Origin: an uncultured Ruminococcus sp.
GTDB taxonomy: Bacteria > Bacillota > Clostridia > Oscillospirales > CAG-272
Direction: 5' to 3'
Assembly (NCBI GenBank): GCA_902778145.1
Contig: CACYWW010000005.1
Coordinates: 65,013-129,012, forward strand
DNA: 64,000 nt
Shown here: piece by piece, positions 1-64,000 of the stretch
Layout of the letters: each line of letters starts with the position of its first letter
Position numbering within the stretch: the first letter of the stretch is position 1
Translations under genes and position numbers: made by a program
Notes under the pieces: generated by a model
Told to the model about the DNA's origin: nothing
The model's database searches: none
The model's input: only the letters and a program-made list of their open reading frames with translations

Positions 1-508
1 CGCGGGCTTCAATACAGCGGATCTGTCCGCGATGAGCGAGCCCGGGAAGATACTTATGATCGCCCTCATGCTGACGGGAGGCTCGCCCGGTTCCACCGCC
101 GGCGGTATGAAAACAACGACGGTCGCCGTACTTTTCCTTGCGGCCATCTCCGTCTTCCGCCGCCGCGACGACGTTGAAGGCTTCCGCCGCAGGATCCCCG
201 AGAACGCCGTCAGGAACGCCGGAGCGATACTCTTCATGTATCTTACGCTGTTTCTGACGTCCGCGGCGGCCATATGTCTCATTGACGGGTATCCGCTGCT
301 CACCTGTATGTTTGAAACGGGATCCGCTGTCGGCACCGTCGGCGTGACGCTCGGCATCACCGCGGCACTCAGCGCGCCGTCAAGGCTGATACTGATGATA
401 CTCATGTTTCTCGGCAGAGTCGGAGTACTGACGCTGATATACGCGGCGCTGCCCTCCGGCGCGAACACGGAATCGAGACTGCCGCAGGAAAAAATCTCAA
501 TAGGTTAA
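1..508 (+). CDS. TrkH/KtrB-family K+ uptake membrane protein, C-terminal part (5' end outside window)
   Basis: The frame of ORF 32..508 stays open to the window edge. It has a 'GGSPGSTAGGMKTTT' pore-loop-like signature and a hydrophobic C-terminus, and is directly followed by trkA. Confidence 0.8.
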   Translation, partial: AGFNTADLSAMSEPGKILMIALMLTGGSPGSTAGGMKTTTVAVLFLAAISVFRRRDDVEGFRRRIPENAVRNAGAILFMYLTLFLTSAAAICLIDGYPLLTCMFETGSAVGTVGVTLGITAALSAPSRLILMILMFLGRVGVLTLIYAALPSGANTESRLPQEKISIG

Positions 509-526
509 GATCCGGGAGGATATTCC

Positions 527-1171
527 ATGAAATCTGTTTTACTGATCGGCGCGGGGCAGTTCGGCTGCCACGTTGCGAAGATCATGAATGAAATGCGCTG
601 TGAGATCATGGCGGTGGACATCGATGAATCGAGTATAAACGATATACTGCCCTTCTGCACGAGCGCACAGATCGGCGACGGGACGAACGAGGAATTTCTC
701 CGCTCGCTCGGCGTCGGCAATTTCGACGTCTGCATCGTCAGCATCGGCGACAATTTTCAATCATCGCTTGAGATCACCGCGCTTCTGAAGGAGCTCGGAG
801 CGCAGGTGGTGATATCCCGCGCGTCAAACGACGTACAGGAAAAATTTCTTCTGCGCAACGGCGCGGACGAGGTCGTGTATCCGGAAAAACAGTCGGCGAG
901 ACGTCTTGCCGTCAAGCTGTCGTCGGACGCCATTCTCGATTTCTTCGAGCTTGACGAGAGCTATTCCATATACGAGATGGCTATGCCGCGCGACTGGGTC
1001 GGAAAGAGCGTCGTTCAGCTCGACGTACGCAGAAAATACAATATAAACGTTATTTCCATCAAAAGGGACGGCAGAGTCATGATCCCCGGAGCGGACACCG
1101 TCATGTCGCAGGACGACAGGCTGTACGTTATCGGAGACATGAAGGATCTGCGCAGATGCTTTAAATTATAA
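527..1171 (+). CDS. trkA: TrkA/KtrA K+ uptake regulatory subunit (RCK, NAD-binding)
   Basis: Rossmann motif 'LLIGAGQFG' at the N-terminus and a TrkA-C-like C-terminal half. RBS GGGAGGA lies upstream, and the gene sits between two TrkH-type genes. Confidence 0.9.
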   Translation: MKSVLLIGAGQFGCHVAKIMNEMRCEIMAVDIDESSINDILPFCTSAQIGDGTNEEFLRSLGVGNFDVCIVSIGDNFQSSLEITALLKELGAQVVISRASNDVQEKFLLRNGADEVVYPEKQSARRLAVKLSSDAILDFFELDESYSIYEMAMPRDWVGKSVVQLDVRRKYNINVISIKRDGRVMIPGADTVMSQDDRLYVIGDMKDLRRCFKL

Positions 1172-1186
1172 ACCGGCGGTCTTATT

Positions 1187-2623
1187 ATGAATTACAGGAT
1201 GTTGTTATATCTGCTTTGCGTGATACTGCTCATAGAAGCGGCGTTTTTGCTGATCCCGCTTCTTGTGGCGCTCGTATACGGTGAGTCTGTCGTTCCGTTC
1301 CTCATAACGGTCGGCGTGCTTGTCGCCGTAGCGGTGCCGGGTGTCCTGCAAAAGCCGAAAAACACGAAGATCTACGCAAAGGAAGGCTTTGTAACCGTCG
1401 CTTTGTCGTGGCTGCTCATGTCGGCCTTCGGAGCGCTCCCGTTCGTTTTATCGGGCGCCATACCGAACTATATAGACGCGTTTTTTGAAACGTGCTCCGG
1501 ATTTTCGACTACCGGAGCCTCCATACTCAGGGTGATCGAAGGATTGCCGAAGGGCGTGCTCTTCTGGCGCAGCTTTACACACTGGATCGGCGGTATGGGC
1601 GTGCTCGTATTCATGCTCGCGATCCTTCCGCAGGGCGGACACGCGATCTATCTGCTCCGCGCGGAGGTACCGGGCCCGACGAAGGGCAAGCTCGTGCCGA
1701 AGCTCCGTCACACGGCGATCATCCTTTACGGTATATATATAGTTCTCACGGTCGCTGAGGTCGTGGCGCTCCTGATCACCGGTATGCCGCTTTACGACTC
1801 ACTTGTAAACGCTTTCGGCACGGCCGGCACCGGCGGCTTCTCCGTTCTCAACGATTCGATCGCCGGGTATAACAACCCCGCCGCCGAATGGGTCATAGCC
1901 GTTTTCATGCTGATATTCGGCATAAACTTCAACCTTTACTTCTTTATACTTATCGGAAAATGGCGTGAGCTTCTGAAAAGCGAGGAGCTGCGGGTGTACC
2001 TCTCGCTCGCCCTCATATCGGTGACGGTGATCTGCATACAGACTTACAACACGTTCGATTCGTTCAGCGACTGCATCAGATCGTCCTTCTTCCAGACGAC
2101 GTCCATAGTGTCTACGAGCGGCTTCTCCACGCGTGACTTCGATCTCTGGCCCGGGCTTACGAAGATGCTACTCGTGTTTCTCATGTTCACGGGCTCCTGC
2201 GCGGGCTCTACCGCGGGCGGAGTAAAGATCTCGAGGCTTCTGATCGTTTTCAAGAACACGATGCGCGAGATAAAGCATATGCTCCATCCGCGCTCCGTGA
2301 ACACCGTGCGCGTCGACGGAGAACCCGTTCCGGAGGAGACGGTCAGATCCGCGGTCAACTACATCACGCTTTATCTCACCGTGTTCATCGTGTCTGCTTT
2401 GGCGATATCCGTAGACGGATTCAGCTTTGAGACCAATTTCACCGGGACTCTCGCGTGTCTCAACAACATAGGGCCGGGTCTCGGCAAGGTCGGGCCTGCC
2501 GGCAACTACGCCGATTTTTCGGTCTTTTCAAAGATCATCCTTTCATTCGACATGCTTTTCGGCAGACTTGAGCTTATGCCGATGATAATACTCTTCTCTC
2601 CCTCGACATGGAGGAAAAAATAA
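1187..2623 (+). CDS. trkH: TrkH/KtrB-family K+ transporter membrane subunit
   Basis: 478 aa and polytopic. Repeated pore-loop motifs ('SGFSTTGAS', 'GTAGTGGFS', 'TSGFST', 'GSCAGSTAGGVK') are typical of TrkH. Confidence 0.9.
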   Translation: MNYRMLLYLLCVILLIEAAFLLIPLLVALVYGESVVPFLITVGVLVAVAVPGVLQKPKNTKIYAKEGFVTVALSWLLMSAFGALPFVLSGAIPNYIDAFFETCSGFSTTGASILRVIEGLPKGVLFWRSFTHWIGGMGVLVFMLAILPQGGHAIYLLRAEVPGPTKGKLVPKLRHTAIILYGIYIVLTVAEVVALLITGMPLYDSLVNAFGTAGTGGFSVLNDSIAGYNNPAAEWVIAVFMLIFGINFNLYFFILIGKWRELLKSEELRVYLSLALISVTVICIQTYNTFDSFSDCIRSSFFQTTSIVSTSGFSTRDFDLWPGLTKMLLVFLMFTGSCAGSTAGGVKISRLLIVFKNTMREIKHMLHPRSVNTVRVDGEPVPEETVRSAVNYITLYLTVFIVSALAISVDGFSFETNFTGTLACLNNIGPGLGKVGPAGNYADFSVFSKIILSFDMLFGRLELMPMIILFSPSTWRKK

Positions 2624-3450
2624 TGTACGAGCTTTGTATCAACACGGGAACGGGCTTCGGCCTCGGGATCCCGGAGATGCTGCCGCATATAAAAGCCGCC
2701 GGTTTCGACGGCTTTTTCACGTCGTGGCACGAAGGCAAAACAAAAGAGATCGCCGCGTTGGCGGATAAACACGGACTTTTGTATCAGTCCGTTCACGCGC
2801 CGTTCAACGAGACGGACGCGCTCTGGGAGCCGGGCGACAAGGGTGAATACGTCAAGGAGACGCTCATCCGCTGTGTAAACGAGTGCAGGGACGCGGGCGT
2901 CCCGCGGATAATCATGCATACAGTGATCGGCATGGACCGTCATACGCCGACGGAGATCGGCTTGCAGAGATTCTGCCGGATAGTCAAACGCGCCGAGAAG
3001 ATCGGCATAGATATAGCGTTTGAGAACACGGAGGGCGCGGAATATCTCGCAGCGGTGATGGAGAGGTTCCGGTCGCTGTACGTCGGCTTCTGCTGGGATA
3101 CCGGGCACGAAATGTGTTACAATTACGGAAACGACATGACGGCGCTGTACGGCGACAGATTGAAATGCACACATCTCAACGACAATTTCGGCATGGCAGA
3201 CAGATCGGTCATGACGTGGCTCGACGACTCACACATGATGCCGTTCGACGGGACGGCTGACTGGCGGTCGATAGCGGACAGGCTCAACAGATGCGGTTAC
3301 CGCGGCGAGCTCACGTTCGAGCTTACGAGAAACAGCAAGCCCGGCAAGAACACGCACGACATATACGCAGGGCTCGACGTGGACGGTTTCCTGTCACTTG
3401 CATACGAAAAAGCCGTCCGATTCAGGAGAATGGCGGCTGCCGGATCATGA
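2623..3450 (+). CDS. sugar phosphate isomerase/epimerase (xylose-isomerase-like TIM barrel) family protein
   Basis: 'SVHAPF', 'IAFENTEG' and 'WDTGH' motifs fit AP-endonuclease-2/xylose-isomerase-like barrels. The start was moved to ATG 2623, which overlaps the trkH stop (taATG) and has GGAGGA 8 nt upstream. Confidence 0.7.
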   Translation: MYELCINTGTGFGLGIPEMLPHIKAAGFDGFFTSWHEGKTKEIAALADKHGLLYQSVHAPFNETDALWEPGDKGEYVKETLIRCVNECRDAGVPRIIMHTVIGMDRHTPTEIGLQRFCRIVKRAEKIGIDIAFENTEGAEYLAAVMERFRSLYVGFCWDTGHEMCYNYGNDMTALYGDRLKCTHLNDNFGMADRSVMTWLDDSHMMPFDGTADWRSIADRLNRCGYRGELTFELTRNSKPGKNTHDIYAGLDVDGFLSLAYEKAVRFRRMAAAGS

Positions 3451-4298
3451 GAAAATACGTTCTTCCGCTTCTTCTCTTTACCGTTTTCTCAGCCGTCGGC
3501 GTAACGCTGTGGCTTACAAAGGATAACTTATTCTATCTGTTCAACTTCGGATACATAGGCGGCGCGATCGCGCTCGGTCTTGTGCTTTTCATAAAAAAAT
3601 ACCGCCACGCGCGGCGCGTCACGCAGCTTCTCGTCGGCGGCTATATGCTTGTATATCTCGGGCTTATCTGTCGTGAGAACATGCAGCTCGAGGGCTTCTT
3701 CTATTACCTTTTCACCGGCGTCTTCGAGGCGGCGACGATCCACTACGCCGTGGCGAAGATACTCGGTCCTCTCCTGTTCGGACGCGGCTGGTGCGGCTAC
3801 GCCTGCTGGACCGCGGCTGTGCTCGATTTATTACCGTATAAGACGCCGCAAAGCCCGCGGAAAAAGCTCGGTTTTCTCAGATACATAATGTTTTCCGCAT
3901 CTCTGTTGTTCGTTTCGGCTCTGTTTCTTGCACATGTCGGAAATTTGGAGAAAATCATGTTCGCCGCTTTCATCTTCGGAAACGTTCTGTATTACGCCTC
4001 GGGCGTGATACTCGCGTTTGTAATGCGAGACAACCGCGCGTTCTGCAAATATCTCTGTCCCGTCACGGTGTTTCTTAAACCGATGAGTTATTTTTCGCTT
4101 TTGCGGGTAAGCTGTGACAAAAGCCGCTGCGTTGAATGCGGAAAATGCCGGAAGATCTGTCCGATGAACGTGGATATGACGGACAACAGCCGCCGCCGTG
4201 AAAACGGCACCGAATGCATCCTGTGCATGGAATGTGTGAAGGTGTGCCCGAAAAACGCGCTCGGCCACGGATCGGGCAAAGAAAAGACCGCACGCTGA
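3447..4298 (+). CDS. membrane 4Fe-4S ferredoxin-type protein (NapH/MauN-like)
   Basis: N-terminal TM helices, then Cys clusters 'CGYACW', 'CKYLCP', 'CVECGKCRKICP' and 'CILCMECVKVCP'. The start was moved to ATG 3447 (MRKYVLPLLL), overlapping the previous stop; the 52 upstream codons of ORF 3291 are Arg-rich overlap. Confidence 0.7.
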   Translation: MRKYVLPLLLFTVFSAVGVTLWLTKDNLFYLFNFGYIGGAIALGLVLFIKKYRHARRVTQLLVGGYMLVYLGLICRENMQLEGFFYYLFTGVFEAATIHYAVAKILGPLLFGRGWCGYACWTAAVLDLLPYKTPQSPRKKLGFLRYIMFSASLLFVSALFLAHVGNLEKIMFAAFIFGNVLYYASGVILAFVMRDNRAFCKYLCPVTVFLKPMSYFSLLRVSCDKSRCVECGKCRKICPMNVDMTDNSRRRENGTECILCMECVKVCPKNALGHGSGKEKTAR

Positions 4299-4311
4299 GG
4301 TGCGGTCCTGA

Positions 4312-5265
4312 TCATATCATTTCATGCGGGATGAGCTCAACCGTGCCGCCGCTCTCTCTGACCTTGAAGATCGAGACGTGCTCGTATGTTTCGTGCGTCG
4401 CGTTCGGCGTGTGGAACGTCATGTAAAGCGTACCGTCGTGCCCGTAGAACATCATCGAATGACCGCCGTCATAAATGAACTCCGGATTCATTTTATAGCT
4501 GTAGATCTCCCTGCTCTGATGCTTCCACTGACCCGTTATAAGACCTGTTTCCGAATATGATACGCCGACGGCGTACGCGTTTTTCTCGTATCCGGGCATG
4601 AAGTTCGACCACGTCATGATCATCCTTCCGCTGTCCGTGATACCTATGAACGGTCCGTCCGTCACTCCGCGATCGGTCCAGTCAGGTTCATTCGCGAGAA
4701 AGAGCTGCACAGGCTCCGATATGAGATGCGTCAGATCCGGCGAGAGCTTTGCCGCCGCCATCGCGCCGACACCGTCCGGCATACAAGTCCACTCGTGTAC
4801 GAAAACGAGCCAGGGCTGACCTTCCGGATCGACGTAAAGCGTACCATCGATGCAATCCCATCCGCTCGGGGAGACGCAGTAACCGGCGATATCCTCAAAC
4901 GGCCCGAGCGGACTGTCCGCGCGGTAGACAGAAATGCTCCTGTGATTTATCATTTTATTGAATGTTGACGTGAAAATATAGAATTTTCCCATATAATAGT
5001 GGCATTCCGGCGCCCAGAAAAAGTCCTTCACCCCGGGATGATCCGCCGGCTTTTCATATACGAGCAAGGGATCCGACCAGTTTTCAAGATCACGGCTGAC
5101 GAGAGCCTCGATACCGCGCTCATGAGCTGATCTGTAAAGGAAGTAGTCGCCGCCGGCGGGCAGGATGAACGGGTCGCGGCAGTAGAGTTTATCAGACAGC
5201 CTGTTCGGGAACTCTTTTATAAACGACGTATCGATCCCCGGTACGTTCATATTTGATATTTTCAT
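4312..5265 (-). CDS. glycoside hydrolase family 43-like (beta-propeller arabinofuranosidase/xylosidase type)
   Basis: 'RDPFILP', 'FWAPECHYY..GKFYIF', 'IDGTLYVD' and 'VHEW' blades are typical of GH43. No signal peptide. Confidence 0.75.
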   Translation of the reverse strand: MKISNMNVPGIDTSFIKEFPNRLSDKLYCRDPFILPAGGDYFLYRSAHERGIEALVSRDLENWSDPLLVYEKPADHPGVKDFFWAPECHYYMGKFYIFTSTFNKMINHRSISVYRADSPLGPFEDIAGYCVSPSGWDCIDGTLYVDPEGQPWLVFVHEWTCMPDGVGAMAAAKLSPDLTHLISEPVQLFLANEPDWTDRGVTDGPFIGITDSGRMIMTWSNFMPGYEKNAYAVGVSYSETGLITGQWKHQSREIYSYKMNPEFIYDGGHSMMFYGHDGTLYMTFHTPNATHETYEHVSIFKVRESGGTVELIPHEMI

Positions 5266-5365
5266 AACATGCTCCTTTTTTTACTGATTGTATCACACCC
5301 GTTCCCGATTGTCAATCATAAAAACTCAACTTCATGTTAAATACGCTTTCAAGCGGAGGTTCGAT

Positions 5366-6544
5366 ATGGTTTTAGCCGGCATAGACAGGATAGACGAGGA
5401 GGACGTCGCGTCAAAGCTCAGAGGCAAACGCCTCGGAGTCATATCATCGACGTCGGGGCTTTCGTCGGATCTCAGATATCCGATGGACGTACTGAATGAA
5501 AAATACAATACAACGGCGCTTTTTGCGCCGGAGCACGGCCCGCGCGGTGTGGCAGGCCCAGGTGAAAAGATCTCGGGCGGTATCGACCGAACGACGGGGC
5601 TTCCCGTTTTCAGTCTTTTCGAGGACTTCCTCACCTCAGCTGACCCCGATGAAAAGGAGCGCGCGTACGCGCCGGCTGACGAGGCCTTATCCCGGATCGA
5701 CATGATGGTGTTCGATATGCAGGACGCGGGCTCCCGCTATTTCACCTACGTTTCAACACTTTTCTACGTCATGCGCGCCTGCGGCAGACGCGGCGTTCCG
5801 CTCACCGTACTCGACCGCCCGAATCCGCTCGGCGGCAAAGTCGAGGGATGCCTGCCGGACGAAAAAAATCTGTCGTTCATAGGTCTGACCCGCGTTCCGA
5901 TCCGCCACGGTATGACGGTCGGGGAGCTCGCGCGCTTTTACAACGGTGAATACGGCCTCGGCTGTGAGCTGACGGTCGTGACGATGCGCGGCTGGGAACG
6001 TGATATGTACTTTGACGATACCGGGCTTCCGTTTATACGTCCGAGTCCCAATCTTCCGACGATGCAGTCCCTTCTCGCCTATAACGGCACTTGCATGCTC
6101 GCCGGGACGAACGTCTCCGAGGGTCGCGGTACGACGGAGCCGTTCACACTCATAGGAGGCGAATTCATAGATCCCGACGCGCTTTGTCAAAGGCTCAGAT
6201 CGAAGGATCTGCCCGGAGTCAGGTTCAGCCCGGCGTATTTCCGTCCGGAATTTTCAAAGCTCGCTCACAGGACGCTGTACGGCGTTCGCCTTCACATATA
6301 CGATAAAAAAGCGCTTGAACCGGTAAGACTCGGAGTCGTCATGATAGACACGATACGGGAGATGTATCCCGATGATTTCGAGTTCACAAAGCCGAAGACA
6401 GAGGGCGGCAGATACCACATAGATCTTTCCACCGGCAATTCCGATCTGCGTGACGGAGTTCTTGACGCCGACGCCATAATGGAAAAGTGGAACGCCGACA
6501 GCGTCAATTTCTATCCGATATACGAAAAATACAGACTTTATTAA
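5366..6544 (+). CDS. DUF1343 family protein (YbbC/NamZ-like exo-muramidase family)
   Basis: 'LFAPEHG', 'MVFDMQDAGSRYFTY' and 'VLDRPNPLGG' match conserved DUF1343 blocks. Start chosen at ATG 5366 (MVLAGIDRI). Confidence 0.75.
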   Translation: MVLAGIDRIDEEDVASKLRGKRLGVISSTSGLSSDLRYPMDVLNEKYNTTALFAPEHGPRGVAGPGEKISGGIDRTTGLPVFSLFEDFLTSADPDEKERAYAPADEALSRIDMMVFDMQDAGSRYFTYVSTLFYVMRACGRRGVPLTVLDRPNPLGGKVEGCLPDEKNLSFIGLTRVPIRHGMTVGELARFYNGEYGLGCELTVVTMRGWERDMYFDDTGLPFIRPSPNLPTMQSLLAYNGTCMLAGTNVSEGRGTTEPFTLIGGEFIDPDALCQRLRSKDLPGVRFSPAYFRPEFSKLAHRTLYGVRLHIYDKKALEPVRLGVVMIDTIREMYPDDFEFTKPKTEGGRYHIDLSTGNSDLRDGVLDADAIMEKWNADSVNFYPIYEKYRLY

Positions 6545-6568
6545 AACGCTTGTTTCAAGCGTTTTTTT
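6544..6568 (+). terminator. intrinsic terminator after the DUF1343 gene
   Basis: Stem acgctt/aagcgt followed by TTTTTTT immediately after the stop codon. Confidence 0.7.
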
Positions 6569-6795
6569 GTATTTTTCCGTGATACCGGCGCATAATACCG
6601 TCGTATGAAGAGAAAAACACTATTATTCGTGCCGGCTCTTTCGGCGCTTTTGTCTGAGCTGTGCCGGGCGTCGTATCTGCCTTATCGGGAGCCGCAAACA
6701 AGGACCGTGCCGGCGTTCGCCGGCACGGTCGATCTGAAATTCATTTGTCTTGCCGCGATCACGGTGATCGCCGCTTCTCTGCCGTTCTTTTCGGG

Positions 6796-7734
6796 TCACG
6801 ACGGGAACGGGAACGCCTGAGACGACGTAATCCGCCGCCACGCTCCTCCGTGAAGCTTGAACGCGCCCGCGTCATTGTAATAGGCGTATGATACCGACCC
6901 GTCGCGGTATACGAGCGCGATTATATACGTCACGCCGGAGGCCGGGTCCGCTGTATCCTCGCCTGTGTTCACGCTTTTGAGAAAATCCGTGATCCTTGTG
7001 ATATCTTCCTCGTCTGTATACTTCACGTTTTTGTCCGCGGTGCTTATGATGATCCTTGAGATATCCGTGTATTTAAGCTCCGATACCGTGACCTTCGCTC
7101 CGCTGTCCGGGCTGAAGACAGGCACGCCTCCGCCGCAGGTCACGACACCGACATTGCCGACGGCGACGCAGCCGAGATCGGCGGGATTGCCGCGGAATTC
7201 GGTGACGGTCACGGCAAGAACGGAATACACGTCCGGCATATTCTCGCCGGCCTGCTGACGCGAAAGATACAGTCTCAGCTCACCATCGCCTCTGAAAACG
7301 GATGTGGAATATCCGAGGATCCCGCTGTAGCAGCCTATACCGTACGTGTCCGTCGCGTCGTCCGCGTACGTAAAAAGTATATCGTCCGTTATGCCGTTGC
7401 CGTCCGCGTCGCACAAAACGGCGCTGATCAGTCCGGGCGTGCCGGAGATATCCACGTACGTATAGCTGTAGCCGGGATAAAGCGCAACGGTGTAGCCCGT
7501 CTCCGACGATTTGAACAACGATATTCCGTTGAAGTCATCCGGCGTCACGTTATATGTCGTCTTTTTCGTGAAGCCGTTTTCCTTGAGCTCCGGGTTCTCC
7601 TTGAGAAGCTCCGCGACGCCGTCCTTTGTGCAATTGTTCGTCATATATCCGCTTCTGTCCGGTTTACAGGAAGAAACGGAAAAAATAAGTACCGCCGTGA
7701 TCAAAAGCACGGCGGTCAACTTGATTTTTTTCAT
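6796..7734 (-). CDS. putative lipoprotein, function unknown
   Basis: Signal peptide with lipobox 'IFSVSSC'. The mature part has no recognisable catalytic motif. Confidence 0.6.
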   Translation of the reverse strand: MKKIKLTAVLLITAVLIFSVSSCKPDRSGYMTNNCTKDGVAELLKENPELKENGFTKKTTYNVTPDDFNGISLFKSSETGYTVALYPGYSYTYVDISGTPGLISAVLCDADGNGITDDILFTYADDATDTYGIGCYSGILGYSTSVFRGDGELRLYLSRQQAGENMPDVYSVLAVTVTEFRGNPADLGCVAVGNVGVVTCGGGVPVFSPDSGAKVTVSELKYTDISRIIISTADKNVKYTDEEDITRITDFLKSVNTGEDTADPASGVTYIIALVYRDGSVSYAYYNDAGAFKLHGGAWRRITSSQAFPFPS

Positions 7735-7792
7735 ATTATCCGCCCTGATCTTTTTTTATAATTATAACAGGGCGCCGGTTGTTTGTCAAGAT

Positions 7793-8413
7793 TCAGTTGA
7801 ATTTATTTTCAAGTCTCTCAAGCACCGGCAAAAGCGCGGAATACGCGAGCACGGCGATCAGCGTCAGAAGCAGTCCCTTTCCGAGGTTGAACGGCGTGTT
7901 GAAAATAAGCAGCGCCTGCGGCAGATCCTTTATCCACGGTAAAAGCTTTACGTACGTATCGACGACGCCCTGCACCGAACCGCCGAAATATATGCGAGTG
8001 TACGCGGGATACACGACAAAGAGGTTTACGGGGTAGGCGATGACCGTCATCGCCAAAGCACCCGCGGCGCCGCCCGCAAGAAGTCCGCCCCTGCTCTTAT
8101 GTTTTTTGAATATGAGCGACGCGACGGCGACGTATGAAGCGCCGATCACGAAATTGGCGATCTCACCGACGCCTCCCGTACTTCCCATCGGGATATGGAT
8201 CAGGTTTTTGATCAGGCAGACGAGCACGCCCCAGAGCGGACCGGCGGTTATCCCCGTGAAAAGTCCCGGGAAGTCCGACAGATCGAGCTTGATGTACGGA
8301 GGCATGAACGGCAGCATGATCTCAAACACCGGAAGCATCAGTATGACCGCAATCGCGGACATTATTGCAGTTATAACGAGCTTGTAAAGGATCTTTTTGT
8401 TTTTGCTTTTCAT
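7793..8413 (-). CDS. ribU: ECF-transporter S component, riboflavin-type (RibU-like)
   Basis: About 206 aa with about 6 TM helices, directly downstream of an FMN riboswitch. Start moved to ATG 8413 (MKSKNKK), because the longer ORF would run through the riboswitch terminator. Confidence 0.8.
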   Translation of the reverse strand: MKSKNKKILYKLVITAIMSAIAVILMLPVFEIMLPFMPPYIKLDLSDFPGLFTGITAGPLWGVLVCLIKNLIHIPMGSTGGVGEIANFVIGASYVAVASLIFKKHKSRGGLLAGGAAGALAMTVIAYPVNLFVVYPAYTRIYFGGSVQGVVDTYVKLLPWIKDLPQALLIFNTPFNLGKGLLLTLIAVLAYSALLPVLERLENKFN

Positions 8414-8606
8414 TATAAAACCAAAGCCCCCGATCGCTCGGGGGCTTTTCAAACCTTTCTTACGGCGCGTGTGACGCGCCATTATTTTCTCTCATCCGGA
8501 CTTTACCGTCGGTGCAGGAGTTTCACCTGCTCGGCAGCTTGCGCTGTTAGTGGACTGTACCACCGGTTTGGAATTTCACCTGAGCCGTAAACGGCTCCCC
8601 CGAAAA
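8414..8606 (-). promoter_or_regulatory. FMN riboswitch (RFN element) with terminator-type expression platform
   Basis: The minus strand reads ...TTCGGGGGAGCCG...GGTGAAATTCCAAACCGGTGGTA.AGTCCAC...GCAGGTGAAACTCCTGCACCGACGGTAAAGTCCGGATGAGAG, which is the conserved RFN core. It is followed by hairpin AGCCCCCG/CGGGGGCT (8425-8446) plus a U-rich tract before ribU. Confidence 0.85.
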
Positions 8607-8637
8607 TAATTATATTCAGTTTTGGAGTTTTTGTGAC

Positions 8638-9843
8638 TTATCCGTCTATTTCGGTAACAACGCCGGAACCGACGGTTCTGCCGCCTTCACGGATAGCGAA
8701 GCGGAGACCTTTTTCGATAGCGATCGGGGTGATGAGCTCAACGTTCATGACAACGTTATCACCCGGGCGGCACATGTCAACGCCTTCGGGAAGGCTGATA
8801 ACGCCGGTAACGTCAGTCGTTCTGAAATAGAACTGGGGTCTGTAGCCGGGGAAGAACGGTTTCTGACGGCCGCCTTCTTTTTCGGTCAGAACGTAGACCT
8901 GGCCTTTGAATTTGGTGTGCGGATGAATGGAACCGGGTTTGCAAATGACCTGGCCTCTTTCGACCTCTTTCTTCTGGACGCCGCGGAGAAGCAGACCGAT
9001 GTTGTCGCCTGCCTGAGCCTGGTCAAGAAGCTTTCTGAACATTTCAACGCCGGTAACGACGGTGGAACGCTTTTCATCGGAAAGACCGACGATCTCAACG
9101 GTATCACCCATTTTAACGGTGCCGCGCTCTACTCTGCCGGTAGCGACCGTGCCGCGGCCGGTGATGGAGAATACGTCCTCAACAGGCATCAGGAAGGGCA
9201 GGTCAGCCTTTCTGTCAGGAGTGGGGATGTAGTTGTCGACAGCATCCATAAGCTCGTATATAGGAGCGTATACGGGGTCGTTCGGGTCGGTGGAAGTGGA
9301 TTCAAGAGCTTCACGAGCTGAGCCTCTGATTATCGGGATCTCGTCGCCCGGGAAATCGTACTCGTTAAGAAGATCTCTGATCTCCATCTCGACGAGTTCG
9401 AGAAGTTCGGGGTCGTCAACGAGGTCGGTCTTGTTCATGAAGACGACTATCGCGGGAACACCGACCTGACGGGCGAGCAGGATGTGCTCACGAGTCTGCT
9501 GAAGAGGACCGTCGTTACCTGCAACGACCAGGATGGCGCCGTCCATCTGAGCAGCACCGGTGATCATGTTCTTGATATAGTCGGCGTGCCCGGGGCAGTC
9601 AACGTGCGCGTAGTGACGCTTGTCAGTCTCATACTCAACGTGTCTGGTGTTGATTGTGATACCTCTGGCCTTCTCTTCGGGAGCGTTGTCTATCTGGTCG
9701 TACGCCATGAATTCAACGTTGCCGTTCTTGAGACCGAGAGCCTTGGTGATAGCGGCGGTAAGGGTGGTCTTACCATGGTCAACATGGCCTATAGTACCAA
9801 TGTTAACGTGATCTTTGGTTCTGTCGAACTTCTGCTTTGCCAT
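8638..9843 (-). CDS. tuf: elongation factor Tu
   Basis: '[10 protein letters not shown]', 'DCPGHADY' and 'NKTD' motifs, with full-length similarity to EF-Tu. Confidence 0.97.
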
Positions 9844-9926
9844 TGTTATTTCCTCCTTAATGTGAAACTTCGTTTCATATTATAAATTTAATAGGTTTTG
9901 TTTTTATTATTCCCTTATAAGAGGAG

Positions 9927-12005
<2,079 letters not shown>

Positions 12006-12025
12006 TTACTAAACAACTCCTGAAA

Positions 12026-12496
12026 TCAAACTCTGTAATGTGCGAAGGCTTTGTTCGCCTCAGCCATTTTATGCGTGTCTTCTCTCTTCTTGACGGCGGA
12101 ACCGGTATTGTTCATGGCGTCAAGAATCTCGCCTGCTAAGCGAGCGGCCATCGTTCTCTCACTGCGTTCTCTCGAATATCTCGTGAGCCAGCGGAGACCG
12201 AGCGTTCTCTGTCTTTCGGGGCGTACGTCCATAGGAACCTGGTACGTGGAGCCGCCTACACGACGAGCCTTTACTTCCAGCTTCGGCATGATATTCTCAA
12301 GTGCCGCCTGGAACGCTTCGAGAGGATTCTTTCCGGATTTTTCTTCAACGATCTCGAACGCGTCGTAAACTATCTTCTGAGCAACGCCTTTTTTGCCGTC
12401 CAGCATTATGTTGTTGATAAGCTTTGTTACGAGCTTGGAATTATAAAGCGGATCCGGCAGAACGTCTCTCTTTGATATTTGACCTCTTCTCGGCAT
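12026..12496 (-). CDS. rpsG: 30S ribosomal protein S7
   Basis: [20 protein letters not shown]... is the canonical S7 N-terminus. Start at ATG 12496 with AGGAGGGAAG upstream. Confidence 0.95.
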
Positions 12497-12652
12497 TATG
12501 CTTCCCTCCTTCATATAGATTTATGATATCATAGGTACTCGAAAAATAAGATCCGTAAATGCGGCGGTCAAACGGTAAAATAAAACATTTCCGTATGATT
12601 TATGCCGTCATATATAGAATACTTTCCTGTACTCTCTCACTTCGGCGTGAGA

Positions 12653-13069
12653 TTATTTGGTTTTGGGTCTCTTTGCTCCGTAGAGCGAGCGGCCCTGCAT
12701 TCTCTTGGCGACGCCCTGAGTATCGAGCGTACCGCGGATGATGTGGTAACGTACACCGGGAAGGTCACGTACTCTGCCGCCGCGTATGAGAACTACGCTG
12801 TGCTCCTGCAGGTTGTGGCCGATACCGGGGATGTAGCACGTTGCCTCAAGACCGTTGACGAGCTTGACTCTCGCGATCTTACGGATAGCGGAGTTCGGCT
12901 TCTTAGGTGTAGCAGTGGTGACTTTGGTGCAGACGCCTCTCTTCTGGGGAGAGCTCTGATCCGTAGCGCGTTTCTTCAGCGAGTTGTAGCTCTTCTGAAG
13001 CACGGGAGCCTTGGATTTGTATACCTTTTGCTGACGGCCGTTTTTAACGAGCTGATTGAATGTCGGCAT
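12653..13069 (-). CDS. rpsL: 30S ribosomal protein S12
   Basis: [12 protein letters not shown]...PKKPNSA.RK..RV.L is canonical S12. Confidence 0.97.
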
Positions 13070-13145
13070 GGATTTCCTCCTTTCATACGGAATATGTTTT
13101 ATACCGAAGGCGGCGGCACCGGAAATACCGCCGCACGCAGTACCG

Positions 13146-13397
13146 TTACTGTTTGCGGCTCACACAAACGGCGCACCCCACGTCTATACCGCAGGCGGCG
13201 CCGAGCTGCGCCATCGTTTTGCTCTCATCGATCACGGCGTCGGACCCGGCGGCGGCTTCCATGACCGCTTGCCTGATATGTCCGGCACAGTCGTTCGCGA
13301 GATACACCGTCTTTGCGTTCCCGCCCCTGATGAGCTTTAAAGAACTGTTGAGACCCACCGTCAACTGCCTTTGCGGGCGGTGTCCGTCAGATTTCAT
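13146..13397 (-). CDS. ribosomal L7Ae/L30e-family protein (YbxF-like)
   Basis: 83 aa with '[22 protein letters not shown]...'. It occupies the usual Firmicute position just upstream of rpsL. Confidence 0.8.
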
Positions 13398-13464
13398 CTC
13401 ATTCCCTTTCTTTGCGCTATATTTTCACCGCCGCAATACGCGGTTTATATACGCAATTGCTGTC

Positions 13465-13493
13465 AGTATACCACAAGATGATCGTTTTGTCAA
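13465..13493 (-). promoter_or_regulatory. sigma-70-type promoter for the L7Ae-rpsL-rpsG-fusA-tuf operon
   Basis: Minus strand: TTGACA, 17 nt, TATACT preceded by TGg (extended -10). Confidence 0.55.
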
Positions 13494-13540
13494 CAGTCAA
13501 ATATAAAAATTTTATTAAAATATATGTGTGCGCACGATGA

Positions 13541-15940
13541 TCAGGCGCTCTCTTTCCTCTTTTTGCGGCTGAGGACGCCGAGCAGAACGAGTCCGCCGGC
13601 TATGACGACCGCGGCGCCCGCTACTATCAGCGCTGCGAGCGTGCCGTCCGAGCCGGGGTCATCGGGTCCGTCTGTCTCCGGCTGACCGGGCTCCTCGGAT
13701 ATACTGAGCAGACGTGAGCAGATATAGTACTTTTCACCGTTCTCCGCGGTCTGCGGACAGATCACGGCGAAGCTGCCGCTTCCCGTCGCCGCGCCGCCGG
13801 AAACGGTGACGTCTCCGGACGATACCGCGGCGGTACAGAGCGCCGTCACGTCGAGCTTCGTCCCGTCGCAGTATACGAGCATCGCGCTGATCCTGCCGTC
13901 GGCGTCGACCGACGCTTCAAGCGACGACGGAAGCTTTGCGGCGGAACGGAAATCGGAGGTCATATATCCATCGTATCCGGAAAACATCGCCGACTCTCCG
14001 TCGTCCGCAGCGGGATACACGCCGATGCCGTGCATCGAAAGCATACGCGGGAACCTTTCCGGCGGAAGCAGCGTGCATACGGAATTGAAGGACGTCAGCG
14101 TGCGGCAAAGCGAATGAAGCGACGCGTCGGCGTCACGCCCGTCAAAAACGTTCCAGAGGCCTGTGTATACAGCTGCTGCTCCGGCTTCGTTCGCCGCCTT
14201 CACCGCGGCGGCGGAATCAGATAAGATCACGCATCTCTCCGTCATATCATAGGAGCGCGCGATACCGTGAACGGCAGATACAGCGGCCTCATCGGCGACG
14301 TTTATATCGAACACGACGTCCGTATGCTCGCGGCTGAAGGTCTCGAAAAGCTCCTCGAGCGAGGTGATCCTGTCGTCGCGGCTCATGCGGCTGTCTGTGT
14401 ACGTCAGCGTCTGAAGCGAGGCGTACGCGGATTCCCGGATCAGCGGATCCGACGACATGCCAGACACCCTGTCGCCGCCCGAAAGAACGGGGACTCCGTC
14501 CTTCGTCAGCCTGACCGTGACCGCGATCGCGCGGGCGCCGGAATCGGCAGCGGACAGAATGCTTTTCAGCGTGTTCGCAGGCGCCGCCGCGGTGTCGCCT
14601 CCGTCGCAGATAACGACCTGCCGTCTTATGACGGAGCGGTCGGTGATGCCTTCAAAAGCCTCGATAACGTCCTCGGGATCAGGCGTGACGACGGCGTCAG
14701 CGCCGCAGACAGCCGCGTCGAACGCGGGCAGCGCTCCGGTCTGGGCGACGACCCATACCGATATGAAACGCTTGTGCAGCTCGTATACCGTATCGGGATC
14801 AGCCGCGGATGACGAGAGCATGACGGTTCGCAGACCGTTCGAATAAAGCATCCTGTAAGTTTCGGCGACGTCAACGCTGTCACGCGAGGAAAGGTCCATA
14901 ACGCGTCTTATATACCCGTTTTCCGCGAACTGCGCCGCAAAGGAGGAACGGGAAAAGATGACGAACGCGTCGTCGATGGTGTTCTCCCGGCAATACGCGG
15001 ACAAAAGCTCCGCGCTCTGCTGATCCGTGACGTAAAGCGCCGGGAGCGCAAGTCCGCCGAGTCCGGATATCCTCTCTCCGAGAGGTCCGAGATCGGTCGT
15101 CCCGTCGTAGCAGCGAAGCTCATTGCCCGCGGCTTTGACGGTCATCATAACGGCGCCGGGGCGTCTGTCGTCGGCGGTATAGACGCGCCTTCCGCTCCTG
15201 TCGCGTTCTATTATCAGCGGAACGGACGACGCGGCGGTCGCGACGGTGTAAAGCTCCGAGCGGAACGAGCCGCCTCCACCGGCGCTTTTCGGCACGGTCA
15301 TCGTCACTCTGACGTTGTCGACCGTGAACGTCACTCCGCGTCCGTTTACGCCGATGTATCCTTTGGCGCCGTTCACCGCCCTGCACTCGCAGACAAGCTC
15401 TCCGTCGACATATCCGTAAGCCGCGCCGCCCGTTACGGCGACCGCGAGTCTGAATTCCGAATCGTCGGCGAGCTCGCCGGAAACGAGCTTCCCGGGGTCG
15501 GTATGCGCGGCCGCGCTCAGCTCCGTCCACGAGGACGCGCCTCTCTTTTCAAGCATCGAGACGGCGCCCGCGCAGTCCACCGTGAACTGAATCAGATGAT
15601 CCTCGCTGCCGGCGCCGAAGCAGAGCGCGAACCACGAATTCGCAGAAAGGTGCGATTCGAGCTTTATATCACATTCGAAGAAAAACGTATCCGTGTCGGG
15701 AGCGAACGGGAACAGCGCCGTCGTGACCGGAGGATAAGTATCGGACGCCTCCACGACCATCACGCCGTCCTCCGCGTAAATGCTGCCGTCATCACCGAAG
15801 GTGACGTCGGTCCCGCGCGGCAGCTCTCCGTTCCGGAAATCAGCCTCGAACAGGACGGTCCCCTCGCCGGGTTCCGCTTTCACGTACAAGCCAGGCAAAA
15901 GCAAAAGTACGAGCAAAAAACACGAGATTTTCTTAAACAT
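13541..15940 (-). CDS. secreted, C-terminally membrane-anchored multidomain protein (LamG/ConA-like N-domain; GDPD-like segment)
   Basis: Signal peptide MFKKISCFLLVLLLLPG. The C-terminus is TM plus 'SRKKRKE'. The central '..ANTLKSILSAADSGARAIAVTVRLTKDGVPVL' resembles glycerophosphodiester phosphodiesterase folds, but the usual HR pair is not evident. Start chosen at ATG 15940 (RBS AAGGAAAG). Confidence 0.55.
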   Translation of the reverse strand: MFKKISCFLLVLLLLPGLYVKAEPGEGTVLFEADFRNGELPRGTDVTFGDDGSIYAEDGVMVVEASDTYPPVTTALFPFAPDTDTFFFECDIKLESHLSANSWFALCFGAGSEDHLIQFTVDCAGAVSMLEKRGASSWTELSAAAHTDPGKLVSGELADDSEFRLAVAVTGGAAYGYVDGELVCECRAVNGAKGYIGVNGRGVTFTVDNVRVTMTVPKSAGGGGSFRSELYTVATAASSVPLIIERDRSGRRVYTADDRRPGAVMMTVKAAGNELRCYDGTTDLGPLGERISGLGGLALPALYVTDQQSAELLSAYCRENTIDDAFVIFSRSSFAAQFAENGYIRRVMDLSSRDSVDVAETYRMLYSNGLRTVMLSSSAADPDTVYELHKRFISVWVVAQTGALPAFDAAVCGADAVVTPDPEDVIEAFEGITDRSVIRRQVVICDGGDTAAAPANTLKSILSAADSGARAIAVTVRLTKDGVPVLSGGDRVSGMSSDPLIRESAYASLQTLTYTDSRMSRDDRITSLEELFETFSREHTDVVFDINVADEAAVSAVHGIARSYDMTERCVILSDSAAAVKAANEAGAAAVYTGLWNVFDGRDADASLHSLCRTLTSFNSVCTLLPPERFPRMLSMHGIGVYPAADDGESAMFSGYDGYMTSDFRSAAKLPSSLEASVDADGRISAMLVYCDGTKLDVTALCTAAVSSGDVTVSGGAATGSGSFAVICPQTAENGEKYYICSRLLSISEEPGQPETDGPDDPGSDGTLAALIVAGAAVVIAGGLVLLGVLSRKKRKESA

Positions 15941-15989
15941 ACACTTTCCTTTACAAAAATTCAACAAACGGAAAACAACAAACAGCCGG

Positions 15990-17117
15990 TCATTGTTGTA
16001 TAATCATACGCGTATAGTCCGCGGTCGCCGCGTTGTGCAGTCTGCGTCTGAAGCGGTAAAGCCCGTCGGACTGGCGCGTATAGTGCACCCTGTTCGTCAG
16101 GAGTATGACGTACATGCCGGTCTCACGGTCAACGTACAGCGACGTTCCGGTGAAGCCGTTGTGACCGTACGAAAGCGGCGAGAAAAGATCGCCCGTGGCG
16201 TTAAGCCCGCCGACGGTCAGCTGGAAGCCCAGCCCGCGGAATTCGGGACCGTACGGCGTATGGTTCGTTATCGCGCGCTCGAACGTTTGGCGCGAAAGGA
16301 ACTGCTTTCCGCCGTACTCTCCGCGGCGGGACAGCATACAGGCAAACCTGATGAGGTCGTCGACGCACGAGAACACGCCCGCGTTGCCCGAGACGCCGCC
16401 GGAAAATCGCGCGTTCTCGTCATGCACCACGCCGTGTATATACCGTCCGAGCCTCGGCGACCACTCCTCCGTCGCTATGTCGGCGCCGTCGAACCTCGCG
16501 TTCTCCTTCGGACAGTAGCCGGTCCGGGTCATACCGAGCGGCGCGAAAACGAGCTCGTCCGCAAGCTTATCAAGTGTTTTGCCGGTGCAGACCTCCGCCA
16601 TCTTCGCGAGGAGGATATATCCCATACAGGTGTATTCCACCTTTGTCTCCGCCTCGTATTTCAGCGGATAATTCAGCACGGCGTGAGGTATATCGTACCC
16701 CTTGCCGCATTCGTTTTCAAGATTGAAGTGCGCCGTTATGCCGCTGCAGTGCGTCATCAGCTGTTTTACGGTTATCCCGCGCTTGTCCTCCGGCGCGTCC
16801 GGGAAATACCGTGAGACCGTGTCGGCAAGGGTCATCTCCCCCTCCTCCACAAGTCTGAGCACGACCATCGTCGTACCTATGAGCTTTGAAAGCGACGCCA
16901 TGTCGTACACGGTATCCGTGCCTGCTTTTATCGCGTTATCGGGAAAAGGGCCCCGGAAAACGCCCTCGGGTCTATCATCGTTCATTATAACGCGCGAATA
17001 ACCGTAAGCCTTTTTGAAATATACTCCGTTCCCGTCACCGACGGCGACGACGGCGGACGGTACGTCATAATTCCCGACCGCTTTTACGCACATATCATCA
17101 ATATTATCAAACCACAT
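15990..17117 (-). CDS. serine hydrolase, beta-lactamase/PBP4*-related family
   Basis: 'ASLSKL' SxxK motif near the N-terminus, with length and pattern of class-C-like beta-lactamase-fold esterases. Confidence 0.8.
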   Translation of the reverse strand: MWFDNIDDMCVKAVGNYDVPSAVVAVGDGNGVYFKKAYGYSRVIMNDDRPEGVFRGPFPDNAIKAGTDTVYDMASLSKLIGTTMVVLRLVEEGEMTLADTVSRYFPDAPEDKRGITVKQLMTHCSGITAHFNLENECGKGYDIPHAVLNYPLKYEAETKVEYTCMGYILLAKMAEVCTGKTLDKLADELVFAPLGMTRTGYCPKENARFDGADIATEEWSPRLGRYIHGVVHDENARFSGGVSGNAGVFSCVDDLIRFACMLSRRGEYGGKQFLSRQTFERAITNHTPYGPEFRGLGFQLTVGGLNATGDLFSPLSYGHNGFTGTSLYVDRETGMYVILLTNRVHYTRQSDGLYRFRRRLHNAATADYTRMIIQQ

Positions 17118-17177
17118 AACGGATACCTCCTTATTATATCATTATATATCATCAAAACGTATTTGTAAAGGTGTATT

Positions 17178-18050
17178 ATGTTAAAATGTTATCTTTGCCC
17201 GAAAAAATGCGGTGCCGACAGGCCCGTCCGCCGCGGTCTGTGCGGTGCGGGAGCGCTTTCCGTCGCCCGCGCGGCGGCGCATTATTATGAGGAACCGCCG
17301 ATATCCGGCAAAAACGGTTCCGGCGCCGTGTTCTTTTCGGGCTGTCCGCTGCGCTGCGTTTTCTGCCAGAACGACCCGGTATCGCACGGCGGAGTCGGCA
17401 AAAGCATCACGGCGGCGGAGCTTGCCGACATTTTCAAAAGGCTGTGCGACGCCGGCTGTCACAACATAAACCTCGTGTCTCCGACGCCGTACGTACCGGA
17501 AATAATAAAGGCGCTCGAGCTTGCGAGGCCGCAGGTGCCGGTCGTTTACAACACGTCGGGCTATGAGCGTGTCGAAACGCTGCGGATGCTCGACGGATAC
17601 GTAGATATATATCTGCCGGATTTCAAATACGTGACGCCCGCCCTCTCCGAAAAATATTCCGGCGCCGCGGATTATCCCGCAGTCGCCGCCGCCGCGCTTC
17701 ACGAAATGCTGAGGCAGCGCGGAAAATGTGAATATTCGGACGACGGCATGATGGAGCGCGGCGTGATCGTCCGCCACCTCGTGCTCCCCTCTCACAAGGA
17801 CGAAAGCGTCGCGGTGCTGAGATTTCTTTCGGAAAATTACGACACAAGCTCTTTTCTGCTCTCTCTCATGGCGCAGTACGTGCCGATGTACGGCGCAAAG
17901 GACTACCCGGAAATAGACCGCCGCCTTACAAAGCTCGAATACAGGCGCGTGAGTGAGGAGGCGCTCCGCCTCGGATTTGAAGGATTCTTTCAGGATCCTT
18001 CGTCTCAGAGCGCGGATTACACTCCTGATTTCGACCTCACGGGAATATAA
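17178..18050 (+). CDS. radical SAM protein, PflX-like (COG1313-type activase homologue)
   Basis: 'CPLRCVFCQN' CxxxCxxC cluster preceded by an N-terminal Cys-rich 'CYLCPKKCGADR...GLCG' segment. Confidence 0.8.
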   Translation: MLKCYLCPKKCGADRPVRRGLCGAGALSVARAAAHYYEEPPISGKNGSGAVFFSGCPLRCVFCQNDPVSHGGVGKSITAAELADIFKRLCDAGCHNINLVSPTPYVPEIIKALELARPQVPVVYNTSGYERVETLRMLDGYVDIYLPDFKYVTPALSEKYSGAADYPAVAAAALHEMLRQRGKCEYSDDGMMERGVIVRHLVLPSHKDESVAVLRFLSENYDTSSFLLSLMAQYVPMYGAKDYPEIDRRLTKLEYRRVSEEALRLGFEGFFQDPSSQSADYTPDFDLTGI

Positions 18051-18098
18051 AAATACCCGGTGCGGGAGACCCGTGCCGGGTATCATATCATTTCAGGC

Positions 18099-19997
18099 TT
18101 ATTTTACTTTTTTCTCTTTCTTTTTCCCGGTCTTCGCCAAAACGAATATACCTATGCCGGCAAGCGCGAGCAGCAGTACCGAGATCACGGCGACAAGCGC
18201 GATGACGAGCACGCCGGGGCCGGTCTTGCCGGTCTTTTCGCCCTGTGTTCCGGGGGCTGTGTCTGCCGCGGTGCTCTGATCGACGCTTTGAACCGGTATC
18301 ACCTCAATGATCTCGACCTTCAGCGGTCCGAGCAGCCGGACATCGCTGTCGTGTTTGCCCTCGACGGTGTTTCTTACGGCGCACAGGCAGTAAATCACGC
18401 CGGTCTTGGACGTGTCGGGAGAGAAGGTATTCTTATCGTTGTTTTCGACGTTGGAAATGAAATTGCCTTTTTCGTCGCATAACGCCCACTGATAATGGAT
18501 CGTACCGCCGTCGTTCACTTCCGCGTTGACGGTGATAGCGAAATCTTCGTCCTTGTGTACCGTATAAGAATCCGGAACAAAGCCGAGGATCGTCGGGATC
18601 TCCGCTTTCTGCAGATCCTCTACGGTGAGCAAGGCGTTTCTTGTTCTGAATTCCCAGCCGTCCGGGGACGCGATCCGGCAGTAAAACGCGCATCCGTCAA
18701 GCCCGGGTATCGCTGTCACGGTGAGCGTATCCGTCGTCGCTCCGCTCACGGTTATACCTGAGGCGCTGTCAAGCGGGACGGGTGTACCGCCGTCCGCCGG
18801 GACAAGATACCAGAGATAGCTCGCCGCGTTCTCCGCCTGTACGCTGAACGTCACCTCATCGCCCGCCTTCGCGATCGTGTTGAAGGGCTCCTTCACTATT
18901 TTGACGGGCTTGACGCCGGTGAATATGACCTTGACGTAAGGCTTGTCGTCGATCGAATTGTCGAACTCGAAATCGTCGCTCGTCTTGTTCGTCACAACGC
19001 AGGTGTAGTACTCGATCCTCGGCGTGTCGTTACCGTTGAGAGTGATATTCTTTCCGTTCTCGCCGGGTATTTTTATGTTGATGTCCGCGGGGTTCCCGCC
19101 CTTATACCACTGATACGAAAGCTCGCCCGTGTCCTTCTCCGGGTCGATTCTGACGTTCATGTTTATCGTCACGTCCTCGTCTTCGAAAACGCGGACCTCA
19201 TTCTGATCGAAGCTGATGATCGTCTGCGGGTCGTATACTCTCATATGCGTCACGCCGGTCTCATAGTAGAAATCGGTGATGCCGTATTTGACATATATCT
19301 GACAGTAGAAGGAATGGGGACCGGGCGTGGTCGCGTACGCGTCAGCCATGAGGACGGGGTCGTGCTCGTCGAGCGCAACACCGCTTTCCTTCGTTCCGTC
19401 CGGAGTCTTATACCAGTTGAATTCAATGTCGTCGAACGTATATCCCGAGGCTTCCGGAACGTACGCAGTAGCGGCGAGCTTTACGAGCTTGAAGCGTCTG
19501 ACCGAGAATTCGGCGATCAGCTCCACAGTCAGCTGTTCGGGAGCGTTGACTGACGTGTAGATCGTCGCGGGATCGCAGTTTTTCGCTCCCGCTTTGTTCG
19601 CCACGGTGCAGGTCGCGACCGCGCCGTAGTTGAATTCACGGATATTATCTATTATGAGCTGATGTTTCACTCTGCCGTTTTCAAGCGTTTCCGTCTTGAA
19701 CGTGACCTTCATCTTGCCGGTGCCGTCAAGCGCCTCGAAGCCCTTGACGCCCGCGTCCTTTGAAAAATCGAAGGTGCGGTCCTCTCCGCCCTCGCTTGTC
19801 TGCATGAGCCAGCTGAAGACGAGATCTTTACCCTCAGCCGTAACGCTGAGAACAGCTCTTTTCCCCGTTCTGACGGTACACGTCATGGGTTCATATATAA
19901 GAGTCGGAAGGTCGTCGTCCGAGACGGCGACGGACGACACGGAAAAGCAGGACATGATCATGACTGCCGCCATCAGCAACACGATGATTTTTTTCAT
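18099..19997 (-). CDS. cell-surface protein with repeated Ig-like beta-sandwich modules, C-terminal TM anchor
   Basis: Signal peptide, about 6 repeated ~90-aa modules (recurring '..Y.W(Y/F)...' and 'Y.C.V.N' patterns), then 'VLVIALVAVISVLLLALAGIGIFVLAKTGKKKEKKVK'. Confidence 0.6.
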   Translation of the reverse strand: MKKIIVLLMAAVMIMSCFSVSSVAVSDDDLPTLIYEPMTCTVRTGKRAVLSVTAEGKDLVFSWLMQTSEGGEDRTFDFSKDAGVKGFEALDGTGKMKVTFKTETLENGRVKHQLIIDNIREFNYGAVATCTVANKAGAKNCDPATIYTSVNAPEQLTVELIAEFSVRRFKLVKLAATAYVPEASGYTFDDIEFNWYKTPDGTKESGVALDEHDPVLMADAYATTPGPHSFYCQIYVKYGITDFYYETGVTHMRVYDPQTIISFDQNEVRVFEDEDVTINMNVRIDPEKDTGELSYQWYKGGNPADINIKIPGENGKNITLNGNDTPRIEYYTCVVTNKTSDDFEFDNSIDDKPYVKVIFTGVKPVKIVKEPFNTIAKAGDEVTFSVQAENAASYLWYLVPADGGTPVPLDSASGITVSGATTDTLTVTAIPGLDGCAFYCRIASPDGWEFRTRNALLTVEDLQKAEIPTILGFVPDSYTVHKDEDFAITVNAEVNDGGTIHYQWALCDEKGNFISNVENNDKNTFSPDTSKTGVIYCLCAVRNTVEGKHDSDVRLLGPLKVEIIEVIPVQSVDQSTAADTAPGTQGEKTGKTGPGVLVIALVAVISVLLLALAGIGIFVLAKTGKKKEKKVK

Positions 19998-20187
19998 TGT
20001 TTACGCACCTTTCTTGACTAAATTATTGTTTATTCAATTTTAACACGGGCAAAAGCTCATTTCAACACTTATTTTATAATGAAATAAGAACGAATTGTAT
20101 CTCATCAAAGACATTATTTATTCGCCGCGGCTATTGACTTGTCGAAAAAAAGGTGATATAATAAGAAAAAAAAGGAGATGCGCTGCC

Positions 20188-20598
20188 ATGAAAATGAGAG
20201 TGATTTATTTTTCCAAAAAGAAAAAAATGATCGATCTTGCGGAGTATCTATCGAAGAACTCCGATGAATACAAGCCGGATATGATCCCGCCGGATTATTC
20301 GCTCGACAAGGAGAAGCTGCTCGTCCTCGGCATGTCTCAGCTCGTGAAGCTGCCGGACGACGTGCGCCGCTTCTGCACCAACTTCAAGCCCGGGATCGTC
20401 AAGAACGTCGCGCTTTACACAGACAGGCCGGAAAGCGAGGCAAAGGCTTTCATCGACATGGTGCGTGAAAACGGCGGGAACATACTTGACGATGTGTACT
20501 ACGTGAAGAGCGAGTTCCTCCCGTTCAAAAAAGCGACCGAAGAGGAGAAAAAGGGCGCGGACGAATGGTTCGAAAGGATCCTGCCGAAGCTCAGATAA
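20188..20598 (+). CDS. hypothetical protein (flavodoxin-like alternation of beta/alpha segments)
   Basis: Start moved to ATG 20188 (MKMRVIYFSKKKK). No diagnostic motif. Confidence 0.45.
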   Translation: MKMRVIYFSKKKKMIDLAEYLSKNSDEYKPDMIPPDYSLDKEKLLVLGMSQLVKLPDDVRRFCTNFKPGIVKNVALYTDRPESEAKAFIDMVRENGGNILDDVYYVKSEFLPFKKATEEEKKGADEWFERILPKLR

Positions 20599-20645
20599 AA
20601 TTCCCTGTCGTCATACATAAAAAAACCGAGAAAGCTCATAATAAG

Positions 20646-20671
20646 ACCGCGGGCGGAAAGTCCGCGGTTTT
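20646..20671 (+). terminator. intrinsic terminator
   Basis: Stem accgcgg/ccgcggt followed by TTT. It lies between the 20188 gene and paralog 1. Confidence 0.55.
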
Positions 20672-20686
20672 AGAAGGAGCTTTTTT

Positions 20687-21310
20687 ATGGTTTTGAAGAA
20701 AATTACCGCGATCGTTTTCACGGCGGTCGCGGCGCTGGCTCTCGCGGTCGGCGTATCCGCGGTGGGTCACACGTCCGCGGATCAGGTCTTCGGCGCCGAC
20801 GGCAGGACGGATCTCGCGTCCGTCGGTCAGAACGACGTGACGGGGACCTCTCTCGGCACGATCACGGATGATAAGCTTACGTTATGGGGCTGGTACGCGG
20901 ACGAGCAGAAGATATCGGAATTCGGCTACCGTTACGGTGACAGCGTCACTCTCGGCTCGCCCAAATACACGGGCGGAGCCGACGATGAGACGATAGCGGG
21001 TCAGGCGGGCGCGCTCGGCTACGCTGACGGTGAATCCGTCCGCTTCAGGATAGAGAACATCCCCGTCGTCAAGGGCGACAACGTAGAGCTTTACGCCGTG
21101 GCGAAGCTTGAGAACGGCGAGACCGTGGACATCTGGCGCATCACGTATTCGAGCGCCGGCGGCATCGACATGCCGGGCGGACAGACGTCCCCGGGTGCGC
21201 ATCCCGCGCCCGAAAATCCGCAGACGGCGGACGCGTCCGTCGTCGCGGTGGCGGTCGTCTCCGCGATCTCTCTCGCCTTCACGGCAATCACAAGGAAGAT
21301 CAGGCTGTAA
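20687..21310 (+). CDS. secreted surface-protein paralog 1 (module B; C-terminal NPQTAD-TM-basic tail)
   Basis: Signal peptide. The 'LWGW...EFGYRYGD..LGSPK...ESVRFRIE' module is shared with paralog 4. The C-terminus is 'ENPQTADASVVAVAVVSAISLAFTAITRKIRL'. Confidence 0.8.
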   Translation: MVLKKITAIVFTAVAALALAVGVSAVGHTSADQVFGADGRTDLASVGQNDVTGTSLGTITDDKLTLWGWYADEQKISEFGYRYGDSVTLGSPKYTGGADDETIAGQAGALGYADGESVRFRIENIPVVKGDNVELYAVAKLENGETVDIWRITYSSAGGIDMPGGQTSPGAHPAPENPQTADASVVAVAVVSAISLAFTAITRKIRL

Positions 21311-21315
21311 GCCGG

Positions 21316-21360
21316 GGCGGGAACGCCGGGAGGTCTTTAGACCTTCCGCGTTCCCGTTTT
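21316..21360 (+). terminator. intrinsic terminator after paralog 1
   Basis: Long imperfect hairpin gcgggaacgc...gcgttcccg followed by TTTT. Confidence 0.6.
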
Positions 21361-21413
21361 CCGACAAACGCGCCGTTTTTATCCGGCGGCGGTCATTTTT
21401 TTATCGAACATTA

Positions 21414-21442
21414 TTGACAAACGCGGTTTCATATGATATAAT
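21414..21442 (+). promoter_or_regulatory. promoter of paralog 2
   Basis: TTGACA, 17 nt, TATAAT with TGa extended -10. Confidence 0.6.
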
Positions 21443-21491
21443 GCGGCTAAAGCTAAAGGCTGAATTTCAATATCATAAAAAGGAGAAAGAA

Positions 21492-22613
21492 ATGAAAAAG
21501 ATCATTGCAGTACTGCTTTCAGTCGTAATGGCGGCAGCTATGTTCACTGCGGCAGTAGTCGTCAACGCTGACGACGTGACCGCGAAGGTCGTTATCGGTT
21601 CCGAAGCAAAGACTTCGACTCCGAACGGCAATCAGGTCGAAATGTCCATGAACGGTTCCAACCTCGTCGTCAAGACGAACGAAGGCGCAAACGACCCGTG
21701 GATCTCCATCCCGCTCGACAGCGTCGACACAAGCGTTTACAACGCTTTCACGGTCAAGTTCAAGGCGGACAAAGCCATCAGCACGAACAACACCTACCTT
21801 ATGGATACCGAGAAGAACCCCGGTTATTCCGCAACGGCCGGCACATGGGTACCCAACGGTATGGGCAGCCTGGCGGACGGTCAGTGGCACGAGCTCACTT
21901 ATGAGATCACCAGCTTCTCCGTCATGGTCGGAACGAAGCTTACCGGCGTCCGTCTCACGATGTGCGTTGAAGGCGGCACGTTCGAGCTCGAATCCGTGAC
22001 CTTCTCCAAGGTCACCCCGAAGGATCCCGATCTGTGGCTCTGCAAAGCGGGCAGCCAGAACGTAGCTCCCGGTTACTGGATGAACGATCCGTATGACAGC
22101 ACCAGAAACATAGACATCACCCTCACCTCCACCTCCGCTTTCAACGGTCTTTGCGCGATGATGTACGCGAATAAGCCCGCCGATCCCGAGCCCTGCGTCG
22201 TACACATCTCTCTGAAGGACGGCGACGGCAAAGAGCTTGAAGCTCAGGATTTCCAGGTCTCTCAGGATGACAAAGGCGACGGTGTTTACAGCGTCTACTT
22301 CAAGAATACCCACAACGCGGGCAAGTACACCATCTCCATCACTCCGGGCGGCAAGGGTAAGTATTTCGTACTCGGCGGCTCCGAGAAGGGCGACATTGAC
22401 GTTACCGTGGAAGGCAACTTCGGTACCGCGGATCAGTACATACATGACGCTCCCTGCGCGTTCCTTATAGGCGCGGCTCCCGTCGATGAGACTCCCGCCG
22501 ACGATCCCACTCCCACCGACAACCCCGGTACCGCTGACGCTTCCGTCATCGCTATCGCCGCTGTCGCCTGCATCGCTCTTGCCGGCGTCGTAGTTGCGAA
22601 GAAGGTCAGATAA
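21492..22613 (+). CDS. secreted surface-protein paralog 2 (modules A + C; NPGTAD-TM-KKVR)
   Basis: ATG 21492 (MKKIIAVLL) has AGGAGAAAG upstream; the longer ORF 21108 is an Arg-rich run-in. Module A is shared with paralog 3 and module C with paralog 6. Confidence 0.85.
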   Translation: MKKIIAVLLSVVMAAAMFTAAVVVNADDVTAKVVIGSEAKTSTPNGNQVEMSMNGSNLVVKTNEGANDPWISIPLDSVDTSVYNAFTVKFKADKAISTNNTYLMDTEKNPGYSATAGTWVPNGMGSLADGQWHELTYEITSFSVMVGTKLTGVRLTMCVEGGTFELESVTFSKVTPKDPDLWLCKAGSQNVAPGYWMNDPYDSTRNIDITLTSTSAFNGLCAMMYANKPADPEPCVVHISLKDGDGKELEAQDFQVSQDDKGDGVYSVYFKNTHNAGKYTISITPGGKGKYFVLGGSEKGDIDVTVEGNFGTADQYIHDAPCAFLIGAAPVDETPADDPTPTDNPGTADASVIAIAAVACIALAGVVVAKKVR

Positions 22614-22628
22614 TTCAATTTGAATTTC

Positions 22629-22655
22629 AAAAAACCGCCGTACGGCGGTTTTTTG
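22629..22655 (+). terminator. intrinsic terminator after paralog 2
   Basis: aaaaaCCGCCGtacGGCGGtttttt. Confidence 0.85.
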
Positions 22656-22718
22656 AAGTTTTCCGGCAGTTATATAGTCATTTTTTCAAAAACAAAAGCA
22701 CAAATTTGAAAAACAGTC

Positions 22719-22747
22719 TTGACATTTTTCGGCGATTATGATAGAAT
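22719..22747 (+). promoter_or_regulatory. promoter of paralog 3
   Basis: TTGACA, 17 nt, TAGAAT with TGa extended -10. Confidence 0.6.
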
Positions 22748-22782
22748 AGCATAGCAGGATTAATTTTATCAGGAGGTAAATT

Positions 22783-23436
22783 ATGAAAAAAATTCTTGCT
22801 ATGGCAGTCGTCATCGTTATGATGTTTGCCGTATGTGCCGCTACGGTATCGGCCGAGTCCGATCACATCAACATCGACATTACCGCCGCTACCGGCAGCA
22901 GTGTTGAGCTTACGGTCGCTGACGGCAAAGTAGTCGCAAAGACGAACGGCGGAGACCCGTGGGTATCCATCCCGCTCAACGAAGTTGACACTTCCGTCTA
23001 CACCTACTTCACCATCCTTTACAGAGCCGACAAAGAGATCGGTTCCAACAACACCTATCTTATGGACACTTCCGTTAACCCGGGTTACTCCGGAACGCAG
23101 GGCACGTGGACAGGTCACGGCATGGCGGGTACCGCCGACGGCGAGCTCCATACCAAACAGTACAACATCGCGGACTTCCCGGCGATGGCCGGCACCAAGC
23201 TTACCGGCGTACGTTTCACCGCCTGCGGTGATGTCGACGGTCAGTTCACCATCGAAGGTCTCGTCTTCTCCTCTGTCCCGTACGATCAGATAAGCGGTGA
23301 TGACGAGCCTGCCACTCCCTCCGACAACCCCACTCCCGCCGACAACCCCGGTACCGCTGACGCTTCCGTCATCGCTATCGCCGCTGTCGCCTGCATCGCT
23401 CTTGCCGGCGTAGTCGTTGCGAAGAAAGTCAGATAA
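22783..23436 (+). CDS. secreted surface-protein paralog 3 (module A; NPGTAD-TM-KKVR)
   Basis: MKKILAMAVV signal peptide. 'DPWVSIPLNEVDTSVY..F...YRADKEIGSNNTYLMDT..NPGYS' parallels paralog 2. Confidence 0.85.
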   Translation: MKKILAMAVVIVMMFAVCAATVSAESDHINIDITAATGSSVELTVADGKVVAKTNGGDPWVSIPLNEVDTSVYTYFTILYRADKEIGSNNTYLMDTSVNPGYSGTQGTWTGHGMAGTADGELHTKQYNIADFPAMAGTKLTGVRFTACGDVDGQFTIEGLVFSSVPYDQISGDDEPATPSDNPTPADNPGTADASVIAIAAVACIALAGVVVAKKVR

Positions 23437-23453
23437 TTCAGACTGAATATCAG

Positions 23454-23477
23454 AAAACCGCCGCAAGGCGGTTTTTT
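23454..23477 (+). terminator. intrinsic terminator after paralog 3
   Basis: aaaaCCGCCGcaaGGCGGtttttt. Confidence 0.85.
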
Positions 23478-23527
23478 GATCTCAATTGGTTTTTTATGGC
23501 GACTCAATATTTTTTATTCAAAAAGTA

Positions 23528-23556
23528 TTGACAATCCTGCAAAAACATGATACAAT
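23528..23556 (+). promoter_or_regulatory. promoter of paralog 4
   Basis: TTGACA, 17 nt, TACAAT with TGa extended -10. Confidence 0.6.
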
Positions 23557-23591
23557 ACAACCGGCATGAATAAAAATATAGGAGGTATACC

Positions 23592-24227
23592 ATGAAAAAA
23601 ATTCTTGCTATCGCAGTCGTAGCTCTTATGACTGTGGCTCTCTGCATCAGCGCAAGCGCTCTGCATCACACCTCTCCCGACCAGATCCTGGCAGGTTCTG
23701 ACGGACACGATCTCGCATCTGTCGGCAACAACAACGCAGCAGGCACCGATCTCGGCGCCATCACCGAAGAGAGCTTCTTCTTCTGGGGCTGGCACTCCAC
23801 CGAAGTTGAAGGCGGCATAACCGAATTCGGTTACCGTTACGGCGACGTTACCGTACTCGGTTCTCCGAAATTCTACCATGACAACTCCAACGATGCCGGC
23901 AAACAAGACAACGATACCATCGCTTCTCAGTGCGGCGGCGTAGGCGAATCCGTTCGTTTCAGAATCGAGGTTCCGGTACTTAAGGGCGAACAGGAAGTCG
24001 TTGCTGTCGTTAAGCTTGCTGACGGCACCGTCGAAGACATGTGGACCGTCAAGTACTCCGCCGAAAACGGCAAGACCCTTGAGGATATCACCCCCAAGGC
24101 TGACGATCCCGCTCCCACCGATCCGACTCCTTCCAACCCCGATACCGCTGACGCTTCCGTCATCGCTATCGCGGCTGTCGCCTGCATCGCTCTTGCCGGC
24201 GTAGTCGTCGCGAAGAAAGTCAAATAA
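23592..24227 (+). CDS. secreted surface-protein paralog 4 (module B; NPDTAD-TM-KKVK)
   Basis: MKKILAIAVV signal peptide. Module B is homologous to paralog 1. Confidence 0.85.
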   Translation: MKKILAIAVVALMTVALCISASALHHTSPDQILAGSDGHDLASVGNNNAAGTDLGAITEESFFFWGWHSTEVEGGITEFGYRYGDVTVLGSPKFYHDNSNDAGKQDNDTIASQCGGVGESVRFRIEVPVLKGEQEVVAVVKLADGTVEDMWTVKYSAENGKTLEDITPKADDPAPTDPTPSNPDTADASVIAIAAVACIALAGVVVAKKVK

Positions 24228-24242
24228 TTCATACTGAATTAC

Positions 24243-24270
24243 AAAAAACCGCCGCAAGGCGGTTTTTTGT
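24243..24270 (+). terminator. intrinsic terminator after paralog 4
   Basis: aaaaaaCCGCCGcaaGGCGGtttttt. Confidence 0.85.
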
Positions 24271-24271
24271 C

Positions 24272-24300
24272 TTGACAAAACTCACTCAACATGATATAAT
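24272..24300 (+). promoter_or_regulatory. promoter of paralog 5
   Basis: TTGACA, 17 nt, TATAAT with TGa extended -10. It abuts the preceding terminator. Confidence 0.6.
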
Positions 24301-24332
24301 TGCTCCAGCATGAATAAAATCAGGAGGTAACT

Positions 24333-24956
24333 ATGAAAAAAATTCTTGCTGTTATTCTCGCAGCGGTATTCTCCGCCGCTCTTTGTGTTGCCGCGTCTGC
24401 TCAGTTCAGTCTCGACAGACTCAACATCAACGCCAACACTCTGACCACCATGCCCGACGATCCGATCAAAACCGCGGACGAAGTCAAGATCGCGGTCGGC
24501 GACAAGCTTTATATCCTCGGCTGGGCGATGAACACCGAGACGAATTCCAACCTCAAGGAAGTCGTTTACACAATCGACGGAGCTGAAAAGAAATGCGCCG
24601 ACAACTACAGAGACAGACCCGGTCTTTGCGAATACTTCGGAATGGCCGATAACTCTCTCAACCGTCACGCCGGTTTCGGCACTGACGAAAGCGCCTTAGA
24701 GCTCACCGGTATCGATAAGCTCGGCGACGGCACATACAAGATGGCGATCATCGCAAAGTATGAAGACGGAACGACCGAAGATCTCAAGCCCGAATTCACA
24801 CTCGTCGTCGGTACCGGTGAAAACAAGGCTGAGGATCCCACTCCCGCCGATCCGACTCCTTCCAACCCCGATACCGCTGACGCTTCCGTCATCGCTATCG
24901 CGGCTGTCGCCTGCATAGCTCTCGCCGGCGTAGTCGTTGCGAAGAAAGTCAGATAA
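24333..24956 (+). CDS. secreted surface-protein paralog 5 (divergent B-like module; NPDTAD-TM-KKVR)
   Basis: MKKILAVILA signal peptide, 'LYILGWA....EVVYTIDG', and the same C-terminal 30 aa. Confidence 0.85.
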   Translation: MKKILAVILAAVFSAALCVAASAQFSLDRLNINANTLTTMPDDPIKTADEVKIAVGDKLYILGWAMNTETNSNLKEVVYTIDGAEKKCADNYRDRPGLCEYFGMADNSLNRHAGFGTDESALELTGIDKLGDGTYKMAIIAKYEDGTTEDLKPEFTLVVGTGENKAEDPTPADPTPSNPDTADASVIAIAAVACIALAGVVVAKKVR

Positions 24957-24973
24957 TTCAGACTGAATATCAG

Positions 24974-24997
24974 AAAACCGCCGCAAGGCGGTTTTTT
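24974..24997 (+). terminator. intrinsic terminator after paralog 5
   Basis: aaaaCCGCCGcaaGGCGGtttttt. Confidence 0.85.
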
Positions 24998-25030
24998 CAA
25001 CTTGCAGACAAAGTTTTTATTCTTTATTCT

Positions 25031-25127
25031 ACTCCTTCCGTCACGACTGAACGTCGTGACACGCAAAACAAGGCTCCTCCCTTGGGGGAGCTGTCATCCG
25101 GGAAGCTTCCCGGATGACTGAGGGAGT
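25031..25127. other. orphan multi-hairpin segment (three hairpins closed by a 5-bp outer helix), function unknown
   Basis: Hairpins are gtcacgac/gtcgtgac (25040-25060), gctcc..ggagc (25073-25091) and a perfect 26-bp palindrome gtcatccgggaagcttcccggatgac (25093-25118). The outer pairing is actcc (25031-35) with ggagt (25123-27). Confidence 0.4.
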
Positions 25128-25142
25128 TTGTCTTCACTCTGA

Positions 25143-25167
25143 GAAAACCGCCGCAAGGCGGTTTTTT
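25143..25167 (+). terminator. extra copy of the family terminator with no gene in front
   Basis: aaaaCCGCCGcaaGGCGGtttttt, identical to those after paralogs 3-6. Confidence 0.7.
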
Positions 25168-25309
25168 GATCAAACGCGCAATGATATACGAAGCGGACGC
25201 CGAAACGGCTCTCTCCCGGCTCTCGCTCAACACCGGTCATTTTCGGTCCGTATCCCGGGAAACACACCGGTTTTGAATAAATAAAAAGCTCAAAAAAATA
25301 AAAAAACTA

Positions 25310-25338
25310 TTGACAATATACAACAACTGTGCTAAAAT
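25310..25338 (+). promoter_or_regulatory. promoter of paralog 6
   Basis: TTGACA, 17 nt, TAAAAT with TGc extended -10. Confidence 0.55.
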
Positions 25339-25378
25339 AAATCAGCATGAATTATACAATATATACAGGAGGTATAAC

Positions 25379-26506
25379 ATGAAGAAAATTCTTGCTATTG
25401 CGATAGCGGTCGTTATGACTGTCGCTCTGTTCGCTGTCACGTCGACAGCTGCTGACGCGAAGTGCCTCATCACGGCTGAACAGCTTTCCGCTGAGACCAA
25501 CACAACGAAAAGCGGCGTAAGCTTTGAGCTCAAGGAAGAAGGCGGAGAGAAATTCGCCAGATTCACAGCCGTGGACCTCGATCCGCACCTTTATCTCTCG
25601 CCCGACGTCACGACGGACGTTGCCAATCACTTCGCGGTCATAAAATACAGAACGACCTCCGAAGCCGCTACGATCGACGCTTATATGGCAGGCGCAGAGC
25701 CGCACACGGTATTCACGAATATCGAAAACGACGGCAACTGGCATATGTGCTACGGCGATCTTGAGCAGTCCGGCGCTAACTGGACCGGCAAGTTCAGCCG
25801 TCTTGACCCGCTGAACAACGGCAGCCTCAAGGAAGGCGACACGATCGACATCGCCTGGATCGCTCTGTTCGCATCCGAGGATGACGCGAAAGCCTACACC
25901 GGCCCCGCTGCCGGCGAGACTCCCGTCGCTCCCGAACCCGAGAAATCCGCAGACCAGTGGCTCGGCGGCAGCGAACCTGCCGGTCACTCTACCGGTTGGT
26001 GGATGAACCCCATCGCCGAGGGCTGCGACAAATACATCAAAATAGGCTTCACGGCTGCCGGCAACTTCAGCGGCATCCACGGCTACTACCTCTGCAACCC
26101 GACCACGTCCAACGAAGGTCCGACCGTAGTTAAGGCTCAGATCCTCAAGGGCGACACCGTTCTTGCGGAAAAAGAGATCCCCGTAGACGGCGACGCCTGG
26201 TACGACACCGATTTCGGCAAGACCATCCCCGCCGGCGACTACACGCTCTCCTTCCTGCCCGTTTCCGGTAACGGCGGCTGGTTCGTTCTCGGTTCTTATG
26301 ACGGCCAGGGCGATTGGACGATAGACACCAACTGCGCGACAAACGACGCCACCAAGACTCATCCCGAGATCATGCTCATCGGCGCCGCTGCTGCAGCCGA
26401 TCCTCAGCCCTCCAACCCCGGTACCGCTGACGCTTCCGTTATAGCCATCGCGGCTGTAGCCTGCGTAGCTCTCGCCGGCGTTGTAGTCGCAAAGAAGATC
26501 AGATAA
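25379..26506 (+). CDS. secreted surface-protein paralog 6 (A-like + C modules; NPGTAD-TM-KKIR)
   Basis: ATG 25379 (MKKILAIAIA) with AGGAGGT upstream. Module C ('GWWMNP', 'FVLGS', 'LIGAAA') parallels paralog 2. Confidence 0.85.
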   Translation: MKKILAIAIAVVMTVALFAVTSTAADAKCLITAEQLSAETNTTKSGVSFELKEEGGEKFARFTAVDLDPHLYLSPDVTTDVANHFAVIKYRTTSEAATIDAYMAGAEPHTVFTNIENDGNWHMCYGDLEQSGANWTGKFSRLDPLNNGSLKEGDTIDIAWIALFASEDDAKAYTGPAAGETPVAPEPEKSADQWLGGSEPAGHSTGWWMNPIAEGCDKYIKIGFTAAGNFSGIHGYYLCNPTTSNEGPTVVKAQILKGDTVLAEKEIPVDGDAWYDTDFGKTIPAGDYTLSFLPVSGNGGWFVLGSYDGQGDWTIDTNCATNDATKTHPEIMLIGAAAAADPQPSNPGTADASVIAIAAVACVALAGVVVAKKIR

Positions 26507-26520
26507 GCTGACTTAATATC

Positions 26521-26546
26521 AAAAAACCGCCGCAAGGCGGTTTTTT
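26521..26546 (+). terminator. intrinsic terminator after paralog 6
   Basis: aaaaaaCCGCCGcaaGGCGGtttttt. Confidence 0.85.
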
Positions 26547-26647
26547 GAATTCATATTCCCGCCCGCAGATCACGAAAATTTACCGCCAATACACCAAATA
26601 AAAGAAAAGATAATATATAATAAGTTAAAACGGGAGCGGAGGTTATT

Positions 26648-28351
26648 ATGGATCTGACATTTTCAAAAAACACAGTACACGTTTTTTCCGCGTGGTTCGG
26701 AAGGAATTCAAACGTACAGAGCTTTGTCGCGGAAGAAAAAAGAAGACCTCCTTACCCGTGCCGCACACCGGACGCTCTTCCCGCGGCCGATCCCGAGGAG
26801 GTCGGTATCGAAAGCGGCAGGATAATGAAGTTTTACAAACGTCTTGCCCGCGAGGATTCGATAAAGATGCAGACCGTGATCATAGCCCGGAACGGGCACG
26901 TCATATCACGCGCTCATTTTTATCCGTACTCGACCGATATCTGGCACGTCTCTCACTCCCTCGCAAAATCGCTGACCGGGCTCGCGGTCGGTCTGTTGTT
27001 TGACGACGGGCTGATCTCGCCTGACGACAAGCTGCTCGACTTTTTCAAGGACGCGCCGCCCGCCGCGAGGATCAATCACAAAAACACGACAATCCACCAC
27101 CTTCTGACGATGCAGACCGGCGTGTTCTTCAACGAAGCCGGCGCCGTCACCGATACAGACTGGGTGCGCGCTTATCTTGAATCCGGCGTGAAATTCCGTC
27201 CGGGAACTCAGTTCGAATACAACAGCATGAACACGTATATCCTCTCCGCTATCGTAAAGAGGATATCCGGAAAAGGTACCCTGCAGCTTTTGAGGGAGCG
27301 TATTTTCGAGCCGCTCGGTATCCGTGACATATTCTGGGAAAAATGTCCGCGCGGCATCGAAAAAGGCGGCTGGGGCATCTATTACTACCCCGACGACATT
27401 CTGAAGATCGGTCAGCTTTACCTGAATGGCGGAGTATGGGAGGGCAAGCGCCTGCTCTCGGAAAAATGGATAAAAGAATCGACGAAGAAGCAGATCGACA
27501 CCCCGGATGAGACCGGTATCTACGGTTACGGCTATCAGGTCTGGTGCAAGGAGGACAGGAGCACGTTCCTGTTCAACGGGATGTTCGGTCAGAACCTGAT
27601 CGTCTTTCCGAGGACGAACATCATGATAGCGACGACGGCGGGCATAGACGAGACGTTCCAGAACAGCGCGCTTTACTCGATCGTCGAGGAATATTTCGGC
27701 ACGCCGTACCGTCCGCGCGCGGGGCTGGCAAAGGATCCCGCGGCGCTTGCGGCGCTTAGGGCGCTCGAGCCGTCTCTTGTGATGCACAACAGCGACGCGT
27801 ACAAATACGGCGGCTCCTCTTCCCTTCCCGCGCTTGACGGCGTTTACGAGATACAGGGGAACGACGGCTTCGGTCTTTCGATCCTGCCGGAGCTATATCA
27901 AGCGGTCCACAACAACTTTGCGGAAGGGCTGAAGCGGGTCACTCTCAGCGTGAACGGCGGTGAGGGCGAGCTCACGACGCTCGAGGGTGAGACCGCGCAC
28001 ACGGTAAAATTCGGCATCGGTCACGAGGTCCCCGGCTGTATCGAATACGGCGGCGAATCCATACTGACGTCCGCGCGCGCGTATGACGCGGGCGGCGGGA
28101 AAATGAAGATAACGATCACGTTCCCGGAGCTGCCGAATATCAGATATATAACGCTTGAAAAGACGGAGGACGGCGTTTCCGCAAAGTGGGAGGAGGCGCC
28201 CGGATACGACTTTTTATATAAAATGATGGACAGATCGTTTCTCGGAAAGCTGATGCTCGGCGACAAAAAGAAGGCGGTCGACGCCGATTTCATCACTCGC
28301 CGCGTCAAATATTTCCTGCAGCCGACTGTCAAAATGAAGAAAGTACGGTAA
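26648..28351 (+). CDS. serine hydrolase, beta-lactamase-fold family with C-terminal extension
   Basis: 'SHSLAKSLTG' SxxK motif, 'YNSMNTY' (YxN-like), and a ~200-aa C-terminal domain. Confidence 0.75.
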   Translation: MDLTFSKNTVHVFSAWFGRNSNVQSFVAEEKRRPPYPCRTPDALPAADPEEVGIESGRIMKFYKRLAREDSIKMQTVIIARNGHVISRAHFYPYSTDIWHVSHSLAKSLTGLAVGLLFDDGLISPDDKLLDFFKDAPPAARINHKNTTIHHLLTMQTGVFFNEAGAVTDTDWVRAYLESGVKFRPGTQFEYNSMNTYILSAIVKRISGKGTLQLLRERIFEPLGIRDIFWEKCPRGIEKGGWGIYYYPDDILKIGQLYLNGGVWEGKRLLSEKWIKESTKKQIDTPDETGIYGYGYQVWCKEDRSTFLFNGMFGQNLIVFPRTNIMIATTAGIDETFQNSALYSIVEEYFGTPYRPRAGLAKDPAALAALRALEPSLVMHNSDAYKYGGSSSLPALDGVYEIQGNDGFGLSILPELYQAVHNNFAEGLKRVTLSVNGGEGELTTLEGETAHTVKFGIGHEVPGCIEYGGESILTSARAYDAGGGKMKITITFPELPNIRYITLEKTEDGVSAKWEEAPGYDFLYKMMDRSFLGKLMLGDKKKAVDADFITRRVKYFLQPTVKMKKVR

Positions 28352-28358
28352 TATTTAT

Positions 28359-29642
28359 TTGCAATACGAAAGCCACAAAATAAAAGACGGCGTTGAGCTT
28401 TGCGTCATCGTCGACAAAAAATTCAAAACAAACACGGTAAGCATTACCTATATCGGAGACACGGGCTCTCGCGCGGCGTCCGATTACGCGCTGCTCTCCG
28501 GCGTTCTGTCGCGCAGCTGCCGGGCTTATCCGAGTCTTAAACAGCTGAATATCGCGCTTGACGGATTATACGACGCGCAGCTGTCGGCGGACACGTCACG
28601 CTGCGGACTTTCCCAGCTCGTAACGTTTTCGATCCGCTCGCTCGACAACAGATATTCGATAGACGGCACCGACATCACGTCAGGCGCCCTTGACGTTCTT
28701 TACAGCATCCTGTTCGATCCGGATGTGAACGGGGAAAGCTTTTCCGCAGAGGTGTTTCAAAGCGAGCGCGAGCAGCTGAAGGATGCGATAAACGGGATAA
28801 GAAACATGCGTCAAAGCTACGCGGTGATGCAGTGCACAAAGGAGCTTATGCGGCGCGAGCCGCGCTTCTCACCGCGTCTCGGCACGGTCGCGGACGCTGA
28901 CTCCGCAACGCCCGCGGAAATTTACGAGGTATACAAAAACATACTTTCCGCGTGTCCCGTGAGGATATGCGCGGTATTGTCCGACGGCGCAGACCGCGTA
29001 AAAGAATTCGCCTGCAAGGTCGCGGAAAGGATAGGAGAACTCAAAAACGGCAACGCCGTAACGCCGGACTTCTCCGCGCCGCCGAAGAGGCTTCGCAGGA
29101 TAACCGAGGATGCTCCGATCAAGCAGGACGTCATATGCGTCGGCTGTGATCTCGACTGTGACGAGAGCGACGGCAAGGAAGCCGAAAGAGCGCTGTTCAA
29201 CGAGATATTCTTCCAGAATCCGACGTCGCGGCTGTTTGAAAACGTGCGCGAAAAGCTTTCTCTGTGTTACTACGTTTCCGCGTCTCCAATGACGGATCTG
29301 AAGAAATACGTGATCTACGCGGGTGTTGACGGAAAAAACGCGAAAAAAGCGGAGAGCGAGATACGTTCGCAGCTCGAGCTGATGAAGCGCGGAGTAAGCG
29401 CGGAAGAGCTTAAAAGATGCAGACTGACGCTTAAAAACGATCTTCTGTCGATAAAGGACTCGCCGTCGCGGCTGTCGAGATGGTATCTGATAAGAGCCTT
29501 ACGAGGTCTTCCCGCGGAGTCCGTCGACGAATATATTTCAAGGCTTGACCGCGTTACGGCGGATGACGCGGCGCGCGCCGCCTTCTCCGTTCTGCCGGAT
29601 ATGGTATACCACCTGAAGGGAGGCGCCGCAAATGAAATATGA
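28359..29642 (+). CDS. M16-family peptidase-like protein lacking the HxxEH zinc motif (non-catalytic partner)
   Basis: Pitrilysin-like length and pattern but no HxxEH. It overlaps the next M16 gene by 11 nt. The start is uncertain (TTG in the ORF track). Confidence 0.65.
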   Translation: MQYESHKIKDGVELCVIVDKKFKTNTVSITYIGDTGSRAASDYALLSGVLSRSCRAYPSLKQLNIALDGLYDAQLSADTSRCGLSQLVTFSIRSLDNRYSIDGTDITSGALDVLYSILFDPDVNGESFSAEVFQSEREQLKDAINGIRNMRQSYAVMQCTKELMRREPRFSPRLGTVADADSATPAEIYEVYKNILSACPVRICAVLSDGADRVKEFACKVAERIGELKNGNAVTPDFSAPPKRLRRITEDAPIKQDVICVGCDLDCDESDGKEAERALFNEIFFQNPTSRLFENVREKLSLCYYVSASPMTDLKKYVIYAGVDGKNAKKAESEIRSQLELMKRGVSAEELKRCRLTLKNDLLSIKDSPSRLSRWYLIRALRGLPAESVDEYISRLDRVTADDAARAAFSVLPDMVYHLKGGAANEI

Positions 29643-30921
29643 ACTGACCCGGCACGTACACGAGCCGTCCGGCGAAAGCTACGTCTCCTTCCGCCACAAA
29701 AGCGGCGTAAAGGTGCTCGTTTCACCGAACGGATACACGTCCGCGTGCGCCGTCTATTCCTCTGATTTCGGCGGCGCCGATATGCGCTTCTCGGTCGACG
29801 GCAAAGTCGTCGAAACGCCTGCCGGCGTGGCGCATTTTCTCGAACACAAGCTGTTTGAGACAGAGGACGGAGGCGACGCGTTCCGCCTGTTTTCCGAACT
29901 CGGAGCCGATTCAAACGCCTTCACGTCACATACGTCGACTTCGTTTACGTTCAGCTCGCCCATGGACGTGTTCTACGAATCGCTTTCGATACTGCTCCAT
30001 TTCGTCCACACGCCGCATTTCAGCCGTGAATCGGTAGAGCGCGAGCGCGGGATCATAGCCGAGGAGCTGAACATGTACGAGGACGACCCGGACAGCCGCT
30101 CCTTCAACGAGCTGATGAAGTGCATGTACCGCAAAAACGGCGTCAGATACGACGTCGGCGGCACGGTCGAGTCGATCGGCAGGATCACACCCGAGCTTTT
30201 GTACTTATGCCATACGGCGTTTTACCGTCCGGAAAACATGACGCTCGTCATAGCGGGCGACGCCGATCCGGAAAGGATCGCCGGGATCATGGACGAGCAG
30301 ATACCGGAGGGCAGATACCCGTCGGTCATAAAGCTTCCGCCGAAGGAGCCTGAAAAGGTCTGCCGCAGACTGAGCCGGATACAAATGGATATATCCGAGC
30401 CTCTGTTCTCGTTCGGTATTAAGGATTCTCCGTCGTCCGATCCCGCCGGTATGAGGCGGCGCGGCGCGGCGCTGTCCATACTTTGCAGTATGCTTTTCGG
30501 CGCAAGCTCCGCGTTTTACTGCGACTGCTATGAAAAAGGCCTTATTTCGGGTGACACAAACGCCTATTACAACTACGGCGGCGACACCGCATATCTGACG
30601 GTCACGGGCGAAAGCAGACACCCGTTCACCGTCAAAAAAAGAATAATCAAGGTCATCGAGGACGCACTGAAAAACGGCGTTGACGAATCGGAATTCGAGC
30701 GGACGAAAAAAGTGTTCTATGCAAATTTCATCTATTCGCTGCAAAGCAGCAGCTCCGTCGCCTATTCTCTGCTTTCGTTTGAGCTGCTTCACGACGATAT
30801 GCTCGCTTATCCCGATCTCTTATCGTCGCTTGACTGCGCCTCGGCGCTCGGATATCTCAGATCTCTGTACAGCAAGGACCGCTGCGCGTTCACCGTAGCG
30901 GAACAATATAAGGAGGAATAA
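29632..30921 (+). CDS. M16-family zinc peptidase (insulinase/pitrilysin type)
   Basis: 'GVAHFLEHKLF' contains the inverted zinc motif HxxEH, and a downstream 'E' region 'RERGIIAEELNMYED' is present. Confidence 0.8.
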   Translation: MKYELTRHVHEPSGESYVSFRHKSGVKVLVSPNGYTSACAVYSSDFGGADMRFSVDGKVVETPAGVAHFLEHKLFETEDGGDAFRLFSELGADSNAFTSHTSTSFTFSSPMDVFYESLSILLHFVHTPHFSRESVERERGIIAEELNMYEDDPDSRSFNELMKCMYRKNGVRYDVGGTVESIGRITPELLYLCHTAFYRPENMTLVIAGDADPERIAGIMDEQIPEGRYPSVIKLPPKEPEKVCRRLSRIQMDISEPLFSFGIKDSPSSDPAGMRRRGAALSILCSMLFGASSAFYCDCYEKGLISGDTNAYYNYGGDTAYLTVTGESRHPFTVKKRIIKVIEDALKNGVDESEFERTKKVFYANFIYSLQSSSSVAYSLLSFELLHDDMLAYPDLLSSLDCASALGYLRSLYSKDRCAFTVAEQYKEE

Positions 30922-30922
30922 A

Positions 30923-32038
30923 ATGTATCACGTAACGTTCAAAGGGCTTGAGAACGTATCGTTCGAATTTTCGCCCGTCGCCTTCACGGTATTCGGAAAG
31001 CCGATATACTGGTACGGCATCGTTATCACCATAGGTATCATCCTCTCCGCGCTTTACGCGTTCTGGCGTGCAAAAAAGCTCGGTATCAAGATCGACGACA
31101 TGTATGATTACGCAATATTCATAGTGATATTCGGCGTCATCGGAGCGCGGCTCTATTACGTTCTGACGAATTTGTCCGATTACCGGACCTTTAAGGACGT
31201 TATAGCCATTTGGAACGGCGGACTTGCGATATACGGCGGCATAATTGCCGGCGTGATAACCGTGATCGTCGTATCAAAGGTAAAGAAGATAAAGGTACTG
31301 CGCGTCCTTGACGCGATTGCGCCGTCCGTGATGATCGGTCAGATCCTCGGCAGATGGGGCAATTACTTCAATCAGGAGGCGTTCGGCTGCAATACGACGC
31401 TTCCGTGGGGCATGAGATCGTACGTCGTCCAGGGCACCGGCATCGGCGAGAACCTTCAGGGTACTGTTGAATACCTCGGTGAATACGTACAGAAAAAATC
31501 GGACGAGATACAGGCGCTCGGCATGAAGATAGATCCGCAGGGCTTCGTCCACCCAACGTTCTTATACGAGGGCATCTGGAACCTTATCGGGTTTATCATA
31601 ATAAATATATTCTATAAAAAGCGCAAATTCGACGGGCAGATGTTTCTCATGTATATCACCTGGTACGGACTCGGACGCGGTTTCATTGAAATGCTGCGTA
31701 CGGATTCGCTTTTCATCCCGGAAACGCATATAAGGATCTCGATGGCGGTCGGCTTCCTCTGCTTTATCGCGGGGACCGCGCTTCTGATCGCGCTTGCCGT
31801 AAGAGCCGGAAAGGATCCCGAGGCTGTTTCGTCCTGTGCGTACTACGACGAAAAAGCCGAGAAAATGAAGGCTGAAGCCGAAGCCAAGGCAAAAGCGGAA
31901 GCAGAAGCCGAAGCTGAAGCAGAAACAGAAACAGAAACGAAAACAGAAACAGAAGCCGAGCCCGAAGCGGAAGCGGAAGAAGAAACCAAGCCCGAAGCCG
32001 AGAAAACACCGGAGGACGATCATGGCAATGATAATTGA
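30923..32038 (+). CDS. lgt: prolipoprotein diacylglyceryl transferase with acidic low-complexity C-terminal tail
   Basis: 'YGIVITIG', 'GARLYYV', 'GGLAIYGG' and 'GRWGNYFNQEAFG' are hallmark Lgt blocks. The last ~70 aa are an (A/E/K/T/P) repeat. Confidence 0.9.
   Translation: MYHVTFKGLENVSFEFSPVAFTVFGKPIYWYGIVITIGIILSALYAFWRAKKLGIKIDDMYDYAIFIVIFGVIGARLYYVLTNLSDYRTFKDVIAIWNGGLAIYGGIIAGVITVIVVSKVKKIKVLRVLDAIAPSVMIGQILGRWGNYFNQEAFGCNTTLPWGMRSYVVQGTGIGENLQGTVEYLGEYVQKKSDEIQALGMKIDPQGFVHPTFLYEGIWNLIGFIIINIFYKKRKFDGQMFLMYITWYGLGRGFIEMLRTDSLFIPETHIRISMAVGFLCFIAGTALLIALAVRAGKDPEAVSSCAYYDEKAEKMKAEAEAKAKAEAEAEAEAETETETKTETEAEPEAEAEEETKPEAEKTPEDDHGNDN
31858..31995 (+). repeat. GAA/GCC-rich hexanucleotide-type low-complexity repeat encoding the Lgt tail
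   Basis: gaagccgaagccaaggcaaaagcggaagcagaagccgaagctgaagcagaaacagaaacagaaacgaaaacagaaacagaagccgag... Confidence 0.8.
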
Positions 32039-32870
32039 CGGAAAAGCGATCTCCGGACAGATCCGAGAGGAAATAAAAGAGAAAGTCACCGGCTTTATAT
32101 CGAAGTACGGCAAAGCGCCGTCTCTGACGGTCATCATCGTCGGCGAGGATCCCGCGTCGCAGGTCTACGTCAGAAACAAGGCGCGCGCGTGTGAGCAGGT
32201 CGGGATAAGATCCGAGGTAATAAGGCTTCCGGAAGATACGGATGAATCGTCTCTCGTTTCGCTGATAGAAAAGCTGAACGGCGAAAGCGGCGTGAACGGA
32301 ATACTCGTGCAGCTGCCGCTCCCGCGCGGGATCGACGAGAAAAAGATCATACTGGCGATCGACCCGAAAAAGGACGTGGACGCGTTCTGTTACGAAAACG
32401 TCGGCAGGATACTGACGGGAGATTACGATCTTCTTCCCTGCACGCCCGCCGGCGTGATGGAGCTTCTGAGGCGCTCCGGTATAGAAGTTTGCGGAAAGGA
32501 CTGCGTAGTTGTCGGCAGGAGCAATATCGTCGGCAAGCCGATGGCGGCGCTTCTGATGCACAAAAACGGCACGGTCACCGTCTGCCACTCGAAGACCGCG
32601 GATCTCGCCTCACATACAAGGAGAGCGGACATAATCGTCGCGGCGGTCGGCAAGCCCGGTTTTATCACGGCGGATATGATAAAGGAAGGCGCGGTTCTGA
32701 TAGACGTCGGCATCAACCGCACGGCGGACGGGAAGCTGAAGGGCGATATTGACTTCGACGGCTGCTTTGAAAAGGCGGCGGCGATCACCCCGGTACCCGG
32801 CGGAGTCGGCCCGATGACGGTCACGATGCTGCTTCAGAACACTCTGAAGGCGGCTGAAAAGCAGATTTAA
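32022..32870 (+). CDS. folD: bifunctional methylenetetrahydrofolate dehydrogenase/methenyl-THF cyclohydrolase
   Basis: 'IIDGKAI', 'VGEDPASQVYVRNK', 'GILVQLPLP', 'VVVGRSNIVGKP' and 'PVPGGVGPMT' motifs. Confidence 0.95.
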   Translation: MAMIIDGKAISGQIREEIKEKVTGFISKYGKAPSLTVIIVGEDPASQVYVRNKARACEQVGIRSEVIRLPEDTDESSLVSLIEKLNGESGVNGILVQLPLPRGIDEKKIILAIDPKKDVDAFCYENVGRILTGDYDLLPCTPAGVMELLRRSGIEVCGKDCVVVGRSNIVGKPMAALLMHKNGTVTVCHSKTADLASHTRRADIIVAAVGKPGFITADMIKEGAVLIDVGINRTADGKLKGDIDFDGCFEKAAAITPVPGGVGPMTVTMLLQNTLKAAEKQI

Positions 32871-32902
32871 CATATTGTTTACAAATACATTTCCTGCCGG
32901 GA

Positions 32903-32931
32903 TTGACAAATCCGGCGGAATGGGTTATAAT
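32903..32931 (+). promoter_or_regulatory. promoter of rplU-prp-rpmA
   Basis: TTGACA, 17 nt, TATAAT. The ~85-nt leader that follows may correspond to an L21-type ribosomal leader (not verified). Confidence 0.6.
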
Positions 32932-33014
32932 GTTTTGCCGCATGAAATCAGGTCATAAATATCCGGAACGGATTACCTGCGACAGCGAGTCTTATGGAAA
33001 GTGAGGATACAATC

Positions 33015-33326
33015 GTGTTTGCTATTATCGAAACAGGCGGAAAGCAGTACAAGGTAGCCGAGGGTGATTCCATCTTCGTTGAAAAGCTCGAGGTCGAGGC
33101 AGGCGACAGCTATACCTTTGACCGTGTACTTGCCGTATCTACAGATGCCGGATTCGTAGCCGGAGCTCCCACGGTGGAAGGCGCAACCGTCACCGCTACC
33201 GTTGAGAAGAACGGAAAATCGAAGAAGATCTACGTCATCAGATACAAATCCAAGAAAAACGAGAAGAAGAAACAAGGCCACAGACAGCCTTACACCAAGC
33301 TCAAAATAGAAAAGATCAACGCGTAA
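33015..33326 (+). CDS. rplU: 50S ribosomal protein L21
   Basis: (V)[13 protein letters not shown] is the canonical L21 start. GTG 33015 has GTGAGGA 7 nt upstream. Confidence 0.93.
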
Positions 33327-33685
33327 TGACCAAAATTACCTTCTATAAAACGGAGGACGGGATCTATTACGGCTTCCGCGAAACGGGTCATTCCGGTTAC
33401 GAGGACGCGGGCAAGGATATTGTCTGCGCCGCGATATCGGCGATGACGATGCTTATCATCAACACTGTTGAAGTAGCGCTCGCTTCCCCGATCGATTATA
33501 CGATCGACGAGGAAAGCACGGATATAGAGGTCGTGGCGAAGGGCGCTCTCCCGAAATACGAGAGCGACAAAAAGAAAAACTACGCCATAGCGTCTCTGTT
33601 TCTCGGTTACTATCATCAGCTGCATGATATGCTTGAGGATTATTACGAGTACCTTGATGTAGACGAGCAGGTGAAGCAAATCTGA
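33326..33685 (+). CDS. prp: ribosomal-processing cysteine protease Prp
   Basis: '[20 protein letters not shown]' His/Cys dyad context. It sits between rplU and rpmA. Confidence 0.9.
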
Positions 33686-33705
33686 ATGCAGGAGGAAAAA
33701 AAGCA

Positions 33706-33984
33706 ATGTTAAAACTCAGCTTGCAGTTTTTCGCGCATAAAAAAGGCGTCGGTTCTACCAAGAACGGCCGTGACAGCCGCGCTCAGAGACTCGGCGTCAA
33801 AAAGAGTGACGGACAGTCTGTCCTTGCCGGCAACATAATAGTTCGCCAGCGCGGAACACACATCCATCCCGGCCTGAACGTCGGCCGCGGTTCCGATGAT
33901 ACGCTGTTCGCATTGATAGACGGCACCGTCAAGTTTGACATAGCCGTCGGCGGCAAGAAGCGCGTAAACGTATACGCAGAATAA
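33706..33984 (+). CDS. rpmA: 50S ribosomal protein L27 with N-terminal propeptide
   Basis: '[24 protein letters not shown]': a Prp cleavage-type extension ahead of AHKKG. Confidence 0.95.
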
Positions 33985-33993
33985 AAGAGATCA

Positions 33994-34025
33994 CGCACCG
34001 CTTTCGCGGTGCGTTTTCTTTTTTC
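33994..34025. terminator. bidirectional intrinsic terminator (rpmA / SGNH gene)
   Basis: Stem cgcaccgc/gcggtgcg, flanked by an A-rich 5' side and TTTTCTTTTTT 3' side. Confidence 0.75.
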
Positions 34026-34740
34026 AGTTTTGCACGGTCAGCGCCGGATAATTCTGCATTATGAAGCGGTAGAACGACGCGGCGATCAGCGTCTGTCCTT
34101 TTTTTGTCGGATGGATCCCGTCGTCGCACATCAGCCTGCCGTAGTTCTTTTTGCCGAGGAACGGTATGCGGCAATCGCATACGCGGCAGCCGGTCTTTCT
34201 CGCGACAGCCTCGTTCACGCTCGAATAAAGCTCCTGCCAGCGTGCGATGAGCTGCGGATCGCCTCCCATCCAGCGCACGATATTTTCCCTGCTCAGTCCG
34301 TTTTTTACAATATGGTTCAGGTATTTTTCCGCGTCGATCGGCGGTATCGTCGCTATTATCGGCGTTATTCCCCGCTCTTTTATGAATTTGATGAGCGAAG
34401 TGAGCTTCTCCTCGTACTCATATATCCCGATCTTCGGCAGGTGTCTGCCGTCAGGATCCGCGGAGATCTTCGCCCAGTCGTAATCGCAGTCGTTTCCGCC
34501 TGTCTCAAGCACTATGATATCACAGCCGTAGCCCTTGTTGAGATCCGATATGATCAGCCGTCTTATGTCGTCGACCGTAGCGCCGAATTTTGAGAAATTT
34601 CTGATATCGAGCGAAAACCGATCCTTTATCGCGTTGAGCGCCGTCCCGTGTCCGGGGACGTATTTGCCCTTTTCTGGATCGTAAAGCACACCTTTCAGAA
34701 CAGAATCGCCGTAAACGTTAACAGTATATTTCTTTCCCAT
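34024..34740 (-). CDS. SGNH/GDSL-type hydrolase
   Basis: 'VYGDSV' block I (GDS), 'ETGGND' block III and 'DDGIHPT' block V. Start at ATG 34740. Confidence 0.8.
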
Positions 34741-34889
34741 ATCACTACACCTCACAATACTATTTATATCATCTGGTTTTCGATACCATTATAACACATA
34801 GTTTTGATTATGTCAAGGCTTTTTTCGCTATTGACAAATGAATTTTTTTATGATATAATGGGGCATGATAAAAAAAGAGAGGCAGTAAA

Positions 34890-35420
34890 ATGGAAGATAT
34901 AGAAAAATTCAGATCGTTCAGTTGCCCGCGCTGGGAGGCGCTGCCGGAGATCGAGCTTTATATGGATCAGGTGCTGACGCTCGTATCAAAGCATTTCGGC
35001 ATCTTCATGAGCGCCGACGGGATGACGGCGTCGATGATAAACAACTACGTGAAAGCGTCGGTCGTGCCCTCTCCGAAAAAGAAAAGATACGGCAAGGAGC
35101 ATATTTCCCGTATCTTCATCATATGCGTACTTAAGCGCGTGCTTTCGATATCACAGATCGGCGCGCTCCTTGAGCTCCTTCAGAGCGATATGGACGCGGA
35201 AGCGTTATACACTCTTTTCTGTGAGAAGCTTGACAGATCAGTCAGGTATATAAGCACGATCCTGTCGGGCGCTGAAGGCAGTTATCCCGTGGAATCGGAC
35301 AAGACAGGCGCGGAGCTTGCGCTTCAATGCGCCGTCGACGCCTTCTCCAACTGCGTCCTCGCCGACGTTGTCCTCGGCAGTACGCCGAAGCGTGAGGAAG
35401 TCCCCGAGGAAAAGCAATAA
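34890..35420 (+). CDS. DUF1836-like protein
   Basis: 'LPEIELYMDQV...MTASMINNYVK...PSPKKKRY' is a pattern I recognise from DUF1836 proteins. Function unknown. Confidence 0.6.
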   Translation: MEDIEKFRSFSCPRWEALPEIELYMDQVLTLVSKHFGIFMSADGMTASMINNYVKASVVPSPKKKRYGKEHISRIFIICVLKRVLSISQIGALLELLQSDMDAEALYTLFCEKLDRSVRYISTILSGAEGSYPVESDKTGAELALQCAVDAFSNCVLADVVLGSTPKREEVPEEKQ

Positions 35421-35435
35421 AATCATGGTATTATA

Positions 35436-35485
35436 AAAACACGGCTGATACGGAGGAGCCGATCCCCGTTTCAGCCGTGTTTTTA
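35436..35485. terminator. bidirectional terminator-like long hairpin
   Basis: aaaacacggctga ... tcagccgtgtttt stem, sitting between convergent genes. Confidence 0.55.
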
Positions 35486-35491
35486 TATCAT

Positions 35492-36628
35492 TTATCTTTT
35501 TTCAAATACTCCCGCGACATCCCGCAAAAGATCGCGGATCCCGAGATGCTGAGGGCAAACGTGCTCACAGCCGCCGCAGCCGATACAGTCGGACGCTTTT
35601 CCGTGATCCTTCGTCAGCGTGCTGTGATAATACATCTTCGTATTCCAGCTGTGGAAGACGCTGTAAGCGTTGTAAGCCGAGAAAAGCTCCGGTATCACTA
35701 TATCAACAGGACACTGATTTTCTTCTATGCAGTACCTGCACGACGTACATGGGATACCGCCCATCTGTCTGAATATGGCGCAGACCCGGCCGACGGCTTC
35801 GAGCTCGCTCTCGTCAAGCGGTCTGAAGTCGCACATCGACGACAGATTGTCCTCCATCTGTTCCATACTGCTCATGCCGGAAAGCACCATCGCGACGTTG
35901 TCGAAGCTTCCGGCGAAGCGCAGAGCGTAAGAGGCGTTGGAGCCGCCGCCGAGCGCTCTCAGCACGTCGTCAGCCTCCTTCGGCAGATTAACGAGGTTTC
36001 CGCCCTTTACCGGCTCCATGACGATGACCGGCTTGCCGTGCTTTGCGCAGACCTCGCGGCAGAGGCGGCTCTGCACCGAAGGATCCTCGTAGTCGACGTA
36101 ATTGAGCTGTATCTGGACGATCTCGATCTCCGGATGCTCCGTGAGTATCATGTCGAGCACGTCGGCGCTGTCATGGAATGAGATTCCGAGATGGCGGATA
36201 AGACCTTCCTTTTTCAGCTCCGAGCAGATCTCGTACGCGCGGCAGGCTTTGAACTTCTTATAGTTTTCCCTGTTCTGGGCGTGCATGAGATAGAAGTCGA
36301 AATAATCGACTCCGCAAAGTCTGAGCTGTTCGTTGAAAAACGGTCTTATGTCCTCTTCGCTGTTGAAATACGGCTCGGTGAGCTTGTCTGTCAGCAAAAA
36401 CTCTTCTCTTTTATGTCGTTTTGAAACGCAGTCGCGTATCGCAGTCTCGCTCTTGCCGTTTATGTATCCGTGCGCCGTATCGAAATAATTGAGTCCGGAG
36501 TTGATGAAGGCGTCAGCCATACGGCAGAACTGCTCATAATCGACCTCGTCCTCCTTCATCGGCAGGCGCATGCATCCGAAGCCGAAATTACCGTTGATTT
36601 CGGGAAAGAATCTGCTTTTTTCCATCAT
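35492..36628 (-). CDS. aldo/keto reductase fused to a C-terminal 4Fe-4S ferredoxin-type domain
   Basis: AKR blocks 'GFGCMRLP', 'FDTAHGY' and 'LGISFHD', then 'CTSCRYC...C' and 'CIGCGGCEHVCP'. Confidence 0.8.
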   Translation of the reverse strand: MMEKSRFFPEINGNFGFGCMRLPMKEDEVDYEQFCRMADAFINSGLNYFDTAHGYINGKSETAIRDCVSKRHKREEFLLTDKLTEPYFNSEEDIRPFFNEQLRLCGVDYFDFYLMHAQNRENYKKFKACRAYEICSELKKEGLIRHLGISFHDSADVLDMILTEHPEIEIVQIQLNYVDYEDPSVQSRLCREVCAKHGKPVIVMEPVKGGNLVNLPKEADDVLRALGGGSNASYALRFAGSFDNVAMVLSGMSSMEQMEDNLSSMCDFRPLDESELEAVGRVCAIFRQMGGIPCTSCRYCIEENQCPVDIVIPELFSAYNAYSVFHSWNTKMYYHSTLTKDHGKASDCIGCGGCEHVCPQHLGIRDLLRDVAGVFEKR

Positions 36629-36819
36629 ATGATCTCCGTTCTTTGTACTGCATGATCATTATAATACATCTTTTTTAACTTTTCAAGTACATGATACGAT
36701 AAAAGCCGGCTGAAAGGCTGGTTATCATAAAGATGATAGAGAACCAGCCGATTGGGAGAAAAACGACAAAAACCGAACCACCCATAAGAGAACAGCCATA
36801 ATTATCTGGCTGGTTTTAA

Positions 36820-37644
36820 TCAAATTGTTTTTAACGGTATAAAATCAATATTGCGTTCATTCATGTTTTTTATAACTGAACGAACTTTTTGTGATACAAT
36901 AAAAACTTGTTGACCGTGTTCGCAAAATTTGTCTTCAGTCATAAACGCATCGACGTTTTTAGGCAATTTATCTTCAATAACTCCCATCATATACCATAAC
37001 GTTGTAGGCATATTAAGATGTGTCAATTCTTCTCCGCAGATTCTGCAGCAGGGATGTACAAATCCTCTTGGGAAATACAGCGCTTCTCTGATTAATTTTT
37101 CTGTAAAAAGCATTTGATAGACGTCGTCACGTGCCGTACCGTCTTTTCGATTGACAACTCCGAAATCAATTCCAATGATATTGTTTTGCTTAAACTGACT
37201 TACGGCTTCAGGGCTGCAAAAGATATCGTCACCCCCGCCAAATGCAGAATAAAAATTATTTTTAGGCTTCCACTTTACCCTGCTTGTAAAAACATACGGA
37301 TTAATTTGTCTTTTGTAGTGATATATGTTTTCGCTTTTGGGGCACATATCGAATTCAAATGTATCAACATCCTCATTGATATCAAATTTTTTGCATTTGC
37401 TGTCCATATATAGCCATTTTGCAGAATCAAGCTCTTCATTGGAAAACCCATATCTTGTCATTCCGATCATACAATTTTTCAGTTCAAATGCTCTTTCAAA
37501 ATACTCATTATCGCTTGATACTTCAAAGCTTAAATATTCTTTATTGTCATACCCGGTGAAAAACTTATAATCGATTGAAAAATGGTCTAAATCTTTCTTA
37601 TTTTCAGGTATATTGTCACAATATAACGTAGATAATATTTGCAT
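36820..37644 (-). CDS. hypothetical protein in an AT-rich islet (single CxxCG motif; immunity-protein-like guess only)
   Basis: The 274-aa ORF has strikingly lower G+C than all neighbours. It has RBS GGAGGATAA upstream and a 'CCRICGEE' motif. No signal peptide or TM. Confidence 0.6.
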   Translation of the reverse strand: MQILSTLYCDNIPENKKDLDHFSIDYKFFTGYDNKEYLSFEVSSDNEYFERAFELKNCMIGMTRYGFSNEELDSAKWLYMDSKCKKFDINEDVDTFEFDMCPKSENIYHYKRQINPYVFTSRVKWKPKNNFYSAFGGGDDIFCSPEAVSQFKQNNIIGIDFGVVNRKDGTARDDVYQMLFTEKLIREALYFPRGFVHPCCRICGEELTHLNMPTTLWYMMGVIEDKLPKNVDAFMTEDKFCEHGQQVFIVSQKVRSVIKNMNERNIDFIPLKTI

Positions 37645-37838
37645 AAAAATTATCCTCCAAACAGTGTTTTTCGAGCAGCTTCAAGCAAATCGGGAAAACA
37701 CCCTTATGGGAACCAGCGTAATACCGGCTTTTTCTGTTTATGTCCCGTATTTTGTGAGCGTACGCGCGGCGTCCTCACCGAGCGCTTGAAGCTCTTTTGC
37801 CCGGAGCGTTTTTTGACGCATGATCTCATGCGCCGGTT

Positions 37839-38933
37839 TCATTTCACGAGCAGCGTCTTTACGTTTTTGCCGGCGAGCGCATCTTCAAACGCACGGTTCA
37901 CGTCGCTTACCTTGTAATATGTCCCGAGTGAAAGGATCGTTTCATAAAGCTCTTCATGAGCGCAGAGAAAATCGAGATAATCACGCACGTCGATCATGGA
38001 ATACTGCGACGATCCGATCATCTGCAATGCCTTGAACGTGATCAGCTGCGGCTCGACGTGTACTCCGCCGTTGTTGCTGTATTGTCCGGGGATGAGATAC
38101 GCTCCGCGGTTCCTGAGCATGTTCATGCCCTGCGGGACGGCTGAGGGCGCGCCGGAGGCTTCAAAGCATAGATCCGCGCCGAGACCGCCGTTTTCGGACC
38201 GTATCTTTTCGGTGACGCGATCCTTGCCGTCACGGTCGAGATTCAGGACTTCGTCGGCACCGAGTCTGTAAGCGAGCTCTTCTCTGCTTTTATTGTCACC
38301 CGCGGTTATCGCGTACAGCTTTTTGACGCCGAGCGTTTTCAGATACATGACGGCGAAGGTGCCGACCGGACCGAGCCCCTGAACGACCGCGGTAGTATCC
38401 CCGTCTATGCGTATATTCGCCTGTTTCGCAAGCCTGACGGCGTGTATCGCGGTAGGCCCGGGACACGCGAACATGGCGGCGATCTTCGGGTCGAGCCCGT
38501 CCGGGATCTTCACTAGATTTGTAAGCGGCGTGTAATTCACCTCGGCGTAGCCGCCAAAGAGATACGGAGGCTCATATATGCTTCCGCCGTTCGTCACGGA
38601 CATATTGACGCAGTTGGCGTCGTCTCCGTTTCTGCAGAGCAGACATTTTCCGCACGGGACGGCGATATCGGCGATCACGTTGTCGCCCGCCTTCAGTCCG
38701 TACGCCGCCGCCTCGTCCGGATCACAGTCGACAAGACGTCCTACGAATTCATGGCCTATGACGGTGGGAGTGCCGACGGAGAGCGTGCCTCTGTAAAAAT
38801 GAAGATCGGTCCCGCAGACTCCGCTTGCGATAAGCTCTGATCTGCCGTAGCCGGACGGCGTTTCCGTCACCTCGAATTCCCTGACCTCGAACGGTACGCC
38901 CGCTCCGTTGAAAACCGCAGCTTTTGCTTTCAT
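37839..38933 (-). CDS. zinc-dependent medium-chain alcohol/polyol dehydrogenase
   Basis: 'GVCGTDLH', 'GHEFVG', structural-Zn Cys cluster 'CGKCLLCRNGDDANC', and 'VVQGLGPVG' Rossmann motif. Confidence 0.85.
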   Translation of the reverse strand: MKAKAAVFNGAGVPFEVREFEVTETPSGYGRSELIASGVCGTDLHFYRGTLSVGTPTVIGHEFVGRLVDCDPDEAAAYGLKAGDNVIADIAVPCGKCLLCRNGDDANCVNMSVTNGGSIYEPPYLFGGYAEVNYTPLTNLVKIPDGLDPKIAAMFACPGPTAIHAVRLAKQANIRIDGDTTAVVQGLGPVGTFAVMYLKTLGVKKLYAITAGDNKSREELAYRLGADEVLNLDRDGKDRVTEKIRSENGGLGADLCFEASGAPSAVPQGMNMLRNRGAYLIPGQYSNNGGVHVEPQLITFKALQMIGSSQYSMIDVRDYLDFLCAHEELYETILSLGTYYKVSDVNRAFEDALAGKNVKTLLVK

Positions 38934-38942
38934 ATGATCCTC

Positions 38943-39707
38943 CTATTCAATGTTTGTTTCCAGATATTCATTGTATATTTCCGCCGCGTGCGCCATCGTA
39001 TCCTTTGACGGCGGCTTTACGTCTTTATACGCGTATTTGAGTCCGAGCGCAGTGTACTTTGAGCTTCCGAGCCTGTGGAACGGCAGAAGATCCGCTCTGC
39101 GGGCGCCCGCCCGCACAAGCAGGCGGCAGATCTCGCGGCAATCATCATCCGAAGAGTTGAAGCCGGGTATGAAAGGTATCCTGACCCTGACGTCGGCGCC
39201 GGACGATAAAAGCTTTTGAAGATTCTCCGCAATGAGCGTAATGTCGCCGCCGATCGACGCGTATTTAACGGGATCCGCGGTCTTTATATCGAAATAGTAC
39301 AGTTCTATGAACGGCAGAACGGACTGAAACGCCCGCCACGGCACGCATCCGGCGGTATCGGCGAGCACGTCTATCCCGCGCCCGCGCAAAAGCGACGAAA
39401 GCTCCGCGGCGCCCTCGTACTGCAGAAGCGGCTCACCGCCGCTCAGAGTCACGCCTCCGCCGCCCGCGCGGTAGAATTCGATGTCCTCGGATACGTCGTC
39501 CGCGATCTCACCGGGCGTCATCATCCTGCCGTACGAAACAGAGACGCCGCCGGGATAGCTGAGCGTCTGAGGCTTAGGCGACAGCGTCTCCGGATTGTGA
39601 CACCACGGACAGCGCAGGACGCAGCCCTTGAAGAAAACCGTTGTGCGGATGCCGGGACCGTCACCCGTTGAAAAGCGCTGGATATTGCTTACGTTGATCT
39701 TCGTCAT
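38943..39707 (-). CDS. glycyl-radical enzyme activating enzyme (radical SAM)
   Basis: 'DGPGIRTTVFFKGCVLRCPWCHNPE' is the canonical PflA-type N-terminus. It overlaps the GRE stop by 4 nt. Confidence 0.9.
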   Translation of the reverse strand: MTKINVSNIQRFSTGDGPGIRTTVFFKGCVLRCPWCHNPETLSPKPQTLSYPGGVSVSYGRMMTPGEIADDVSEDIEFYRAGGGGVTLSGGEPLLQYEGAAELSSLLRGRGIDVLADTAGCVPWRAFQSVLPFIELYYFDIKTADPVKYASIGGDITLIAENLQKLLSSGADVRVRIPFIPGFNSSDDDCREICRLLVRAGARRADLLPFHRLGSSKYTALGLKYAYKDVKPPSKDTMAHAAEIYNEYLETNIE

Positions 39708-41806
39708 AGCTCGTCGTGCTGGGTGCGGCTCAGGATATCCTCCTGTACCTCGGGCGAGAGCGTGACGTAATAAGCCGAAAAGCCCGACACGCGGACGACG
39801 AGCGACCGATACTGTTCGGGATGGACTCTCGCGTCCTCGAGCACCTTTCTTGAGGTTGAGTTTATCTGTATCTCCTGACCGCCGCGGCTGAAATAAACGC
39901 GTATCAGCTGCGCCAGCTTCTCACGCTTGCCGTCTTTGAAGGCGGACGGGGAGAATTTCTGATTTACGACGGTGCCGCAGGCGCAGCGCGTGTAATCCGG
40001 CTTCGATACGCTCAGAAGCGTAGACGTGACGCCGCGGACGTCGCAGCCGTACGTGGGGGACGCGGCGTCGGATAACGGTTTGTTCGCAAGTCTGCCGTCC
40101 GGCGTGGCGCCGAGCTCATGGCCCGCGTATATATTTGAAATGTTTGCCGCCATAGCGGTATAGACCGCGCCGCCGTCGTTCGTCCTGTATCCGTCGAAGA
40201 TATCCGAAAGATGCGACGTGTACCATACGGCGTACTTATCCGCGTATTCGTCATTGTTGCCGTATTTCGGAGCGGCGAGCACGAGCGCTCTCAGTTCATC
40301 ATATCCTTCGAAATCCGCCCTGAGCGCATCAGCAAGCTCCGACAGCGTAACCGCGCGGCGGTCGAAAACGACGTCCTCGATCGCTGAAAGCGAATCGCTC
40401 ACGGTTCCGATGCCCATGAGGACCGCGCCGTGTACCGACGGATATTTCGCTCCGCCCATATTTATATCGAGCCCGCGCTCTATGCAGCAGTCGCAGAAGC
40501 AGGACATGAACGGAGACGTCATTGACGAAGGATCTTCAACGTATGAAACAGCGTGCATCCACGCGGCGTACTGCGCGGCGCCCTCCTCAAGCTTTTTCTC
40601 GTACAGCCGCATGAATTCATCCATGGATCCTATCGAATCGAGCGTTTCCGCGTCGGAATCGCGCAGGATGGATTCGAGATATCTGATCGGATCGAATCTG
40701 CCGTCTACCCACGGCGGCTGTTTTCCCGTTATGAAATTCTCGATGCAGCCGACCATGCAGTAATTGCGTACGTCCTTTATATCGTATCCTTTGCGGGAAA
40801 GCGCCGCCATATTGACGGTATCGTTCATGAGCGCCGGATATCCGAGACCGGTGCCGATGACCTTCAGACACTCGTCAAGAAAGCTGTCGGGACAGTCGGG
40901 CGTTATGCGGGCTGAGAGGTTAGGTCCGGGCATATTTACGTCTCGCACAGCGTGCAGCGTGCAGTACGACAGCCCGTTCACTGAGCAGTTCCCGTCCTCG
41001 TCAACGCCGCCTATGCAGATGTTCACAACGTCGTCGCCGCCTTTGTATCTGCTCTCGCAGATCTTGACGAACGCGTTTGAAAGAAGCGATTCCGCGAATT
41101 CATCCGTAAGCGTGCCGTTTTCAACGTCGCGCCTGTACAGCGGGTAAAGATACATGTCAATCCTGCCGAGAGCCATCGCATATCTGCCCTCAAGCACGAA
41201 GCAGCTGTGTATCATCCAGACGAGCTGCAGTCCCTCGGCAAACGTAGCAGGCGCCCTTTCGGTCAGGGCACGGCAGTTATTTTCTATAAACGACAGCTTT
41301 TCCGTGTCGTATCCGTCTTTTCCGATCAGGGAATGAGCGGCGTCTGCGTAATTTGAAAGTCTCTTTGAGAGGGCGCGGACGGTCTTTTCCATACTGTGCA
41401 GAAAAGACAGCTTTTCGGGCTCTTCCGCGTGCGCCCCGATCGATTCATTTATCTTTGCAAGAAGTCCCGGCACTCCCTCTTTAACGGCTGTGAAATAATC
41501 CGCCGCAAAGTGGTCGCCGTTGCGGCCGAAACCGCGTTCGGGATATTTCGATACCGTCTCCGCGGCGCTCTGCCTTCCTTCCGGCGAAGCCTCCGCGAAA
41601 ACGTCCCGGATGCTTCCGGCGATCAGGTCATTTTTATAAATGAACGGCGACGGAAGGCTGAAAAGCGCGGCGATACCGTCGGCACGCGCGCCGTGGTCAG
41701 ACTCGCTTTCGCTTTCCGCGTATCCGCGCGCCCGGAAAAGCTCCGGTGAAAAAACGCCCGCCGGTCTGTTCTTCATCTCGTTTTTAAGATCGTTTATGAC
41801 GCTCAT
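39704..41806 (-). CDS. glycyl radical enzyme, PFL2/dehydratase-like, about 700 aa
   Basis: The C-terminal 'LVVRVSGFSAYYVTLSPEVQEDILSRTQH' is the glycyl-radical motif, and a Cys loop 'MVGCIENF' is present. Start moved to ATG 41806 (MSVINDL, RBS AAGGAGCC); the 60 upstream codons of the ORF cross the divergent promoter region. Confidence 0.85.
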   Translation of the reverse strand: MSVINDLKNEMKNRPAGVFSPELFRARGYAESESESDHGARADGIAALFSLPSPFIYKNDLIAGSIRDVFAEASPEGRQSAAETVSKYPERGFGRNGDHFAADYFTAVKEGVPGLLAKINESIGAHAEEPEKLSFLHSMEKTVRALSKRLSNYADAAHSLIGKDGYDTEKLSFIENNCRALTERAPATFAEGLQLVWMIHSCFVLEGRYAMALGRIDMYLYPLYRRDVENGTLTDEFAESLLSNAFVKICESRYKGGDDVVNICIGGVDEDGNCSVNGLSYCTLHAVRDVNMPGPNLSARITPDCPDSFLDECLKVIGTGLGYPALMNDTVNMAALSRKGYDIKDVRNYCMVGCIENFITGKQPPWVDGRFDPIRYLESILRDSDAETLDSIGSMDEFMRLYEKKLEEGAAQYAAWMHAVSYVEDPSSMTSPFMSCFCDCCIERGLDINMGGAKYPSVHGAVLMGIGTVSDSLSAIEDVVFDRRAVTLSELADALRADFEGYDELRALVLAAPKYGNNDEYADKYAVWYTSHLSDIFDGYRTNDGGAVYTAMAANISNIYAGHELGATPDGRLANKPLSDAASPTYGCDVRGVTSTLLSVSKPDYTRCACGTVVNQKFSPSAFKDGKREKLAQLIRVYFSRGGQEIQINSTSRKVLEDARVHPEQYRSLVVRVSGFSAYYVTLSPEVQEDILSRTQHDEL

Positions 41807-41891
41807 ATATAAGGCTCCTTCATAAAACTCATTACATCGTAAGTATACCACGTACAGCGCCGCTTTTACAATGGATAATATAGAAATAATC

Positions 41892-41920
41892 TTGACATTT
41901 TTAAGATATTGTTGTACAAT
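41892..41920 (+). promoter_or_regulatory. promoter of the AraC-family regulator
   Basis: TTGACA, 17 nt, TACAAT. Confidence 0.5.
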
Positions 41921-41938
41921 AGATCCGGAGGTGACGAT

Positions 41939-42715
41939 ATGGACGACAATAGACTTCCCGATCTTCCGAGGATACTTTTCGCTCACAGGTTCGCATCCGA
42001 CAGATACGCGGCAGCGCTTCCCTGCGCGGACGGCAGGATCGAGATAACATGTATAACAAAGGGCTCGTTTTCCGTGCGTCAGGGCGACGTTTCGGGAAAC
42101 GCCGCGGCGGGGGACATGGTATGCAATTTCTTCGGCTCGCCGCTTAAGATCGACGCGCCGTTACCTCATGAGCATCACACGGTATGTTTTTATTCTCCGG
42201 AGGGGTTTTCATATCTGCACAAAATTCCGCTGATCGTCAGATCTCAAAGGATCTTTCAGAGATGCCGCCGGCTGATAGACGAAACGATACGCGTCCATAC
42301 CATGTACCCGACGGACACGCTGCGCGTCGCCGGGCTGTTTTTCCAGATCGCGGGGGAGCTTTTGTCGGATAACCCGGCGGAAGGCGCGGCACCCTCCGAC
42401 CGGCTCTACGCCGAAAGGGCGAAAAACTATGTTTACGAGCATATTTACGAGATGCAGGACCAGCGCGCGGCGGCAAAGAGCCTCGGTATAACTCCGGAAT
42501 ATCTTTGCGCCGTATTCAGAAAATCGGAGGGGAGATCGCTCATCAGATTCACGAACGAGCTGAAGCTCGAAAACATTCTCGAGCTGATGCGGTCAAAGGG
42601 CGTGACTCTCGCTGAGGCTTCGGCGCAGTACGGCTTCTCCGATCCGAATTACGTCAGCCGTCTTTTTAAAAAATATTTCGGTGAAAACATAACTGAAACA
42701 CTCAAAAAGCCGTGA
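41939..42715 (+). CDS. AraC-family transcriptional regulator (cupin-like N-domain + HTH)
   Basis: C-terminal 'AAAKSLGITPEYLCAVFRK...FSDPNYVSRLFKKYFG'. It is divergent from the GRE operon. Start at ATG 41939 with GGAGGTG upstream. Confidence 0.85.
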   Translation: MDDNRLPDLPRILFAHRFASDRYAAALPCADGRIEITCITKGSFSVRQGDVSGNAAAGDMVCNFFGSPLKIDAPLPHEHHTVCFYSPEGFSYLHKIPLIVRSQRIFQRCRRLIDETIRVHTMYPTDTLRVAGLFFQIAGELLSDNPAEGAAPSDRLYAERAKNYVYEHIYEMQDQRAAAKSLGITPEYLCAVFRKSEGRSLIRFTNELKLENILELMRSKGVTLAEASAQYGFSDPNYVSRLFKKYFGENITETLKKP

Positions 42716-42743
42716 TTTATTTACATTTTTTGTGTATTTTATA

Positions 42744-42772
42744 TTGACTTTTCGACGCAGTTGAATTATAAT
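42744..42772 (+). promoter_or_regulatory. promoter of the 174-aa ORF / RT module
   Basis: TTGACT, 17 nt, TATAAT. Confidence 0.6.
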
Positions 42773-42813
42773 GGAAAAAAGGTTCCTATATAAAAAAACA
42801 AGGAGATTGGGAA

Positions 42814-43338
42814 ATGGGATTTTTATCTAAACTGTTCGGCGGCAGCAAAGACGCCGAAAAAACAGCTCTCGATCTGCTCAAGAATCTTATGAATTCCGAT
42901 AAAAAGGAAGATCGTAAAGAGGAAAAGAAGCAGGAAGAAGCGCCCGCGCCGGCGCAGGACCCGAGCCCCGTTTATGACAGCACCGATTCCGGCCCCTCCG
43001 GTTTTTCATGGGGTGAAAGAATGCCCGCGGAAGAAAACCAGTACAACTACAACGGCACCTACAGAGAATACTTTGAGCATATCTTCCGCGACGACTTTTC
43101 ACAGTATCAGCTCAAAGCCGAGCCTCAGCCCGGCGGCAAGCGCATAGTGTACACGCTGTTCGACCTCGGGCGTACCGTTTGCGTCGTGGAGGTCATGCAT
43201 CAGGGCAGCGACTCAAAGAAGCTGCGCGAGAAGTGCCGGAGAAACGGTATAGGCTACTGCCGTTTCTACCACAACCATGACGGCTGGTGGAACACGCGTG
43301 AATACGTAGTCACCCGTATCAAAGAAGCCATAGGCTGA
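42814..43338 (+). CDS. hypothetical protein: disordered K/E/P-rich N-half, compact C-terminal domain (weak PD-(D/E)xK-like pattern)
   Basis: RBS AAGGAGA. The C-terminus is 'YFEHIF..F..Y.L....IVYTLFDLGRTVCVVEVMHQ.....KLREKCRRNGIGYCRFY'. Confidence 0.6.
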   Translation: MGFLSKLFGGSKDAEKTALDLLKNLMNSDKKEDRKEEKKQEEAPAPAQDPSPVYDSTDSGPSGFSWGERMPAEENQYNYNGTYREYFEHIFRDDFSQYQLKAEPQPGGKRIVYTLFDLGRTVCVVEVMHQGSDSKKLREKCRRNGIGYCRFYHNHDGWWNTREYVVTRIKEAIG

Positions 43339-43347
43339 CAAAACACA

Positions 43348-43489
43348 GAAAAAAGCGGAAAGAGAACGCCACGTGCGCCTGCGGAGGACCAGGCACGGAC
43401 GATAACGGAGCTTCGCAGGCAGCCCGTCCGTGTACGGCCCGGTACATCCCGTAATTATACGGGCTTTAAAGTCTTCTCTTTCCGTTTTT
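43348..43489 (+). other. inverted-repeat-bracketed structured spacer immediately upstream of the RT (candidate ncRNA)
   Basis: gAAAAAAGCGGAAAGAGAA (43348-43366) pairs with TTCTCTTTCCGTTTTT (43474-43489), 16 pairs with one bulge. The 107 nt between are GC-rich and contain hairpins, for example cccgta-atta-tacggg (43448-43463) and cacggacg/cgtccgtg (43394-43401 / 43425-43432). Confidence 0.35.
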
Positions 43490-43501
43490 ATATTTTTGAA
43501 A

Positions 43502-44689
43502 ATGTCACTGCTCGACAAGCTGAGAGATCCCGCAGTATGGGAAAAATTCTACGAATATAAATCCGGGCTCTCATGCCCCGGATCATACCTGAAGGAGCTG
43601 CGCGGCTTCATCGACCGGGCGGGTTATCTGCCCGTCTGCGATACGATCGATTCGGGCGGCGTTTTTCCGCTGCCGAAAAAAAGCGTTATAAGCAAGGTCG
43701 GCTCCGAAAAAAAGCGCACGGTCTACACGTACCCGGACGACGAGAACACGACCCTGAAGCTGCTCACGCATCTTCTCCTCCGCAGGTACGACGGACTTTT
43801 CTCCCCCGGCCTCTACTCCTTCCGTCCCGGAAGGACGGCAAAGGACGCGGTGCGGCGGCTGAGAAGGATTTCCCGCGGGATGTACAGCTATAAGACCGAC
43901 ATACACGATTATTTCAACTCAATACCGCTTGACAGATTTATCCCGCTTCTCCGCTCGGTGACCGGGGAAGACCCGCGTTTGTTCTCTTTCCTCTCTTCTC
44001 TTTTGCTTGAAAGCCGCGTGACAGACCGCGGCAGGGTGACGGAGGAACAAAAGGGGATCATGGCGGGAACGCCGCTGTCCGCGTTTTACGCGAATCTTTA
44101 CCTTTCGGAGCTCGACCGTCATTTCGACGGCGTACCGTACGCGCGGTATTCAGACGACATCATAGTCTTCGCAAAGGACAGGAACGAGCTTGACGGACAC
44201 GTTGAATACATAAATTCCGCGCTCTCCCGCGCGGGTCTCACGGTCAACCCGAAAAAGGAGACGTACGGGGAGCCGGACGAGGGCTTCGTTTTTCTCGGCT
44301 TCATCTGCTCGGACGGCGTGACGGACATCGCGCCGGTGACCGTTGTCAAGCTGAAGAAGAAAATGCGGCGCAAGGCGCGTTCGCTCGTCCGCTGGTACAA
44401 CAGGACGGACTCCGATCCGGAGCGAGCCGCCGCCGCTTTCATCCGTGTCTTCAACCGCAAGCTCCTCGACGACCCGCAGGGCAACGAGCTCTCCTGGAGC
44501 CGCTGGTTCTTCTCAGTCATAAACACGGACAAAAGCCTGCACGAGATCGACCTTTACGCTCAGGACTGTATACGGTACATAATATCCGGTTCGCGTAAAA
44601 AAACGCGCTTCCGTGTGACGTACGACGACATGAAGGCGCTTGGGTACAGAAGCCTTGTGCACGAATACCATAAGGATTCAAAATCATGA
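43502..44689 (+). CDS. stand-alone reverse transcriptase (RNA-directed DNA polymerase), class unresolved
   Basis: RT motifs are 'YSFRPGRTAKDA', 'TDIHDYFNSIP', 'GIMAGTPLSAFYANLYL', catalytic 'YSDDIIVFA', 'GLTVNPKKE' and 'GFVFLGF', followed by a ~130-aa basic thumb-like tail. The start is uncertain: ATG 43502 has no obvious SD, and GTG 43430 is the alternative. Confidence 0.85.
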   Translation: MSLLDKLRDPAVWEKFYEYKSGLSCPGSYLKELRGFIDRAGYLPVCDTIDSGGVFPLPKKSVISKVGSEKKRTVYTYPDDENTTLKLLTHLLLRRYDGLFSPGLYSFRPGRTAKDAVRRLRRISRGMYSYKTDIHDYFNSIPLDRFIPLLRSVTGEDPRLFSFLSSLLLESRVTDRGRVTEEQKGIMAGTPLSAFYANLYLSELDRHFDGVPYARYSDDIIVFAKDRNELDGHVEYINSALSRAGLTVNPKKETYGEPDEGFVFLGFICSDGVTDIAPVTVVKLKKKMRRKARSLVRWYNRTDSDPERAAAAFIRVFNRKLLDDPQGNELSWSRWFFSVINTDKSLHEIDLYAQDCIRYIISGSRKKTRFRVTYDDMKALGYRSLVHEYHKDSKS

Positions 44690-44729
44690 ATGATGAATTC
44701 AGAATTCTTCATTAATGTCCGGTATTGTG

Positions 44730-44758
44730 TTGACAAAACGCGTTTTCGGGGTTATAAT
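44730..44758 (+). promoter_or_regulatory. promoter of the alpha/beta hydrolase gene
   Basis: TTGACA, 17 nt, TATAAT (perfect consensus). Confidence 0.65.
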
Positions 44759-44783
44759 TATAAAAAATCAGCGGGAGAAAGTC

Positions 44784-45638
44784 ATGAGATCATTTGACGG
44801 AAAAGAGCTTTACACATACCTTTGGGACGACGTGAAGGATCCGGTCGGAGTCGTACAGCTCTGCCACGGCATGTGCGAACATCTGGGCAGATACGACGGC
44901 TTTGCGCGGTTCCTCAATAAAAACGGATACATAGTTTTCGGTGACGACCACAGAAGCTACGGCAAAACGGACAACAACTCGGGCTACTGCGACGGCGAAT
45001 ACGTGGGCGACACGGTCAGAGACCTCGTATTCATAAACGAATACCTCAAGAAGGAATACGGTCTTCCTATCACGTTCATAGGCCACAGCTACGGAAGCGT
45101 ACTGGGTCAGAGGTTCGTACAGCTCAACACGGGGATAAAGAACGCCGTGCTTACCGGAACGCTGACGATACCGCACGCGCTCTGCCGTCTCGGACAGGGC
45201 GTCATGGCGCCGGTAAAGGCGATAGCGCCGCATGCGGGCGTCGCGCTTTCGAGCGCGAAATTCCCGGACGAGGACGAGGCACCGGATTCGTTCCTCACAA
45301 AGGATACGGAGATCAGACGTCAGTACGCCGAGGATCCGCTCTGCGGCGGAAAATCGTCGATGAGATATTACTACGGCTTTATAAAGCTGATGGGTGACGC
45401 GACAAAAAAGGCGAACGTCAAGGCGATCCCGGACAGTCTTCCGATAGGGATATTCAGCGGCAAAGACGACGGTATCGGGCATTTCGGCAAGGACCCGCGA
45501 AAGGTGTATGAGACGTACAAAAAGTACGGCAAGAACGCGTATCTGAAGCTCTACGAAAACGACCGGCACGAGATCCTGAACGAGACTGACAAGGATCGCG
45601 TGATGAACGACATCCTCGAATTCATAAAAAACAACTGA
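44784..45638 (+). CDS. alpha/beta hydrolase (lysophospholipase / monoacylglycerol-lipase-like)
   Basis: 'CHGMCEH' oxyanion region, nucleophile elbow 'GHSYGS', and C-terminal 'DRHEILNE' His. Start at ATG 44784 with GGGAGAAAG upstream. Confidence 0.8.
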   Translation: MRSFDGKELYTYLWDDVKDPVGVVQLCHGMCEHLGRYDGFARFLNKNGYIVFGDDHRSYGKTDNNSGYCDGEYVGDTVRDLVFINEYLKKEYGLPITFIGHSYGSVLGQRFVQLNTGIKNAVLTGTLTIPHALCRLGQGVMAPVKAIAPHAGVALSSAKFPDEDEAPDSFLTKDTEIRRQYAEDPLCGGKSSMRYYYGFIKLMGDATKKANVKAIPDSLPIGIFSGKDDGIGHFGKDPRKVYETYKKYGKNAYLKLYENDRHEILNETDKDRVMNDILEFIKNN

Positions 45639-46012
45639 AAAAAACGCGGTCTTGCGGTGTACTTCGTAAGGAAGTACACCGCAGCTAAATTCGCTTCGCG
45701 AGCTAAATTATGCTTCGCATAGCTAAATTCGCCTTGCGGCGAGCTAAATTGGGCTTCGCCCAGCTAAATTTGCTTCGCAAGCTAAATTCGGCTTTGCCGA
45801 GCTGAAAAAGGCGAATTTAGGGACAATTTAGCTATCGAACGCAGTGAGATAATTTAGCTGCGAGCAACTGCGAGCAATTTAGCTGTTTTCAAAATCATTC
45901 TTAATATCAAAGCGATTAGAACAAGCTGAAAGAGAATAACCCACTATAACACTTTCAATAATAGAAAGATGTCAGAGTGGGTTTGTTTCTTCCTTACGCA
46001 GCCTCTCCCTTG
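45638..46012 (+). repeat. composite structured repeat element, copy 1 (GNRA hairpin + opposed AGCTAAATT/mini-hairpin arrays + AT-rich tail + terminal hairpin)
   Basis: 12-bp hairpin gcggtgtacttc-GTAA-gaagtacaccgc (45654-45682). Six exact AGCTAAATT at 45683, 45701, 45721, 45742, 45762 and 45780. Three exact AATTTAGCT at 45825, 45851 and 45876. Terminal hairpin aacccact.../...agtgggtt plus a T-rich tract (45938-45993). Confidence 0.9.
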
Positions 46013-46022
46013 CCGCGTTTTT

Positions 46023-47699
<1,677 letters not shown>

Positions 47700-47733
47700 T
47701 CATTATGCGGACGCTTTTTCACCTGACGGGGTG

Positions 47734-47762
47734 ATTATACACCATAAAATGCAATTTGTCAA
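47734..47762 (-). promoter_or_regulatory. pyrG promoter
   Basis: Minus strand: TTGACA, 17 nt, TATAAT (perfect consensus). Confidence 0.6.
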
Positions 47763-48095
47763 TACAGTATCCTGCATTTTTTGAAAAAATTCGTCGTACC
47801 GGGCATCGGAGCTCTCCGCCTACGCGCAGACTCTCCGCTTACGCGCAGAAAGGACAAAAGCTTTTTTTCAACGGGGCAAAAGCATGTATAATTTTTCAAT
47901 GTGTATTCGTGAAAGCATACATTTGTTTTTTTTTGCACAGTATTAACATTATGATCATATTTATTCAACAAATTCCGTGTTCGATCAATGTATAATAATT
48001 ACCGCGGGAGTCTCCGCAAGCCGGAATCGGATCCGATCCGATCGCTTCGATCCGGCGTTCGGATCAAAAATACAAACGATCAAGGATGTCAAAAA

Positions 48096-49211
48096 ATGAA
48101 AAGAACAGTCGTTTTACTGATCATCGCAGTTTTCATACTCACTTCATGCGTCACAAATGATCCACGGCACAGCGGATCCGATATTACGACGACGGCAAAT
48201 ATCACAACGTCCGAAGATCCGTCACTTCAGGGCGATCTCACGGACGGTAAAGCCGCCGGGACTTCGGAAAGCACGAACGCCGCAGACGATATAACGGACG
48301 ATCCGATCAGAAATCCTGATCAGATCGACGTCACCTCTCTTTCGGGATATAAAGCCTTCATCACCGGGTTTGAAGGTACACTCGGAACAAAGTTTCCGTT
48401 CAACCTGATATCCGAATTTGAATATCCGGTCGGTATAAAAAGCGAAAGAGTCGTACTCGACGGCGATGACATCGAAAAGGAAAAGACCATAGAATATAAC
48501 GGTAAGGTCATCGATCTGCGGTATCAGAATTCTTTTATCGGCGATAACGGTCATCAGTACCATTATTATACATATATAGATTACGATTACGTCAATCAGG
48601 TTTTCGGACACGAAAGATCCGCACCGTGTGAATGCAGCGTATGCTTTGATGAAAACCAAAACATCTGCTATTTTCAGGGATCAGCGATCGGGCGCGTCGA
48701 AGTCGATAATTTCGAAGACGGCGAGGCGCTCAAAAAAGCCGTGACGGATTATCTCGGCGACAGGCTCTGCTTTGATAAATTCAACGGATTCAAATGCTCT
48801 TATCCGATCGGGATCGGGCGCTGCGACCTCAGATGGTTTTATGAACCGACCGAGGGGATAGCGTTCAACGACAACTGGATCCAGGTATCCGTATTCGATA
48901 CCGGATATATAGGCTACTACACATATAGATATGAAGAAGAAAATGATCATTCAGGAATTGATTATCCGTTTACGTATGAAGAGACCGTGGCAATAGCACA
49001 GAACAGGATATTCAAAGCGGTGGAAGAAGCGGGATGGTCCGTCAGAGGATGGTACACAGGCCATATGGTCAATACGGTCCTCGCGTTTATGCACGAGGGA
49101 AAGCCGGCTGTATACGTCGGGCTTTCGCTCAAACTCACGGATCCGGACGGCGCTGCGCTGCCATACGCGGTAGGTATCGGCGCGGTCGTGATGCCGGATG
49201 ACGGCAAATAA
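48096..49211 (+). CDS. putative lipoprotein, function unknown
   Basis: MKRTVVLLIIAVFILTSC lipobox, followed by a T/S/D-rich linker. Start moved to ATG 48096. Confidence 0.6.
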   Translation: MKRTVVLLIIAVFILTSCVTNDPRHSGSDITTTANITTSEDPSLQGDLTDGKAAGTSESTNAADDITDDPIRNPDQIDVTSLSGYKAFITGFEGTLGTKFPFNLISEFEYPVGIKSERVVLDGDDIEKEKTIEYNGKVIDLRYQNSFIGDNGHQYHYYTYIDYDYVNQVFGHERSAPCECSVCFDENQNICYFQGSAIGRVEVDNFEDGEALKKAVTDYLGDRLCFDKFNGFKCSYPIGIGRCDLRWFYEPTEGIAFNDNWIQVSVFDTGYIGYYTYRYEEENDHSGIDYPFTYEETVAIAQNRIFKAVEEAGWSVRGWYTGHMVNTVLAFMHEGKPAVYVGLSLKLTDPDGAALPYAVGIGAVVMPDDGK

Positions 49212-49247
49212 AAGCAAAACAGAGCGGCAAAAACCGCTCTTGTTTTA
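49212..49247. terminator. bidirectional intrinsic terminator
   Basis: agagcgg-caaaaa-ccgctct, flanked by A-rich and T-rich tracts between convergent genes. Confidence 0.7.
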
Positions 49248-49252
49248 TGCCG

Positions 49253-49954
49253 TCACGCTTTCGCCGCTTCGATGAACGACGCGAACAGCGCGTCGGATAC
49301 GGGGTCCGACGAGTGCGTGAATTCGGGATGCCACTGTACAAGGAGTATGAAGCGGTCGTCAACGCTTTCAAGCGCCTCGATCATGCCGTCCGCCGCGAGC
49401 GCGGCGACGCGCAGTCCCGGCGCCGGATCCTTCACTCCCTGATGATGGAACGAATTCGTCATAAAACGCTCGCCCGAGACCGAGCGCAGGAACGTGCCTT
49501 CAAGCGTGCGCACCTCGTGCGTCGGCTCGGTCGCCGGCGCCGACTGCCTGTGACAGACGTCCGACGGGCGCTGGGACGGTATATCCTGGTACAGCGTTCC
49601 GCCCATGCCGACGTTCACGCTCTGTATCCCGCGGCAGATGCCCATGATCGGCTTGTTCGTTTTCAGAACGATCCCGAGTCCGGTCATCTCGAGCGCGTCG
49701 CGCACGGGGTCGACCTCCACGGTGTCGTTCAGTTTCTCCTCTCCGTAAAGCGACGGGTCGAGATCGACGCCGCCGGAAAACAGAAATCCGTCCGCCTTCT
49801 CGCACATCGCCTCAAGCGTTTCCGCGTCCGTGTTCATAGGTATCAGGAGCGGGATCCCGCCGTGGCAGCGCACGGCGTCCGTATATCTGACGCTCATCGC
49901 CGTCAGATCGTCTTTTCTTGTAGGGAATATAAGTATAACGGGTCTTTTCATCAT
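49253..49954 (-). CDS. class I glutamine amidotransferase, peptidase C26 / gamma-glutamyl-GABA hydrolase-like
   Basis: 'GICRGIQ' nucleophile Cys and 'VQWHPE' His/Glu. Start at ATG 49954 (MMKRPVILIF). Confidence 0.8.
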   Translation of the reverse strand: MMKRPVILIFPTRKDDLTAMSVRYTDAVRCHGGIPLLIPMNTDAETLEAMCEKADGFLFSGGVDLDPSLYGEEKLNDTVEVDPVRDALEMTGLGIVLKTNKPIMGICRGIQSVNVGMGGTLYQDIPSQRPSDVCHRQSAPATEPTHEVRTLEGTFLRSVSGERFMTNSFHHQGVKDPAPGLRVAALAADGMIEALESVDDRFILLVQWHPEFTHSSDPVSDALFASFIEAAKA

Positions 49955-50102
49955 GTTCTCCCGGTTTTTTTGATATATTCTATCACCTGCCGCGGTAAAT
50001 TTCAAGTCTTTACACGCAAATTATGATAAATGTTACACCGCCGTAATATACCCTTGCTTTTTATGCGTTACAATGGTATCGGAAAGAATGTGAGGCCGTT
50101 TG

Positions 50103-51383
50103 ATGTTTGAGTTGCCTTTTGAAATAGATCAGGTCCTCGAAAAGCTCTGTCATTCGGGATACGAAGCGTATCTCGTCGGCGGCGCCGTGCGCGACATGCT
50201 CATGGATAAGCCGGCGCACGATTACGACGTTACGACGTCGGCAACGCCCGAGGAGACGGAGCGCGTATTCGAGGGATACAAAGTGATAAAAACGGGGATC
50301 CGCCACGGCACCGTGACGGTGCTTGTCGGAAACTACCCCGTAGAGATAACGACGTTTCGCCGCGAGGGATCGTATACCGACGGCAGGCATCCGGACGCCG
50401 TGTTTTTCTCACGCAGACTTGAAGACGATCTGAGCCGCAGGGATCTCACCGTGAACGCGGTGGCGTATTCGCCCGTAAAAGGACTTTCGGATCCGTTCGG
50501 CGGAGTCGACGATATAAAAAACAGGATCATAAGATGCGTGGGCAACCCGGACGAGAGGTTTTCTGAGGATCATCTCCGTCTTCTGCGTGCGCTGCGCTTC
50601 TCCGCCGTGCTCGGTTTCGCGATCGAGCGCGGCACCGCGGAGTCGATACATAAAAACGCGGAGCTTATCAGAACGGTCTCCGCCGAGCGCGTCTTCTCCG
50701 AGCTTTGCCGCCTCGTATGCGGCGACGGCGCGAGGATGATACTCGAAGAATACCGCGACGTGATAACCGCGGTGATACCGGAGCTTTCCGCGCTCGACGG
50801 CGACGCGTACGCTCATACCGTCGGCAGTCTGTCGTACACGGAGCCGTTCCTGCATCTCAGGCTCGCCGCGCTTCTGCACGACACGGTCGCCGCACCCTCC
50901 GGGCGTGACGACGTCTGCGTGATACGCGACACGGCGGCGAAAAACGCGCTCGTATGTCTGCGCTGCCCCACAGCGCTGTGCGACAACGTCTGCCGCATCA
51001 TCCGTTACTGCGGCTCAGACGTCGACCCGTCAGACAAGATCAGCCTCAAGCGGCTGGCCTCGAAGACCGGCATAAAGATCCTGAAGGACGTCATAAAGCT
51101 CAAGCGTGCGGACGTCCTCGCCGGAGATCCGCGGCTGTATCACAGGCTGACCGATCTGAACACGGCGTACGACACGCTCTGCGAGACAGAGGAGAACGGC
51201 ACCGCGCTCGACGTGCGCGACCTGGCGATCAACGGCAACGACGTGAAGGGGCTCGGGGTCCGTCCCGGTCCCGCTGTCGGCGAGCTTCTGAGATACGCGC
51301 TCGACGGCGTGATATCGGATCGCGTGGAGAACGAAAAGGCGCCTCTTTTGGCCTATGTGGCTGAAAAAATCAGCGGAGTTTGA
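50103..51383 (+). CDS. cca: CCA tRNA nucleotidyltransferase
   Basis: 'GYEAYLVGGAVRD..........DYDV' head-domain motif and 'RD.T.NA'. Confidence 0.9.
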   Translation: MFELPFEIDQVLEKLCHSGYEAYLVGGAVRDMLMDKPAHDYDVTTSATPEETERVFEGYKVIKTGIRHGTVTVLVGNYPVEITTFRREGSYTDGRHPDAVFFSRRLEDDLSRRDLTVNAVAYSPVKGLSDPFGGVDDIKNRIIRCVGNPDERFSEDHLRLLRALRFSAVLGFAIERGTAESIHKNAELIRTVSAERVFSELCRLVCGDGARMILEEYRDVITAVIPELSALDGDAYAHTVGSLSYTEPFLHLRLAALLHDTVAAPSGRDDVCVIRDTAAKNALVCLRCPTALCDNVCRIIRYCGSDVDPSDKISLKRLASKTGIKILKDVIKLKRADVLAGDPRLYHRLTDLNTAYDTLCETEENGTALDVRDLAINGNDVKGLGVRPGPAVGELLRYALDGVISDRVENEKAPLLAYVAEKISGV

Positions 51384-51532
51384 GGCTTTTAAAAAATTTC
51401 AGATTTTTTTTGATTTTGTATTGCTTTTTTCAAACGTTTGTGATATAATAACTCTGCTTATCCGGTTGCGGGGCTTTTTTAAGTCCGCTTTCGGCTTGAT
51501 ATTTTACGAAGATATTACCTTGGAGGAGAATA

Positions 51533-51952
51533 ATGGAGATCTTAAATATCATACTTGCAATACTTCTTATCGTTCTTGCGATAGCGCTTATCGTTTTCGT
51601 CCTTTTCCAGACCGGCGGAAGATCCAATAAGCTTTCTCAGGCTATTTCCGGCGGAAGCCCCGAAAACTACACGGGAAAGAACAAGCAGCGTTCCAAGGAC
51701 AAAAAACTCGCCAAGATCACTACGGTCATCGCGATCGCGTTTGCCATCGTAGTCATCGTTTTCTGGCTGCTCATGACGTATCAGAGCAAGCATCCGAAGA
51801 CGAGCACCGACACGACTCCCGAAACGACCGCGGCGGAAGTGACCGACACCGATACCGACTCTGCCACAGCCGCAGACGTCACGACGGAAGCCGATGCCAC
51901 AACGGAGGCTGACGCAACGACCGCAGCGGACGTTACGGCCGAGGCTGAATAA
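51533..51952 (+). CDS. secG: preprotein translocase subunit SecG with T/A/D/E-rich C-terminal extension
   Basis: Two TM helices flank 'LFQTGGRSNKLSQAISGG'. The tail is 'TTEADATTEADATTAADVTAEAE'. Confidence 0.85.
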   Translation: MEILNIILAILLIVLAIALIVFVLFQTGGRSNKLSQAISGGSPENYTGKNKQRSKDKKLAKITTVIAIAFAIVVIVFWLLMTYQSKHPKTSTDTTPETTAAEVTDTDTDSATAADVTTEADATTEADATTAADVTAEAE

Positions 51953-51969
51953 AAGAAAACATACAAGAC

Positions 51970-51990
51970 CGGCGCCGAGGCGCCGTTTTT
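51970..51990 (+). terminator. intrinsic terminator after secG
   Basis: cggcgcc-ga-ggcgccg followed by TTTTT. Confidence 0.75.
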
Positions 51991-52008
51991 GTATATACGG
52001 GATAAAAT

Positions 52009-54024
52009 ATGAAAAAAAACCGCAATAAAAGAATACTGAAAAAATTCGATTCAAAGAACAGAGAAAAGAAAAAACGCGGCGGGAAGGTCTACACGGGCGT
52101 CTTCTCCGCTTCGCGTGACGGGTACGGATTCATAACCGCGGATCCGGATCAGGGTGATTTCACGGCGGACGTTTTCGTTCCTGCGAGATTCGTGAAGGAC
52201 GCCGTCTCGGGCGACCGCGTCAGGTTCACGACCGAGACGCACGACGGAAAGCTTGAAGCGCACGTCACCTCTGTCGCCGCACGCTCCACCGTCACGTTCA
52301 CCGGGACGTACAGATATATAAGCCGCCGTGAGGGCAACAGGCTGACGGTGAAGCACCTCGTCATCCCGGACGACAAAAAGCTCAGCTTCGACACGCTGAT
52401 CTCACCGAAGCATCTCTCGGGCGCAGTCGACGGCGACAAGGTGTTGTGCGAGATAGTGACTTATCCCGACACGACGAATCAGAAGCCGGCGTACGGGAAC
52501 ATAATCCGTACGTACGGCAGCGCGGAGGAGCTTTATCCGAACGTTTTCGCCGCGCTTGACGGCGCCGGGATCAGGACCCGGTTTCCCGACGAGGTCACGG
52601 CGGAGGCGGAGACGCTTTCGAAGCGGCGCGTACTGAAGCGCGACAGGCTCGATCTGCGTGAGGAAAAGATCTTCACGATAGACGGCGCGGGATCAAAGGA
52701 TATGGACGACGCGATCTCCGTAAAGCGCAAGGGTGACGGATTCGAGCTCGGCGTCCACATCGCGGACGTTTCCGAATACGTGAAGCACGGCTCTCTGCTC
52801 GACGATGAGGCGTTTCTGCGCGGCACGAGCGTTTATTTCGCCGACCGCGTGATACCGATGCTCCCGCAGTCGCTTTCAAACGGCGCCTGTTCTCTCAATC
52901 CCGGCGTCGGCAGATACACGCTGTCCGCGTTCATCGACGTTGACCGCAGCGGCGAGATCACCGGGTGCACCGTACGTGAAACCGTGATCAGATCGCGCGT
53001 AAGGGGCGTTTACTCCGAGGTGAACGACGTGATCGAAAACGGCGAAAAGAGCCGGTTTTACAAAAAATACAAGCCCGTGTTCGAAAACGGCGGGCTTGAG
53101 GATCTTATATCGCTTTACGAAGTGCTCGATTCAAAATCGAGACGCCGTCACGCGCTGCAGCTCGATTCCGCGGAGACCGGCTTCACAGTCGCGCCGGACG
53201 GGACGGTGACGGACGCTTTCATTGAGGAGCGCGGCGTGAGCGAGCGTATGATCGAGCAGTTCATGCTCGCCGCGAACGAGGGCGTTGCGACGCTTCTGAA
53301 GGGGCGCGGGCTGCCGTGCGTTTACCGCATACACGAGGCGCCGGATCCCGAGAAGATAAAGTCGCTCAGATCGTTTGCCGAATCGATCGGCGTTGACGCG
53401 TCGGCGCTCGACCGCGATGAGATCACGCTTCAGGCGACCGAGAAATTTCTCGAAGCGGCAAGAGACGCGGGCAAGGGCGAGGTTATGTCGTATATGGTCC
53501 TCAGATGTATGATGAAGGCGAGATACGAAAGCACACAGTCGCCGCATTACGGGCTCGGCGCCGAATGCTACTGCCACTTCACCTCACCGATCAGGCGTTA
53601 TCCCGACCTTGTTGTCCACAGGATCATAAAGACCCTGCTCCTGCACGGTGAGAACGACCGCGAGCGCGCGCTCAGGTCGTATACGCAGAAGGCGGCGGAA
53701 CGGTCCACCGAATGCGAGGATACGGCGACGAAGCTCGAGCGCGACATGGACAGCCTTTATATGGCGGCTTATATGAAGGACAAGATAGGATCTGTACACG
53801 ACGCCGTGATAACCGGCGTCACGCAGTACGGCTTCTTCGCGCGTATCGGCTGCGGCGCGGAAGGCTTTGTCCGGCTCGGCGCTGTCAACGTCGAGTTCAT
53901 CCCGTCGATATACGCTCTCATAACGCCGAAAAAAACGTACCGCATGGGCGACCCCGTCACCGTCCGCGTGACCGACGTCAGTCTTCCCGACAGACGGATC
54001 GATTTCGAACTTGTCAGGGATTGA
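52009..54024 (+). CDS. rnr: ribonuclease R
   Basis: Cold-shock-like N-domains, RNB core ('DGAGSKDMDDA', 'HYGL....YCHFTSPIRRYPDL') and a C-terminal S1 domain. Confidence 0.93.
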   Translation: MKKNRNKRILKKFDSKNREKKKRGGKVYTGVFSASRDGYGFITADPDQGDFTADVFVPARFVKDAVSGDRVRFTTETHDGKLEAHVTSVAARSTVTFTGTYRYISRREGNRLTVKHLVIPDDKKLSFDTLISPKHLSGAVDGDKVLCEIVTYPDTTNQKPAYGNIIRTYGSAEELYPNVFAALDGAGIRTRFPDEVTAEAETLSKRRVLKRDRLDLREEKIFTIDGAGSKDMDDAISVKRKGDGFELGVHIADVSEYVKHGSLLDDEAFLRGTSVYFADRVIPMLPQSLSNGACSLNPGVGRYTLSAFIDVDRSGEITGCTVRETVIRSRVRGVYSEVNDVIENGEKSRFYKKYKPVFENGGLEDLISLYEVLDSKSRRRHALQLDSAETGFTVAPDGTVTDAFIEERGVSERMIEQFMLAANEGVATLLKGRGLPCVYRIHEAPDPEKIKSLRSFAESIGVDASALDRDEITLQATEKFLEAARDAGKGEVMSYMVLRCMMKARYESTQSPHYGLGAECYCHFTSPIRRYPDLVVHRIIKTLLLHGENDRERALRSYTQKAAERSTECEDTATKLERDMDSLYMAAYMKDKIGSVHDAVITGVTQYGFFARIGCGAEGFVRLGAVNVEFIPSIYALITPKKTYRMGDPVTVRVTDVSLPDRRIDFELVRD

Positions 54025-54044
54025 CGATGTTTATTCAACTGAAA

Positions 54045-54090
54045 AAAACGGTCGGAGAAGGAATACGATCCTTGCTTCGACCGGTTTTTC
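54045..54090. terminator. bidirectional terminator between rnr and yigZ
   Basis: aaaacggtcg...cgaccggtttt long hairpin. Confidence 0.6.
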
Positions 54091-54122
54091 TTGCTTTTAA
54101 GGCGTTTTTCGGTTATGCTGTT

Positions 54123-54752
54123 TTACGCGTGCATTTCGGTGCCGGCGCGGATGATATCCGCTTTACCGGCGGTGAGCTCGGTGAGGCGGGCGATCAGGTG
54201 ATCCGTTTTTTCCTCCGGTACGAGGAGGCGGAAGGTGACGCTTTCCGAGTAGTCGACGTCATATTCGGGCAAGCCGTGCTTCGACAGCTCGTATCTGACG
54301 CGCTCCGCGTCGGAAAACGACACGTTCACGTTTATCCGGCTGTACGGTCTTACAGTAACGACGCCCGCCGCCTCAACGCCGTCCGCCGCCGCCTTCGTAT
54401 ATGCGCGTAAAAGTCCCGCGGCGCCGAGCAGGACGCCGCCGAAGTACCGCGTCACAACAACGGCGACGCCGTAAAGCTCCTGCTTTTGCAGGACTCCGAG
54501 CACCGGCAGGCCTGCCGTGCCCTTCGGTTCCCCGTCGTCGCTGTAGCGCGTCATGCCGTCGAGCGTAAGATACGCGTAGACGTTATGCCTCGCGTCGGGG
54601 TATTTTTTCTTTACCGCCGCGACGAACTCACGCGCCCGGTCATCGTCGTCCACAGGCGACACCGTCGCTATGAAGCGCGATCTTTTTTCAACGTACTCCG
54701 CCGCGGCGCCGTGCGCGACGGTCTTATACGGTTTATTATCCATTTCAGGCAC
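54123..54752 (-). CDS. yigZ: YigZ/IMPACT-family protein
   Basis: 'KRSRFIA', 'ARHNVYAY', 'DDGEPKGTAG.P' and 'VVTRYFGGVLLG' motifs. Confidence 0.88.
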   Translation of the reverse strand: MPEMDNKPYKTVAHGAAAEYVEKRSRFIATVSPVDDDDRAREFVAAVKKKYPDARHNVYAYLTLDGMTRYSDDGEPKGTAGLPVLGVLQKQELYGVAVVVTRYFGGVLLGAAGLLRAYTKAAADGVEAAGVVTVRPYSRINVNVSFSDAERVRYELSKHGLPEYDVDYSESVTFRLLVPEEKTDHLIARLTELTAGKADIIRAGTEMHA

Positions 54753-56016
54753 CGAGCATCTTCCTCACGGCGCCGAGCGTCTTCTTATCGAGTGTGGCGC
54801 TGACGGTCGTGTCCGCGTCCCCGTATTCGACCGAAAGGACGGTTGCATTCGCGTACAGATAGCTGAGTACGGCGCCCTTTGTCTGCGGGATCTTCAGTGT
54901 TTCGGTCGTTTTGCCGTCGTTTGCGGTGCGGTCGAGCAGCGCGGCGAGCCCTTCCATCCCCTGCCCCGTGAGCGCGGATATGCAGACTCCCTCTCTGTTC
55001 CTCATCCCCGCTGGCATGGTGAAGCCGTCTTCGCGCGCGTCACATTTGTTGAACGCGTAGATCACGGGCTTGTCAGAGGCGCCGAGCTCGTTTATCAGCT
55101 GCTCCGTGACGGCGAGCTGCGCCGCATATTCGGGATCCGAAATATCGGCGACGACGAGTATCGCGTCGCAGTATATCACCTCTTCGAGTGTGGATCTGAA
55201 CGCTTTGATCAGCTGCGTCGGCAGATTTCTGATAAATCCGACGGTATCCGTGAGGAGCACCTCGGTACCGGACGGGAGCTCGAATTTGCGTGTAGTCGGG
55301 TCGAGGGTGGCGAAAAGCTTGTCCTCCGCGAGTATCCCGGCGCCGGTCAGATAATTCAGAAGCGTTGATTTCCCCGCGTTTGTATATCCCGCCACGGCTA
55401 TGCGGAAAATTCCGCTTTTATCACGTTTCTCACGTTGGGTCTTTCGGTTTTTCTCCATCTCGAGGATCTGCTCCTCAAGCGCGGCGATACGGCGTCTGAC
55501 ATGGCGGCGGTCGCTTTCGAGCTTTGATTCACCCGGGCCTCTCGTACCGATGCCGCCGCCGAGACGCGACATCTCCGTGCCGTGTCCGGAGAGCCTCGGT
55601 ATCGTGTATTTGAGCTGTGCGAGCTCGACCTGAAGTTTTCCCTCGCCTGTTCTTGCGTGCAGGGCGAATATGTCGAGTATCAGCATCGGACGGTCGATGA
55701 CGGTAACGTCGCCGATCGCGTCCTCCGCGTTTTTGATCTGCGCCGGAGACAGCTCGCCGTCGAAAATGACGAGCCCGGCTCCTGTGCTCTCACAGATATC
55801 TCTTATCTCGGCGAGCTTGCCCGAGCCTATATACGTCCTCGGATCAGGGGACTCCCTCAGCTGCACGACCTCCGCGCAAAGCTCTCCGCCCGCCGTTTCA
55901 AGCAGTCTTCCGAGTTCCTCAAGGCTCGCCTCGCACTCATGCTCGTCATCCTTTGAGGTACGGACCGAAACGAGCACCGCTTTTGTTATTTTCTCTTTTT
56001 CAAAAAGTTTTTCCAT
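54745..56016 (-). CDS. hflX: GTPase HflX
   Basis: HflX N-domain 'DRPMLILDIFALHA', 'GGIGTRGPGE', G1 'GYTNAGKST' and G3 'DTVGF'. It overlaps yigZ by 8 nt. Confidence 0.93.
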   Translation of the reverse strand: MEKLFEKEKITKAVLVSVRTSKDDEHECEASLEELGRLLETAGGELCAEVVQLRESPDPRTYIGSGKLAEIRDICESTGAGLVIFDGELSPAQIKNAEDAIGDVTVIDRPMLILDIFALHARTGEGKLQVELAQLKYTIPRLSGHGTEMSRLGGGIGTRGPGESKLESDRRHVRRRIAALEEQILEMEKNRKTQREKRDKSGIFRIAVAGYTNAGKSTLLNYLTGAGILAEDKLFATLDPTTRKFELPSGTEVLLTDTVGFIRNLPTQLIKAFRSTLEEVIYCDAILVVADISDPEYAAQLAVTEQLINELGASDKPVIYAFNKCDAREDGFTMPAGMRNREGVCISALTGQGMEGLAALLDRTANDGKTTETLKIPQTKGAVLSYLYANATVLSVEYGDADTTVSATLDKKTLGAVRKMLGA

Positions 56017-56086
56017 ACAGTCTCCCGAAGATAAAACAAAAAGGACAAAACGATACCCGATCGTCCTGTCCCGTTTGCCTCTGTGC

Positions 56087-56293
56087 TTATTTGACTTTTG
56101 CGTTCAGACGGTTCTTGAACTTATCAACGCGTCCGCCGCTGTCAACAAACTTCTGCTTGCCCGTGAAAAACGGGTGGCACTTGGAGCAGATCTCAACACG
56201 CAGATTGCCCTTGGTCGATCTGGTCTTGACAACTTCTCCGCAAGCACAGGTGATCGTGCATTCCTGATAGTTAGGATGGATTCCTTCCTTCAT
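56087..56293 (-). CDS. rpmE: 50S ribosomal protein L31 (Zn-ribbon type)
   Basis: MKEGIHPNY...C.CG...CSKCHPF.TG. Confidence 0.95.
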
Positions 56294-56406
56294 TTTTATG
56301 ACCGTTCCTTTCTTTCGGTACCCGTATCCCGTGGTCGGGGCATTCAGACTGCCTTATACACGAAACTTCCGGTATACCTCTGAACTGATTTAAAATCGTA
56401 CAGTAA

Positions 56407-56435
56407 AGTATATCACAAAACTTCCGTTTTTGCAA
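56407..56435 (-). promoter_or_regulatory. rpmE promoter
   Basis: Minus strand: TTGCAA, 17 nt, TATACT with TGa extended -10. About 110 nt of leader follow. Confidence 0.5.
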
Positions 56436-56474
56436 GGCATTTTCGGAGATTTTTTTAAATTATTTGTAAACAAC

Positions 56475-57188
56475 TCAAAGACTGTTCTCTATCCGCTCCT
56501 TCAAGCGCTCGATTATCTTCTTTTCGAGGCGTGAAATATACGACTGTGAGATCCCGAGCATATCCGCGACTTCCTTCTGCGTCAGCTCCTGTCCGCCGCG
56601 CAGTCCGAAGCGAAGCTCTATTATCTGCCTCTCCCTCTCCGGCAGCTCGCCCACAAGACGCTTGACCATCGTCCTCTCCTCGTTTTCCTCTATGTCCTTT
56701 GAAACGCTGTCCGGATCTGACCCGAGCACGTCCCCGACGAGCAGCTCGTTCCCGTCCCAGTCGACGTTTATCGGCTCATCGAGCGAGACCTCGGCTTTCA
56801 GATATGTGTTTTTCCTTATATACATGAGTATCTCGTTCTCGATACAGCGCGAGCAGTACGTTGCAAGCTTTATGTTTTTTTCGCCGTCATACGTGTTCAC
56901 ACCCTTGATCAGGCCGATGGTACCGATAGAGATGAGGTCCTCGAGTCCGACGCCCGTGTTTTCAAATCTTTTCGCGATATATACGACGAGCCTGAGATTA
57001 TGCTCGATCAAAAGCTTTCGCTTTTCCGGGTCGCCGTGCATCAGTCTTATCGCCTCCGCCTCCTCATCCGCCGGAAGCGGCGGCGGCAGCGTCTGCGGGC
57101 CGTTTATGTAAAAGATGAGCTTATCGGCGTCAAGCTCCGCGATCTTATCTGCGCGGAAGAGCTTTTTAATGAAAATCAGAAGCTTCAT
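56475..57188 (-). CDS. sigE: sporulation sigma factor SigE (pro-sigma-E)
   Basis: Near-colinear with Bacillus SigE: 'LPPPL', '[16 protein letters not shown]', '[10 protein letters not shown]', '[14 protein letters not shown]' and '[12 protein letters not shown]'. It has an N-terminal pro-sequence and sits directly after spoIIGA. Confidence 0.92.
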
Positions 57189-57204
57189 ATGTATCCTTTC
57201 CTGA

Positions 57205-58047
57205 TCAGCAAAGCGACGACGGGACTATGCCGTCATAATTTCCGTAATCCGTATTCTCCGTGACGGCGATGACCGCCGTGCGGCTGACTCCGTCGATCTC
57301 AACGCGAAGCGGCAGAAACCCGGGCAGCACAGAGCTGCCGTTCACACCGCCGCACGGTATCAGGCGCATACCGTCCGCCGCCTTTGAAAGATCCGCACAG
57401 GCGAGCGCGGAATAAAGCTCCGGGTCAAGACAGTCTCTCACCGCGGAAAGCTCCGCGAATATCACGGGCGAGCCCGAGAGCGGTTCCCGCGCGAGCGCGC
57501 CGCTGTCGGACAGGCATGTGAGCGTCACGGCGCCGGCCGCGCCCGTGATCTTCACCTTCACCTCGTGTTTTCCGCTCTGACGTCCGAAGATCCTGCCGGT
57601 GACGTAAGCGAGCGCCATGCTTACCGCGCCGAGTATCAGAAATGTGCCGAGCGGTATATCAGACATGAGCGGATACGCGTACGAGTCCGACGCTATACCG
57701 TGCCCGAGCTTCGACAAAAGCAGATACGAGGCGACGATACCGCCTCCCAGAAGGACGGAAAGCCCATAGAAAAGCGCCGTACACTTGAGCAGGATTAGCC
57801 TGCCGGCGCGCGGGAACGCCAGAAAGCACAAAAGATAAGCCGCCGCGGCGTTACAGACGAGCGTCAGCACGGTATTGCCGATAAACAGCGCCGCCACGCC
57901 GTACGCTCCGCCGAGCGCCGCCGATATCAGAAGACGCTTTGCCGACGCTCTCAGATGCATAATTTTCGACGTACTGAAAAGCAGCAGGAAATCCATTGAA
58001 AAGTTTATGAGAAACAGCACGTCGCCGTATACAGTCACACCGTTCAT
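57205..58047 (-). CDS. spoIIGA: sigma-E processing peptidase SpoIIGA
   Basis: Polytopic N-half beginning '[18 protein letters not shown]', and a C-terminal 'LSDSGA' aspartic-protease-like motif. Start at ATG 58047. Confidence 0.85.
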
Positions 58048-58139
58048 CCCCTCACCCCGGTATATGATATCACGGACAGTCTGCATAAAAGCGCGAAAAA
58101 AAGACCCGGCTGAGCCGGATCTGTGTATGCCGCATGAGT

Positions 58140-60032
58140 CTATTCAGACACGATGCGGAAAAGCGTTGTGATGTCCTTGTTGTTCACGGTCCCGTCTCCG
58201 TTCACGTCAGCGGCGGAAACGTCGAATCCTTCATACGCCTCGCCCGAGAGATAACGGAAGAGGACGACAACGTCGCGGTTGTTGAGCGCGCCGTCGCCGT
58301 TCACGTCGCCCTTGAGGGGCTCGTCCTCCTGCGGGACAGCCTCCCACAGCGCGTACAGCGTTACGTTCCCGCTCCCGTGAGCCTCACGCAGCGCCCCGAT
58401 CGTTACGGGCGCGCCGTCCGGAGTCTCCGACCAGCCTTTGAATTCCATGCCGGAAAACTTCAGTCCGAGATCGTCGTGGTCGAGCAGGGACGAGTCGCCG
58501 TCTATTATCTGCTCGAGCCGCTCGCCGGTCGACGTGACGTATATATCCGATCCGTTGCCGCCGAGGCAGTAAACTCCGCCGTTTATCTGTTCAACGATGC
58601 TGCAGAAGTCCGACACCGCCGACCACCCGGTGTATTCGCCGAATTTTACCTTCGCCCAGGTATATCCGCCCTTTTCCACTTTCGCGGTACTGTCGTAAAC
58701 GTCGAAAAGACTGTCCGCCTTCATCGTTACGATCTTTTTGTTTTCCGTGCCCGGCGCCTCGCGGATTATCAGTCCGTCGTACGCCGTTACCTTATATCTG
58801 TCTCCGAGCCTGCCGCTTTCGGTATATCCGCCGTTGGCGTTATAGCTGACAGTCAGTCTTTCGGGATCGGGATCTGCTCCCGTATCGCTCCCCTGCTCTT
58901 CCGGCGGATCCTTTTCCTTTACCGCATAGAGCACGACGCTCTTTCCCGAGTACGAGTTGAAAAGCTCCTCGGTCGAAACGGGATCTCCGTCCGGCGATAG
59001 CGACCATCCGACAGCGTCCTTATCATCGAAATGAAGTCCCATGGACGCGGGATCGTCGGGCGCCGCACCGTTTTCAAGCGTGCGTATCAAAAGTTCGCCG
59101 TCGGATGACGTACGTATCAGCGACGTTTCCGAATCGACGAAACGATCCGTGTCGTAAAGCGGGCATTTTACCCGGCAGAAATCGGGATCGGAGACGGCGG
59201 ACCAGCCCTCGTACTCTCCGAAGACGACCTTTGCCCACGTATATCCGCCGACCTCCGGGCGCTCGTATCCGTCCGGTGCGTGGAATATCGAGCCGTATCT
59301 CATCGTCGTTATCTTGTTCGCCTGAGTACCGGGTGCGTCCCTTATTATGAGTCCCTCGGCCGTCACGACCGAGTAGACGTCTCCGGTGCGTACGCAGTCA
59401 ATCCGTGCTCCGTTCGCGTTGTACGACACGGATACGGTGTCATCCGGTATCTGCTCCGGCTCGTCGTCCCAGTATTTATAGTGTGCGACAAAGCCTATAT
59501 AGTTCGAATCGCTTTCGAGCGCGCGGTCTATCCTGTCCGTCAGCTTTTCCCAAGTCATCTGAGCGTTGTGGCGGACGGTGTTCCGATGATCGTTGTTCGC
59601 GTCCGAGAAATAAACGTATCTGTCATCCATACCGGTGATGAAGATCGAATGATCGGCAGCGGCGGAGCTTCTGTATCTGACGACATCCCCGATATGAAGA
59701 CTTGCGAGCGCCTCAGATCCGCGGTTTATCTCCCAGTTGTTCGAATACAGCTTTTTACCTGACCCGTACGCCGTAGGGAACGACCCGAATATGTATTTTG
59801 AGATCTGATTTGCAAAGCCGAAGCACTGTGAGCCGCGGTACTCGGGTACATTGTCCACGTACGTCGACCCGTTCGCGTAGACGTTTTCACGAAATGACGC
59901 AAGCCTTTCTTCAAAGAGAGACTTCGTCATATCGGATGACGCGGCAAAAACGCCGTAAGGCAGCGCCGTCATGACGAGCAGGACAGCGGCGAAAACGGCT
60001 GTTATCCTTATTCCGAATTTTTTGTTTTTCAT
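58140..60032 (-). CDS. secreted dockerin-containing protein with papain-like (Cys/His) N-domain and two SH3b-like-containing repeats
   Basis: Signal peptide, then 'GSQCFGFANQ' ... 'DHSIFITG'. 'GGYTWAKV(V/K)FGEY(E/T)GWSAVSD' is duplicated. The C-terminal dockerin pair is 'DVNGDGALNNRDVVVL' and 'DVNGDGTVNNKDITTL'. Confidence 0.8.
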   Translation of the reverse strand: MKNKKFGIRITAVFAAVLLVMTALPYGVFAASSDMTKSLFEERLASFRENVYANGSTYVDNVPEYRGSQCFGFANQISKYIFGSFPTAYGSGKKLYSNNWEINRGSEALASLHIGDVVRYRSSAAADHSIFITGMDDRYVYFSDANNDHRNTVRHNAQMTWEKLTDRIDRALESDSNYIGFVAHYKYWDDEPEQIPDDTVSVSYNANGARIDCVRTGDVYSVVTAEGLIIRDAPGTQANKITTMRYGSIFHAPDGYERPEVGGYTWAKVVFGEYEGWSAVSDPDFCRVKCPLYDTDRFVDSETSLIRTSSDGELLIRTLENGAAPDDPASMGLHFDDKDAVGWSLSPDGDPVSTEELFNSYSGKSVVLYAVKEKDPPEEQGSDTGADPDPERLTVSYNANGGYTESGRLGDRYKVTAYDGLIIREAPGTENKKIVTMKADSLFDVYDSTAKVEKGGYTWAKVKFGEYTGWSAVSDFCSIVEQINGGVYCLGGNGSDIYVTSTGERLEQIIDGDSSLLDHDDLGLKFSGMEFKGWSETPDGAPVTIGALREAHGSGNVTLYALWEAVPQEDEPLKGDVNGDGALNNRDVVVLFRYLSGEAYEGFDVSAADVNGDGTVNNKDITTLFRIVSE

Positions 60033-60183
60033 ATCCCCATCTGTTTTTCCGCGTACTTTTCGCGGTGCGAGAGCTTGTCGGTTTTTGTCGCTATATTACA
60101 TTTATAACATATTTTTTACGAATTGTCAACCTTTTCCGGGGTAAAAAGACGCGCGTGAGGGCAAAAAACGGCGGTATTTTTTC

Positions 60184-60604
60184 AAAAAACGCCGACTTGC
60201 GGTGTACTTCGTAAGGAAGTACACCGCAGCTAAATTCGCTTCGCGAGCTAAATTATGCTTCGCATAGCTAAATTCGCTCCGCGAGCTGAATTCGGCTTCG
60301 CCGAGCTTGCAGGCAAATTTAATTTAGCTGAAGCCGTGAGGCTTCAATTTAGCTATACGCCGACAGGCGTATAATTTAGCTGCCGCAAAGCGGCAATTTA
60401 GCTGCCGCAAAGCGGCAATTTAGCTATCGATGGCAGTGAGATAATTTAGCTGCGAGCGACTGCGAGCAATTTAGCTGTTTTCAAATTCATTCTTAATATC
60501 AAAGCGGTTAGAACAAGCTGAAAGAAAATAACCCACTATGACACTTTCTCTATTCGAAAGATGTCAAAGTGGGTTTGTTTCTTCTTTACGTCGCCTCTCC
60601 CTTC
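60184..60604 (+). repeat. composite structured repeat element, copy 2
   Basis: Same 12-bp GNRA hairpin (60199-60227). Three exact and one 1-mismatch AGCTAAATT (60228, 60246, 60266, 60284). Seven exact AATTTAGCT (60321, 60346, 60373, 60395, 60417, 60443, 60468). Same AT-rich tail and terminal hairpin plus T-tract (60530-60588). Confidence 0.9.
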
Positions 60605-60671
60605 CGGCAAATTTTTGCGCCGGACGTATGATAAATATTTTCAATACGGGCAAGTTTTTTTTGAAATACTA

Positions 60672-60700
60672 TTGATTTTTTTCATTTTATGTGATATAAT
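60672..60700 (+). promoter_or_regulatory. promoter of rimP-nusA-ylxR-ylxQ-infB
   Basis: TTGATT, 17 nt, TATAAT with TGa extended -10. The leader contains hairpin gggtgtgg/ccacaccc. Confidence 0.6.
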
Positions 60701-60763
60701 ACATTGACAGTATGATAGAAGGAGGGTGTGGTTCGGTGCCACACCCTATTATAATGGAGGAGC

Positions 60764-61252
60764 ATGAAAAAGAACATCACACAGATCTGTGAGGAGCTTG
60801 CGGAGCCTGTTGCGGAAAAGCTCGGCTATGTCATATGGGACACGGAATACGTAAAGGAAGGCGGCAGATACATTCTCCGCTACACGATAGACCGTGACGG
60901 CGGCGTCGGCATAGATGACTGCGAAAGGTTCCACCGCGAGATAGATCCTCTGCTCGATGAGGCGGATCCGATCGAGGAGAGCTACACGCTTGAGGTATCC
61001 TCCCCGGGTATCGAGCGCGAGCTGAAATACGAATGGCATTACGAATGCTGCACGGGTGACACGGTCGAGGTCCACCTTTACAAGCCGTACGAGGGCAGCA
61101 AGCTTTATATCGGCGAGCTTTTGCCGCTCGACGAAAACGTGAATATAGAAGCCGACGGAAAGAAATACTCTTTTCCGAGAAGCTCCGTCTCAAAAGTAAA
61201 CATATATTTTGATATCAAATCGATAAACCAGGAGGAAAACGGAAAAAAATGA
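60764..61252 (+). CDS. rimP: ribosome maturation factor RimP
   Basis: 'LEVSSPGIEREL' hallmark and its position upstream of nusA. Confidence 0.9.
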   Translation: MKKNITQICEELAEPVAEKLGYVIWDTEYVKEGGRYILRYTIDRDGGVGIDDCERFHREIDPLLDEADPIEESYTLEVSSPGIERELKYEWHYECCTGDTVEVHLYKPYEGSKLYIGELLPLDENVNIEADGKKYSFPRSSVSKVNIYFDIKSINQEENGKK

Positions 61253-62271
61253 ACGCGGAATTATTCAGCGCGCTTGACGCTTTGGAAAAAGAAAAGGGCA
61301 TATCGAAGGAATATATGCTCGATAAGGTAGAAACGGCGCTCATCAACGCATTCACGAAGGCGTTCCCCGGCGGAGACATCAGAGTCCTGCTCGATCCGGA
61401 AAAGAAGGAATGCAAGGTCTTTCGCGTAAAGACGGTCGTCGCCGAGGTCGAGGATCCCGAAAAAGAGATCAGCCTTGAGGAAGCCAAGAAGATCAGCCGC
61501 AAGCACGTGCTGGGCAGCCTCGTCAAGGAAGAGATAAAGACGAAGAACTTCAGCCGCACGGTCGCACAGTCCGCAAAGCAGGTCATAATCCAGGGCATAC
61601 GCGAGGCGGAGCGCGGCAAGCTGTTCGACGAGTACGAAAAGAAGCGTGAGGAGATAATCAACGCCACGGTCGAGCTCGTAGACCCGGATACCGGTTCCAT
61701 CATCGTGAACCTCGGCAACAGCAACGCCGTACTGATCAAAAACGAGCAGATCCCCGGCGAAACCTACGAGCCCGGCGATCACATCAAGGTCTTCGTCACC
61801 GAAGTAAGCAAAGAGGCGAAGGGCAGGCTCGTAACGATATCCCGCGTACACCCCGGTCTCGTCAGACGCCTGTTCGAACTCAACGTGCCCGAGATCGCGG
61901 ACGGCACGGTAATAATCAAGAACATCACCCGCGAGGCGGGTTCAAGGACAAAAATGTCCGTATATTCACGTGATGAATCGGTCGATCCGATCGGCGCCTG
62001 CATAGGCAACAAGGGCGCGCGTATCGCGGAGATAGTGAATGAGCTCCACGGCGAAAAGATAGATATAATCAAATACTCGGAGGATCCCGCCGAATACATT
62101 TCCGCGGCGCTCTCCCCCGCCACCGTCAAGAGCATAGTGTTCGACGGTGAACGTTCGGCTAAGATAACGGTCGCTCCCGATCAGCTTTCGCTTGCGATAG
62201 GCAAGGAAGGACAGAACGCGCGTCTCGCCGCCAGGCTCACCGGCTGCAAGATAGACATAAAGGCGGAATAA
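61249..62271 (+). CDS. nusA: transcription termination/antitermination factor NusA
   Basis: NTD, S1 ('GD.I...V') and KH1/KH2 ('DPIGACIG.KGARI', 'LAIGKEGQNARLA'). Confidence 0.95.
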   Translation: MNAELFSALDALEKEKGISKEYMLDKVETALINAFTKAFPGGDIRVLLDPEKKECKVFRVKTVVAEVEDPEKEISLEEAKKISRKHVLGSLVKEEIKTKNFSRTVAQSAKQVIIQGIREAERGKLFDEYEKKREEIINATVELVDPDTGSIIVNLGNSNAVLIKNEQIPGETYEPGDHIKVFVTEVSKEAKGRLVTISRVHPGLVRRLFELNVPEIADGTVIIKNITREAGSRTKMSVYSRDESVDPIGACIGNKGARIAEIVNELHGEKIDIIKYSEDPAEYISAALSPATVKSIVFDGERSAKITVAPDQLSLAIGKEGQNARLAARLTGCKIDIKAE

Positions 62272-62272
62272 C

Positions 62273-62542
62273 ATGGAACCGAAAAAGCCTCCCATGAGGC
62301 ACTGCACCGGATGCGGCGCGGAGCTGCCGAAAAAGGAGCTCATCCGCATCGTCCGCTCGCCGGACGGCGTGATATCGGTCGACGGCAACGGAAAAAGCTC
62401 CGGTCGCGGCGCGTACATCTGCAAAAAGGCGTCGTGTCTTTCGAAGGCGGCGAAGACTGGCAGGCTCGGCAGATCGCTCGGGGTACAGATCCCGGACAAC
62501 GTTTACGCGCTTCTCTCACAGGAGATCGGCGGAAATGAGTGA
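62273..62542 (+). CDS. ylxR: YlxR/RnpM family protein (DUF448)
   Basis: 'R.C.GC....K.ELIRIV', 'GRGAY.C' and its position after nusA. Confidence 0.88.
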   Translation: MEPKKPPMRHCTGCGAELPKKELIRIVRSPDGVISVDGNGKSSGRGAYICKKASCLSKAAKTGRLGRSLGVQIPDNVYALLSQEIGGNE

Positions 62543-62846
62543 CAGGATACTCTCCTGCGTCGGCCTCTGCAGGAAAGCCGGGAAGCTGATCGCCGGGACG
62601 GAGCTGACGGTCGAGGCGATAAGGGGCGGAAAAATAAAGCTTGCCCTGCTCTCGTCCGACGCGTCGCGCAACACCGAAAAGCGGATCGGCGACTGCTGCT
62701 CGTACAGGCAGACAGAGCTTATCAGGCTTCCGTATACGTCGGAGGCGCTCGGCGCCGCGGTCGGCAAAGCAAGCACGGCGTCAGCCGGAATCACCGACGT
62801 CGGTTTCGCTGAAATGATAAAGAAAGCACTTCAAGAACAGCACTAA
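62535..62846 (+). CDS. ylxQ: L7Ae-family RNA-binding protein YlxQ
   Basis: 'GLCRKAGKL..G' and its position between ylxR and infB. Confidence 0.85.
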   Translation: MSDRILSCVGLCRKAGKLIAGTELTVEAIRGGKIKLALLSSDASRNTEKRIGDCCSYRQTELIRLPYTSEALGAAVGKASTASAGITDVGFAEMIKKALQEQH

Positions 62847-62901
62847 TTCATATGAAAGGAGCCGCATGCGGTCAGGACCGCGGCGCGGCAAGGGGACATA
62901 T

Positions 62902-64000
62902 ATGATCGCAAACGCAAAATACAAGATCAACGCAATAGCCAAGGATCTCGGGCTCAAGGCAAACGATCTGATAAACATACTGAAGGCTCATCCGGGTGAG
63001 GGCGCGGTACACACCTCGGCGATAGACGAGGAGGATTTTGCCGTTATCTTCTCCGCTCTGACCGAGGAAAATCAGATCACCGGTCTTGAGGACTATCTCG
63101 CCGGCCGCGTAGACGTCGCGCCGGAGCACCGTCCGGCGCCGAAAAAGAAGCCGGAGCCTCCGAAGAAGGAGGAGGTCGCGGAAACGAAGCCCGAGGAGCA
63201 TAAGAAGCAGCCCGAAAAGGCGGCGGAGCCCGTAAAAACGGAAAAAGAGGAGAAAAAGCCTCAGCAGAACAACGCTCCGAAGAAAGAAGAACAAAAGCCG
63301 CAGAACCGTGTGGATCAGTTCCGCAATCAGCAGCAGAAGCAGCAGCAGAAACAGCAGCAGAAGCAACCCGACAAAAAGCGCGAGAACAGACCGAACGAGA
63401 AGGAGCGTCAGTCGAAGATCATCACGCAGAGCGGCGGCGGTCACGGTGAGAGCACTCCCGTAAAGCAGAAGACGAGGATAATCGACACGAGGTCCGCGAA
63501 CGTCGAGCTCGGCAAATATGACGAGCATCTGGACACGTTCGTATCCGAGCGCGACAGCAGCAATTACAGCAAGGACCGTCAGAAGATAAAGAAGAAGAAC
63601 GAAAAAGGTCCGGAAAAGGGCACCAAAGCGAAGACCGAGCGCGATAAAGAGCTTGAGCGCAAGGAGAAGAAGAAGCGCGAGGTGTTCGAGAACGCGAAGC
63701 ACGCGCAGCTCCACGTACAGATCCCGGACGCCATCACCGTAGGCGAGCTTGCGTCCCGTCTGAAGGTAACGGCGGCGGAGGTCGTGAAGCGTCTTATGAT
63801 GATGGGCTCCATGCTCACCGTCAACGACGTCGTCGACTACGACACCGCTTATCTCATAGCGGACGATCTCGGCGTCGCGGTATCGAAGGAGGTCGTCGTC
63901 ACGATCGAGGAGAAGCTCTTCGACGAGACGGAGGACAAACCGGAGGATCTCAAGGAACGCGCTCCCGTCGTCTGCGTCATGGGTCACGTCGACCACGGCA
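62902..64000 (+). CDS. infB: translation initiation factor IF-2, N-terminal part (3' end outside window)
   Basis: It is not in the ORF track because no stop occurs before the edge. ATG 62902 follows AAGGGGA. A K/E/Q/P-rich linker leads to 'ITVGELA..L', and the sequence ends at the G1 motif '...VVCVMGHVDHG'. Confidence 0.92.
   Translation, partial: MIANAKYKINAIAKDLGLKANDLINILKAHPGEGAVHTSAIDEEDFAVIFSALTEENQITGLEDYLAGRVDVAPEHRPAPKKKPEPPKKEEVAETKPEEHKKQPEKAAEPVKTEKEEKKPQQNNAPKKEEQKPQNRVDQFRNQQQKQQQKQQQKQPDKKRENRPNEKERQSKIITQSGGGHGESTPVKQKTRIIDTRSANVELGKYDEHLDTFVSERDSSNYSKDRQKIKKKNEKGPEKGTKAKTERDKELERKEKKKREVFENAKHAQLHVQIPDAITVGELASRLKVTAAEVVKRLMMMGSMLTVNDVVDYDTAYLIADDLGVAVSKEVVVTIEEKLFDETEDKPEDLKERAPVVCVMGHVDHG

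Follow-up and report, generated by a model that had tools for sequence, protein, structure and literature searches.

The array at positions 20687-26506 of the window (the whole 64,000-nucleotide stretch of DNA analysed here) probably codes for six small, lineage-specific cell-surface proteins that are anchored by a sortase and display binding modules, in an uncultured rumen Clostridia bacterium of the cellulosome type. We hold this explanation with moderate confidence. The six genes lie on the + strand where the sequence-only reading had placed them, and their products share a common build of signal peptide, one or two all-beta modules, Pro/Thr-rich linker and C-terminal anchor. The gene g1 (20687-21310) encodes 207 aa; its signal peptide is followed by a predicted Ig-like 'GW' module of the A type and by the tail NPQTADASVVAVAVVSAISLAFTAITRKIRL, a diverged copy coded at 21215-21310. 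In g2 (21492-22613; 373 aa) a signal peptide is followed by two predicted jelly-roll modules, B and C, a linker and the tail (22521-22613). Module B alone is present in g3 (22783-23436; 217 aa; tail 23344-23436), an A-type module in g4 (23592-24227; 211 aa; tail 24135-24227), a predicted D-type Ig-like module in g5 (24333-24956; 207 aa; tail 24864-24956), and modules B2 and C in g6 (25379-26506; 375 aa; tail 26414-26506). The products of g1 and g4 share 47.5% identity over the module, module B of g3 and the N-terminal module of g2 share 52%, and the D-type module of g5 is a distant relative of the A-type. The mature domains differ between members while both ends stay conserved, and g1 is the diverged outlier of the array. 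The dN/dS values between strains, 0.19-0.67, indicate real genes.

Read from the sequence, all six N-termini combine a basic, K-rich n-region with a hydrophobic core and a cleavage site of the AxA type; none contains a lipobox. The Sec signal peptide that is expected at the N-terminus of LPXTG-type substrates can be read in 6/6 products. The proteins open with MKKILA in g3-g6, with MKKIIA in g2 and with MVLKKITA in g1, and the earlier description of five genes opening with MKKI(L/I)A is correct for g2-g6. With signal peptides and tails in 6/6, the products look secreted and C-terminally anchored, as had been proposed. The accompanying proposal of one tail on all six is accurate for g2-g6, whose tails are almost identical to one another, but the g1 copy has diverged (53% identity to the g2 tail).

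The tail consists of NPxTAD, about 19 hydrophobic residues and KKVR, and all six proteins end in this order of motif, hydrophobic stretch and K/R residues. The motif reads NP(Q/G/D)T-A-D in the six genes, and the tail alignments show P, T and D without variation at exactly the positions of a sortase motif. The hydrophobic segment, SVIAIAAVACIALAGVVVA, is followed by KKVR, which provides the at least two basic residues of a sorting signal, and the AlphaFold2 models of g2 and g5 place a terminal helix at the tail. NPxTA lies 30-31 residues from the C-terminus with Ala instead of Gly at P1', so the strict pattern [LN]PxTG (17-45 residues from the end) is not matched. The class B pattern of P4 Asn, P3 Pro, P1 Thr and P2' Asp is found in 6/6. 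None of the sorting-signal models searched reached its curated cutoff with the tail: the tail alone gave sub-threshold scores with GVDTG_CTERM (16.4 bits) and, for the g2 tail, with Rumino_NPXTG NF033846 (11.9 bits, cutoff 23.5), and no match with TIGR01167 (LPXTG, cutoff 15.9 bits) or TIGR03063 (srtB_target); the g1 tail did not match Rumino_NPXTG. A search of 1.84 billion representatives with the tail profile returned 161 clusters, nearly all matching at the extreme C-terminus. These relatives form a gradient from NPxTAD through NPxTSD to NPxTGD and TPxTGD. The Gly-bearing relatives P0142, P0148 and P0124 score above the Rumino_NPXTG cutoff (24.2, 23.8 and 23.8 bits), and the membrane segment of P0124 is essentially identical to that of the window tail; other Gly-containing relatives exceed the LPXTG_anchor cutoff (16.1-20.6 against 15.9). 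The most fitting interpretation of the tail is a cell-wall sorting signal of the sortase type in which Ala replaces Gly after Thr (NPxTA-D against NPxTG-D), which refines the earlier notion of a mere anchor. Ala at P1' has a precedent in the LPNTA motif of Bacillus anthracis.

Judged by its motif, the NPxTAD signal would be the Ruminococcus NPXTG signal with Gly exchanged for Ala, and it resembles class B and clostridial signals. With Rumino_NPXTG it shares N-P-x-T, a hydrophobic helix and a basic C-terminal end on secreted proteins of rumen and gut Clostridia, and relatives that combine the same helix with a P1' Gly exceed the cutoff of that model. It differs in having Ala (sometimes Ser) at P1', then an invariant Asp-Ala, and an almost invariant helix. 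The class B and clostridial signals compared, DNPKTGDE of B. anthracis IsdC, NPQTN of Staphylococcus aureus and (S/P)PXTG of Clostridioides difficile, likewise have Asn or a small polar residue at P4, Pro at P3, Thr at P1 and Asp at P2'. The SrtB of B. anthracis requires NPKTG together with the P2' Asp (PMC11987632), and cleavage after Thr has been demonstrated for the SrtB of C. difficile (PMC4155245). Unlike class B signals, the tail described here has Ala rather than Gly or Asn at P1', and it occurs on many substrates per genome instead of one haem protein. An adjacent srtB is also lacking: neither the window nor the related arrays examined contain a sortase gene.

Two other explanations of the tail have to be weighed. 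It may be a plain, uncleaved C-terminal membrane anchor of type I membrane proteins, in which the small-residue-rich helix AIAAVACIALAG packs with itself or with a membrane partner and NPxTAD is only a conserved juxtamembrane segment; we consider this unlikely. Alternatively, it may be the signal of a dedicated non-sortase system, analogous to the CTERM signals of exosortases, rhombosortases and archaeosortases, whose membrane segments are also strongly conserved; this is very unlikely. Conservation speaks for both: between species the tail shows a dN of 0.087, a dS of 1.16 and an amino-acid identity of 0.86, so that strong purifying selection acts across the entire helix; this selection also counts in favour of a sorting signal. 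A near-invariant membrane segment is atypical for sortase substrates, and the helix itself could be functional. A plain anchor is also consistent with scores below all sorting-signal cutoffs and with the lack of a sortase gene (TLxTC motif) in the window and in the ~200 kb of related loci checked (L004-L022); the Sortase Pfam family is likewise missing from the families listed on further related contigs. The non-sortase system draws on the narrow taxonomic range (8 of 185,579 species representatives) and on the 'CTERM' type of the top, though sub-threshold, NCBIfam match. However, the tails grade into bona fide NPXTG- and LPXTG-scoring anchors with the same helix, and the invariant motif positions fit sortase logic, which argues against either alternative. 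The tripartite layout of motif, hydrophobic stretch and basic end, placed after a Pro/Thr linker typical of wall-spanning regions, further disfavours a plain anchor, and the finding of no candidate processing enzyme near any of ~30 loci speaks against a dedicated system.

The mature parts had been described as beta-rich, binding-module-like and free of catalytic motifs, and structure prediction and family searches agree. No module match above cutoff was obtained for the six proteins with Pfam or NCBIfam, profile searches of the PDB with the modules gave nothing relevant, and no catalytic family matched the mature parts. Assignment of the modules to a well-known family, which together with a common and conserved arrangement would have made the array ordinary, did not occur with any Pfam or PDB sequence family. 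The AlphaFold2 model of g2 (pLDDT 77) has two beta domains, and residues 350-372 form a helix at its C-terminus; that of g5, likewise all-beta, reached a pLDDT of 80. The proposed comparison with CBM, lectin and adhesin folds yielded CBM/SGBP/lectin-like and Ig-like folds: Foldseek matched the g2 model to Endo-D, SGBP-B, F-lectin, CBM22 and CBM86 (E 7e-7 to 1e-3, TMq 0.2-0.3, identity 6-16%) and the g5 model to Ig-like/E-set structures. Modules B, B2 and C are predicted to be CBM-like jelly-rolls, and A and D Ig-like sandwiches. The fold matches are weak overall (TM-scores 0.2-0.3, identity 6-19%), so that we infer a glycan-binding role from fold class and neighbourhood. Single family members elsewhere adjoin GH3, GH29, GH43 and GH43-CBM6 genes, and the window itself encodes a dockerin protein.

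The modules might instead serve as protein-protein adaptors of the cellulosome that tether dockerins, cohesins or X-modules of secreted components to the wall. In one relative, a dockerin protein of 1644 aa and cohesin proteins contain embedded modules of the A, D and C types, and one family member adjoins those genes; this context is in keeping with the main explanation as well. NPxT(A/S)D tails occur on cohesin scaffoldins of relatives. Nevertheless, we find an adaptor role doubtful: Pfam Cohesin (PF00963) and Dockerin_1 (PF00404) match 0/6 proteins by a method that detects them in related proteins, no cohesin structure is among the best 50 Foldseek matches of g2, where CBM, lectin and SGBP folds dominate, and the neighbouring genes of some family members encode glycoside hydrolases. 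In Ruminococcus flavefaciens, another cellulosome-type rumen species of the Clostridia, sortase fastens the scaffoldin-class protein ScaE covalently to the wall and CttA binds cellulose through its CBMs (PMC4081043). The relatives' cohesin scaffoldins with NPxT(A/S)D tails recall this system, which favours the sortase reading of the tail; unlike ScaE and CttA, the six proteins lack cohesin and dockerin, apparently anchor binding-type modules directly, and are encoded by monocistronic genes that stand in tandem. Bacteroides SGBP-B (PDB 7kwb), one of the top structural matches of g2, similarly exposes surface-tethered tandem beta-sandwich modules with no catalytic domain, and the GH genes beside some family members are a further point of likeness to SGBPs. 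SGBPs differ in their N-terminal lipid anchor, Gram-negative outer membrane and PUL operons, and SGBP-B has no sequence relationship with g2, with TM-scores of only ~0.23.

The array had been described as six independent promoter-gene-terminator units, and this applies to g2-g6, which all have an extended -10 promoter close to the consensus, a strong RBS and a common terminator; for g1, no consensus promoter precedes the gene and a stem is predicted to sequester the RBS. A scan for TTGACA-17-TAnAAT located the promoters, all on the + strand, at 21414-21442 (g2; TTGACA-17-TATAAT, 12/12), 22719-22747 (g3; 11/12), 23528-23556 (g4; 11/12), 24272-24300 (g5; 12/12, beginning 3 nt past the g4 terminator) and 25310-25338 (g6; 11/12). 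The TG extension, earlier assigned to most of them, is present in all five. The scan gave 11 promoter-like sites against 4.0 ± 1.9 in shuffles; near-consensus promoters are frequent in this genome (20 per 64 kb). Other shared elements proved less uniform than first described. The 5'-UTR motif GCATGAAT, ascribed to g2-g6, is exact in g4-g6 only, degenerate in g3 and absent from g2, and g2 has the RBS AAGGAGAA rather than the supposedly common AGGAGGTA. The terminator CCGCCGCAAGGCGG with a T-run, reported after every gene, follows g3-g6 (24242-24269 for g4, 24971-24997 for g5, 26519-26548 for g6). A variant of it, CCGCCGTACGGCGG, palindromic with A- and T-runs, follows g2 (22623-22660), but the hairpin after g1 (21313-21363, then a second weak hairpin at 21371-21391) is unlike the others in sequence. 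Linker end, tail and terminator form a conserved 3' cassette of ~175 nt, a sequence repeat with five copies on the + strand (22481-22654, 23304-23479, 24095-24268, 24824-24997 and 26374-26547). From these signals, g2-g6 are separate units and probably strongly and constitutively expressed.

The copy-number comparison between strains that had been suggested showed that cassette content varies: strains with flanks 97-99% identical differ in which cassettes are present, and three of the four examined junctions lie in tail/terminator repeats. L002 carries an extra cassette, the recombination junction being the 3' cassette copy at 23304-23479; most of g1 is deleted in L023; and g4 shows an SNP cluster against L002 at 23676-23781. 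The variation demonstrated between strains is gain, loss and replacement of whole cassettes, not within-cell switching. To the sequence-only reading, the six units suggested surface variants under individual regulation or with alternate expression, which would amount to phase or antigenic variation within a cell line. Monocistronic units, mature domains that vary between conserved ends and the strain differences would suit such a system, which we nonetheless regard as highly improbable. The promoters of g2-g6 are strong sigma-70 consensus sites that hardly differ from one another, and no distinct operator-like sequences accompany them. Phase-variable hallmarks are lacking in the array, with no invertible promoters or segments and no length-variable repeat tracts; the only inverted repeats are the palindromic terminators, and the A7 run found at the start codons keeps its length across the four strains compared. 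Next to the array, neither a recombinase nor a regulator gene was noted. The vlp/vsp genes of Mycoplasma are tandem paralogs with a shared promoter/signal-peptide 5' block and variable mature regions, in which recombination drives repertoire change. The array resembles them in its conserved ends and variable middles, but it has no phase-variable promoter tracts or site-specific inversion, its 3' anchor and terminator are also conserved, and its documented variation is between strains only.

Under the preferred explanation of sortase-anchored binding proteins, each product would be exported by Sec and would display one or two beta-sandwich modules, the jelly-rolls B, B2 and C or the Ig-like A and D, on a Pro/Thr/Asp-rich wall-spanning linker. 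The C-terminal sorting signal (NPxTAD, ~19 hydrophobic residues, KKVR) would hold the protein, and a sortase would cut after Thr and link it to peptidoglycan. The ligands of the modules may be plant-fibre glycans or else other components of the surface or the cellulosome, and the cell would gain a range of specificities for adhesion and capture. The repertoire shifts from strain to strain as whole cassettes are gained, lost or replaced, and most of the examined junctions lie in the tail/terminator repeats. The family is lineage-specific and confined to a few rumen species. A further-reaching idea, which we rate as rather unlikely, is that NPxTAD and the near-invariant helix together direct proteins into a dedicated sorting route that is restricted to a small clade of rumen fibre degraders and serves cohesin scaffoldins and dozens of mini-proteins, with the arrays as a recombining 'module library'. 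If so, a specialised sortase or other membrane enzyme would recognise motif and helix together. By means of the conserved 5' and 3' cassettes, the same binding modules could be exchanged between wall-anchored mini-proteins and large cellulosome components, and surface specificity could be retuned, or phage and protozoa escaped, on strain-level timescales.

Downstream of g5, an ORF-less structured segment with three hairpins (24998-25170, + strand) ends in an orphan seventh family terminator (25144-25170). Its predicted RNA fold has an energy of -76 kcal/mol (z = -8.7), and it matches no Rfam family. The segment is a variable unit of the array: it is absent from L023 and L024, with the junction in a terminator repeat.

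The array comprises six plus-strand genes: g1 (20687-21310, 207 aa), g2 (21492-22613, 373 aa), g3 (22783-23436, 217 aa), g4 (23592-24227, 211 aa), g5 (24333-24956, 207 aa) and g6 (25379-26506, 375 aa). All six open reading frames proposed in the sequence-only reading were located, and its overall description proved largely right; the finding is real. Each product carries a Sec-type signal peptide, starting with MKKILA in g3-g6, MKKIIA in g2 and MVLKKITA in g1. The common C-terminal tail, in which NPxTAD is followed by hydrophobic residues and then a basic end, is likewise present on all six, but that of g1 is only 53% identical to that of g2. No further ORF of the 64-kb window ends in an NPxTAD-type tail. 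The best explanation of the array is a lineage-specific set of sortase-type wall-anchored proteins that have binding modules, end in a new form of the NPXTG signal (NPxTAD) and are encoded by recombining cassettes.

The predicted TTGACA-17-TAnAAT promoter with a TG extension was found upstream of each of the genes g2-g6, and the scan returned 11 promoter-like sites versus 4.0 +/- 1.9 in shuffled sequences. Near-consensus promoters are common in this genome (20 per 64 kb in the window scan), so the special feature of the array is the allocation of one promoter to each gene and not promoter quality. At 34816 (minus strand) and 34831 (plus strand), two promoters that match the consensus perfectly (12/12) and have TG extensions stand back to back, serving divergent genes. 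The terminator said to be shared by all units, the hairpin CCGCCGCAAGGCGG followed by a T-run, occurs after g3-g6, while g2 is followed by a one-pair variant and g1 by a different terminator. Similarly, the 5′-UTR motif GCATGAAT is exact in g4-g6 but not in g1-g3. The g1 gene is the outlier of the array, with a diverged tail, its own terminator, no consensus promoter and an RBS predicted to lie in a stem, the partner of which is the upstream terminator region. The preceding gene (136 aa) has its terminator hairpin immediately 5′ of g1 (20630-20686), and in a predicted longer stem (z = -8.2) positions 20630-20637 pair with the g1 Shine-Dalgarno region. Expression of g1 may depend on read-through, and its translation may be poor.

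The suggestion that the units are alternately expressed was not borne out, as the promoters show no operator-like differences. Phase variation by promoter inversion is rejected, since the array contains no invertible segments, and so is slipped-strand variation, since the A-run at the start codon is invariant in length in four strains. The strong promoters, RBSs and terminators suggest instead that the units are expressed constitutively, abundantly and independently.

The layout of the tail is that of a classic tripartite cell-wall sorting signal, with a motif, a hydrophobic segment and a basic end; on its N-terminal side is a Pro/Thr/Asp-rich linker. By itself the tail stays below the cutoffs of the curated models, with 11.9 bits for Rumino_NPXTG ("NPXTG-anchored protein"; cutoff 23.5) and 16.4 bits for GVDTG_CTERM (cutoff 29). 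The matches to a tail profile span a continuum that starts at NPxTAD and leads via NPxTSD to NPxTGD and TPxTGD. Three glycine-bearing relatives score above the Rumino_NPXTG cutoff (24.2, 23.8 and 23.8 bits); further ones exceed the cutoff of the general LPXTG_anchor model. One relative above the Rumino_NPXTG cutoff, P0124, has a membrane segment essentially equal to that of the window tail. Because of this continuum to members that pass anchor-model cutoffs, the tail is best read as a known sortase signal in which Ala (or Ser) has taken the place of Gly. SrtB of B. anthracis requires NPKTG plus Asp at P2′ (PMC11987632), and the residues flanking the window motif agree with this class B/clostridial sortase logic. 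More distant NPxT(A/S)D tails ending in ...GKKALKK are carried by cohesin-bearing scaffoldins, a class of protein that is attached to the wall by sortase in R. flavefaciens (PMC4081043). Literature searches for NPxTA(D) motifs returned nothing relevant.

Within the array the tails are homogenised, with 85-97% DNA identity among g2-g6, whereas the mature parts are 33-52% identical or unrelated. Between species, the tails retain an amino-acid identity of 0.86 (dN 0.087) at a saturated dS of 1.16. Recent gene conversion alone is therefore rejected as the source of tail conservation, and the substitution pattern indicates that the whole anchor is under selection and conserved at the protein level. 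This includes a constrained membrane helix, which is unusual among sortase substrates and keeps two alternatives to the sortase reading alive. It is unlikely, though conceivable, that the tail serves as an uncleaved functional membrane anchor, and quite improbable that it is read by a dedicated sorting enzyme; the continuum to glycine-bearing members speaks for a sortase signal. The main gap in the sortase reading is that searches for a sortase gene came back empty, both those with the TLxTC motif (window and loci L004-L022) and those in the Pfam lists of later contigs. Lipoprotein anchoring is rejected: the Cys of "..ALC.." follows Leu or Val and forms no lipobox, and g6 has no Cys there. Two other secreted proteins of the window, a 632-aa Ig-domain protein (18099-19997, minus strand) and an 808-aa GDPD-domain protein (13541-15967, minus strand), have at their C-terminus a plain membrane anchor and a K-rich tail but no NPxTAD motif, so the lineage has at least two kinds of C-terminal anchoring.

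A search with the g2 protein returned 103 proteins, all unnamed or "hypothetical", the named ones being from "Clostridia bacterium" MAGs. The tail is present on all 103 regardless of the mature domain, and a single one has a precomputed Pfam domain; an exact-sequence lookup of g2 gave no record. A degenerate pattern of the tail DNA matched 19 stretches in 8 of 185,579 species-representative genomes, all of them rumen MAGs (yak, buffalo, goat, cattle) with several, often tandem, copies each. An exhaustive tail profile search yielded 161 clusters at 50% identity, nearly all matching at the extreme C-terminus, and the 44-aa tail retrieved four short proteins only from a word-indexed protein search.

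The repeat unit of the array has conserved ends. The 5′ block comprises the promoter, the RBS and the start of the signal peptide, and the 3′ block of about 175 nt, present in five copies, covers the linker end, the tail and the terminator. Between them lie modules of predicted Ig-like (A, D) or jelly-roll (B, B2, C) type, some of which are weakly linked to one another. Module A occurs in g1 and g4, and its distant relative D (E = 3e-5) in g5. Module B makes up g3 and the N-terminal half of g2; B2, with weak, indirect links to B only, the N-terminal half of g6; and C the C-terminal halves of g2 and g6. Order and combination of modules differ among homologues.

Pfam and NCBIfam scans of the full proteins gave nothing above cutoff, and PDB sequence profiles gave no useful match for the modules. 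The AF2 model of g2 (pLDDT 77) comprises a pair of beta-sandwich domains plus a terminal helix; Foldseek matched it to CBM- and lectin-type sandwiches, including Endo-D, Bacteroides SGBP-B, F-lectin, CBM22 and CBM86, with high probabilities, low TM-scores (0.2-0.3) and low identity. The g5 model (pLDDT 80) is a generic Ig-like/E-set sandwich. These models agree with the earlier description of the mature parts as beta-rich and binding-module-like. We infer that the modules bind ligands, most likely glycans and possibly cellulosome proteins. The genomic context adds weight to this role. On contig L026 the family member P0022 adjoins the cohesin scaffoldin P0186 and a dockerin protein of 1644 aa, both built in part from the module types of the array. 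In the dockerin protein, for instance, some stretches match P0085-like and P0022-like segments at 57-62% identity, and P0186 has three repeats of P0035-like "GW" modules. In other species, single family members adjoin GH3, GH29, GH43 and GH43-CBM6 genes. The window itself encodes a secreted 630-aa protein with SH3_3 repeats and a C-terminal type I dockerin (58140-60032, minus strand), which implies that the organism has a cellulosome-type system. In a related rumen organism (L026 1656-9940, L027 530-6907), A/D/C-type modules of the small anchored proteins recur in three other proteins: the dockerin protein of 1644 aa, a cohesin scaffoldin of 1027 aa whose tail reads NPQTAD...GKKALKK, and a cohesin-dockerin-SGNH protein.

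Rumen fibre breakdown hinges on the retention of enzymes and substrates at the bacterial surface. Current models miss the NPxTAD signal; once it is defined, annotators could spot the wall-anchored surface proteome of the clade, anchoring scaffoldins included. The family adds at least five unclassified beta-sandwich module types. They recur in mini surface proteins and in cellulosome components alike, and could for that reason represent new CBM or X-module families. The narrow taxonomic range limits the practical reach, and those who work on rumen biology, cellulosomes or sortases should find the array moderately interesting.

The array also represents a clear natural case of cassette turnover, chiefly via the conserved anchor/terminator repeats. 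At this locus, upstream of a beta-lactamase-family gene, two M16 peptidase genes and Lgt, closely related strains have differing cassette sets; the comparison proposed earlier revealed whole cassettes gained, lost and replaced. In strain locus L002 (~99% identical), g3 and g4 are separated by an additional B2 cassette of 225 aa, and the overlap of the two blocks of the alignment is exactly the 176-nt tail/terminator repeat. Locus L023 (~97%) is devoid of g3, g5 and most of g1 and has a B2 cassette and an additional A-type cassette; at its positions 5967-5975 an in-frame 519-nt deletion (window 20730-21248) fuses signal-peptide coding to membrane-anchor coding sequence. Locus L024 (~97%) keeps g1, g2, g3, g5 and g6, with a divergent A-type gene replacing g4. 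In another species, RGIG3597, the equivalent position is occupied by an array of five genes, two of them inverted. The dN/dS of orthologous cassettes is 0.19-0.67 versus 0.05-0.35 for flanking genes, with no signal of gene-wide positive selection; the cassettes are, on these ratios, real genes under relaxed purifying selection. The window differs from L002 at 36 sites within the 3.5 kb compared, and 17 of them fall in 106 nt (23676-23781) of the N-terminal part of the g4 module, a cluster that points to a patch of gene conversion by another A-type copy. Directly 3′ of the array, a beta-lactamase-fold protein (26648-28351, plus strand), conserved in position in several species, matches the 3-succinylated cholic acid synthase model strongly but below cutoff (198.7 bits, cutoff 800).

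Between g5 and g6, an ORF-less 145-nt segment (24998-25170) contains three hairpins (-76 kcal/mol, z = -8.7) with an orphan family terminator at its end. Rfam gave only sub-threshold, terminator-driven matches in the array and none for this segment. It is missing in L023 and L024 (window 24998-25141, with junctions within terminator repeats), and in L002 it differs by a single C>T at 25110 that retains the pair as G-U. The segment may represent a small RNA or the remains of a cassette.

Follow-up and report, generated by a model that had tools for sequence, protein, structure and literature searches.

Six tandem surface-protein genes in a 64 kb stretch of DNA from an uncultured rumen Clostridia bacterium (the window; coordinates below are positions in it) probably end in sortase-type cell-wall sorting signals that represent an Ala-at-P1' variant of the ruminococcal NPXTG signal. 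The corresponding sortase would be encoded elsewhere and would most likely belong to class B, and the signals would probably serve as an attachment device of the cellulosome type.

Six tandem genes with a common C-terminal tail

The genes occupy positions 20687-26506 of the plus strand. The layout of their products is common to 6/6 paralogs and includes an N-terminal signal peptide of the MKKI..A type, a beta-sandwich passenger, a P/T/D-rich linker, the motif NP[QGD]TADAS, a hydrophobic stretch of about 20 residues and a basic tail. The linker ahead of the motif had been described in the first-pass annotation, and it is indeed present in all six proteins.

20687..21310, plus strand: paralog 1, 207 aa; signal peptide, Ig-like beta-sandwich, linker, NPQTADAS-TM-RKIRL; tail at 21215-21310
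21492..22613, plus strand: paralog 2, 373 aa; signal peptide, two passenger domains, linker, NPGTADAS-TM-KKVR; tail at 22521-22613, the original finding
22783..23436, plus strand: paralog 3, 217 aa; tail at 23344-23436 (NPGTADAS...KKVR)
23592..24227, plus strand: paralog 4, 211 aa; tail at 24135-24227 (NPDTADAS...KKVK)
24333..24956, plus strand: paralog 5, 207 aa; tail at 24864-24956 (NPDTADAS...KKVR)
25379..26506, plus strand: paralog 6, 375 aa counted from the MKKIL start; tail at 26414-26506 (NPGTADAS...KKIR)

A six-frame regular-expression scan of the window for NP.TAD in long ORFs yielded exactly six matches, which start at 21215, 22521, 23344, 24135, 24864 and 26414 and are each followed by a stop codon 24-25 residues later. 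The paralog 2 tail is real; its translation is NPGTADASVIAIAAVACIALAGVVVAKKVR, followed by the stop codon. The C-terminus of paralog 1 reads NPQTADASVVAVAVVSAISLAFTAITRKIRL, as previously given. The exact paralog 2 protein is also found in the representative library (P0270), whereas exact look-ups of paralogs 2 and 4 in the contig index gave no record. Paralog 1 shares 48% identity with paralog 4, and at the DNA level its tail has diverged from the others. Two further proteins, encoded on the minus strand at 13541-15967 and 18099-19997, carry a TM segment and a basic tail without the motif, in agreement with the earlier description.

The hydropathy profile of paralog 4 contains one N-terminal and one C-terminal hydrophobic segment, and its AF2 model (pLDDT 78.8) consists of a beta-sandwich and a C-terminal helix at residues 189-210. 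Foldseek matches of paralog 4 are all generic E-set/Ig-like ones, and therefore a specific passenger function is not assignable.

At the DNA level, paralogs 2-6 are about 90% or more identical over the tail, the 3' UTR and the terminator. We attribute this identity, and the shared Cys in AVAC, to recent duplication or gene conversion, so that these tails do not constitute five independent observations; paralog 1 and homologues from outside the window support the tail motif independently. The candidate terminators are as follows.

22629..22654, plus strand: intrinsic-terminator hairpin AAAAAACCGCCG-N-CGGCGGTTTTTT, 3' of paralog 2
23454-23477, 24243-24268, 24974-24997 and 26521-26546: near-identical copies of the hairpin
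25144-25167: orphan copy of the hairpin

Since hairpin copies follow the paralogs, each paralog is predicted to form its own transcription unit. By sequence, the tail and the terminator have been copied as a single block.

The tail family in relatives

A word-indexed protein search with the 40-aa tail alone returned 2 candidates, and full-length paralog 4 was used as the working query; a genome scan with a narrower tail alignment (A4) identified 17 loci. The core N-P-x-T-[A/S/G]-D is found across 165 cluster representatives, and the deduced family consensus is N-P-x-T-[A/S/G]-D, a hydrophobic segment and KK[VI][KR]. Among 224 distinct tails, the residue after Thr (P1') is Ala in 143, Gly in 41 and Ser in 40, A, S and G being the only residues that the selection pattern permitted at this position. 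The tail-bearing relatives are rumen MAGs deposited as 'uncultured Ruminococcus sp.'. No ruminococcal record with an NPxTAD-type tail was found in the plasmid collection, and no description of the NPxT[A/S]D form was found in the searched literature.

Conservation in the N, P, T and D columns of the motif is 3.2-4.3 bits, compared with about 0.8 bits in the linker, the T, [A/S/G] and D columns being fixed by the pattern used to collect the tails. In homologues picked by passenger similarity, the linker is variable and the TM segment may diverge (P0029, P0038, P0049), with the motif T and D remaining (nearly) invariant and NPx mostly retained. Several loci contain mixed P1' residues, Ala and Ser in L005 and L016 and Ala and Gly in L115, which fits a single enzyme tolerating small P1' residues. 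The paralogs and the homologues together support the initial description of a sortase-like tripartite signal in which Thr is followed by a non-canonical residue and then by a conserved Asp. The conserved Cys in the hydrophobic segment holds for AVAC in the window and fails as a defining feature of the family, being present in 131 of the 224 distinct tails and mostly replaced by Val or Ala in the remainder.

ALAG occurs in at least 91% of the tails, in a set that was gathered with a tail profile and is biased toward similar TM segments. Such conservation is unusual for a part that would be discarded by a sortase, and is a counterpoint to a sortase-based reading.

Relation to known sorting signals and sortases

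The 30-residue layout of the curated model NF033846 (Rumino_NPXTG, 'NPXTG-anchored protein') is shared by the window tails, in which N-P-x-T and a small residue precede a hydrophobic stretch and the protein ends in basic residues. The model's taxonomic neighbourhood is the same as well, namely rumen MAGs of 'uncultured Ruminococcus sp.'. Residues 10-37 of the window tail (39-aa query) align in register to positions 1-28 of 30 of this model. The scores are below its cut-off of 23.5 bits (11.6 bits for the paralog 2-6-type tail and no match for paralog 1), mainly because the model has Gly after Thr, at the fifth motif position, where all six window tails have Ala; relatives also have Ser. With Ala replaced by Gly in silico, the window tail scores 20.9 instead of 11.6 bits (+9.3). 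Natural NPxTGD siblings exceed the cut-off, with 29.1 bits for an NPRTGD tail (P0108) and 29.9 bits for an NPTTGD tail (P0079), and on the related contig L115 an NPRTGD tail occurs among four NPxTAD paralogs of the same gene cluster. The NPxTAD tail is thus best described, from these alignments, as a variant of the known NPXTG signal and not a new kind of signal, and the novelty implied by the first-pass annotation was overstated. The outcome that it had named as a refutation, a tail scoring as an already defined sorting domain, is seen for the siblings; the window tails align to NF033846 and stay below every curated cut-off.

The architecture of TIGR01167 (LPXTG_anchor), a signal peptide, motif, hydrophobic stretch and positively charged tail, is present in the window proteins. 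The window tails yield no reported match to this model at its cut-off of 15.9 bits; some NPxTAD relatives clear it (P0029 with 17.0 and P0040 with 16.0 bits). TIGR03063 (srtB_target, cut-off 18.15 bits) does not match the window tails and gives 10.4-14.0 bits for relatives. The exosortase, rhombosortase, archaeosortase and Firmicu-CTERM models have no window-tail match at E values up to 10, and single relatives have sub-threshold matches to MYXO-CTERM (13 vs 20 bits) and Loki-CTERM (12.7 vs 19.9 bits). The match to NF058571 (GVDTG_CTERM) is mostly over the hydrophobic part and scores 16.1 vs 29 bits. As the window tails are under the NF033846 cut-off, annotation based on cut-offs would leave these proteins unnamed; database homologues that have a name are all called 'hypothetical protein'.

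Small non-Gly residues after Thr have a precedent in the LPXTA/LPNTA signals of Streptococcus pyogenes SrtA and Bacillus class D sortase, and in the LPQTxE signal of Lactobacillus plantarum the second position after Thr is a conserved acidic residue. These signals have Leu-Pro in place of the Asn-Pro observed here, occur in other taxa, are processed by sortases of other classes and have no counterpart of the conserved ALAG segment. LPxTA is listed as an alternative sortase motif (PMC8286594). Known class B substrates, such as IsdC of B. anthracis (NPKTGDE), IsdC of S. aureus (NPQTN) and [S/P]PxTG proteins of C. difficile, share with the window tails Asn-Pro at P5-P4, a P1 Thr and the acidic P2' residue that B. 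anthracis SrtB requires (PMC11987632). In contrast to the window tails with Ala, they have Gly or Asn at P1'. Unlike the IsdC-type substrates, the window cargo is not a haem-uptake protein and its genes are not adjacent to a sortase gene.

The absence of a sortase from the window, noted in the first-pass annotation, was confirmed: no long ORF contains the pattern TLxTC, and a search with an HMM of 38 class B sortases gave no match (best E = 0.045). Likewise, no sortase was found near NPxT[A/S]D genes by the regular expression over the window, L001-L022 and L115-L117, or by the HMM over the window and L001-L022. Window tails under the cut-off of every sorting-signal model, and about 20 NPxT[A/S]D loci with no sortase, are a further counterpoint to a sortase-based reading.

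Class B sortases are found next to related tails. In seven distinct loci (L017, L023, L026, L030, L113, L114 and L118), the gene for a small substrate is directly followed by those for a class B sortase and an LCP transferase. The substrate tails have the form [S/A]PxTGD...ALAG/ALCG..VAKKQLAK, and of the sorting-signal models they match NF033846 best (15.6-22.7 bits, cut-off 23.5). The 11-mer LALAGVVVAKK is common to the L017 tail and the window tails. Clostridial class B sortases in 87 loci (80 metagenome and 7 module loci) adjoin xPxTG[D/E/..] substrates, all with Gly and none with Ala or Ser at P1', another point against a sortase-based reading of the window tails. The sortases found adjoining NF033846-like tails in the clade are of class B only. 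No convincing homologues of the sortase-adjacent small substrates were found among the tail-profile matches. The sortase protein accessions are not close to those of the tail-bearing MAGs (MBQ7700720, MBO4423505, MBR6920906), and the sortase contig prefixes CBDSTN01, ERZ1767638 and JAZRES01 do not match MAGs known to carry the tails. As no sortase was tied to any NPxTAD-carrying genome, we infer the step of cleavage and linkage.

Possible processing of the tails and the cellulosome connection

The first two steps of the proposed mechanism are read from the sequence: the proteins are exported by Sec via their N-terminal signal peptides, and the hydrophobic segment, a helix in the AF2 model, and the basic tail keep them membrane-bound, so that NPxTAD lies on the outside. 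A sortase in the membrane, encoded elsewhere in the genome and most likely of class B, would then cut between Thr and Ala and pass the Thr carboxyl to an amine of the peptidoglycan precursor. By analogy with the Bacillus anthracis SrtB substrate NPKTGDE, the P2' Asp may be a recognition element; full activity of that SrtB depends on the P2' Asp of DNPKTGDE (PMC11987632).

The tails might alternatively be uncleaved C-terminal membrane anchors, NPxTAD being a juxtamembrane element (helix cap or spacer) or a decayed sortase signal that became nonfunctional after the change of Gly to Ala. The lack of a sortase near any NPxT[A/S]D gene examined agrees with this, as do the strong conservation of the TM segment (ALAG, often Cys), more typical of a retained functional helix, the 2026 survey PMC13463774 that calls several ruminococcal scaffoldins TM-helix anchored, and the orthologues P0022-P0027, whose plain TM tail without NP indicates that TM anchoring alone is viable for the passenger. 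Simple anchoring is nevertheless unlikely, given that conservation of N, P, T and D greatly exceeds that of the linker, and T and D persist even where the TM segment diverges. Moreover, a decayed signal should drift, yet P1' is A, S or G in 224/224 tails (the only residues permitted by the pattern), and G-type tails that pass the model lie beside A-type tails in one cluster. It is rather doubtful, too, that the tails depend on a sortase of class A, D, E or F. The use of Ala after Thr in signals of class A and D enzymes, the relatives that clear the generic LPXTG_anchor model, and the fact that a class B sortase never adjoins an Ala- or Ser-type tail in the loci examined would all fit such an enzyme; against it, Asn-Pro at P5-P4 together with a required P2' Asp are hallmarks of class B (PMC11987632), and the sortases found beside NF033846-like tails in the clade are exclusively of class B.

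A new sorting system with a non-sortase enzyme, either the adjacent beta-lactamase-fold hydrolase, the M16 pair or an intramembrane protease reading T[A/S/G]D and the ALAG helix, appears very improbable. In the window and six other loci from diverged species (L001/L002, L005, L013, L016, L019, L115), the gene cluster does have PF00144, M16, M16 and lgt as neighbours, and the unusual conservation of the TM segment would suit an enzyme of this kind. On the other hand, the synteny runs on into the housekeeping genes lgt, folD, rplU and rpmA, tail genes elsewhere (L007-L012, L014, L015, L020-L022, L117) have no PF00144/M16/lgt neighbours, and the exosortase-, rhombosortase- and Firmicu-CTERM-type models are unmatched at the E limit of 10. 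Both a signal peptide and a TM segment are absent from the PF00144 protein, and none is convincing in the M16 pair (one borderline internal hydrophobic window in one of them); these proteins are therefore predicted to be cytoplasmic and could not reach an extracytoplasmic motif. We rejected them as tail processors and regard the adjacency as conserved synteny only. The link to the downstream genes had been called speculative from the beginning, and their co-occurrence with the tails is limited to the syntenic loci. Finally, we consider it unlikely that N-P-x-T-[A/S]-D with the ALAG helix is a distinct signal with a dedicated enzyme, serving as the main scaffoldin fastener in uncultured rumen Clostridia. 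Such an enzyme could be a non-sortase enzyme or a subfamily of class B sortases whose S1' pocket is altered and matched to a non-glycine wall acceptor; scaffoldins scored as 'TM-helix anchored' in surveys would then be covalently wall-anchored.

The preferred interpretation of the tails, as a variant NPXTG signal read by a sortase, is connected with cellulosomes by the cargo. Pfam Cohesin is above threshold in 8/10 large tail-bearing proteins scanned. The passenger of paralog 3 matches a module inside the cohesin scaffoldin P0328 with 50% identity (E = 1e-32), paralog 5 has weak repeated similarity to P0328 modules, and a dockerin protein is encoded in the window. The predicted window cargo is small Ig-like beta-sandwich modules related to cohesin-scaffoldin modules. 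Because cohesin scaffoldins of related rumen bacteria carry the same signal, a cellulosome-type surface system probably uses it for attachment to the cell wall. Sortase attaches the ruminococcal anchoring scaffoldins (ScaE) covalently (PMC4081043, PMC11557425), and C-terminal sortase signals of the cohesin-bearing ScaE of Ruminococcus flavefaciens/R. champanellensis and of R. bromii Sca2 fasten the cellulosome or amylosome to the wall (PMC4081043, PMC4611034, PMC11557425). ScaE and Sca2 are thus cohesin-bearing surface proteins like most of the large tail-bearing proteins scanned, whereas their published signals are called LPXTG-type or plain sortase motifs and differ from NPxT[A/S]D.

Curated models and LPXTG/NPXTG regular expressions overlook these tails, including those of cohesin scaffoldins from uncultured rumen fibre degraders, and the tail-bearing proteins are hence annotated as hypothetical proteins or as proteins with a simple TM anchor. 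A broader NF033846 or an added sibling model would be a simple fix. The natural P1' series (Ala, Ser, Gly) with an invariant P2' Asp may be useful for studies of class B sortase specificity and for engineering of sortase-mediated ligation. If N-P-x-T-[A/S/G]-D were recognised as a sorting signal, the way in which cellulosomes are inferred to be attached would change for these genomes.

Tandem genes sharing a C-terminal tail

A six-frame scan of the window found six occurrences of NP.TAD in long ORFs (starts 21215, 22521, 23344, 24135, 24864 and 26414), each 24-25 residues ahead of the stop codon of one of six tandem plus-strand genes. The tail placed at 22521-22613 by the first-pass annotation was borne out, its translation being NPGTADASVIAIAAVACIALAGVVVAKKVR followed by a stop.

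Tandem surface-protein genes and their tails
Paralog 1: gene 20687-21310, + strand, tail 21215-21310
Paralog 2: gene 21492-22613, + strand, tail 22521-22613
Paralog 3: gene 22783-23436, + strand, tail 23344-23436
Paralog 4: gene 23592-24227, + strand, tail 24135-24227
Paralog 5: gene 24333-24956, + strand, tail 24864-24956
Paralog 6: gene 25379-26506, + strand, tail 26414-26506

All six proteins start with an MKKI..A signal peptide, and in each a P/T/D-rich linker precedes the motif. The tails of paralogs 2-6 share ~90% or more DNA identity, 3' UTR included, and each of these genes is followed by a separate copy of a CCGCCG/CGGCGG-T-run terminator; the hairpin downstream of paralog 1 differs. 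The sameness of these five tails and their AVAC cysteine are thus attributed to recent duplication or gene conversion, not to independent conservation. In paralog 1 the DNA and the hydrophobic segment have diverged, and NPQTADASV is retained. An orphan seventh terminator of the paralog type (AAAACCGCCGCAAGGCGGTTTTTT, 25144-25167) sits without an ORF ahead of it in the 420 bp that separate paralogs 5 and 6, and may be a remnant of a lost paralog.

Two secreted proteins encoded on the minus strand (13541-15967 and 18099-19997) have a C-terminal TM segment and a basic tail without NPxT[A/S/G]D. One is an 808-aa GDPD-domain protein; the other, of 632 aa, contains several Ig-like domains and ..EKTGKTGPG.. 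before its tail. Since these motif-less anchored proteins stand beside the NPxTAD paralogs, both anchoring styles coexist within 13 kb.

Relation to the curated NPXTG domain

All NCBIfam matches of the window tail were sub-threshold: 16.1 bits on NF058571 (GVDTG_CTERM; cut-off 29) and 11.6 bits on NF033846 (Rumino_NPXTG, 'NPXTG-anchored protein'; cut-off 23.5), the latter aligned in register from Asn. The same search reported no match to the LPXTG_anchor, srtB_target, Firmicu-CTERM or exosortase-type models. Natural tails exceeding the NF033846 cut-off are NPRTGD (protein P0108, 29.1 bits) and NPTTGD (P0079, 29.9 bits), and the P0108 contig, L115, carries four tandem paralogs ending in NPNTAD, NPKTAD, NPKTAD and NPTTAD. 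In silico replacement of Ala by Gly in the window tail raised its NF033846 score from 11.6 to 20.9 bits. Ala and Ser are mixed at P1', the residue just after the predicted cut behind Thr, within the single loci L005 and L016.

The family was sampled in two ways. The paralog 4 query returned 172 proteins, nearly all from rumen 'Clostridia bacterium' MAGs and metagenomes; being picked by passenger, this sample is unbiased as to tail. Its commonest C-terminus is NPxTAD; NPxTSD, NPxTGD, NPGSGD, PAPTSD, PSPTGD, TPRTAD, PPATAD and SPKTAD also occur. Asp is invariant and Thr is present in 90% or more of sequences, the linker is variable, and the TM segment can diverge (P0029, P0038, P0049). A profile built from 40 tails matched 165 proteins at E <= 0.001 among 1.84 billion 50%-identity representatives, the new matches falling by simple motif pattern into TAD (44), TSD (28), TGD (13) and SGD (7). 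In 224 distinct tails, whose T, [A/S/G] and D columns are fixed by the selection pattern, the positions from P5 on read N (79%), P (94%), x, T (93%, otherwise S), A/G/S (143/41/40) and D; column information is ~0.8 bits in the linker vs 3.2-4.3 bits at N, P, T and D. The AVAC-position Cys occurs in 131 of the 224.

The natural NPxTGD siblings, the score gain, the mixed loci and the family make-up together identify the window tail as a P1' Ala/Ser variant of the already curated ruminococcal NPXTG sorting domain, missed by the curated model. No new category of signal is involved, only an Ala/Ser-for-Gly version of the curated ruminococcal one that escapes current models.

Further variants (L014 1925-2035, L015 10001-10105, L008, L010) are without Pro (..TPAAQTSDVAVAGFAVIATLALAGVVVAKKVR) or have NPQTSD[L/M]AVAG; T-S-D and ..ALAGVVVAKK are retained with N-P gone, a hint that the conserved core may be as small as T-[A/S/G]-D. 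In the paralog 4 orthologues P0022-P0027 a longer acidic linker with another TM segment (..GDGWIIFLTICVV..KKRKS) takes the place of the tail. Asn-Pro is absent there and a [T/K/S]-G-D triplet still stands at the helix start; a decayed and an alternative signal are both candidate readings.

Scanning GTDB species representatives for the tail gave 17 loci, all in MAGs of rumen or gut origin. The deposit names are uncultured Ruminococcus sp. (RUG10767, RUG11869, RUG12975, RUG14256), Clostridiales and Clostridia bacteria (Tb.RUG.108, Tb.RUG.165, four RGIG MAGs), Oscillospiraceae SIG566 and one Lachnospiraceae MAG. Nearest to the window is RUG10767 (88-95% nucleotide identity across the paralog region). 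The window also encodes SpoIIGA and a sporulation sigma factor.

Candidate processing enzymes

The paralog cluster is adjoined by genes for a PF00144 beta-lactamase-fold protein, two M16 peptidases, lgt and folD, then rplU, Prp and rpmA (26648-32870, +). The PF00144/M16/M16/lgt/folD adjacency recurs in L001/L002, L005, L013, L016, L019 and L115, and the order spans species with only 66-78% nucleotide identity (L001, L005, L013, L016, L019, L115). Tail-bearing genes elsewhere in the genomes do not have these neighbours, and conserved synteny is the best account of the adjacency. The PF00144 protein has neither signal peptide nor TM segment, and the M16 proteins have no convincing one, a single borderline internal hydrophobic window in one of them apart; lacking export features, they are unlikely to process a motif located outside the membrane. 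On the other flank, related contigs encode a CotH/LTD protein, a VTC-domain protein, DUF4956 and a PBP5-type carboxypeptidase, absent there in the window. Lgt carries an unusual acidic, repetitive C-terminal extension of ~50 aa (31890-32038, +; AEAEAKAKAEAEAEAEAETETETKTETEAEPEAEAEEETKPEAEK). A 274-aa ORF (36820-37644, -) with no Pfam match has GC3 of 0.32 vs about 0.65-0.75 in surrounding genes and may be horizontally acquired.

The first-pass annotation had called the tail sortase-like with no sortase nearby. The sortase-like reading is supported, and the window has no sortase: its long ORFs lack the TLxTC signature, and an HMM from 38 class B sortases found no match there. Outside the window, L017 (GTDB match Oscillospiraceae SIG566; 9611-12495) encodes a 166-aa secreted protein ending in SPQTGDNTVVVLSSVMMLALAGVVVAKKQLAK, directly followed by a class B sortase and an LCP (LytR-CpsA-Psr) transferase. 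The sortase has a TLSTC active site and scores 146 bits on TIGR03064 (equivalog cut-off 153.75) and 56.5 on Pfam Sortase (cut-off 26.6). This module recurs in L023, L026, L030, L113, L114 and L118 with sortases 56-72% identical and tails [S/A]P[Q/E/K]TGD. Its hosts are rumen/gut Oscillospiraceae-type contigs, and its small secreted substrates (about 160-180 aa) end in [S/A]PxTGD...AKKQLAK. NF033846 is their best sorting-signal model (15.6-22.7 bits). Neighbours of 80 additional metagenome class B sortase loci end in [S/T]PxTG[D/E/V...]. B. anthracis SrtB reaches full activity only with the P2' Asp of DNPKTGDE in place (PMC11987632), and the invariant Asp of the NPxT[A/S/G]D tails matches it.

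The module loci, their NF033846 scores, the 80 metagenome loci and the P2' Asp point to a class B sortase whose gene lies elsewhere in the genome as the most likely enzyme, which would process the NPxTAD tails. None of the sortase-adjoining substrates has P1' Ala or Ser, and accession proximity and contig prefix tied no sortase to any genome in which NPxTAD tails are known. Sortase dependence is considered probable, with class B the likeliest class. The main rival reading, an uncleaved TM anchor, is regarded as rather improbable.

Cargo and cohesin-bearing relatives

The paralog 4 passenger is predicted to form an Ig-like beta-sandwich (pLDDT 78.8), and its PDB matches are solely of the generic E-set kind. 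Pfam Cohesin was above threshold in 8 of 10 large tail-bearing proteins scanned. These metagenomic proteins of 504-1229 aa (P0328 at L117 2197-5886, P0340, P0385, P0349, P0370, P0371, P0364, P0318) end in NPxT[A/S]D-TM-GKKALKK and, judged by domain content and tail, look like anchoring scaffoldins. An internal module of P0328 is 50% identical to the paralog 3 passenger (E = 1e-32), and its repeats weakly resemble paralog 5. The window encodes a 630-aa secreted protein (58140-60032, -) that has SH3_3 repeats and ends in a type I dockerin (PF00404, 42.8 bits), an indication that the organism has a cohesin-dockerin system of the cellulosome type. The window itself showed no cohesin gene.

Sortase attachment to the cell wall has been described for the ruminococcal anchoring scaffoldins ScaE and Sca2 (PMC4081043, PMC4611034, PMC11557425). 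A 2026 survey assigned C-terminal TM-helix anchoring to several ruminococcal scaffoldins (PMC13463774), a call of the kind that an unrecognised sorting motif would be expected to produce. The tail family offers a natural P1' series for studies of class B sortase specificity. Its main import lies in annotation and in assessing the mode of attachment of cellulosome-type complexes in uncultured rumen Clostridia.

What the first reader, a model, noticed from the sequence alone, without database searches (positions are those of the whole stretch)
42744..44689. Stand-alone reverse transcriptase in a three-part module (small ORF, IR-bracketed spacer, RT) that fits no familiar RT class by eye
Seen in the sequence: one consensus promoter (TTGACT-17-TATAAT) precedes a 174-aa ORF, a 163-bp non-coding gap, and then a ~395-aa ORF. 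That ORF has a full set of RT finger/palm motifs (FRPGRTAKDA; TDIHDYFNSIP; GIMAGTPLSAFYANLYL; catalytic YSDDIIVFA; GLTVNPKKE; GFVFLGF) plus a ~130-aa basic tail and nothing else. It has no HNH/En domain, no fused effector and no primase or nitrilase. The next gene has its own perfect promoter, so the module appears to end at 44689. Arguments against the usual explanations follow. No domain V/VI-like RNA follows the stop and no host gene is interrupted, which argues against a group II intron. RT7 lacks the retron-type VTG and no NAxxH-type insert is evident. Motif 4 reads MAGTPLSA rather than the (I/L)GxxxSQ of DGR RTs, and no TR/VR pair is visible. Established knowledge: free-standing RTs with an adjacent ncRNA are the architecture of retrons and of UG/Abi (DRT-type) anti-phage systems. 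Inference: this is a candidate RT-based system of unassigned type, sitting in an accessory stretch of the chromosome.
Basis: partly seen in the sequence, partly recalled or inferred. Interest (0 to 1): 0.8.

Follow-up and report, generated by a model that had tools for sequence, protein, structure and literature searches.

The report
UG26 reverse transcriptase with RT-5 RNA
The flagged module is real, but all three parts are already catalogued (a UG26 reverse transcriptase, the Rfam RT-5 RNA and a small partner protein), and no one has yet shown what the system does.

Summary
A promoter-like site (42744-42772) precedes a 174-aa ORF (42814-43338), a 163-bp gap and a 395-aa RT (43502-44689).

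None of the three parts is unassigned:
- The RT matches PADLOC RT_UG26 end to end (E 7e-164). UG26 is a Class 2 UG/Abi group (Mestre 2022).
- The small ORF matches the PADLOC profile RTasCOG2852 (E 1.5e-59).
- The gap is Rfam RT-5 RNA (87.7 bits; gathering score 45.7).

What I add from about 130 related loci:
- The three parts form one cassette. RT-5 lies beside the RT in 44 of 46 genome loci, and the small ORF in 40 of 46.
- No other neighbour is conserved. I found no defence-island signal and no close phage-borne copy.
- The RNA is larger than the Rfam model. A covarying pseudoknot joins the 5' tail to the apical loop.
- Two archaeal loci carry the same RNA downstream of the RT.

The function is untested. 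My best inference is an RT-RNA particle that makes DNA in an RNA-dependent way, possibly protein-primed from a conserved C-terminal tyrosine. The template could not be identified.

Verdict: a new member of a known but uncharacterised kind, of moderate interest.

The parts
42744..42772 (+). Sigma-70-type promoter-like site (TTGACT-17-TATAAT), the likely promoter of the whole cassette
   Evidence: 11 of 12 consensus positions. This is a consensus match only. No second strong promoter lies between it and the RT.
42814..43338 (+). Small partner protein (174 aa). It has a conserved N-terminal MGxLSKLFGG peptide and helix, a variable disordered linker, and a C-terminal alpha-beta-beta-beta-alpha-beta-alpha domain (about residues 80-174).
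   Evidence: PADLOC RTasCOG2852, E 1.5e-59, full length. No Pfam or NCBIfam family. Homologues sit upstream of the RT on the same strand in 40 of 46 genome loci. AF2 pLDDT is above 90 for residues 70-174. Invariant residues include P71, E73, N75, Q76, E126, R150 and the G157-W-W-N-T161 run.
43351..43366 (+). P0 5' strand (purine-rich), the closing helix of the non-coding RNA. It is followed by a conserved YGC (43367-43369).
   Evidence: The 16 pairs are 90.4% paired across 89 distinct sequences. 15 of 16 pairs show changes on both sides. 0 of 500 shuffles reach the observed covariation.
43373..43477 (+). RT-5 RNA core (Rfam RF03026): long hairpin P1 (43386-43440) and hairpin P2 (43448-43452 with 43459-43463)
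   Evidence: 87.7 bits against a gathering score of 45.7, model positions 1-104. My own model R1 scores 102.6 bits. P1 and P2 covary.
43377..43383 (+). Pseudoknot 5' arm (GCCUGCG), which pairs with the apical loop of P1
   Evidence: The 7 pairs are 99.2% paired and 5 of 7 show changes on both sides. The alignment was not fitted to this helix.
43414..43420 (+). Pseudoknot 3' arm (CGCAGGC) in the apical loop of P1
43474..43489 (+). P0 3' strand (pyrimidine-rich, ending in a U-run). [quoted passage not shown]
43502..44689 (+). UG26 reverse transcriptase (395 aa). The catalytic YSDD is encoded at 44147-44158. The conserved C-terminal SLVHEY motif has Tyr390 at 44669-44671.
   Evidence: PADLOC RT_UG26, E 7e-164, residues 1-394 on profile positions 1-397 of 398. 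Palm residues are invariant across 37-100% identity. AF2 pLDDT is 91.2. The fold is nearest to group II intron RT, G2L4 and DRT9. The C-terminal motif is shown.

Best explanation
This is a UG26 system, a Class 2 UG/Abi reverse transcriptase cassette with three parts. These are a small partner protein, a structured non-coding RNA of about 150 nt (Rfam RT-5 plus a closing helix), and a free-standing, catalytically intact RT.

Shown here:
- The identity of all three parts.
- Their near-obligate co-occurrence, in a fixed order and on one strand.
- The RNA's architecture: closing helix P0, a conserved YGC junction, a pseudoknotted long hairpin P1, hairpin P2, an A/U-rich junction, and the return strand of P0.
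- Conservation of the polymerase active site.

Inferred, in steps:
1. The cassette is transcribed from the promoter-like site at 42744.
2. The RNA folds and is bound by the RT as a trans-acting partner rather than a translational leader.
3. The RT makes DNA in an RNA-dependent way, copying a short stretch of that RNA. This is what every characterised Class 2 relative does (DRT2, DRT9, DRT10).
4. Priming may come from the conserved tyrosine in the C-terminal SLVxx(Y/F)(Y/H) motif, by analogy with the C-terminal priming residues of DRT9 and DRT10.
5. The small protein is an accessory sensor or effector. It may have a restriction-endonuclease-like fold but lacks a canonical catalytic triad.

The biological role is most likely defence against phages or other mobile elements. 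That is the weakest step. The templating segment could not be identified.
For: Identity:
- RT_UG26 543 bits, next best UG4 at 107 bits; RTasCOG2852 at 199 bits.
- RT-5 at 87.7 bits.
- Mestre 2022 treats UG26 under Class 2 and reports cluster 1531 / COG2852 beside 9 of 35 members.

One cassette:
- RT-5 lies next to the RT in 44 of 46 full-length genome loci, and in 96 of 100 sources. The misses are L024 and contig-edge cases.
- The small ORF lies upstream on the same strand in 40 of 46 loci, and no other neighbour cluster is conserved.

Real RNA structure:
- Covariation exceeds all 500 shuffles for P1, P2 and the pseudoknot and for P0.
- Cognate P0 flanks pair at -22.4 kcal/mol against -16.0 for swapped flanks, with 0 of 5000 permutations as low.

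Trans-acting RNA rather than a leader:
- The distance from the RNA to the RT start codon ranges from 13 to 339 nt, and many loci have their own Shine-Dalgarno sequence.
- Two Methanomassiliicoccales loci carry the same architecture downstream of the RT.

Active polymerase: K131, D133, Y216, D218 and D219 are invariant down to 37% identity.

Mechanistic analogy:
- Class 2 DRTs use ncRNA templates (abstracts).
- The fold search hits DRT9 at E 7e-14 and DRT2 at 6e-10.
- A C-terminal Tyr is present in all 138 sequences inspected. Compare the DRT9 priming tyrosines in its C-terminal tail and DRT10 S456/Y444.

Spread across Bacillota, Bacteroidota and an archaeal order, with one locus per assembly, fits a horizontally moving accessory system.
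Against: - No experiment exists for UG26. Mestre 2022 called its defence prediction 'inconclusive'.
- I also found no defence signal. Only about 10 of 122 neighbouring ORFs hit PADLOC, mostly generic ATPase profiles. In this window the flanks are housekeeping genes.
- By sequence and fold the RT is closer to group II intron RTs than to any characterised DRT. By sequence, GsI-IIC scores E 1.4e-33 against 6.6e-23 for DRT9. The fold search gives TM 0.69-0.75.
- No template could be found. A DRT10-style A-B-A' pattern in the P2/P0 junction is no better than permuted controls. No conserved never-ending ORF arises on concatenation.
- The COG2852 / Vsr-like label of the partner was not reproduced. 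There is no Pfam DUF559 hit at E <= 1 and no PDB profile hit at E <= 10. Foldseek gives only E 7e-3 to 0.02.
- The C-terminal tyrosine argument is by analogy only. I could not measure its distance to the active site.
Confidence: 0.55

Rival explanations
1. Retron-like mechanism. P0 plays the role of the retron a1/a2 inverted repeats. The conserved G of the YGC just 3' of the P0 5' strand supplies a 2'-OH primer. The RT copies the 3' part of the RNA (the junction plus P2) into a short branched msDNA, while the pseudoknotted P1 acts as the msr-like handle.
For: - A long covarying closing helix brackets the RNA.
- YGC is at least 90% conserved immediately after the helix. My recollection, not checked here, is that retron branching G residues sit in an AGC context at the same place.
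- The RNA lies directly upstream of the RT, as in retrons.
- Weinberg 2017 speculated that many RT motifs belong to retrons.
Against: - The RT is not a retron RT by HMM: retron_St85_RT scores 48 bits against a cut-off of 235.
- Retron RTs rank well below group II RT and DRT9 in both sequence and fold searches.
- By reading the sequence, the retron-type VTG in motif 7 and NAxxH are absent.
- In the archaeal loci the RNA is downstream of the RT.
Confidence: 0.15
2. A domesticated group II intron-like RT with a housekeeping role such as DNA repair or another nucleic-acid transaction (compare G2L4). The RT-5 RNA is then a binding site that controls RT expression or activity, not a template. The nuclease-like small protein acts in repair.
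For: - The best structural and sequence relatives are group II intron RTs and G2L4.
- The neighbours are housekeeping genes and there is no defence-island signal.
- Each assembly has one locus.
- Mestre 2022 describes the COG2852 domain of the partner cluster as commonly associated with DNA repair.
Against: - The taxonomic distribution is patchy and spans two domains of life with variable neighbours. That is typical of accessory rather than core functions.
- The RNA's variable distance to the RT start (13-339 nt) and its downstream position in archaea argue against a cis leader.
- An elaborate pseudoknotted RNA with a 16-bp closing helix is more than an operator needs.
- The nuclease and repair label of the partner is not reproduced here.
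Confidence: 0.15
3. DRT2-like gene synthesis. Rolling-circle reverse transcription of the region enclosed by P0 gives a concatemeric cDNA that encodes a stop-less toxic ORF.
For: - The RNA is pseudoknotted and lies next to a Class 2 RT, as in DRT2.
- P0 brings the two ends of the enclosed region together.
Against: - The enclosed region has no conserved length class modulo 3 (26/29/29).
- Only 25 of 84 distinct sequences have any stop-free frame on concatenation, and no single frame is consistently open.
- The enclosed region is the most conserved and most structured part of the RNA. The DRT2 template is the least conserved part of its RNA.
- The PADLOC Drt2 profile scores 51.9 bits against 543 for UG26.
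Confidence: 0.04
4. A remnant or unusual mobile retroelement: a degenerate group II intron, or a retroelement that copies itself.
For: The RT fold is group II-like. Some database entries name homologues 'group II intron reverse transcriptase domain-containing protein'.
Against: - An E-value Rfam scan finds no intron RNA domains.
- There is no endonuclease domain.
- TIGR04416 scores far below its cut-off.
- Each assembly has one locus and the flanks differ between genomes.
- No host gene is interrupted.
- A separate small protein gene is conserved inside the unit.
Confidence: 0.02

Closest known systems
UG26 (unknown group 26), Class 2 UG/Abi reverse transcriptases (Mestre et al. 2022, PMC9226505)
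   Same: The RT matches the full-length HMM at E 7e-164. It is free-standing with no fused domain. It is co-located with the cluster-1531 / 'COG2852' small protein.
   Different: Nothing places it outside the group. My survey differs from the published description in three ways:
- The partner is present in 40 of 46 loci rather than 9 of 35.
- A conserved ncRNA accompanies nearly every member, and the paper does not mention one for UG26 (0 occurrences of 'RT-5').
- The group extends to Bacteroidota and Methanomassiliicoccales.
Rfam RF03026 RT-5 RNA (Weinberg et al. 2017, PMC5737381)
   Same: The spacer matches all 104 model positions at 87.7 bits and lies next to an RT gene, as the motif was defined.
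   Different: The functional unit is larger than the Rfam model. A 16-bp closing helix P0 lies outside the model on both sides. A 5'-tail/apical-loop pseudoknot also covaries. I could not check whether the Rfam seed annotates this pseudoknot.
DRT9 (UG28) and DRT10 (UG17): Class 2 RT-ncRNA systems with protein-primed, ncRNA-templated DNA synthesis
   Same: - The structured ncRNA is encoded next to a free-standing Class 2 RT.
- Fold similarity to DRT9 is E 7e-14, TM 0.60.
- A conserved tyrosine sits near the C-terminus, like the C-terminal priming residues of DRT9 and DRT10.
   Different: - The HMM scores are far lower than for UG26: Drt9 76 bits and UG17 89 bits.
- The RT is about 100 aa shorter than DRT9.
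- The RNA has a different architecture.
- There is no conserved poly-U template loop, and no significant A-B-A' repeat in the P2/P0 junction, the one place tested statistically.
- The partner is a small nuclease-like protein, not a SLATT protein.
Group II intron RTs and group II-like RTs (GsI-IIC RT, G2L4)
   Same: These are the best matches by fold (E 3e-18, TM 0.69-0.75, aligned over the full length) and by sequence (E 1.4e-33). The match includes an N-terminal extension and a thumb/X-like helical domain.
   Different: - There is no intron ribozyme RNA.
- There is no DNA-binding/endonuclease extension.
- It scores below the TIGR04416 cut-off.
- It has a dedicated 150-nt pseudoknotted RNA and a small protein partner instead.
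Retrons
   Same: The ncRNA lies immediately upstream of the RT and is closed by a long inverted repeat, with a conserved G just after the 5' arm.
   Different: The RT lies outside the retron clade by HMM and by motifs. No msDNA evidence exists.

Membership tests
UG26 (Class 2 UG/Abi RT) | Best, full-length match to the group's RT profile, well separated from other RT groups | tested here: met
   RT_UG26 E 7e-164, 543 bits, residues 1-394 on profile positions 1-397 of 398. The next best hit is UG4 at 107 bits.
UG26 (Class 2 UG/Abi RT) | Free-standing RT with no fused known domain (the Class 2 criterion) | tested here: met
   only RVT_1; a single compact fold of 395 aa.
UG26 (Class 2 UG/Abi RT) | Co-location with the cluster-1531 / COG2852-labelled small protein | tested here: met
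   RTasCOG2852 E 1.5e-59; present in 40 of 46 loci.
UG26 (Class 2 UG/Abi RT) | Anti-phage defence function (implied by the DRT label in PADLOC) | tested here: inconclusive
   'inconclusive' in Mestre 2022; about 10 of 122 neighbouring ORFs hit defence profiles, mostly generic ATPases; housekeeping flanks in this window. No experiment is available.
Rfam RF03026 RT-5 RNA | Covariance-model score at or above the curated gathering score | tested here: met
   87.7 bits against 45.7, with the full model matched.
Rfam RF03026 RT-5 RNA | Conserved secondary structure supported by covariation | tested here: met
   95.1% of cells paired, 24 of 30 pairs with changes on both sides, 0 of 500 shuffles as high.
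Mobile group II intron | Ribozyme domains (I-VI) flanking the RT ORF | tested here: not met
   the E-value scan of 41500-46000 found only RT-5 and two weak unrelated hits; nothing at gathering score in the whole window.
Mobile group II intron | RT/maturase equivalog score (TIGR04416) | tested here: not met
   101.7 bits against a cut-off of 300.
Retron | Retron-type RT (family HMM; NAxxH and VTG motifs) | tested here: not met
   retron_St85_RT scores 48 bits against a cut-off of 235; motif 7 reads GFVFLGF with no VTG, and there is no NAxxH.
Retron | msr/msd RNA closed by a1/a2 inverted repeats with a branching G | tested here: inconclusive
   a closing helix and an adjacent conserved G exist. 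Whether the G primes synthesis cannot be judged from sequence.
Retron | Production of branched msDNA | not testable with these tools
   This needs nucleic-acid extraction and debranching assays.
Diversity-generating retroelement | Template repeat / variable repeat pair near the RT | tested here: not met
   no direct repeat of at least 35 nt involves the module within 36000-52000.
CRISPR-associated RT | Adjacency or fusion to cas1/cas6 and a CRISPR array | tested here: not met
   the neighbours are an AraC regulator and an alpha/beta hydrolase, and no cas gene cluster is conserved; no repeat array next to the RT.
DRT9 / DRT10 (UG28 / UG17) | Membership of the UG28 or UG17 RT profile | tested here: not met
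   Drt9 76 bits and UG17 89 bits, against 543 for UG26.
DRT9 / DRT10 (UG28 / UG17) | Template signature in the ncRNA (poly-U loop, or A-B-A' downstream of a stem) | tested here: not met
   the repeat score in the P2/P0 junction is 3.10 against 3.05 permuted, with 1407 of 5000 permutations as high. The only U-run is base-paired in P0.
DRT9 / DRT10 (UG28 / UG17) | Conserved hydroxyl-bearing priming residue in the C-terminal tail | tested here: inconclusive
   the SLVxx(Y/F)(Y/H) motif has at least one Tyr in all 138 sequences. Its position relative to the active site, and any priming, were not tested.
COG2852 / DUF559 / Vsr-like PD-(D/E)xK nucleases (small ORF) | Sequence-profile match to the family | tested here: not met
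   no DUF559 or other nuclease family at E <= 1; no PDB chain at E <= 10; only 245 representative clusters in 1.84 billion proteins, so there is no bridge to a large superfamily.
COG2852 / DUF559 / Vsr-like PD-(D/E)xK nucleases (small ORF) | Restriction-endonuclease-like alpha-beta-beta-beta-alpha-beta core | tested here: inconclusive
   the predicted order H83-94, E99-104, E110-117, E120-128, H135-143, E147-152 fits that core; the best Foldseek hits are nuclease domains (DrdV at E 7e-3; EcoT38I at E 0.019, prob 0.99), but none reaches E <= 0.001.
COG2852 / DUF559 / Vsr-like PD-(D/E)xK nucleases (small ORF) | Catalytic D ... (D/E)xK residues | tested here: not met
   E126 in the third strand is invariant, but it is followed by V/L-M/L with no Lys. 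No invariant Asp lies in the second strand.

The most novel reading that the evidence does not exclude
UG26 with its RT-5 RNA could be a DNA-synthesising ribonucleoprotein with a mode of templating or priming not yet described. The RT is built like a group II intron enzyme. It is locked onto a pseudoknotted RNA closed by a long purine/pyrimidine helix, and it is shared by rumen and gut Bacillota, Bacteroidota and methanogenic archaea. Its role may not be classical phage defence, given the lack of any defence-island signal. If so, it would be another distinct entry in the growing list of unconventional bacterial 'DNA-writing' systems, and the first with archaeal members.
Probability: 0.3. Interest if true: 0.8.

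Novelty: new member of a known kind. Interest (0 to 1): 0.45.

Why it matters
Each Class 2 UG/Abi RT-ncRNA system studied so far has shown an unexpected way of making DNA:
- DRT2 assembles a gene from a non-coding RNA.
- DRT9 makes poly-dA.
- DRT10 adds repeats in a telomerase-like way.

UG26 has not been studied experimentally.

This locus gives a compact construct of about 1.95 kb with defined parts and mutations to test:
- a promoter;
- a 174-aa partner protein (E126);
- a roughly 150-nt RNA whose helices can be disrupted and restored by compensatory changes (P0 and the pseudoknot);
- a 395-aa RT (YSDD and Tyr390).

Two observations here are not in the papers I could search. The Rfam RT-5 motif is the UG26 RNA, and it is much larger than the Rfam model. 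Both would save an experimenter time.

For the genome scan the main message is negative. The module is not an unassigned RT type.

Tried and rejected
1. **DRT10-style template in the P2/P0 junction.** By eye, many loci show A-B-A' patterns such as GATTT-AAC-GATTT. The repeat score of cognate sequences (3.10) is no better than that of permuted pairs (3.05; 1407 of 5000 permutations as high). I attribute the pattern to U-rich composition.
2. **DRT2/Neo-like never-ending ORF.** Concatenating the P0-enclosed region gives no consistent open frame.
3. **Other possible realignment repeats.** I looked at GUAC...GGUAC in P1/J, and at GC...GC flanking the P0/pseudoknot junction. The variant loci (L026, L039, L041) do not co-vary, so I dropped both (by eye).
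4. **A small peptide starting at the UUG/GUG at RT-5 position 1, behind the purine-rich P0 strand.** The frame is not conserved and indels fall in the loop. The compensatory changes point to RNA structure.
5. **RT-5 in phages.** An exact-pattern scan of IMG/VR gave four identical hits that score only 12.9 bits with the model and have no RT nearby, so these are chance matches. A protein-based scan of IMG/VR found only RTs of 35% identity or less.
6. **Linking the small protein to DUF559/Vsr.** I tried Pfam, a PDB profile search and an exhaustive profile search. No link was found.
7. **Defence-island context.** PADLOC on 122 neighbouring ORFs gave no convincing signal.
8. **Conserved 3' tail as an internal promoter for the RT.** TTTAAA-18-TATATT at 43465-43494 matches 9 of 12 positions. 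This is possible as a secondary role. Covariation with the upstream strand shows that the primary constraint is base pairing.

Full report
**1.

The ORF list and the sequence show a 174-aa ORF at 42814-43338, preceded by an AAGGAG ribosome-binding site. An RT ORF ends at 44689.

The mechanical ORF starts at a GTG at 43430. The N-termini of homologues and gene calls on identical metagenomic contigs put the real start at ATG 43502.

All the quoted RT motifs are present, and Pfam sees only RVT_1.

The region has 7 such sites against 1.7 expected.

The 'IR bracket' is the pair 43351-43366 / 43474-43489, which is 94% complementary. The gap folds far better than shuffles (z = -4.8).

**2. All three parts are already catalogued**

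- The RT matches the PADLOC profile RT_UG26 from end to end (E 7e-164, 543 bits). The next best profile is UG4 at 107 bits.
- The small ORF matches the PADLOC profile RTasCOG2852 (E 1.5e-59).
- The gap matches Rfam RF03026 'RT-5 RNA' over the whole model, at 87.7 bits against a gathering score of 45.7.

Mestre et al. 2022 (PMC9226505) discuss UG26 under Class 2 UG/Abi RTs. They list 35 members, 9 of them next to 'cluster 1531', a COG2852/YcjD-like protein. They call the defence prediction inconclusive and mention no ncRNA for UG26.

Weinberg et al. 2017 (PMC5737381) described RT-1 to RT-19 as structured motifs next to RT genes, of unknown function.

A full-text search for UG26 found no functional study.

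**3. The three parts form one cassette**

A scan of one genome per species gave 49 loci, each from a different assembly. They come from rumen and gut Clostridia, Bacteroidales and Methanomassiliicoccales archaea, and 46 hold a full-length or nearly full-length RT. A metagenome scan gave 80 more.

A covariance model built from 14 Rfam hits finds RT-5 beside the RT in 44 of the 46 genome loci. It finds RT-5 in 96 of 100 sources searched together. The misses are L024 and contigs that end at the RT.

Clustering all ORFs within 3 kb shows two things:
- The small-protein family lies upstream on the same strand in 40 of 46 loci, including the Bacteroidales. This is far more often than the published 9 of 35.
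- No other neighbour family is conserved.

Exceptions:
- L022, L023 and L045 have the RNA and the RT only.
- L024 has the RT only.
- In L014 the small ORF and the RNA are inverted, 3 kb from the RT.

IMG/VR holds no close relative of the RT.

**4. The RNA is larger and more elaborate than the Rfam model**

*Pseudoknot.* The 5' tail GCCUGCG (43377-43383) pairs with the apical loop CGCAGGC (43414-43420).
- On an alignment that was not fitted to this helix, 99.2% of cells pair.
- 5 of the 7 pairs show changes on both sides, for example GCCCGCG/CGCGGGC, GUCUGC/GCAGAC and ACCUGC/GCAGGU.

*Closing helix P0.* Conservation continues past the 3' end of the model as UUCUCUUUCUGYUUUUUU. This strand pairs with AAAAAARCAGAAAGAGAA just upstream of the model.
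- On a plain MAFFT alignment of 89 distinct sequences, the 16 pairs are 90.4% paired.
- 15 of the 16 show changes on both sides, and 0 of 500 shuffles reach the observed covariation. Controls with the partner slid by 1-3 columns pair at 55-66%.
- Cognate flanks pair at -22.4 kcal/mol against -16.0 for swapped flanks, with 0 of 5000 permutations as low.
- The 5' strand stays purine-rich (mean 78%) and the 3' strand pyrimidine-rich (85%), even where the sequence changes completely. This may only reflect the tolerance of such helices to transitions.

*Full unit.* In the window the unit is: P0 5' strand (43351-43366), YGC (43367-43369), the pseudoknotted P1 (43386-43440), P2 (43448-43452 / 43459-43463), an A/U-rich junction, and the P0 3' strand (43474-43489). 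It ends 12 nt before the RT start codon.

**5. The RNA is a partner, not a leader**

The distance from the RNA to the RT start codon varies from 13 to 339 nt. Unrelated hairpins are inserted in that space, and many loci have a separate Shine-Dalgarno sequence.

In two Methanomassiliicoccales loci the same architecture lies downstream of the RT, with no small ORF. Its elements are:
- P0: GCACGAGAGG / CCUCUCGUGC;
- the junction UGC;
- the pseudoknot: CCGCA / UGCGG;
- P2: GUAAUGG / CCAUUAC.

That region is the best-conserved stretch between the two loci.

**6. The proteins**

*RT.*
- The palm residues (K131, D133, Y216, D218, D219) are invariant down to 37% identity.
- The AlphaFold model is confident (pLDDT 91.2).
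- Its nearest solved folds are the group II intron RT GsI-IIC (E 3e-18, TM 0.69-0.75 over the full length), G2L4 (3e-15), DRT9 (7e-14), DRT2 (6e-10) and retron RTs (about 5e-10).
- Sequence profiles give the same order.
- The C-terminus carries a conserved SLV(H/N)x(Y/F)(Y/H) motif followed by a variable charged tail. At least one tyrosine is present in all 138 sequences inspected.
- For comparison, DRT9 primes poly-dA synthesis from two tyrosines in its C-terminal tail (...SLNYDYE). DRT10 primes from C-terminal S456 or Y444.

*Small protein.*
- It has a conserved N-terminal MGxLSKLFGG peptide and helix, a variable disordered linker, and a confidently predicted alpha-beta-beta-beta-alpha-beta-alpha domain.
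- The best fold matches are nuclease domains of restriction enzymes, but they are weak (E 7e-3 and 0.019).
- No Pfam or PDB sequence link to DUF559/Vsr was found.
- The family is small: 245 representative clusters in 1.84 billion proteins.
- Only one acidic residue of a would-be PD-(D/E)xK site (E126) is invariant.
- Some relatives are tandem duplications, or carry an N-terminal zinc ribbon in place of the N-terminal peptide.

**7. Context**

The window's module sits between two sets of genes:
- upstream: a glycyl-radical enzyme, its activase, an alcohol dehydrogenase and an AraC regulator;
- downstream: an alpha/beta hydrolase, CTP synthase and a CCA-adding enzyme.

GC content is the same as the surroundings, and the context is the same on other contigs.

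Of 122 neighbouring ORFs from 46 loci, about 10 hit PADLOC profiles. Most of those are generic ATPase families.

No DGR-type repeat, CRISPR array or intron RNA is nearby.

**8. How it most likely works**

*Shown:* a conserved cassette made of an active RT, a dedicated pseudoknotted RNA and a small protein.

*Inferred:* the RT binds the RNA and synthesises DNA in an RNA-dependent way, because every characterised Class 2 relative does so. Priming may come from the C-terminal tyrosine.

I could not locate the template.
- The A-B-A' patterns that look striking by eye in the P2/P0 junction are not better than permuted controls.
- No Neo-like open frame exists.

A retron-like reading remains open. 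In it, P0 corresponds to a1/a2 and the conserved G after P0 is the branch point. The RT, however, is not a retron RT.

A non-defence role is also open. The RT is built like a group II intron enzyme and the loci show no defence-island signal.

**9. Verdict**

This is a new member of a known, catalogued but functionally uncharacterised kind. For a specialist it is a reasonable experimental target. As a discovery from this window it is modest.

Noticed in passing
window 45682-45806 (+): An array of at least three short hairpin-forming repeats (units like GCTAAATT-nGCTTCGCn-AGCTAAATT, spaced about 40 nt) lies in the intergenic region between the alpha/beta hydrolase gene and pyrG. It matches Rfam Gut-1 RNA below threshold (33.8 bits against a gathering score of 50). 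Locus L002 has an above-threshold Gut-1 hit (60.1 bits) next to a tRNA, 2.7 kb upstream of its own UG26 cassette.
   Followed up: no
window 8480-8596 (-): An FMN riboswitch (RF00050, 80.8 bits against a gathering score of 66.2). It is the only other Rfam hit at gathering score in the window.
   Followed up: no
L042 5330-5500 and L044 5330-5500: In two Methanomassiliicoccales MAGs the RT-5-like RNA lies downstream of the UG26 RT and there is no small partner ORF. The RNA keeps the closing helix, the YGC, the pseudoknot and P2. The Rfam gathering-score search missed it. My model scores it at only 27.9 bits.
   Followed up: partly
L014 774-1409 (-) versus RT at 4001-5194 (+): In one Ruminococcus MAG the small ORF and the RT-5 RNA are inverted and lie about 3 kb from the RT. 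A 749-aa ORF sits in between. This looks like a rearranged cassette.
   Followed up: no
L076/L080 1455-1794, L016 930-1217, L006 3740-4000, L094 1038-1107: The space between the ncRNA and the RT start codon holds insertions of up to 339 nt. These include GC-rich hairpins and, in L094, a tandem AACTTAAA repeat. Some of the inserted sequences resemble each other between loci (L096, L084, L076), which suggests a small repeated element.
   Followed up: no
proteins P0241-P0245, P0250 (379-433 aa); P0330, P0334, P0350, P0359: Some relatives of the small partner protein carry two to four copies of the domain in one polypeptide. Others replace the N-terminal MGxLSKLFGG peptide with a zinc ribbon, and one is 854 aa long. 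Their genomic contexts were not examined.
   Followed up: partly
window 43465-43494 (+): A weak promoter-like site (TTTAAA-18-TATATT, 9/12) overlaps the conserved UUUAA junction and the P0 3' strand. It would start transcription at about the RT start codon, which has no Shine-Dalgarno sequence in this window. The RT may therefore have a second, leaderless transcript.
   Followed up: no
window 39704-41986 (-): The mechanical ORF for the glycyl-radical enzyme (760 aa, GTG start) is 60 aa longer than the 700-aa product called on identical metagenome contigs. The long version would overlap the divergent AraC gene start.
   Followed up: no
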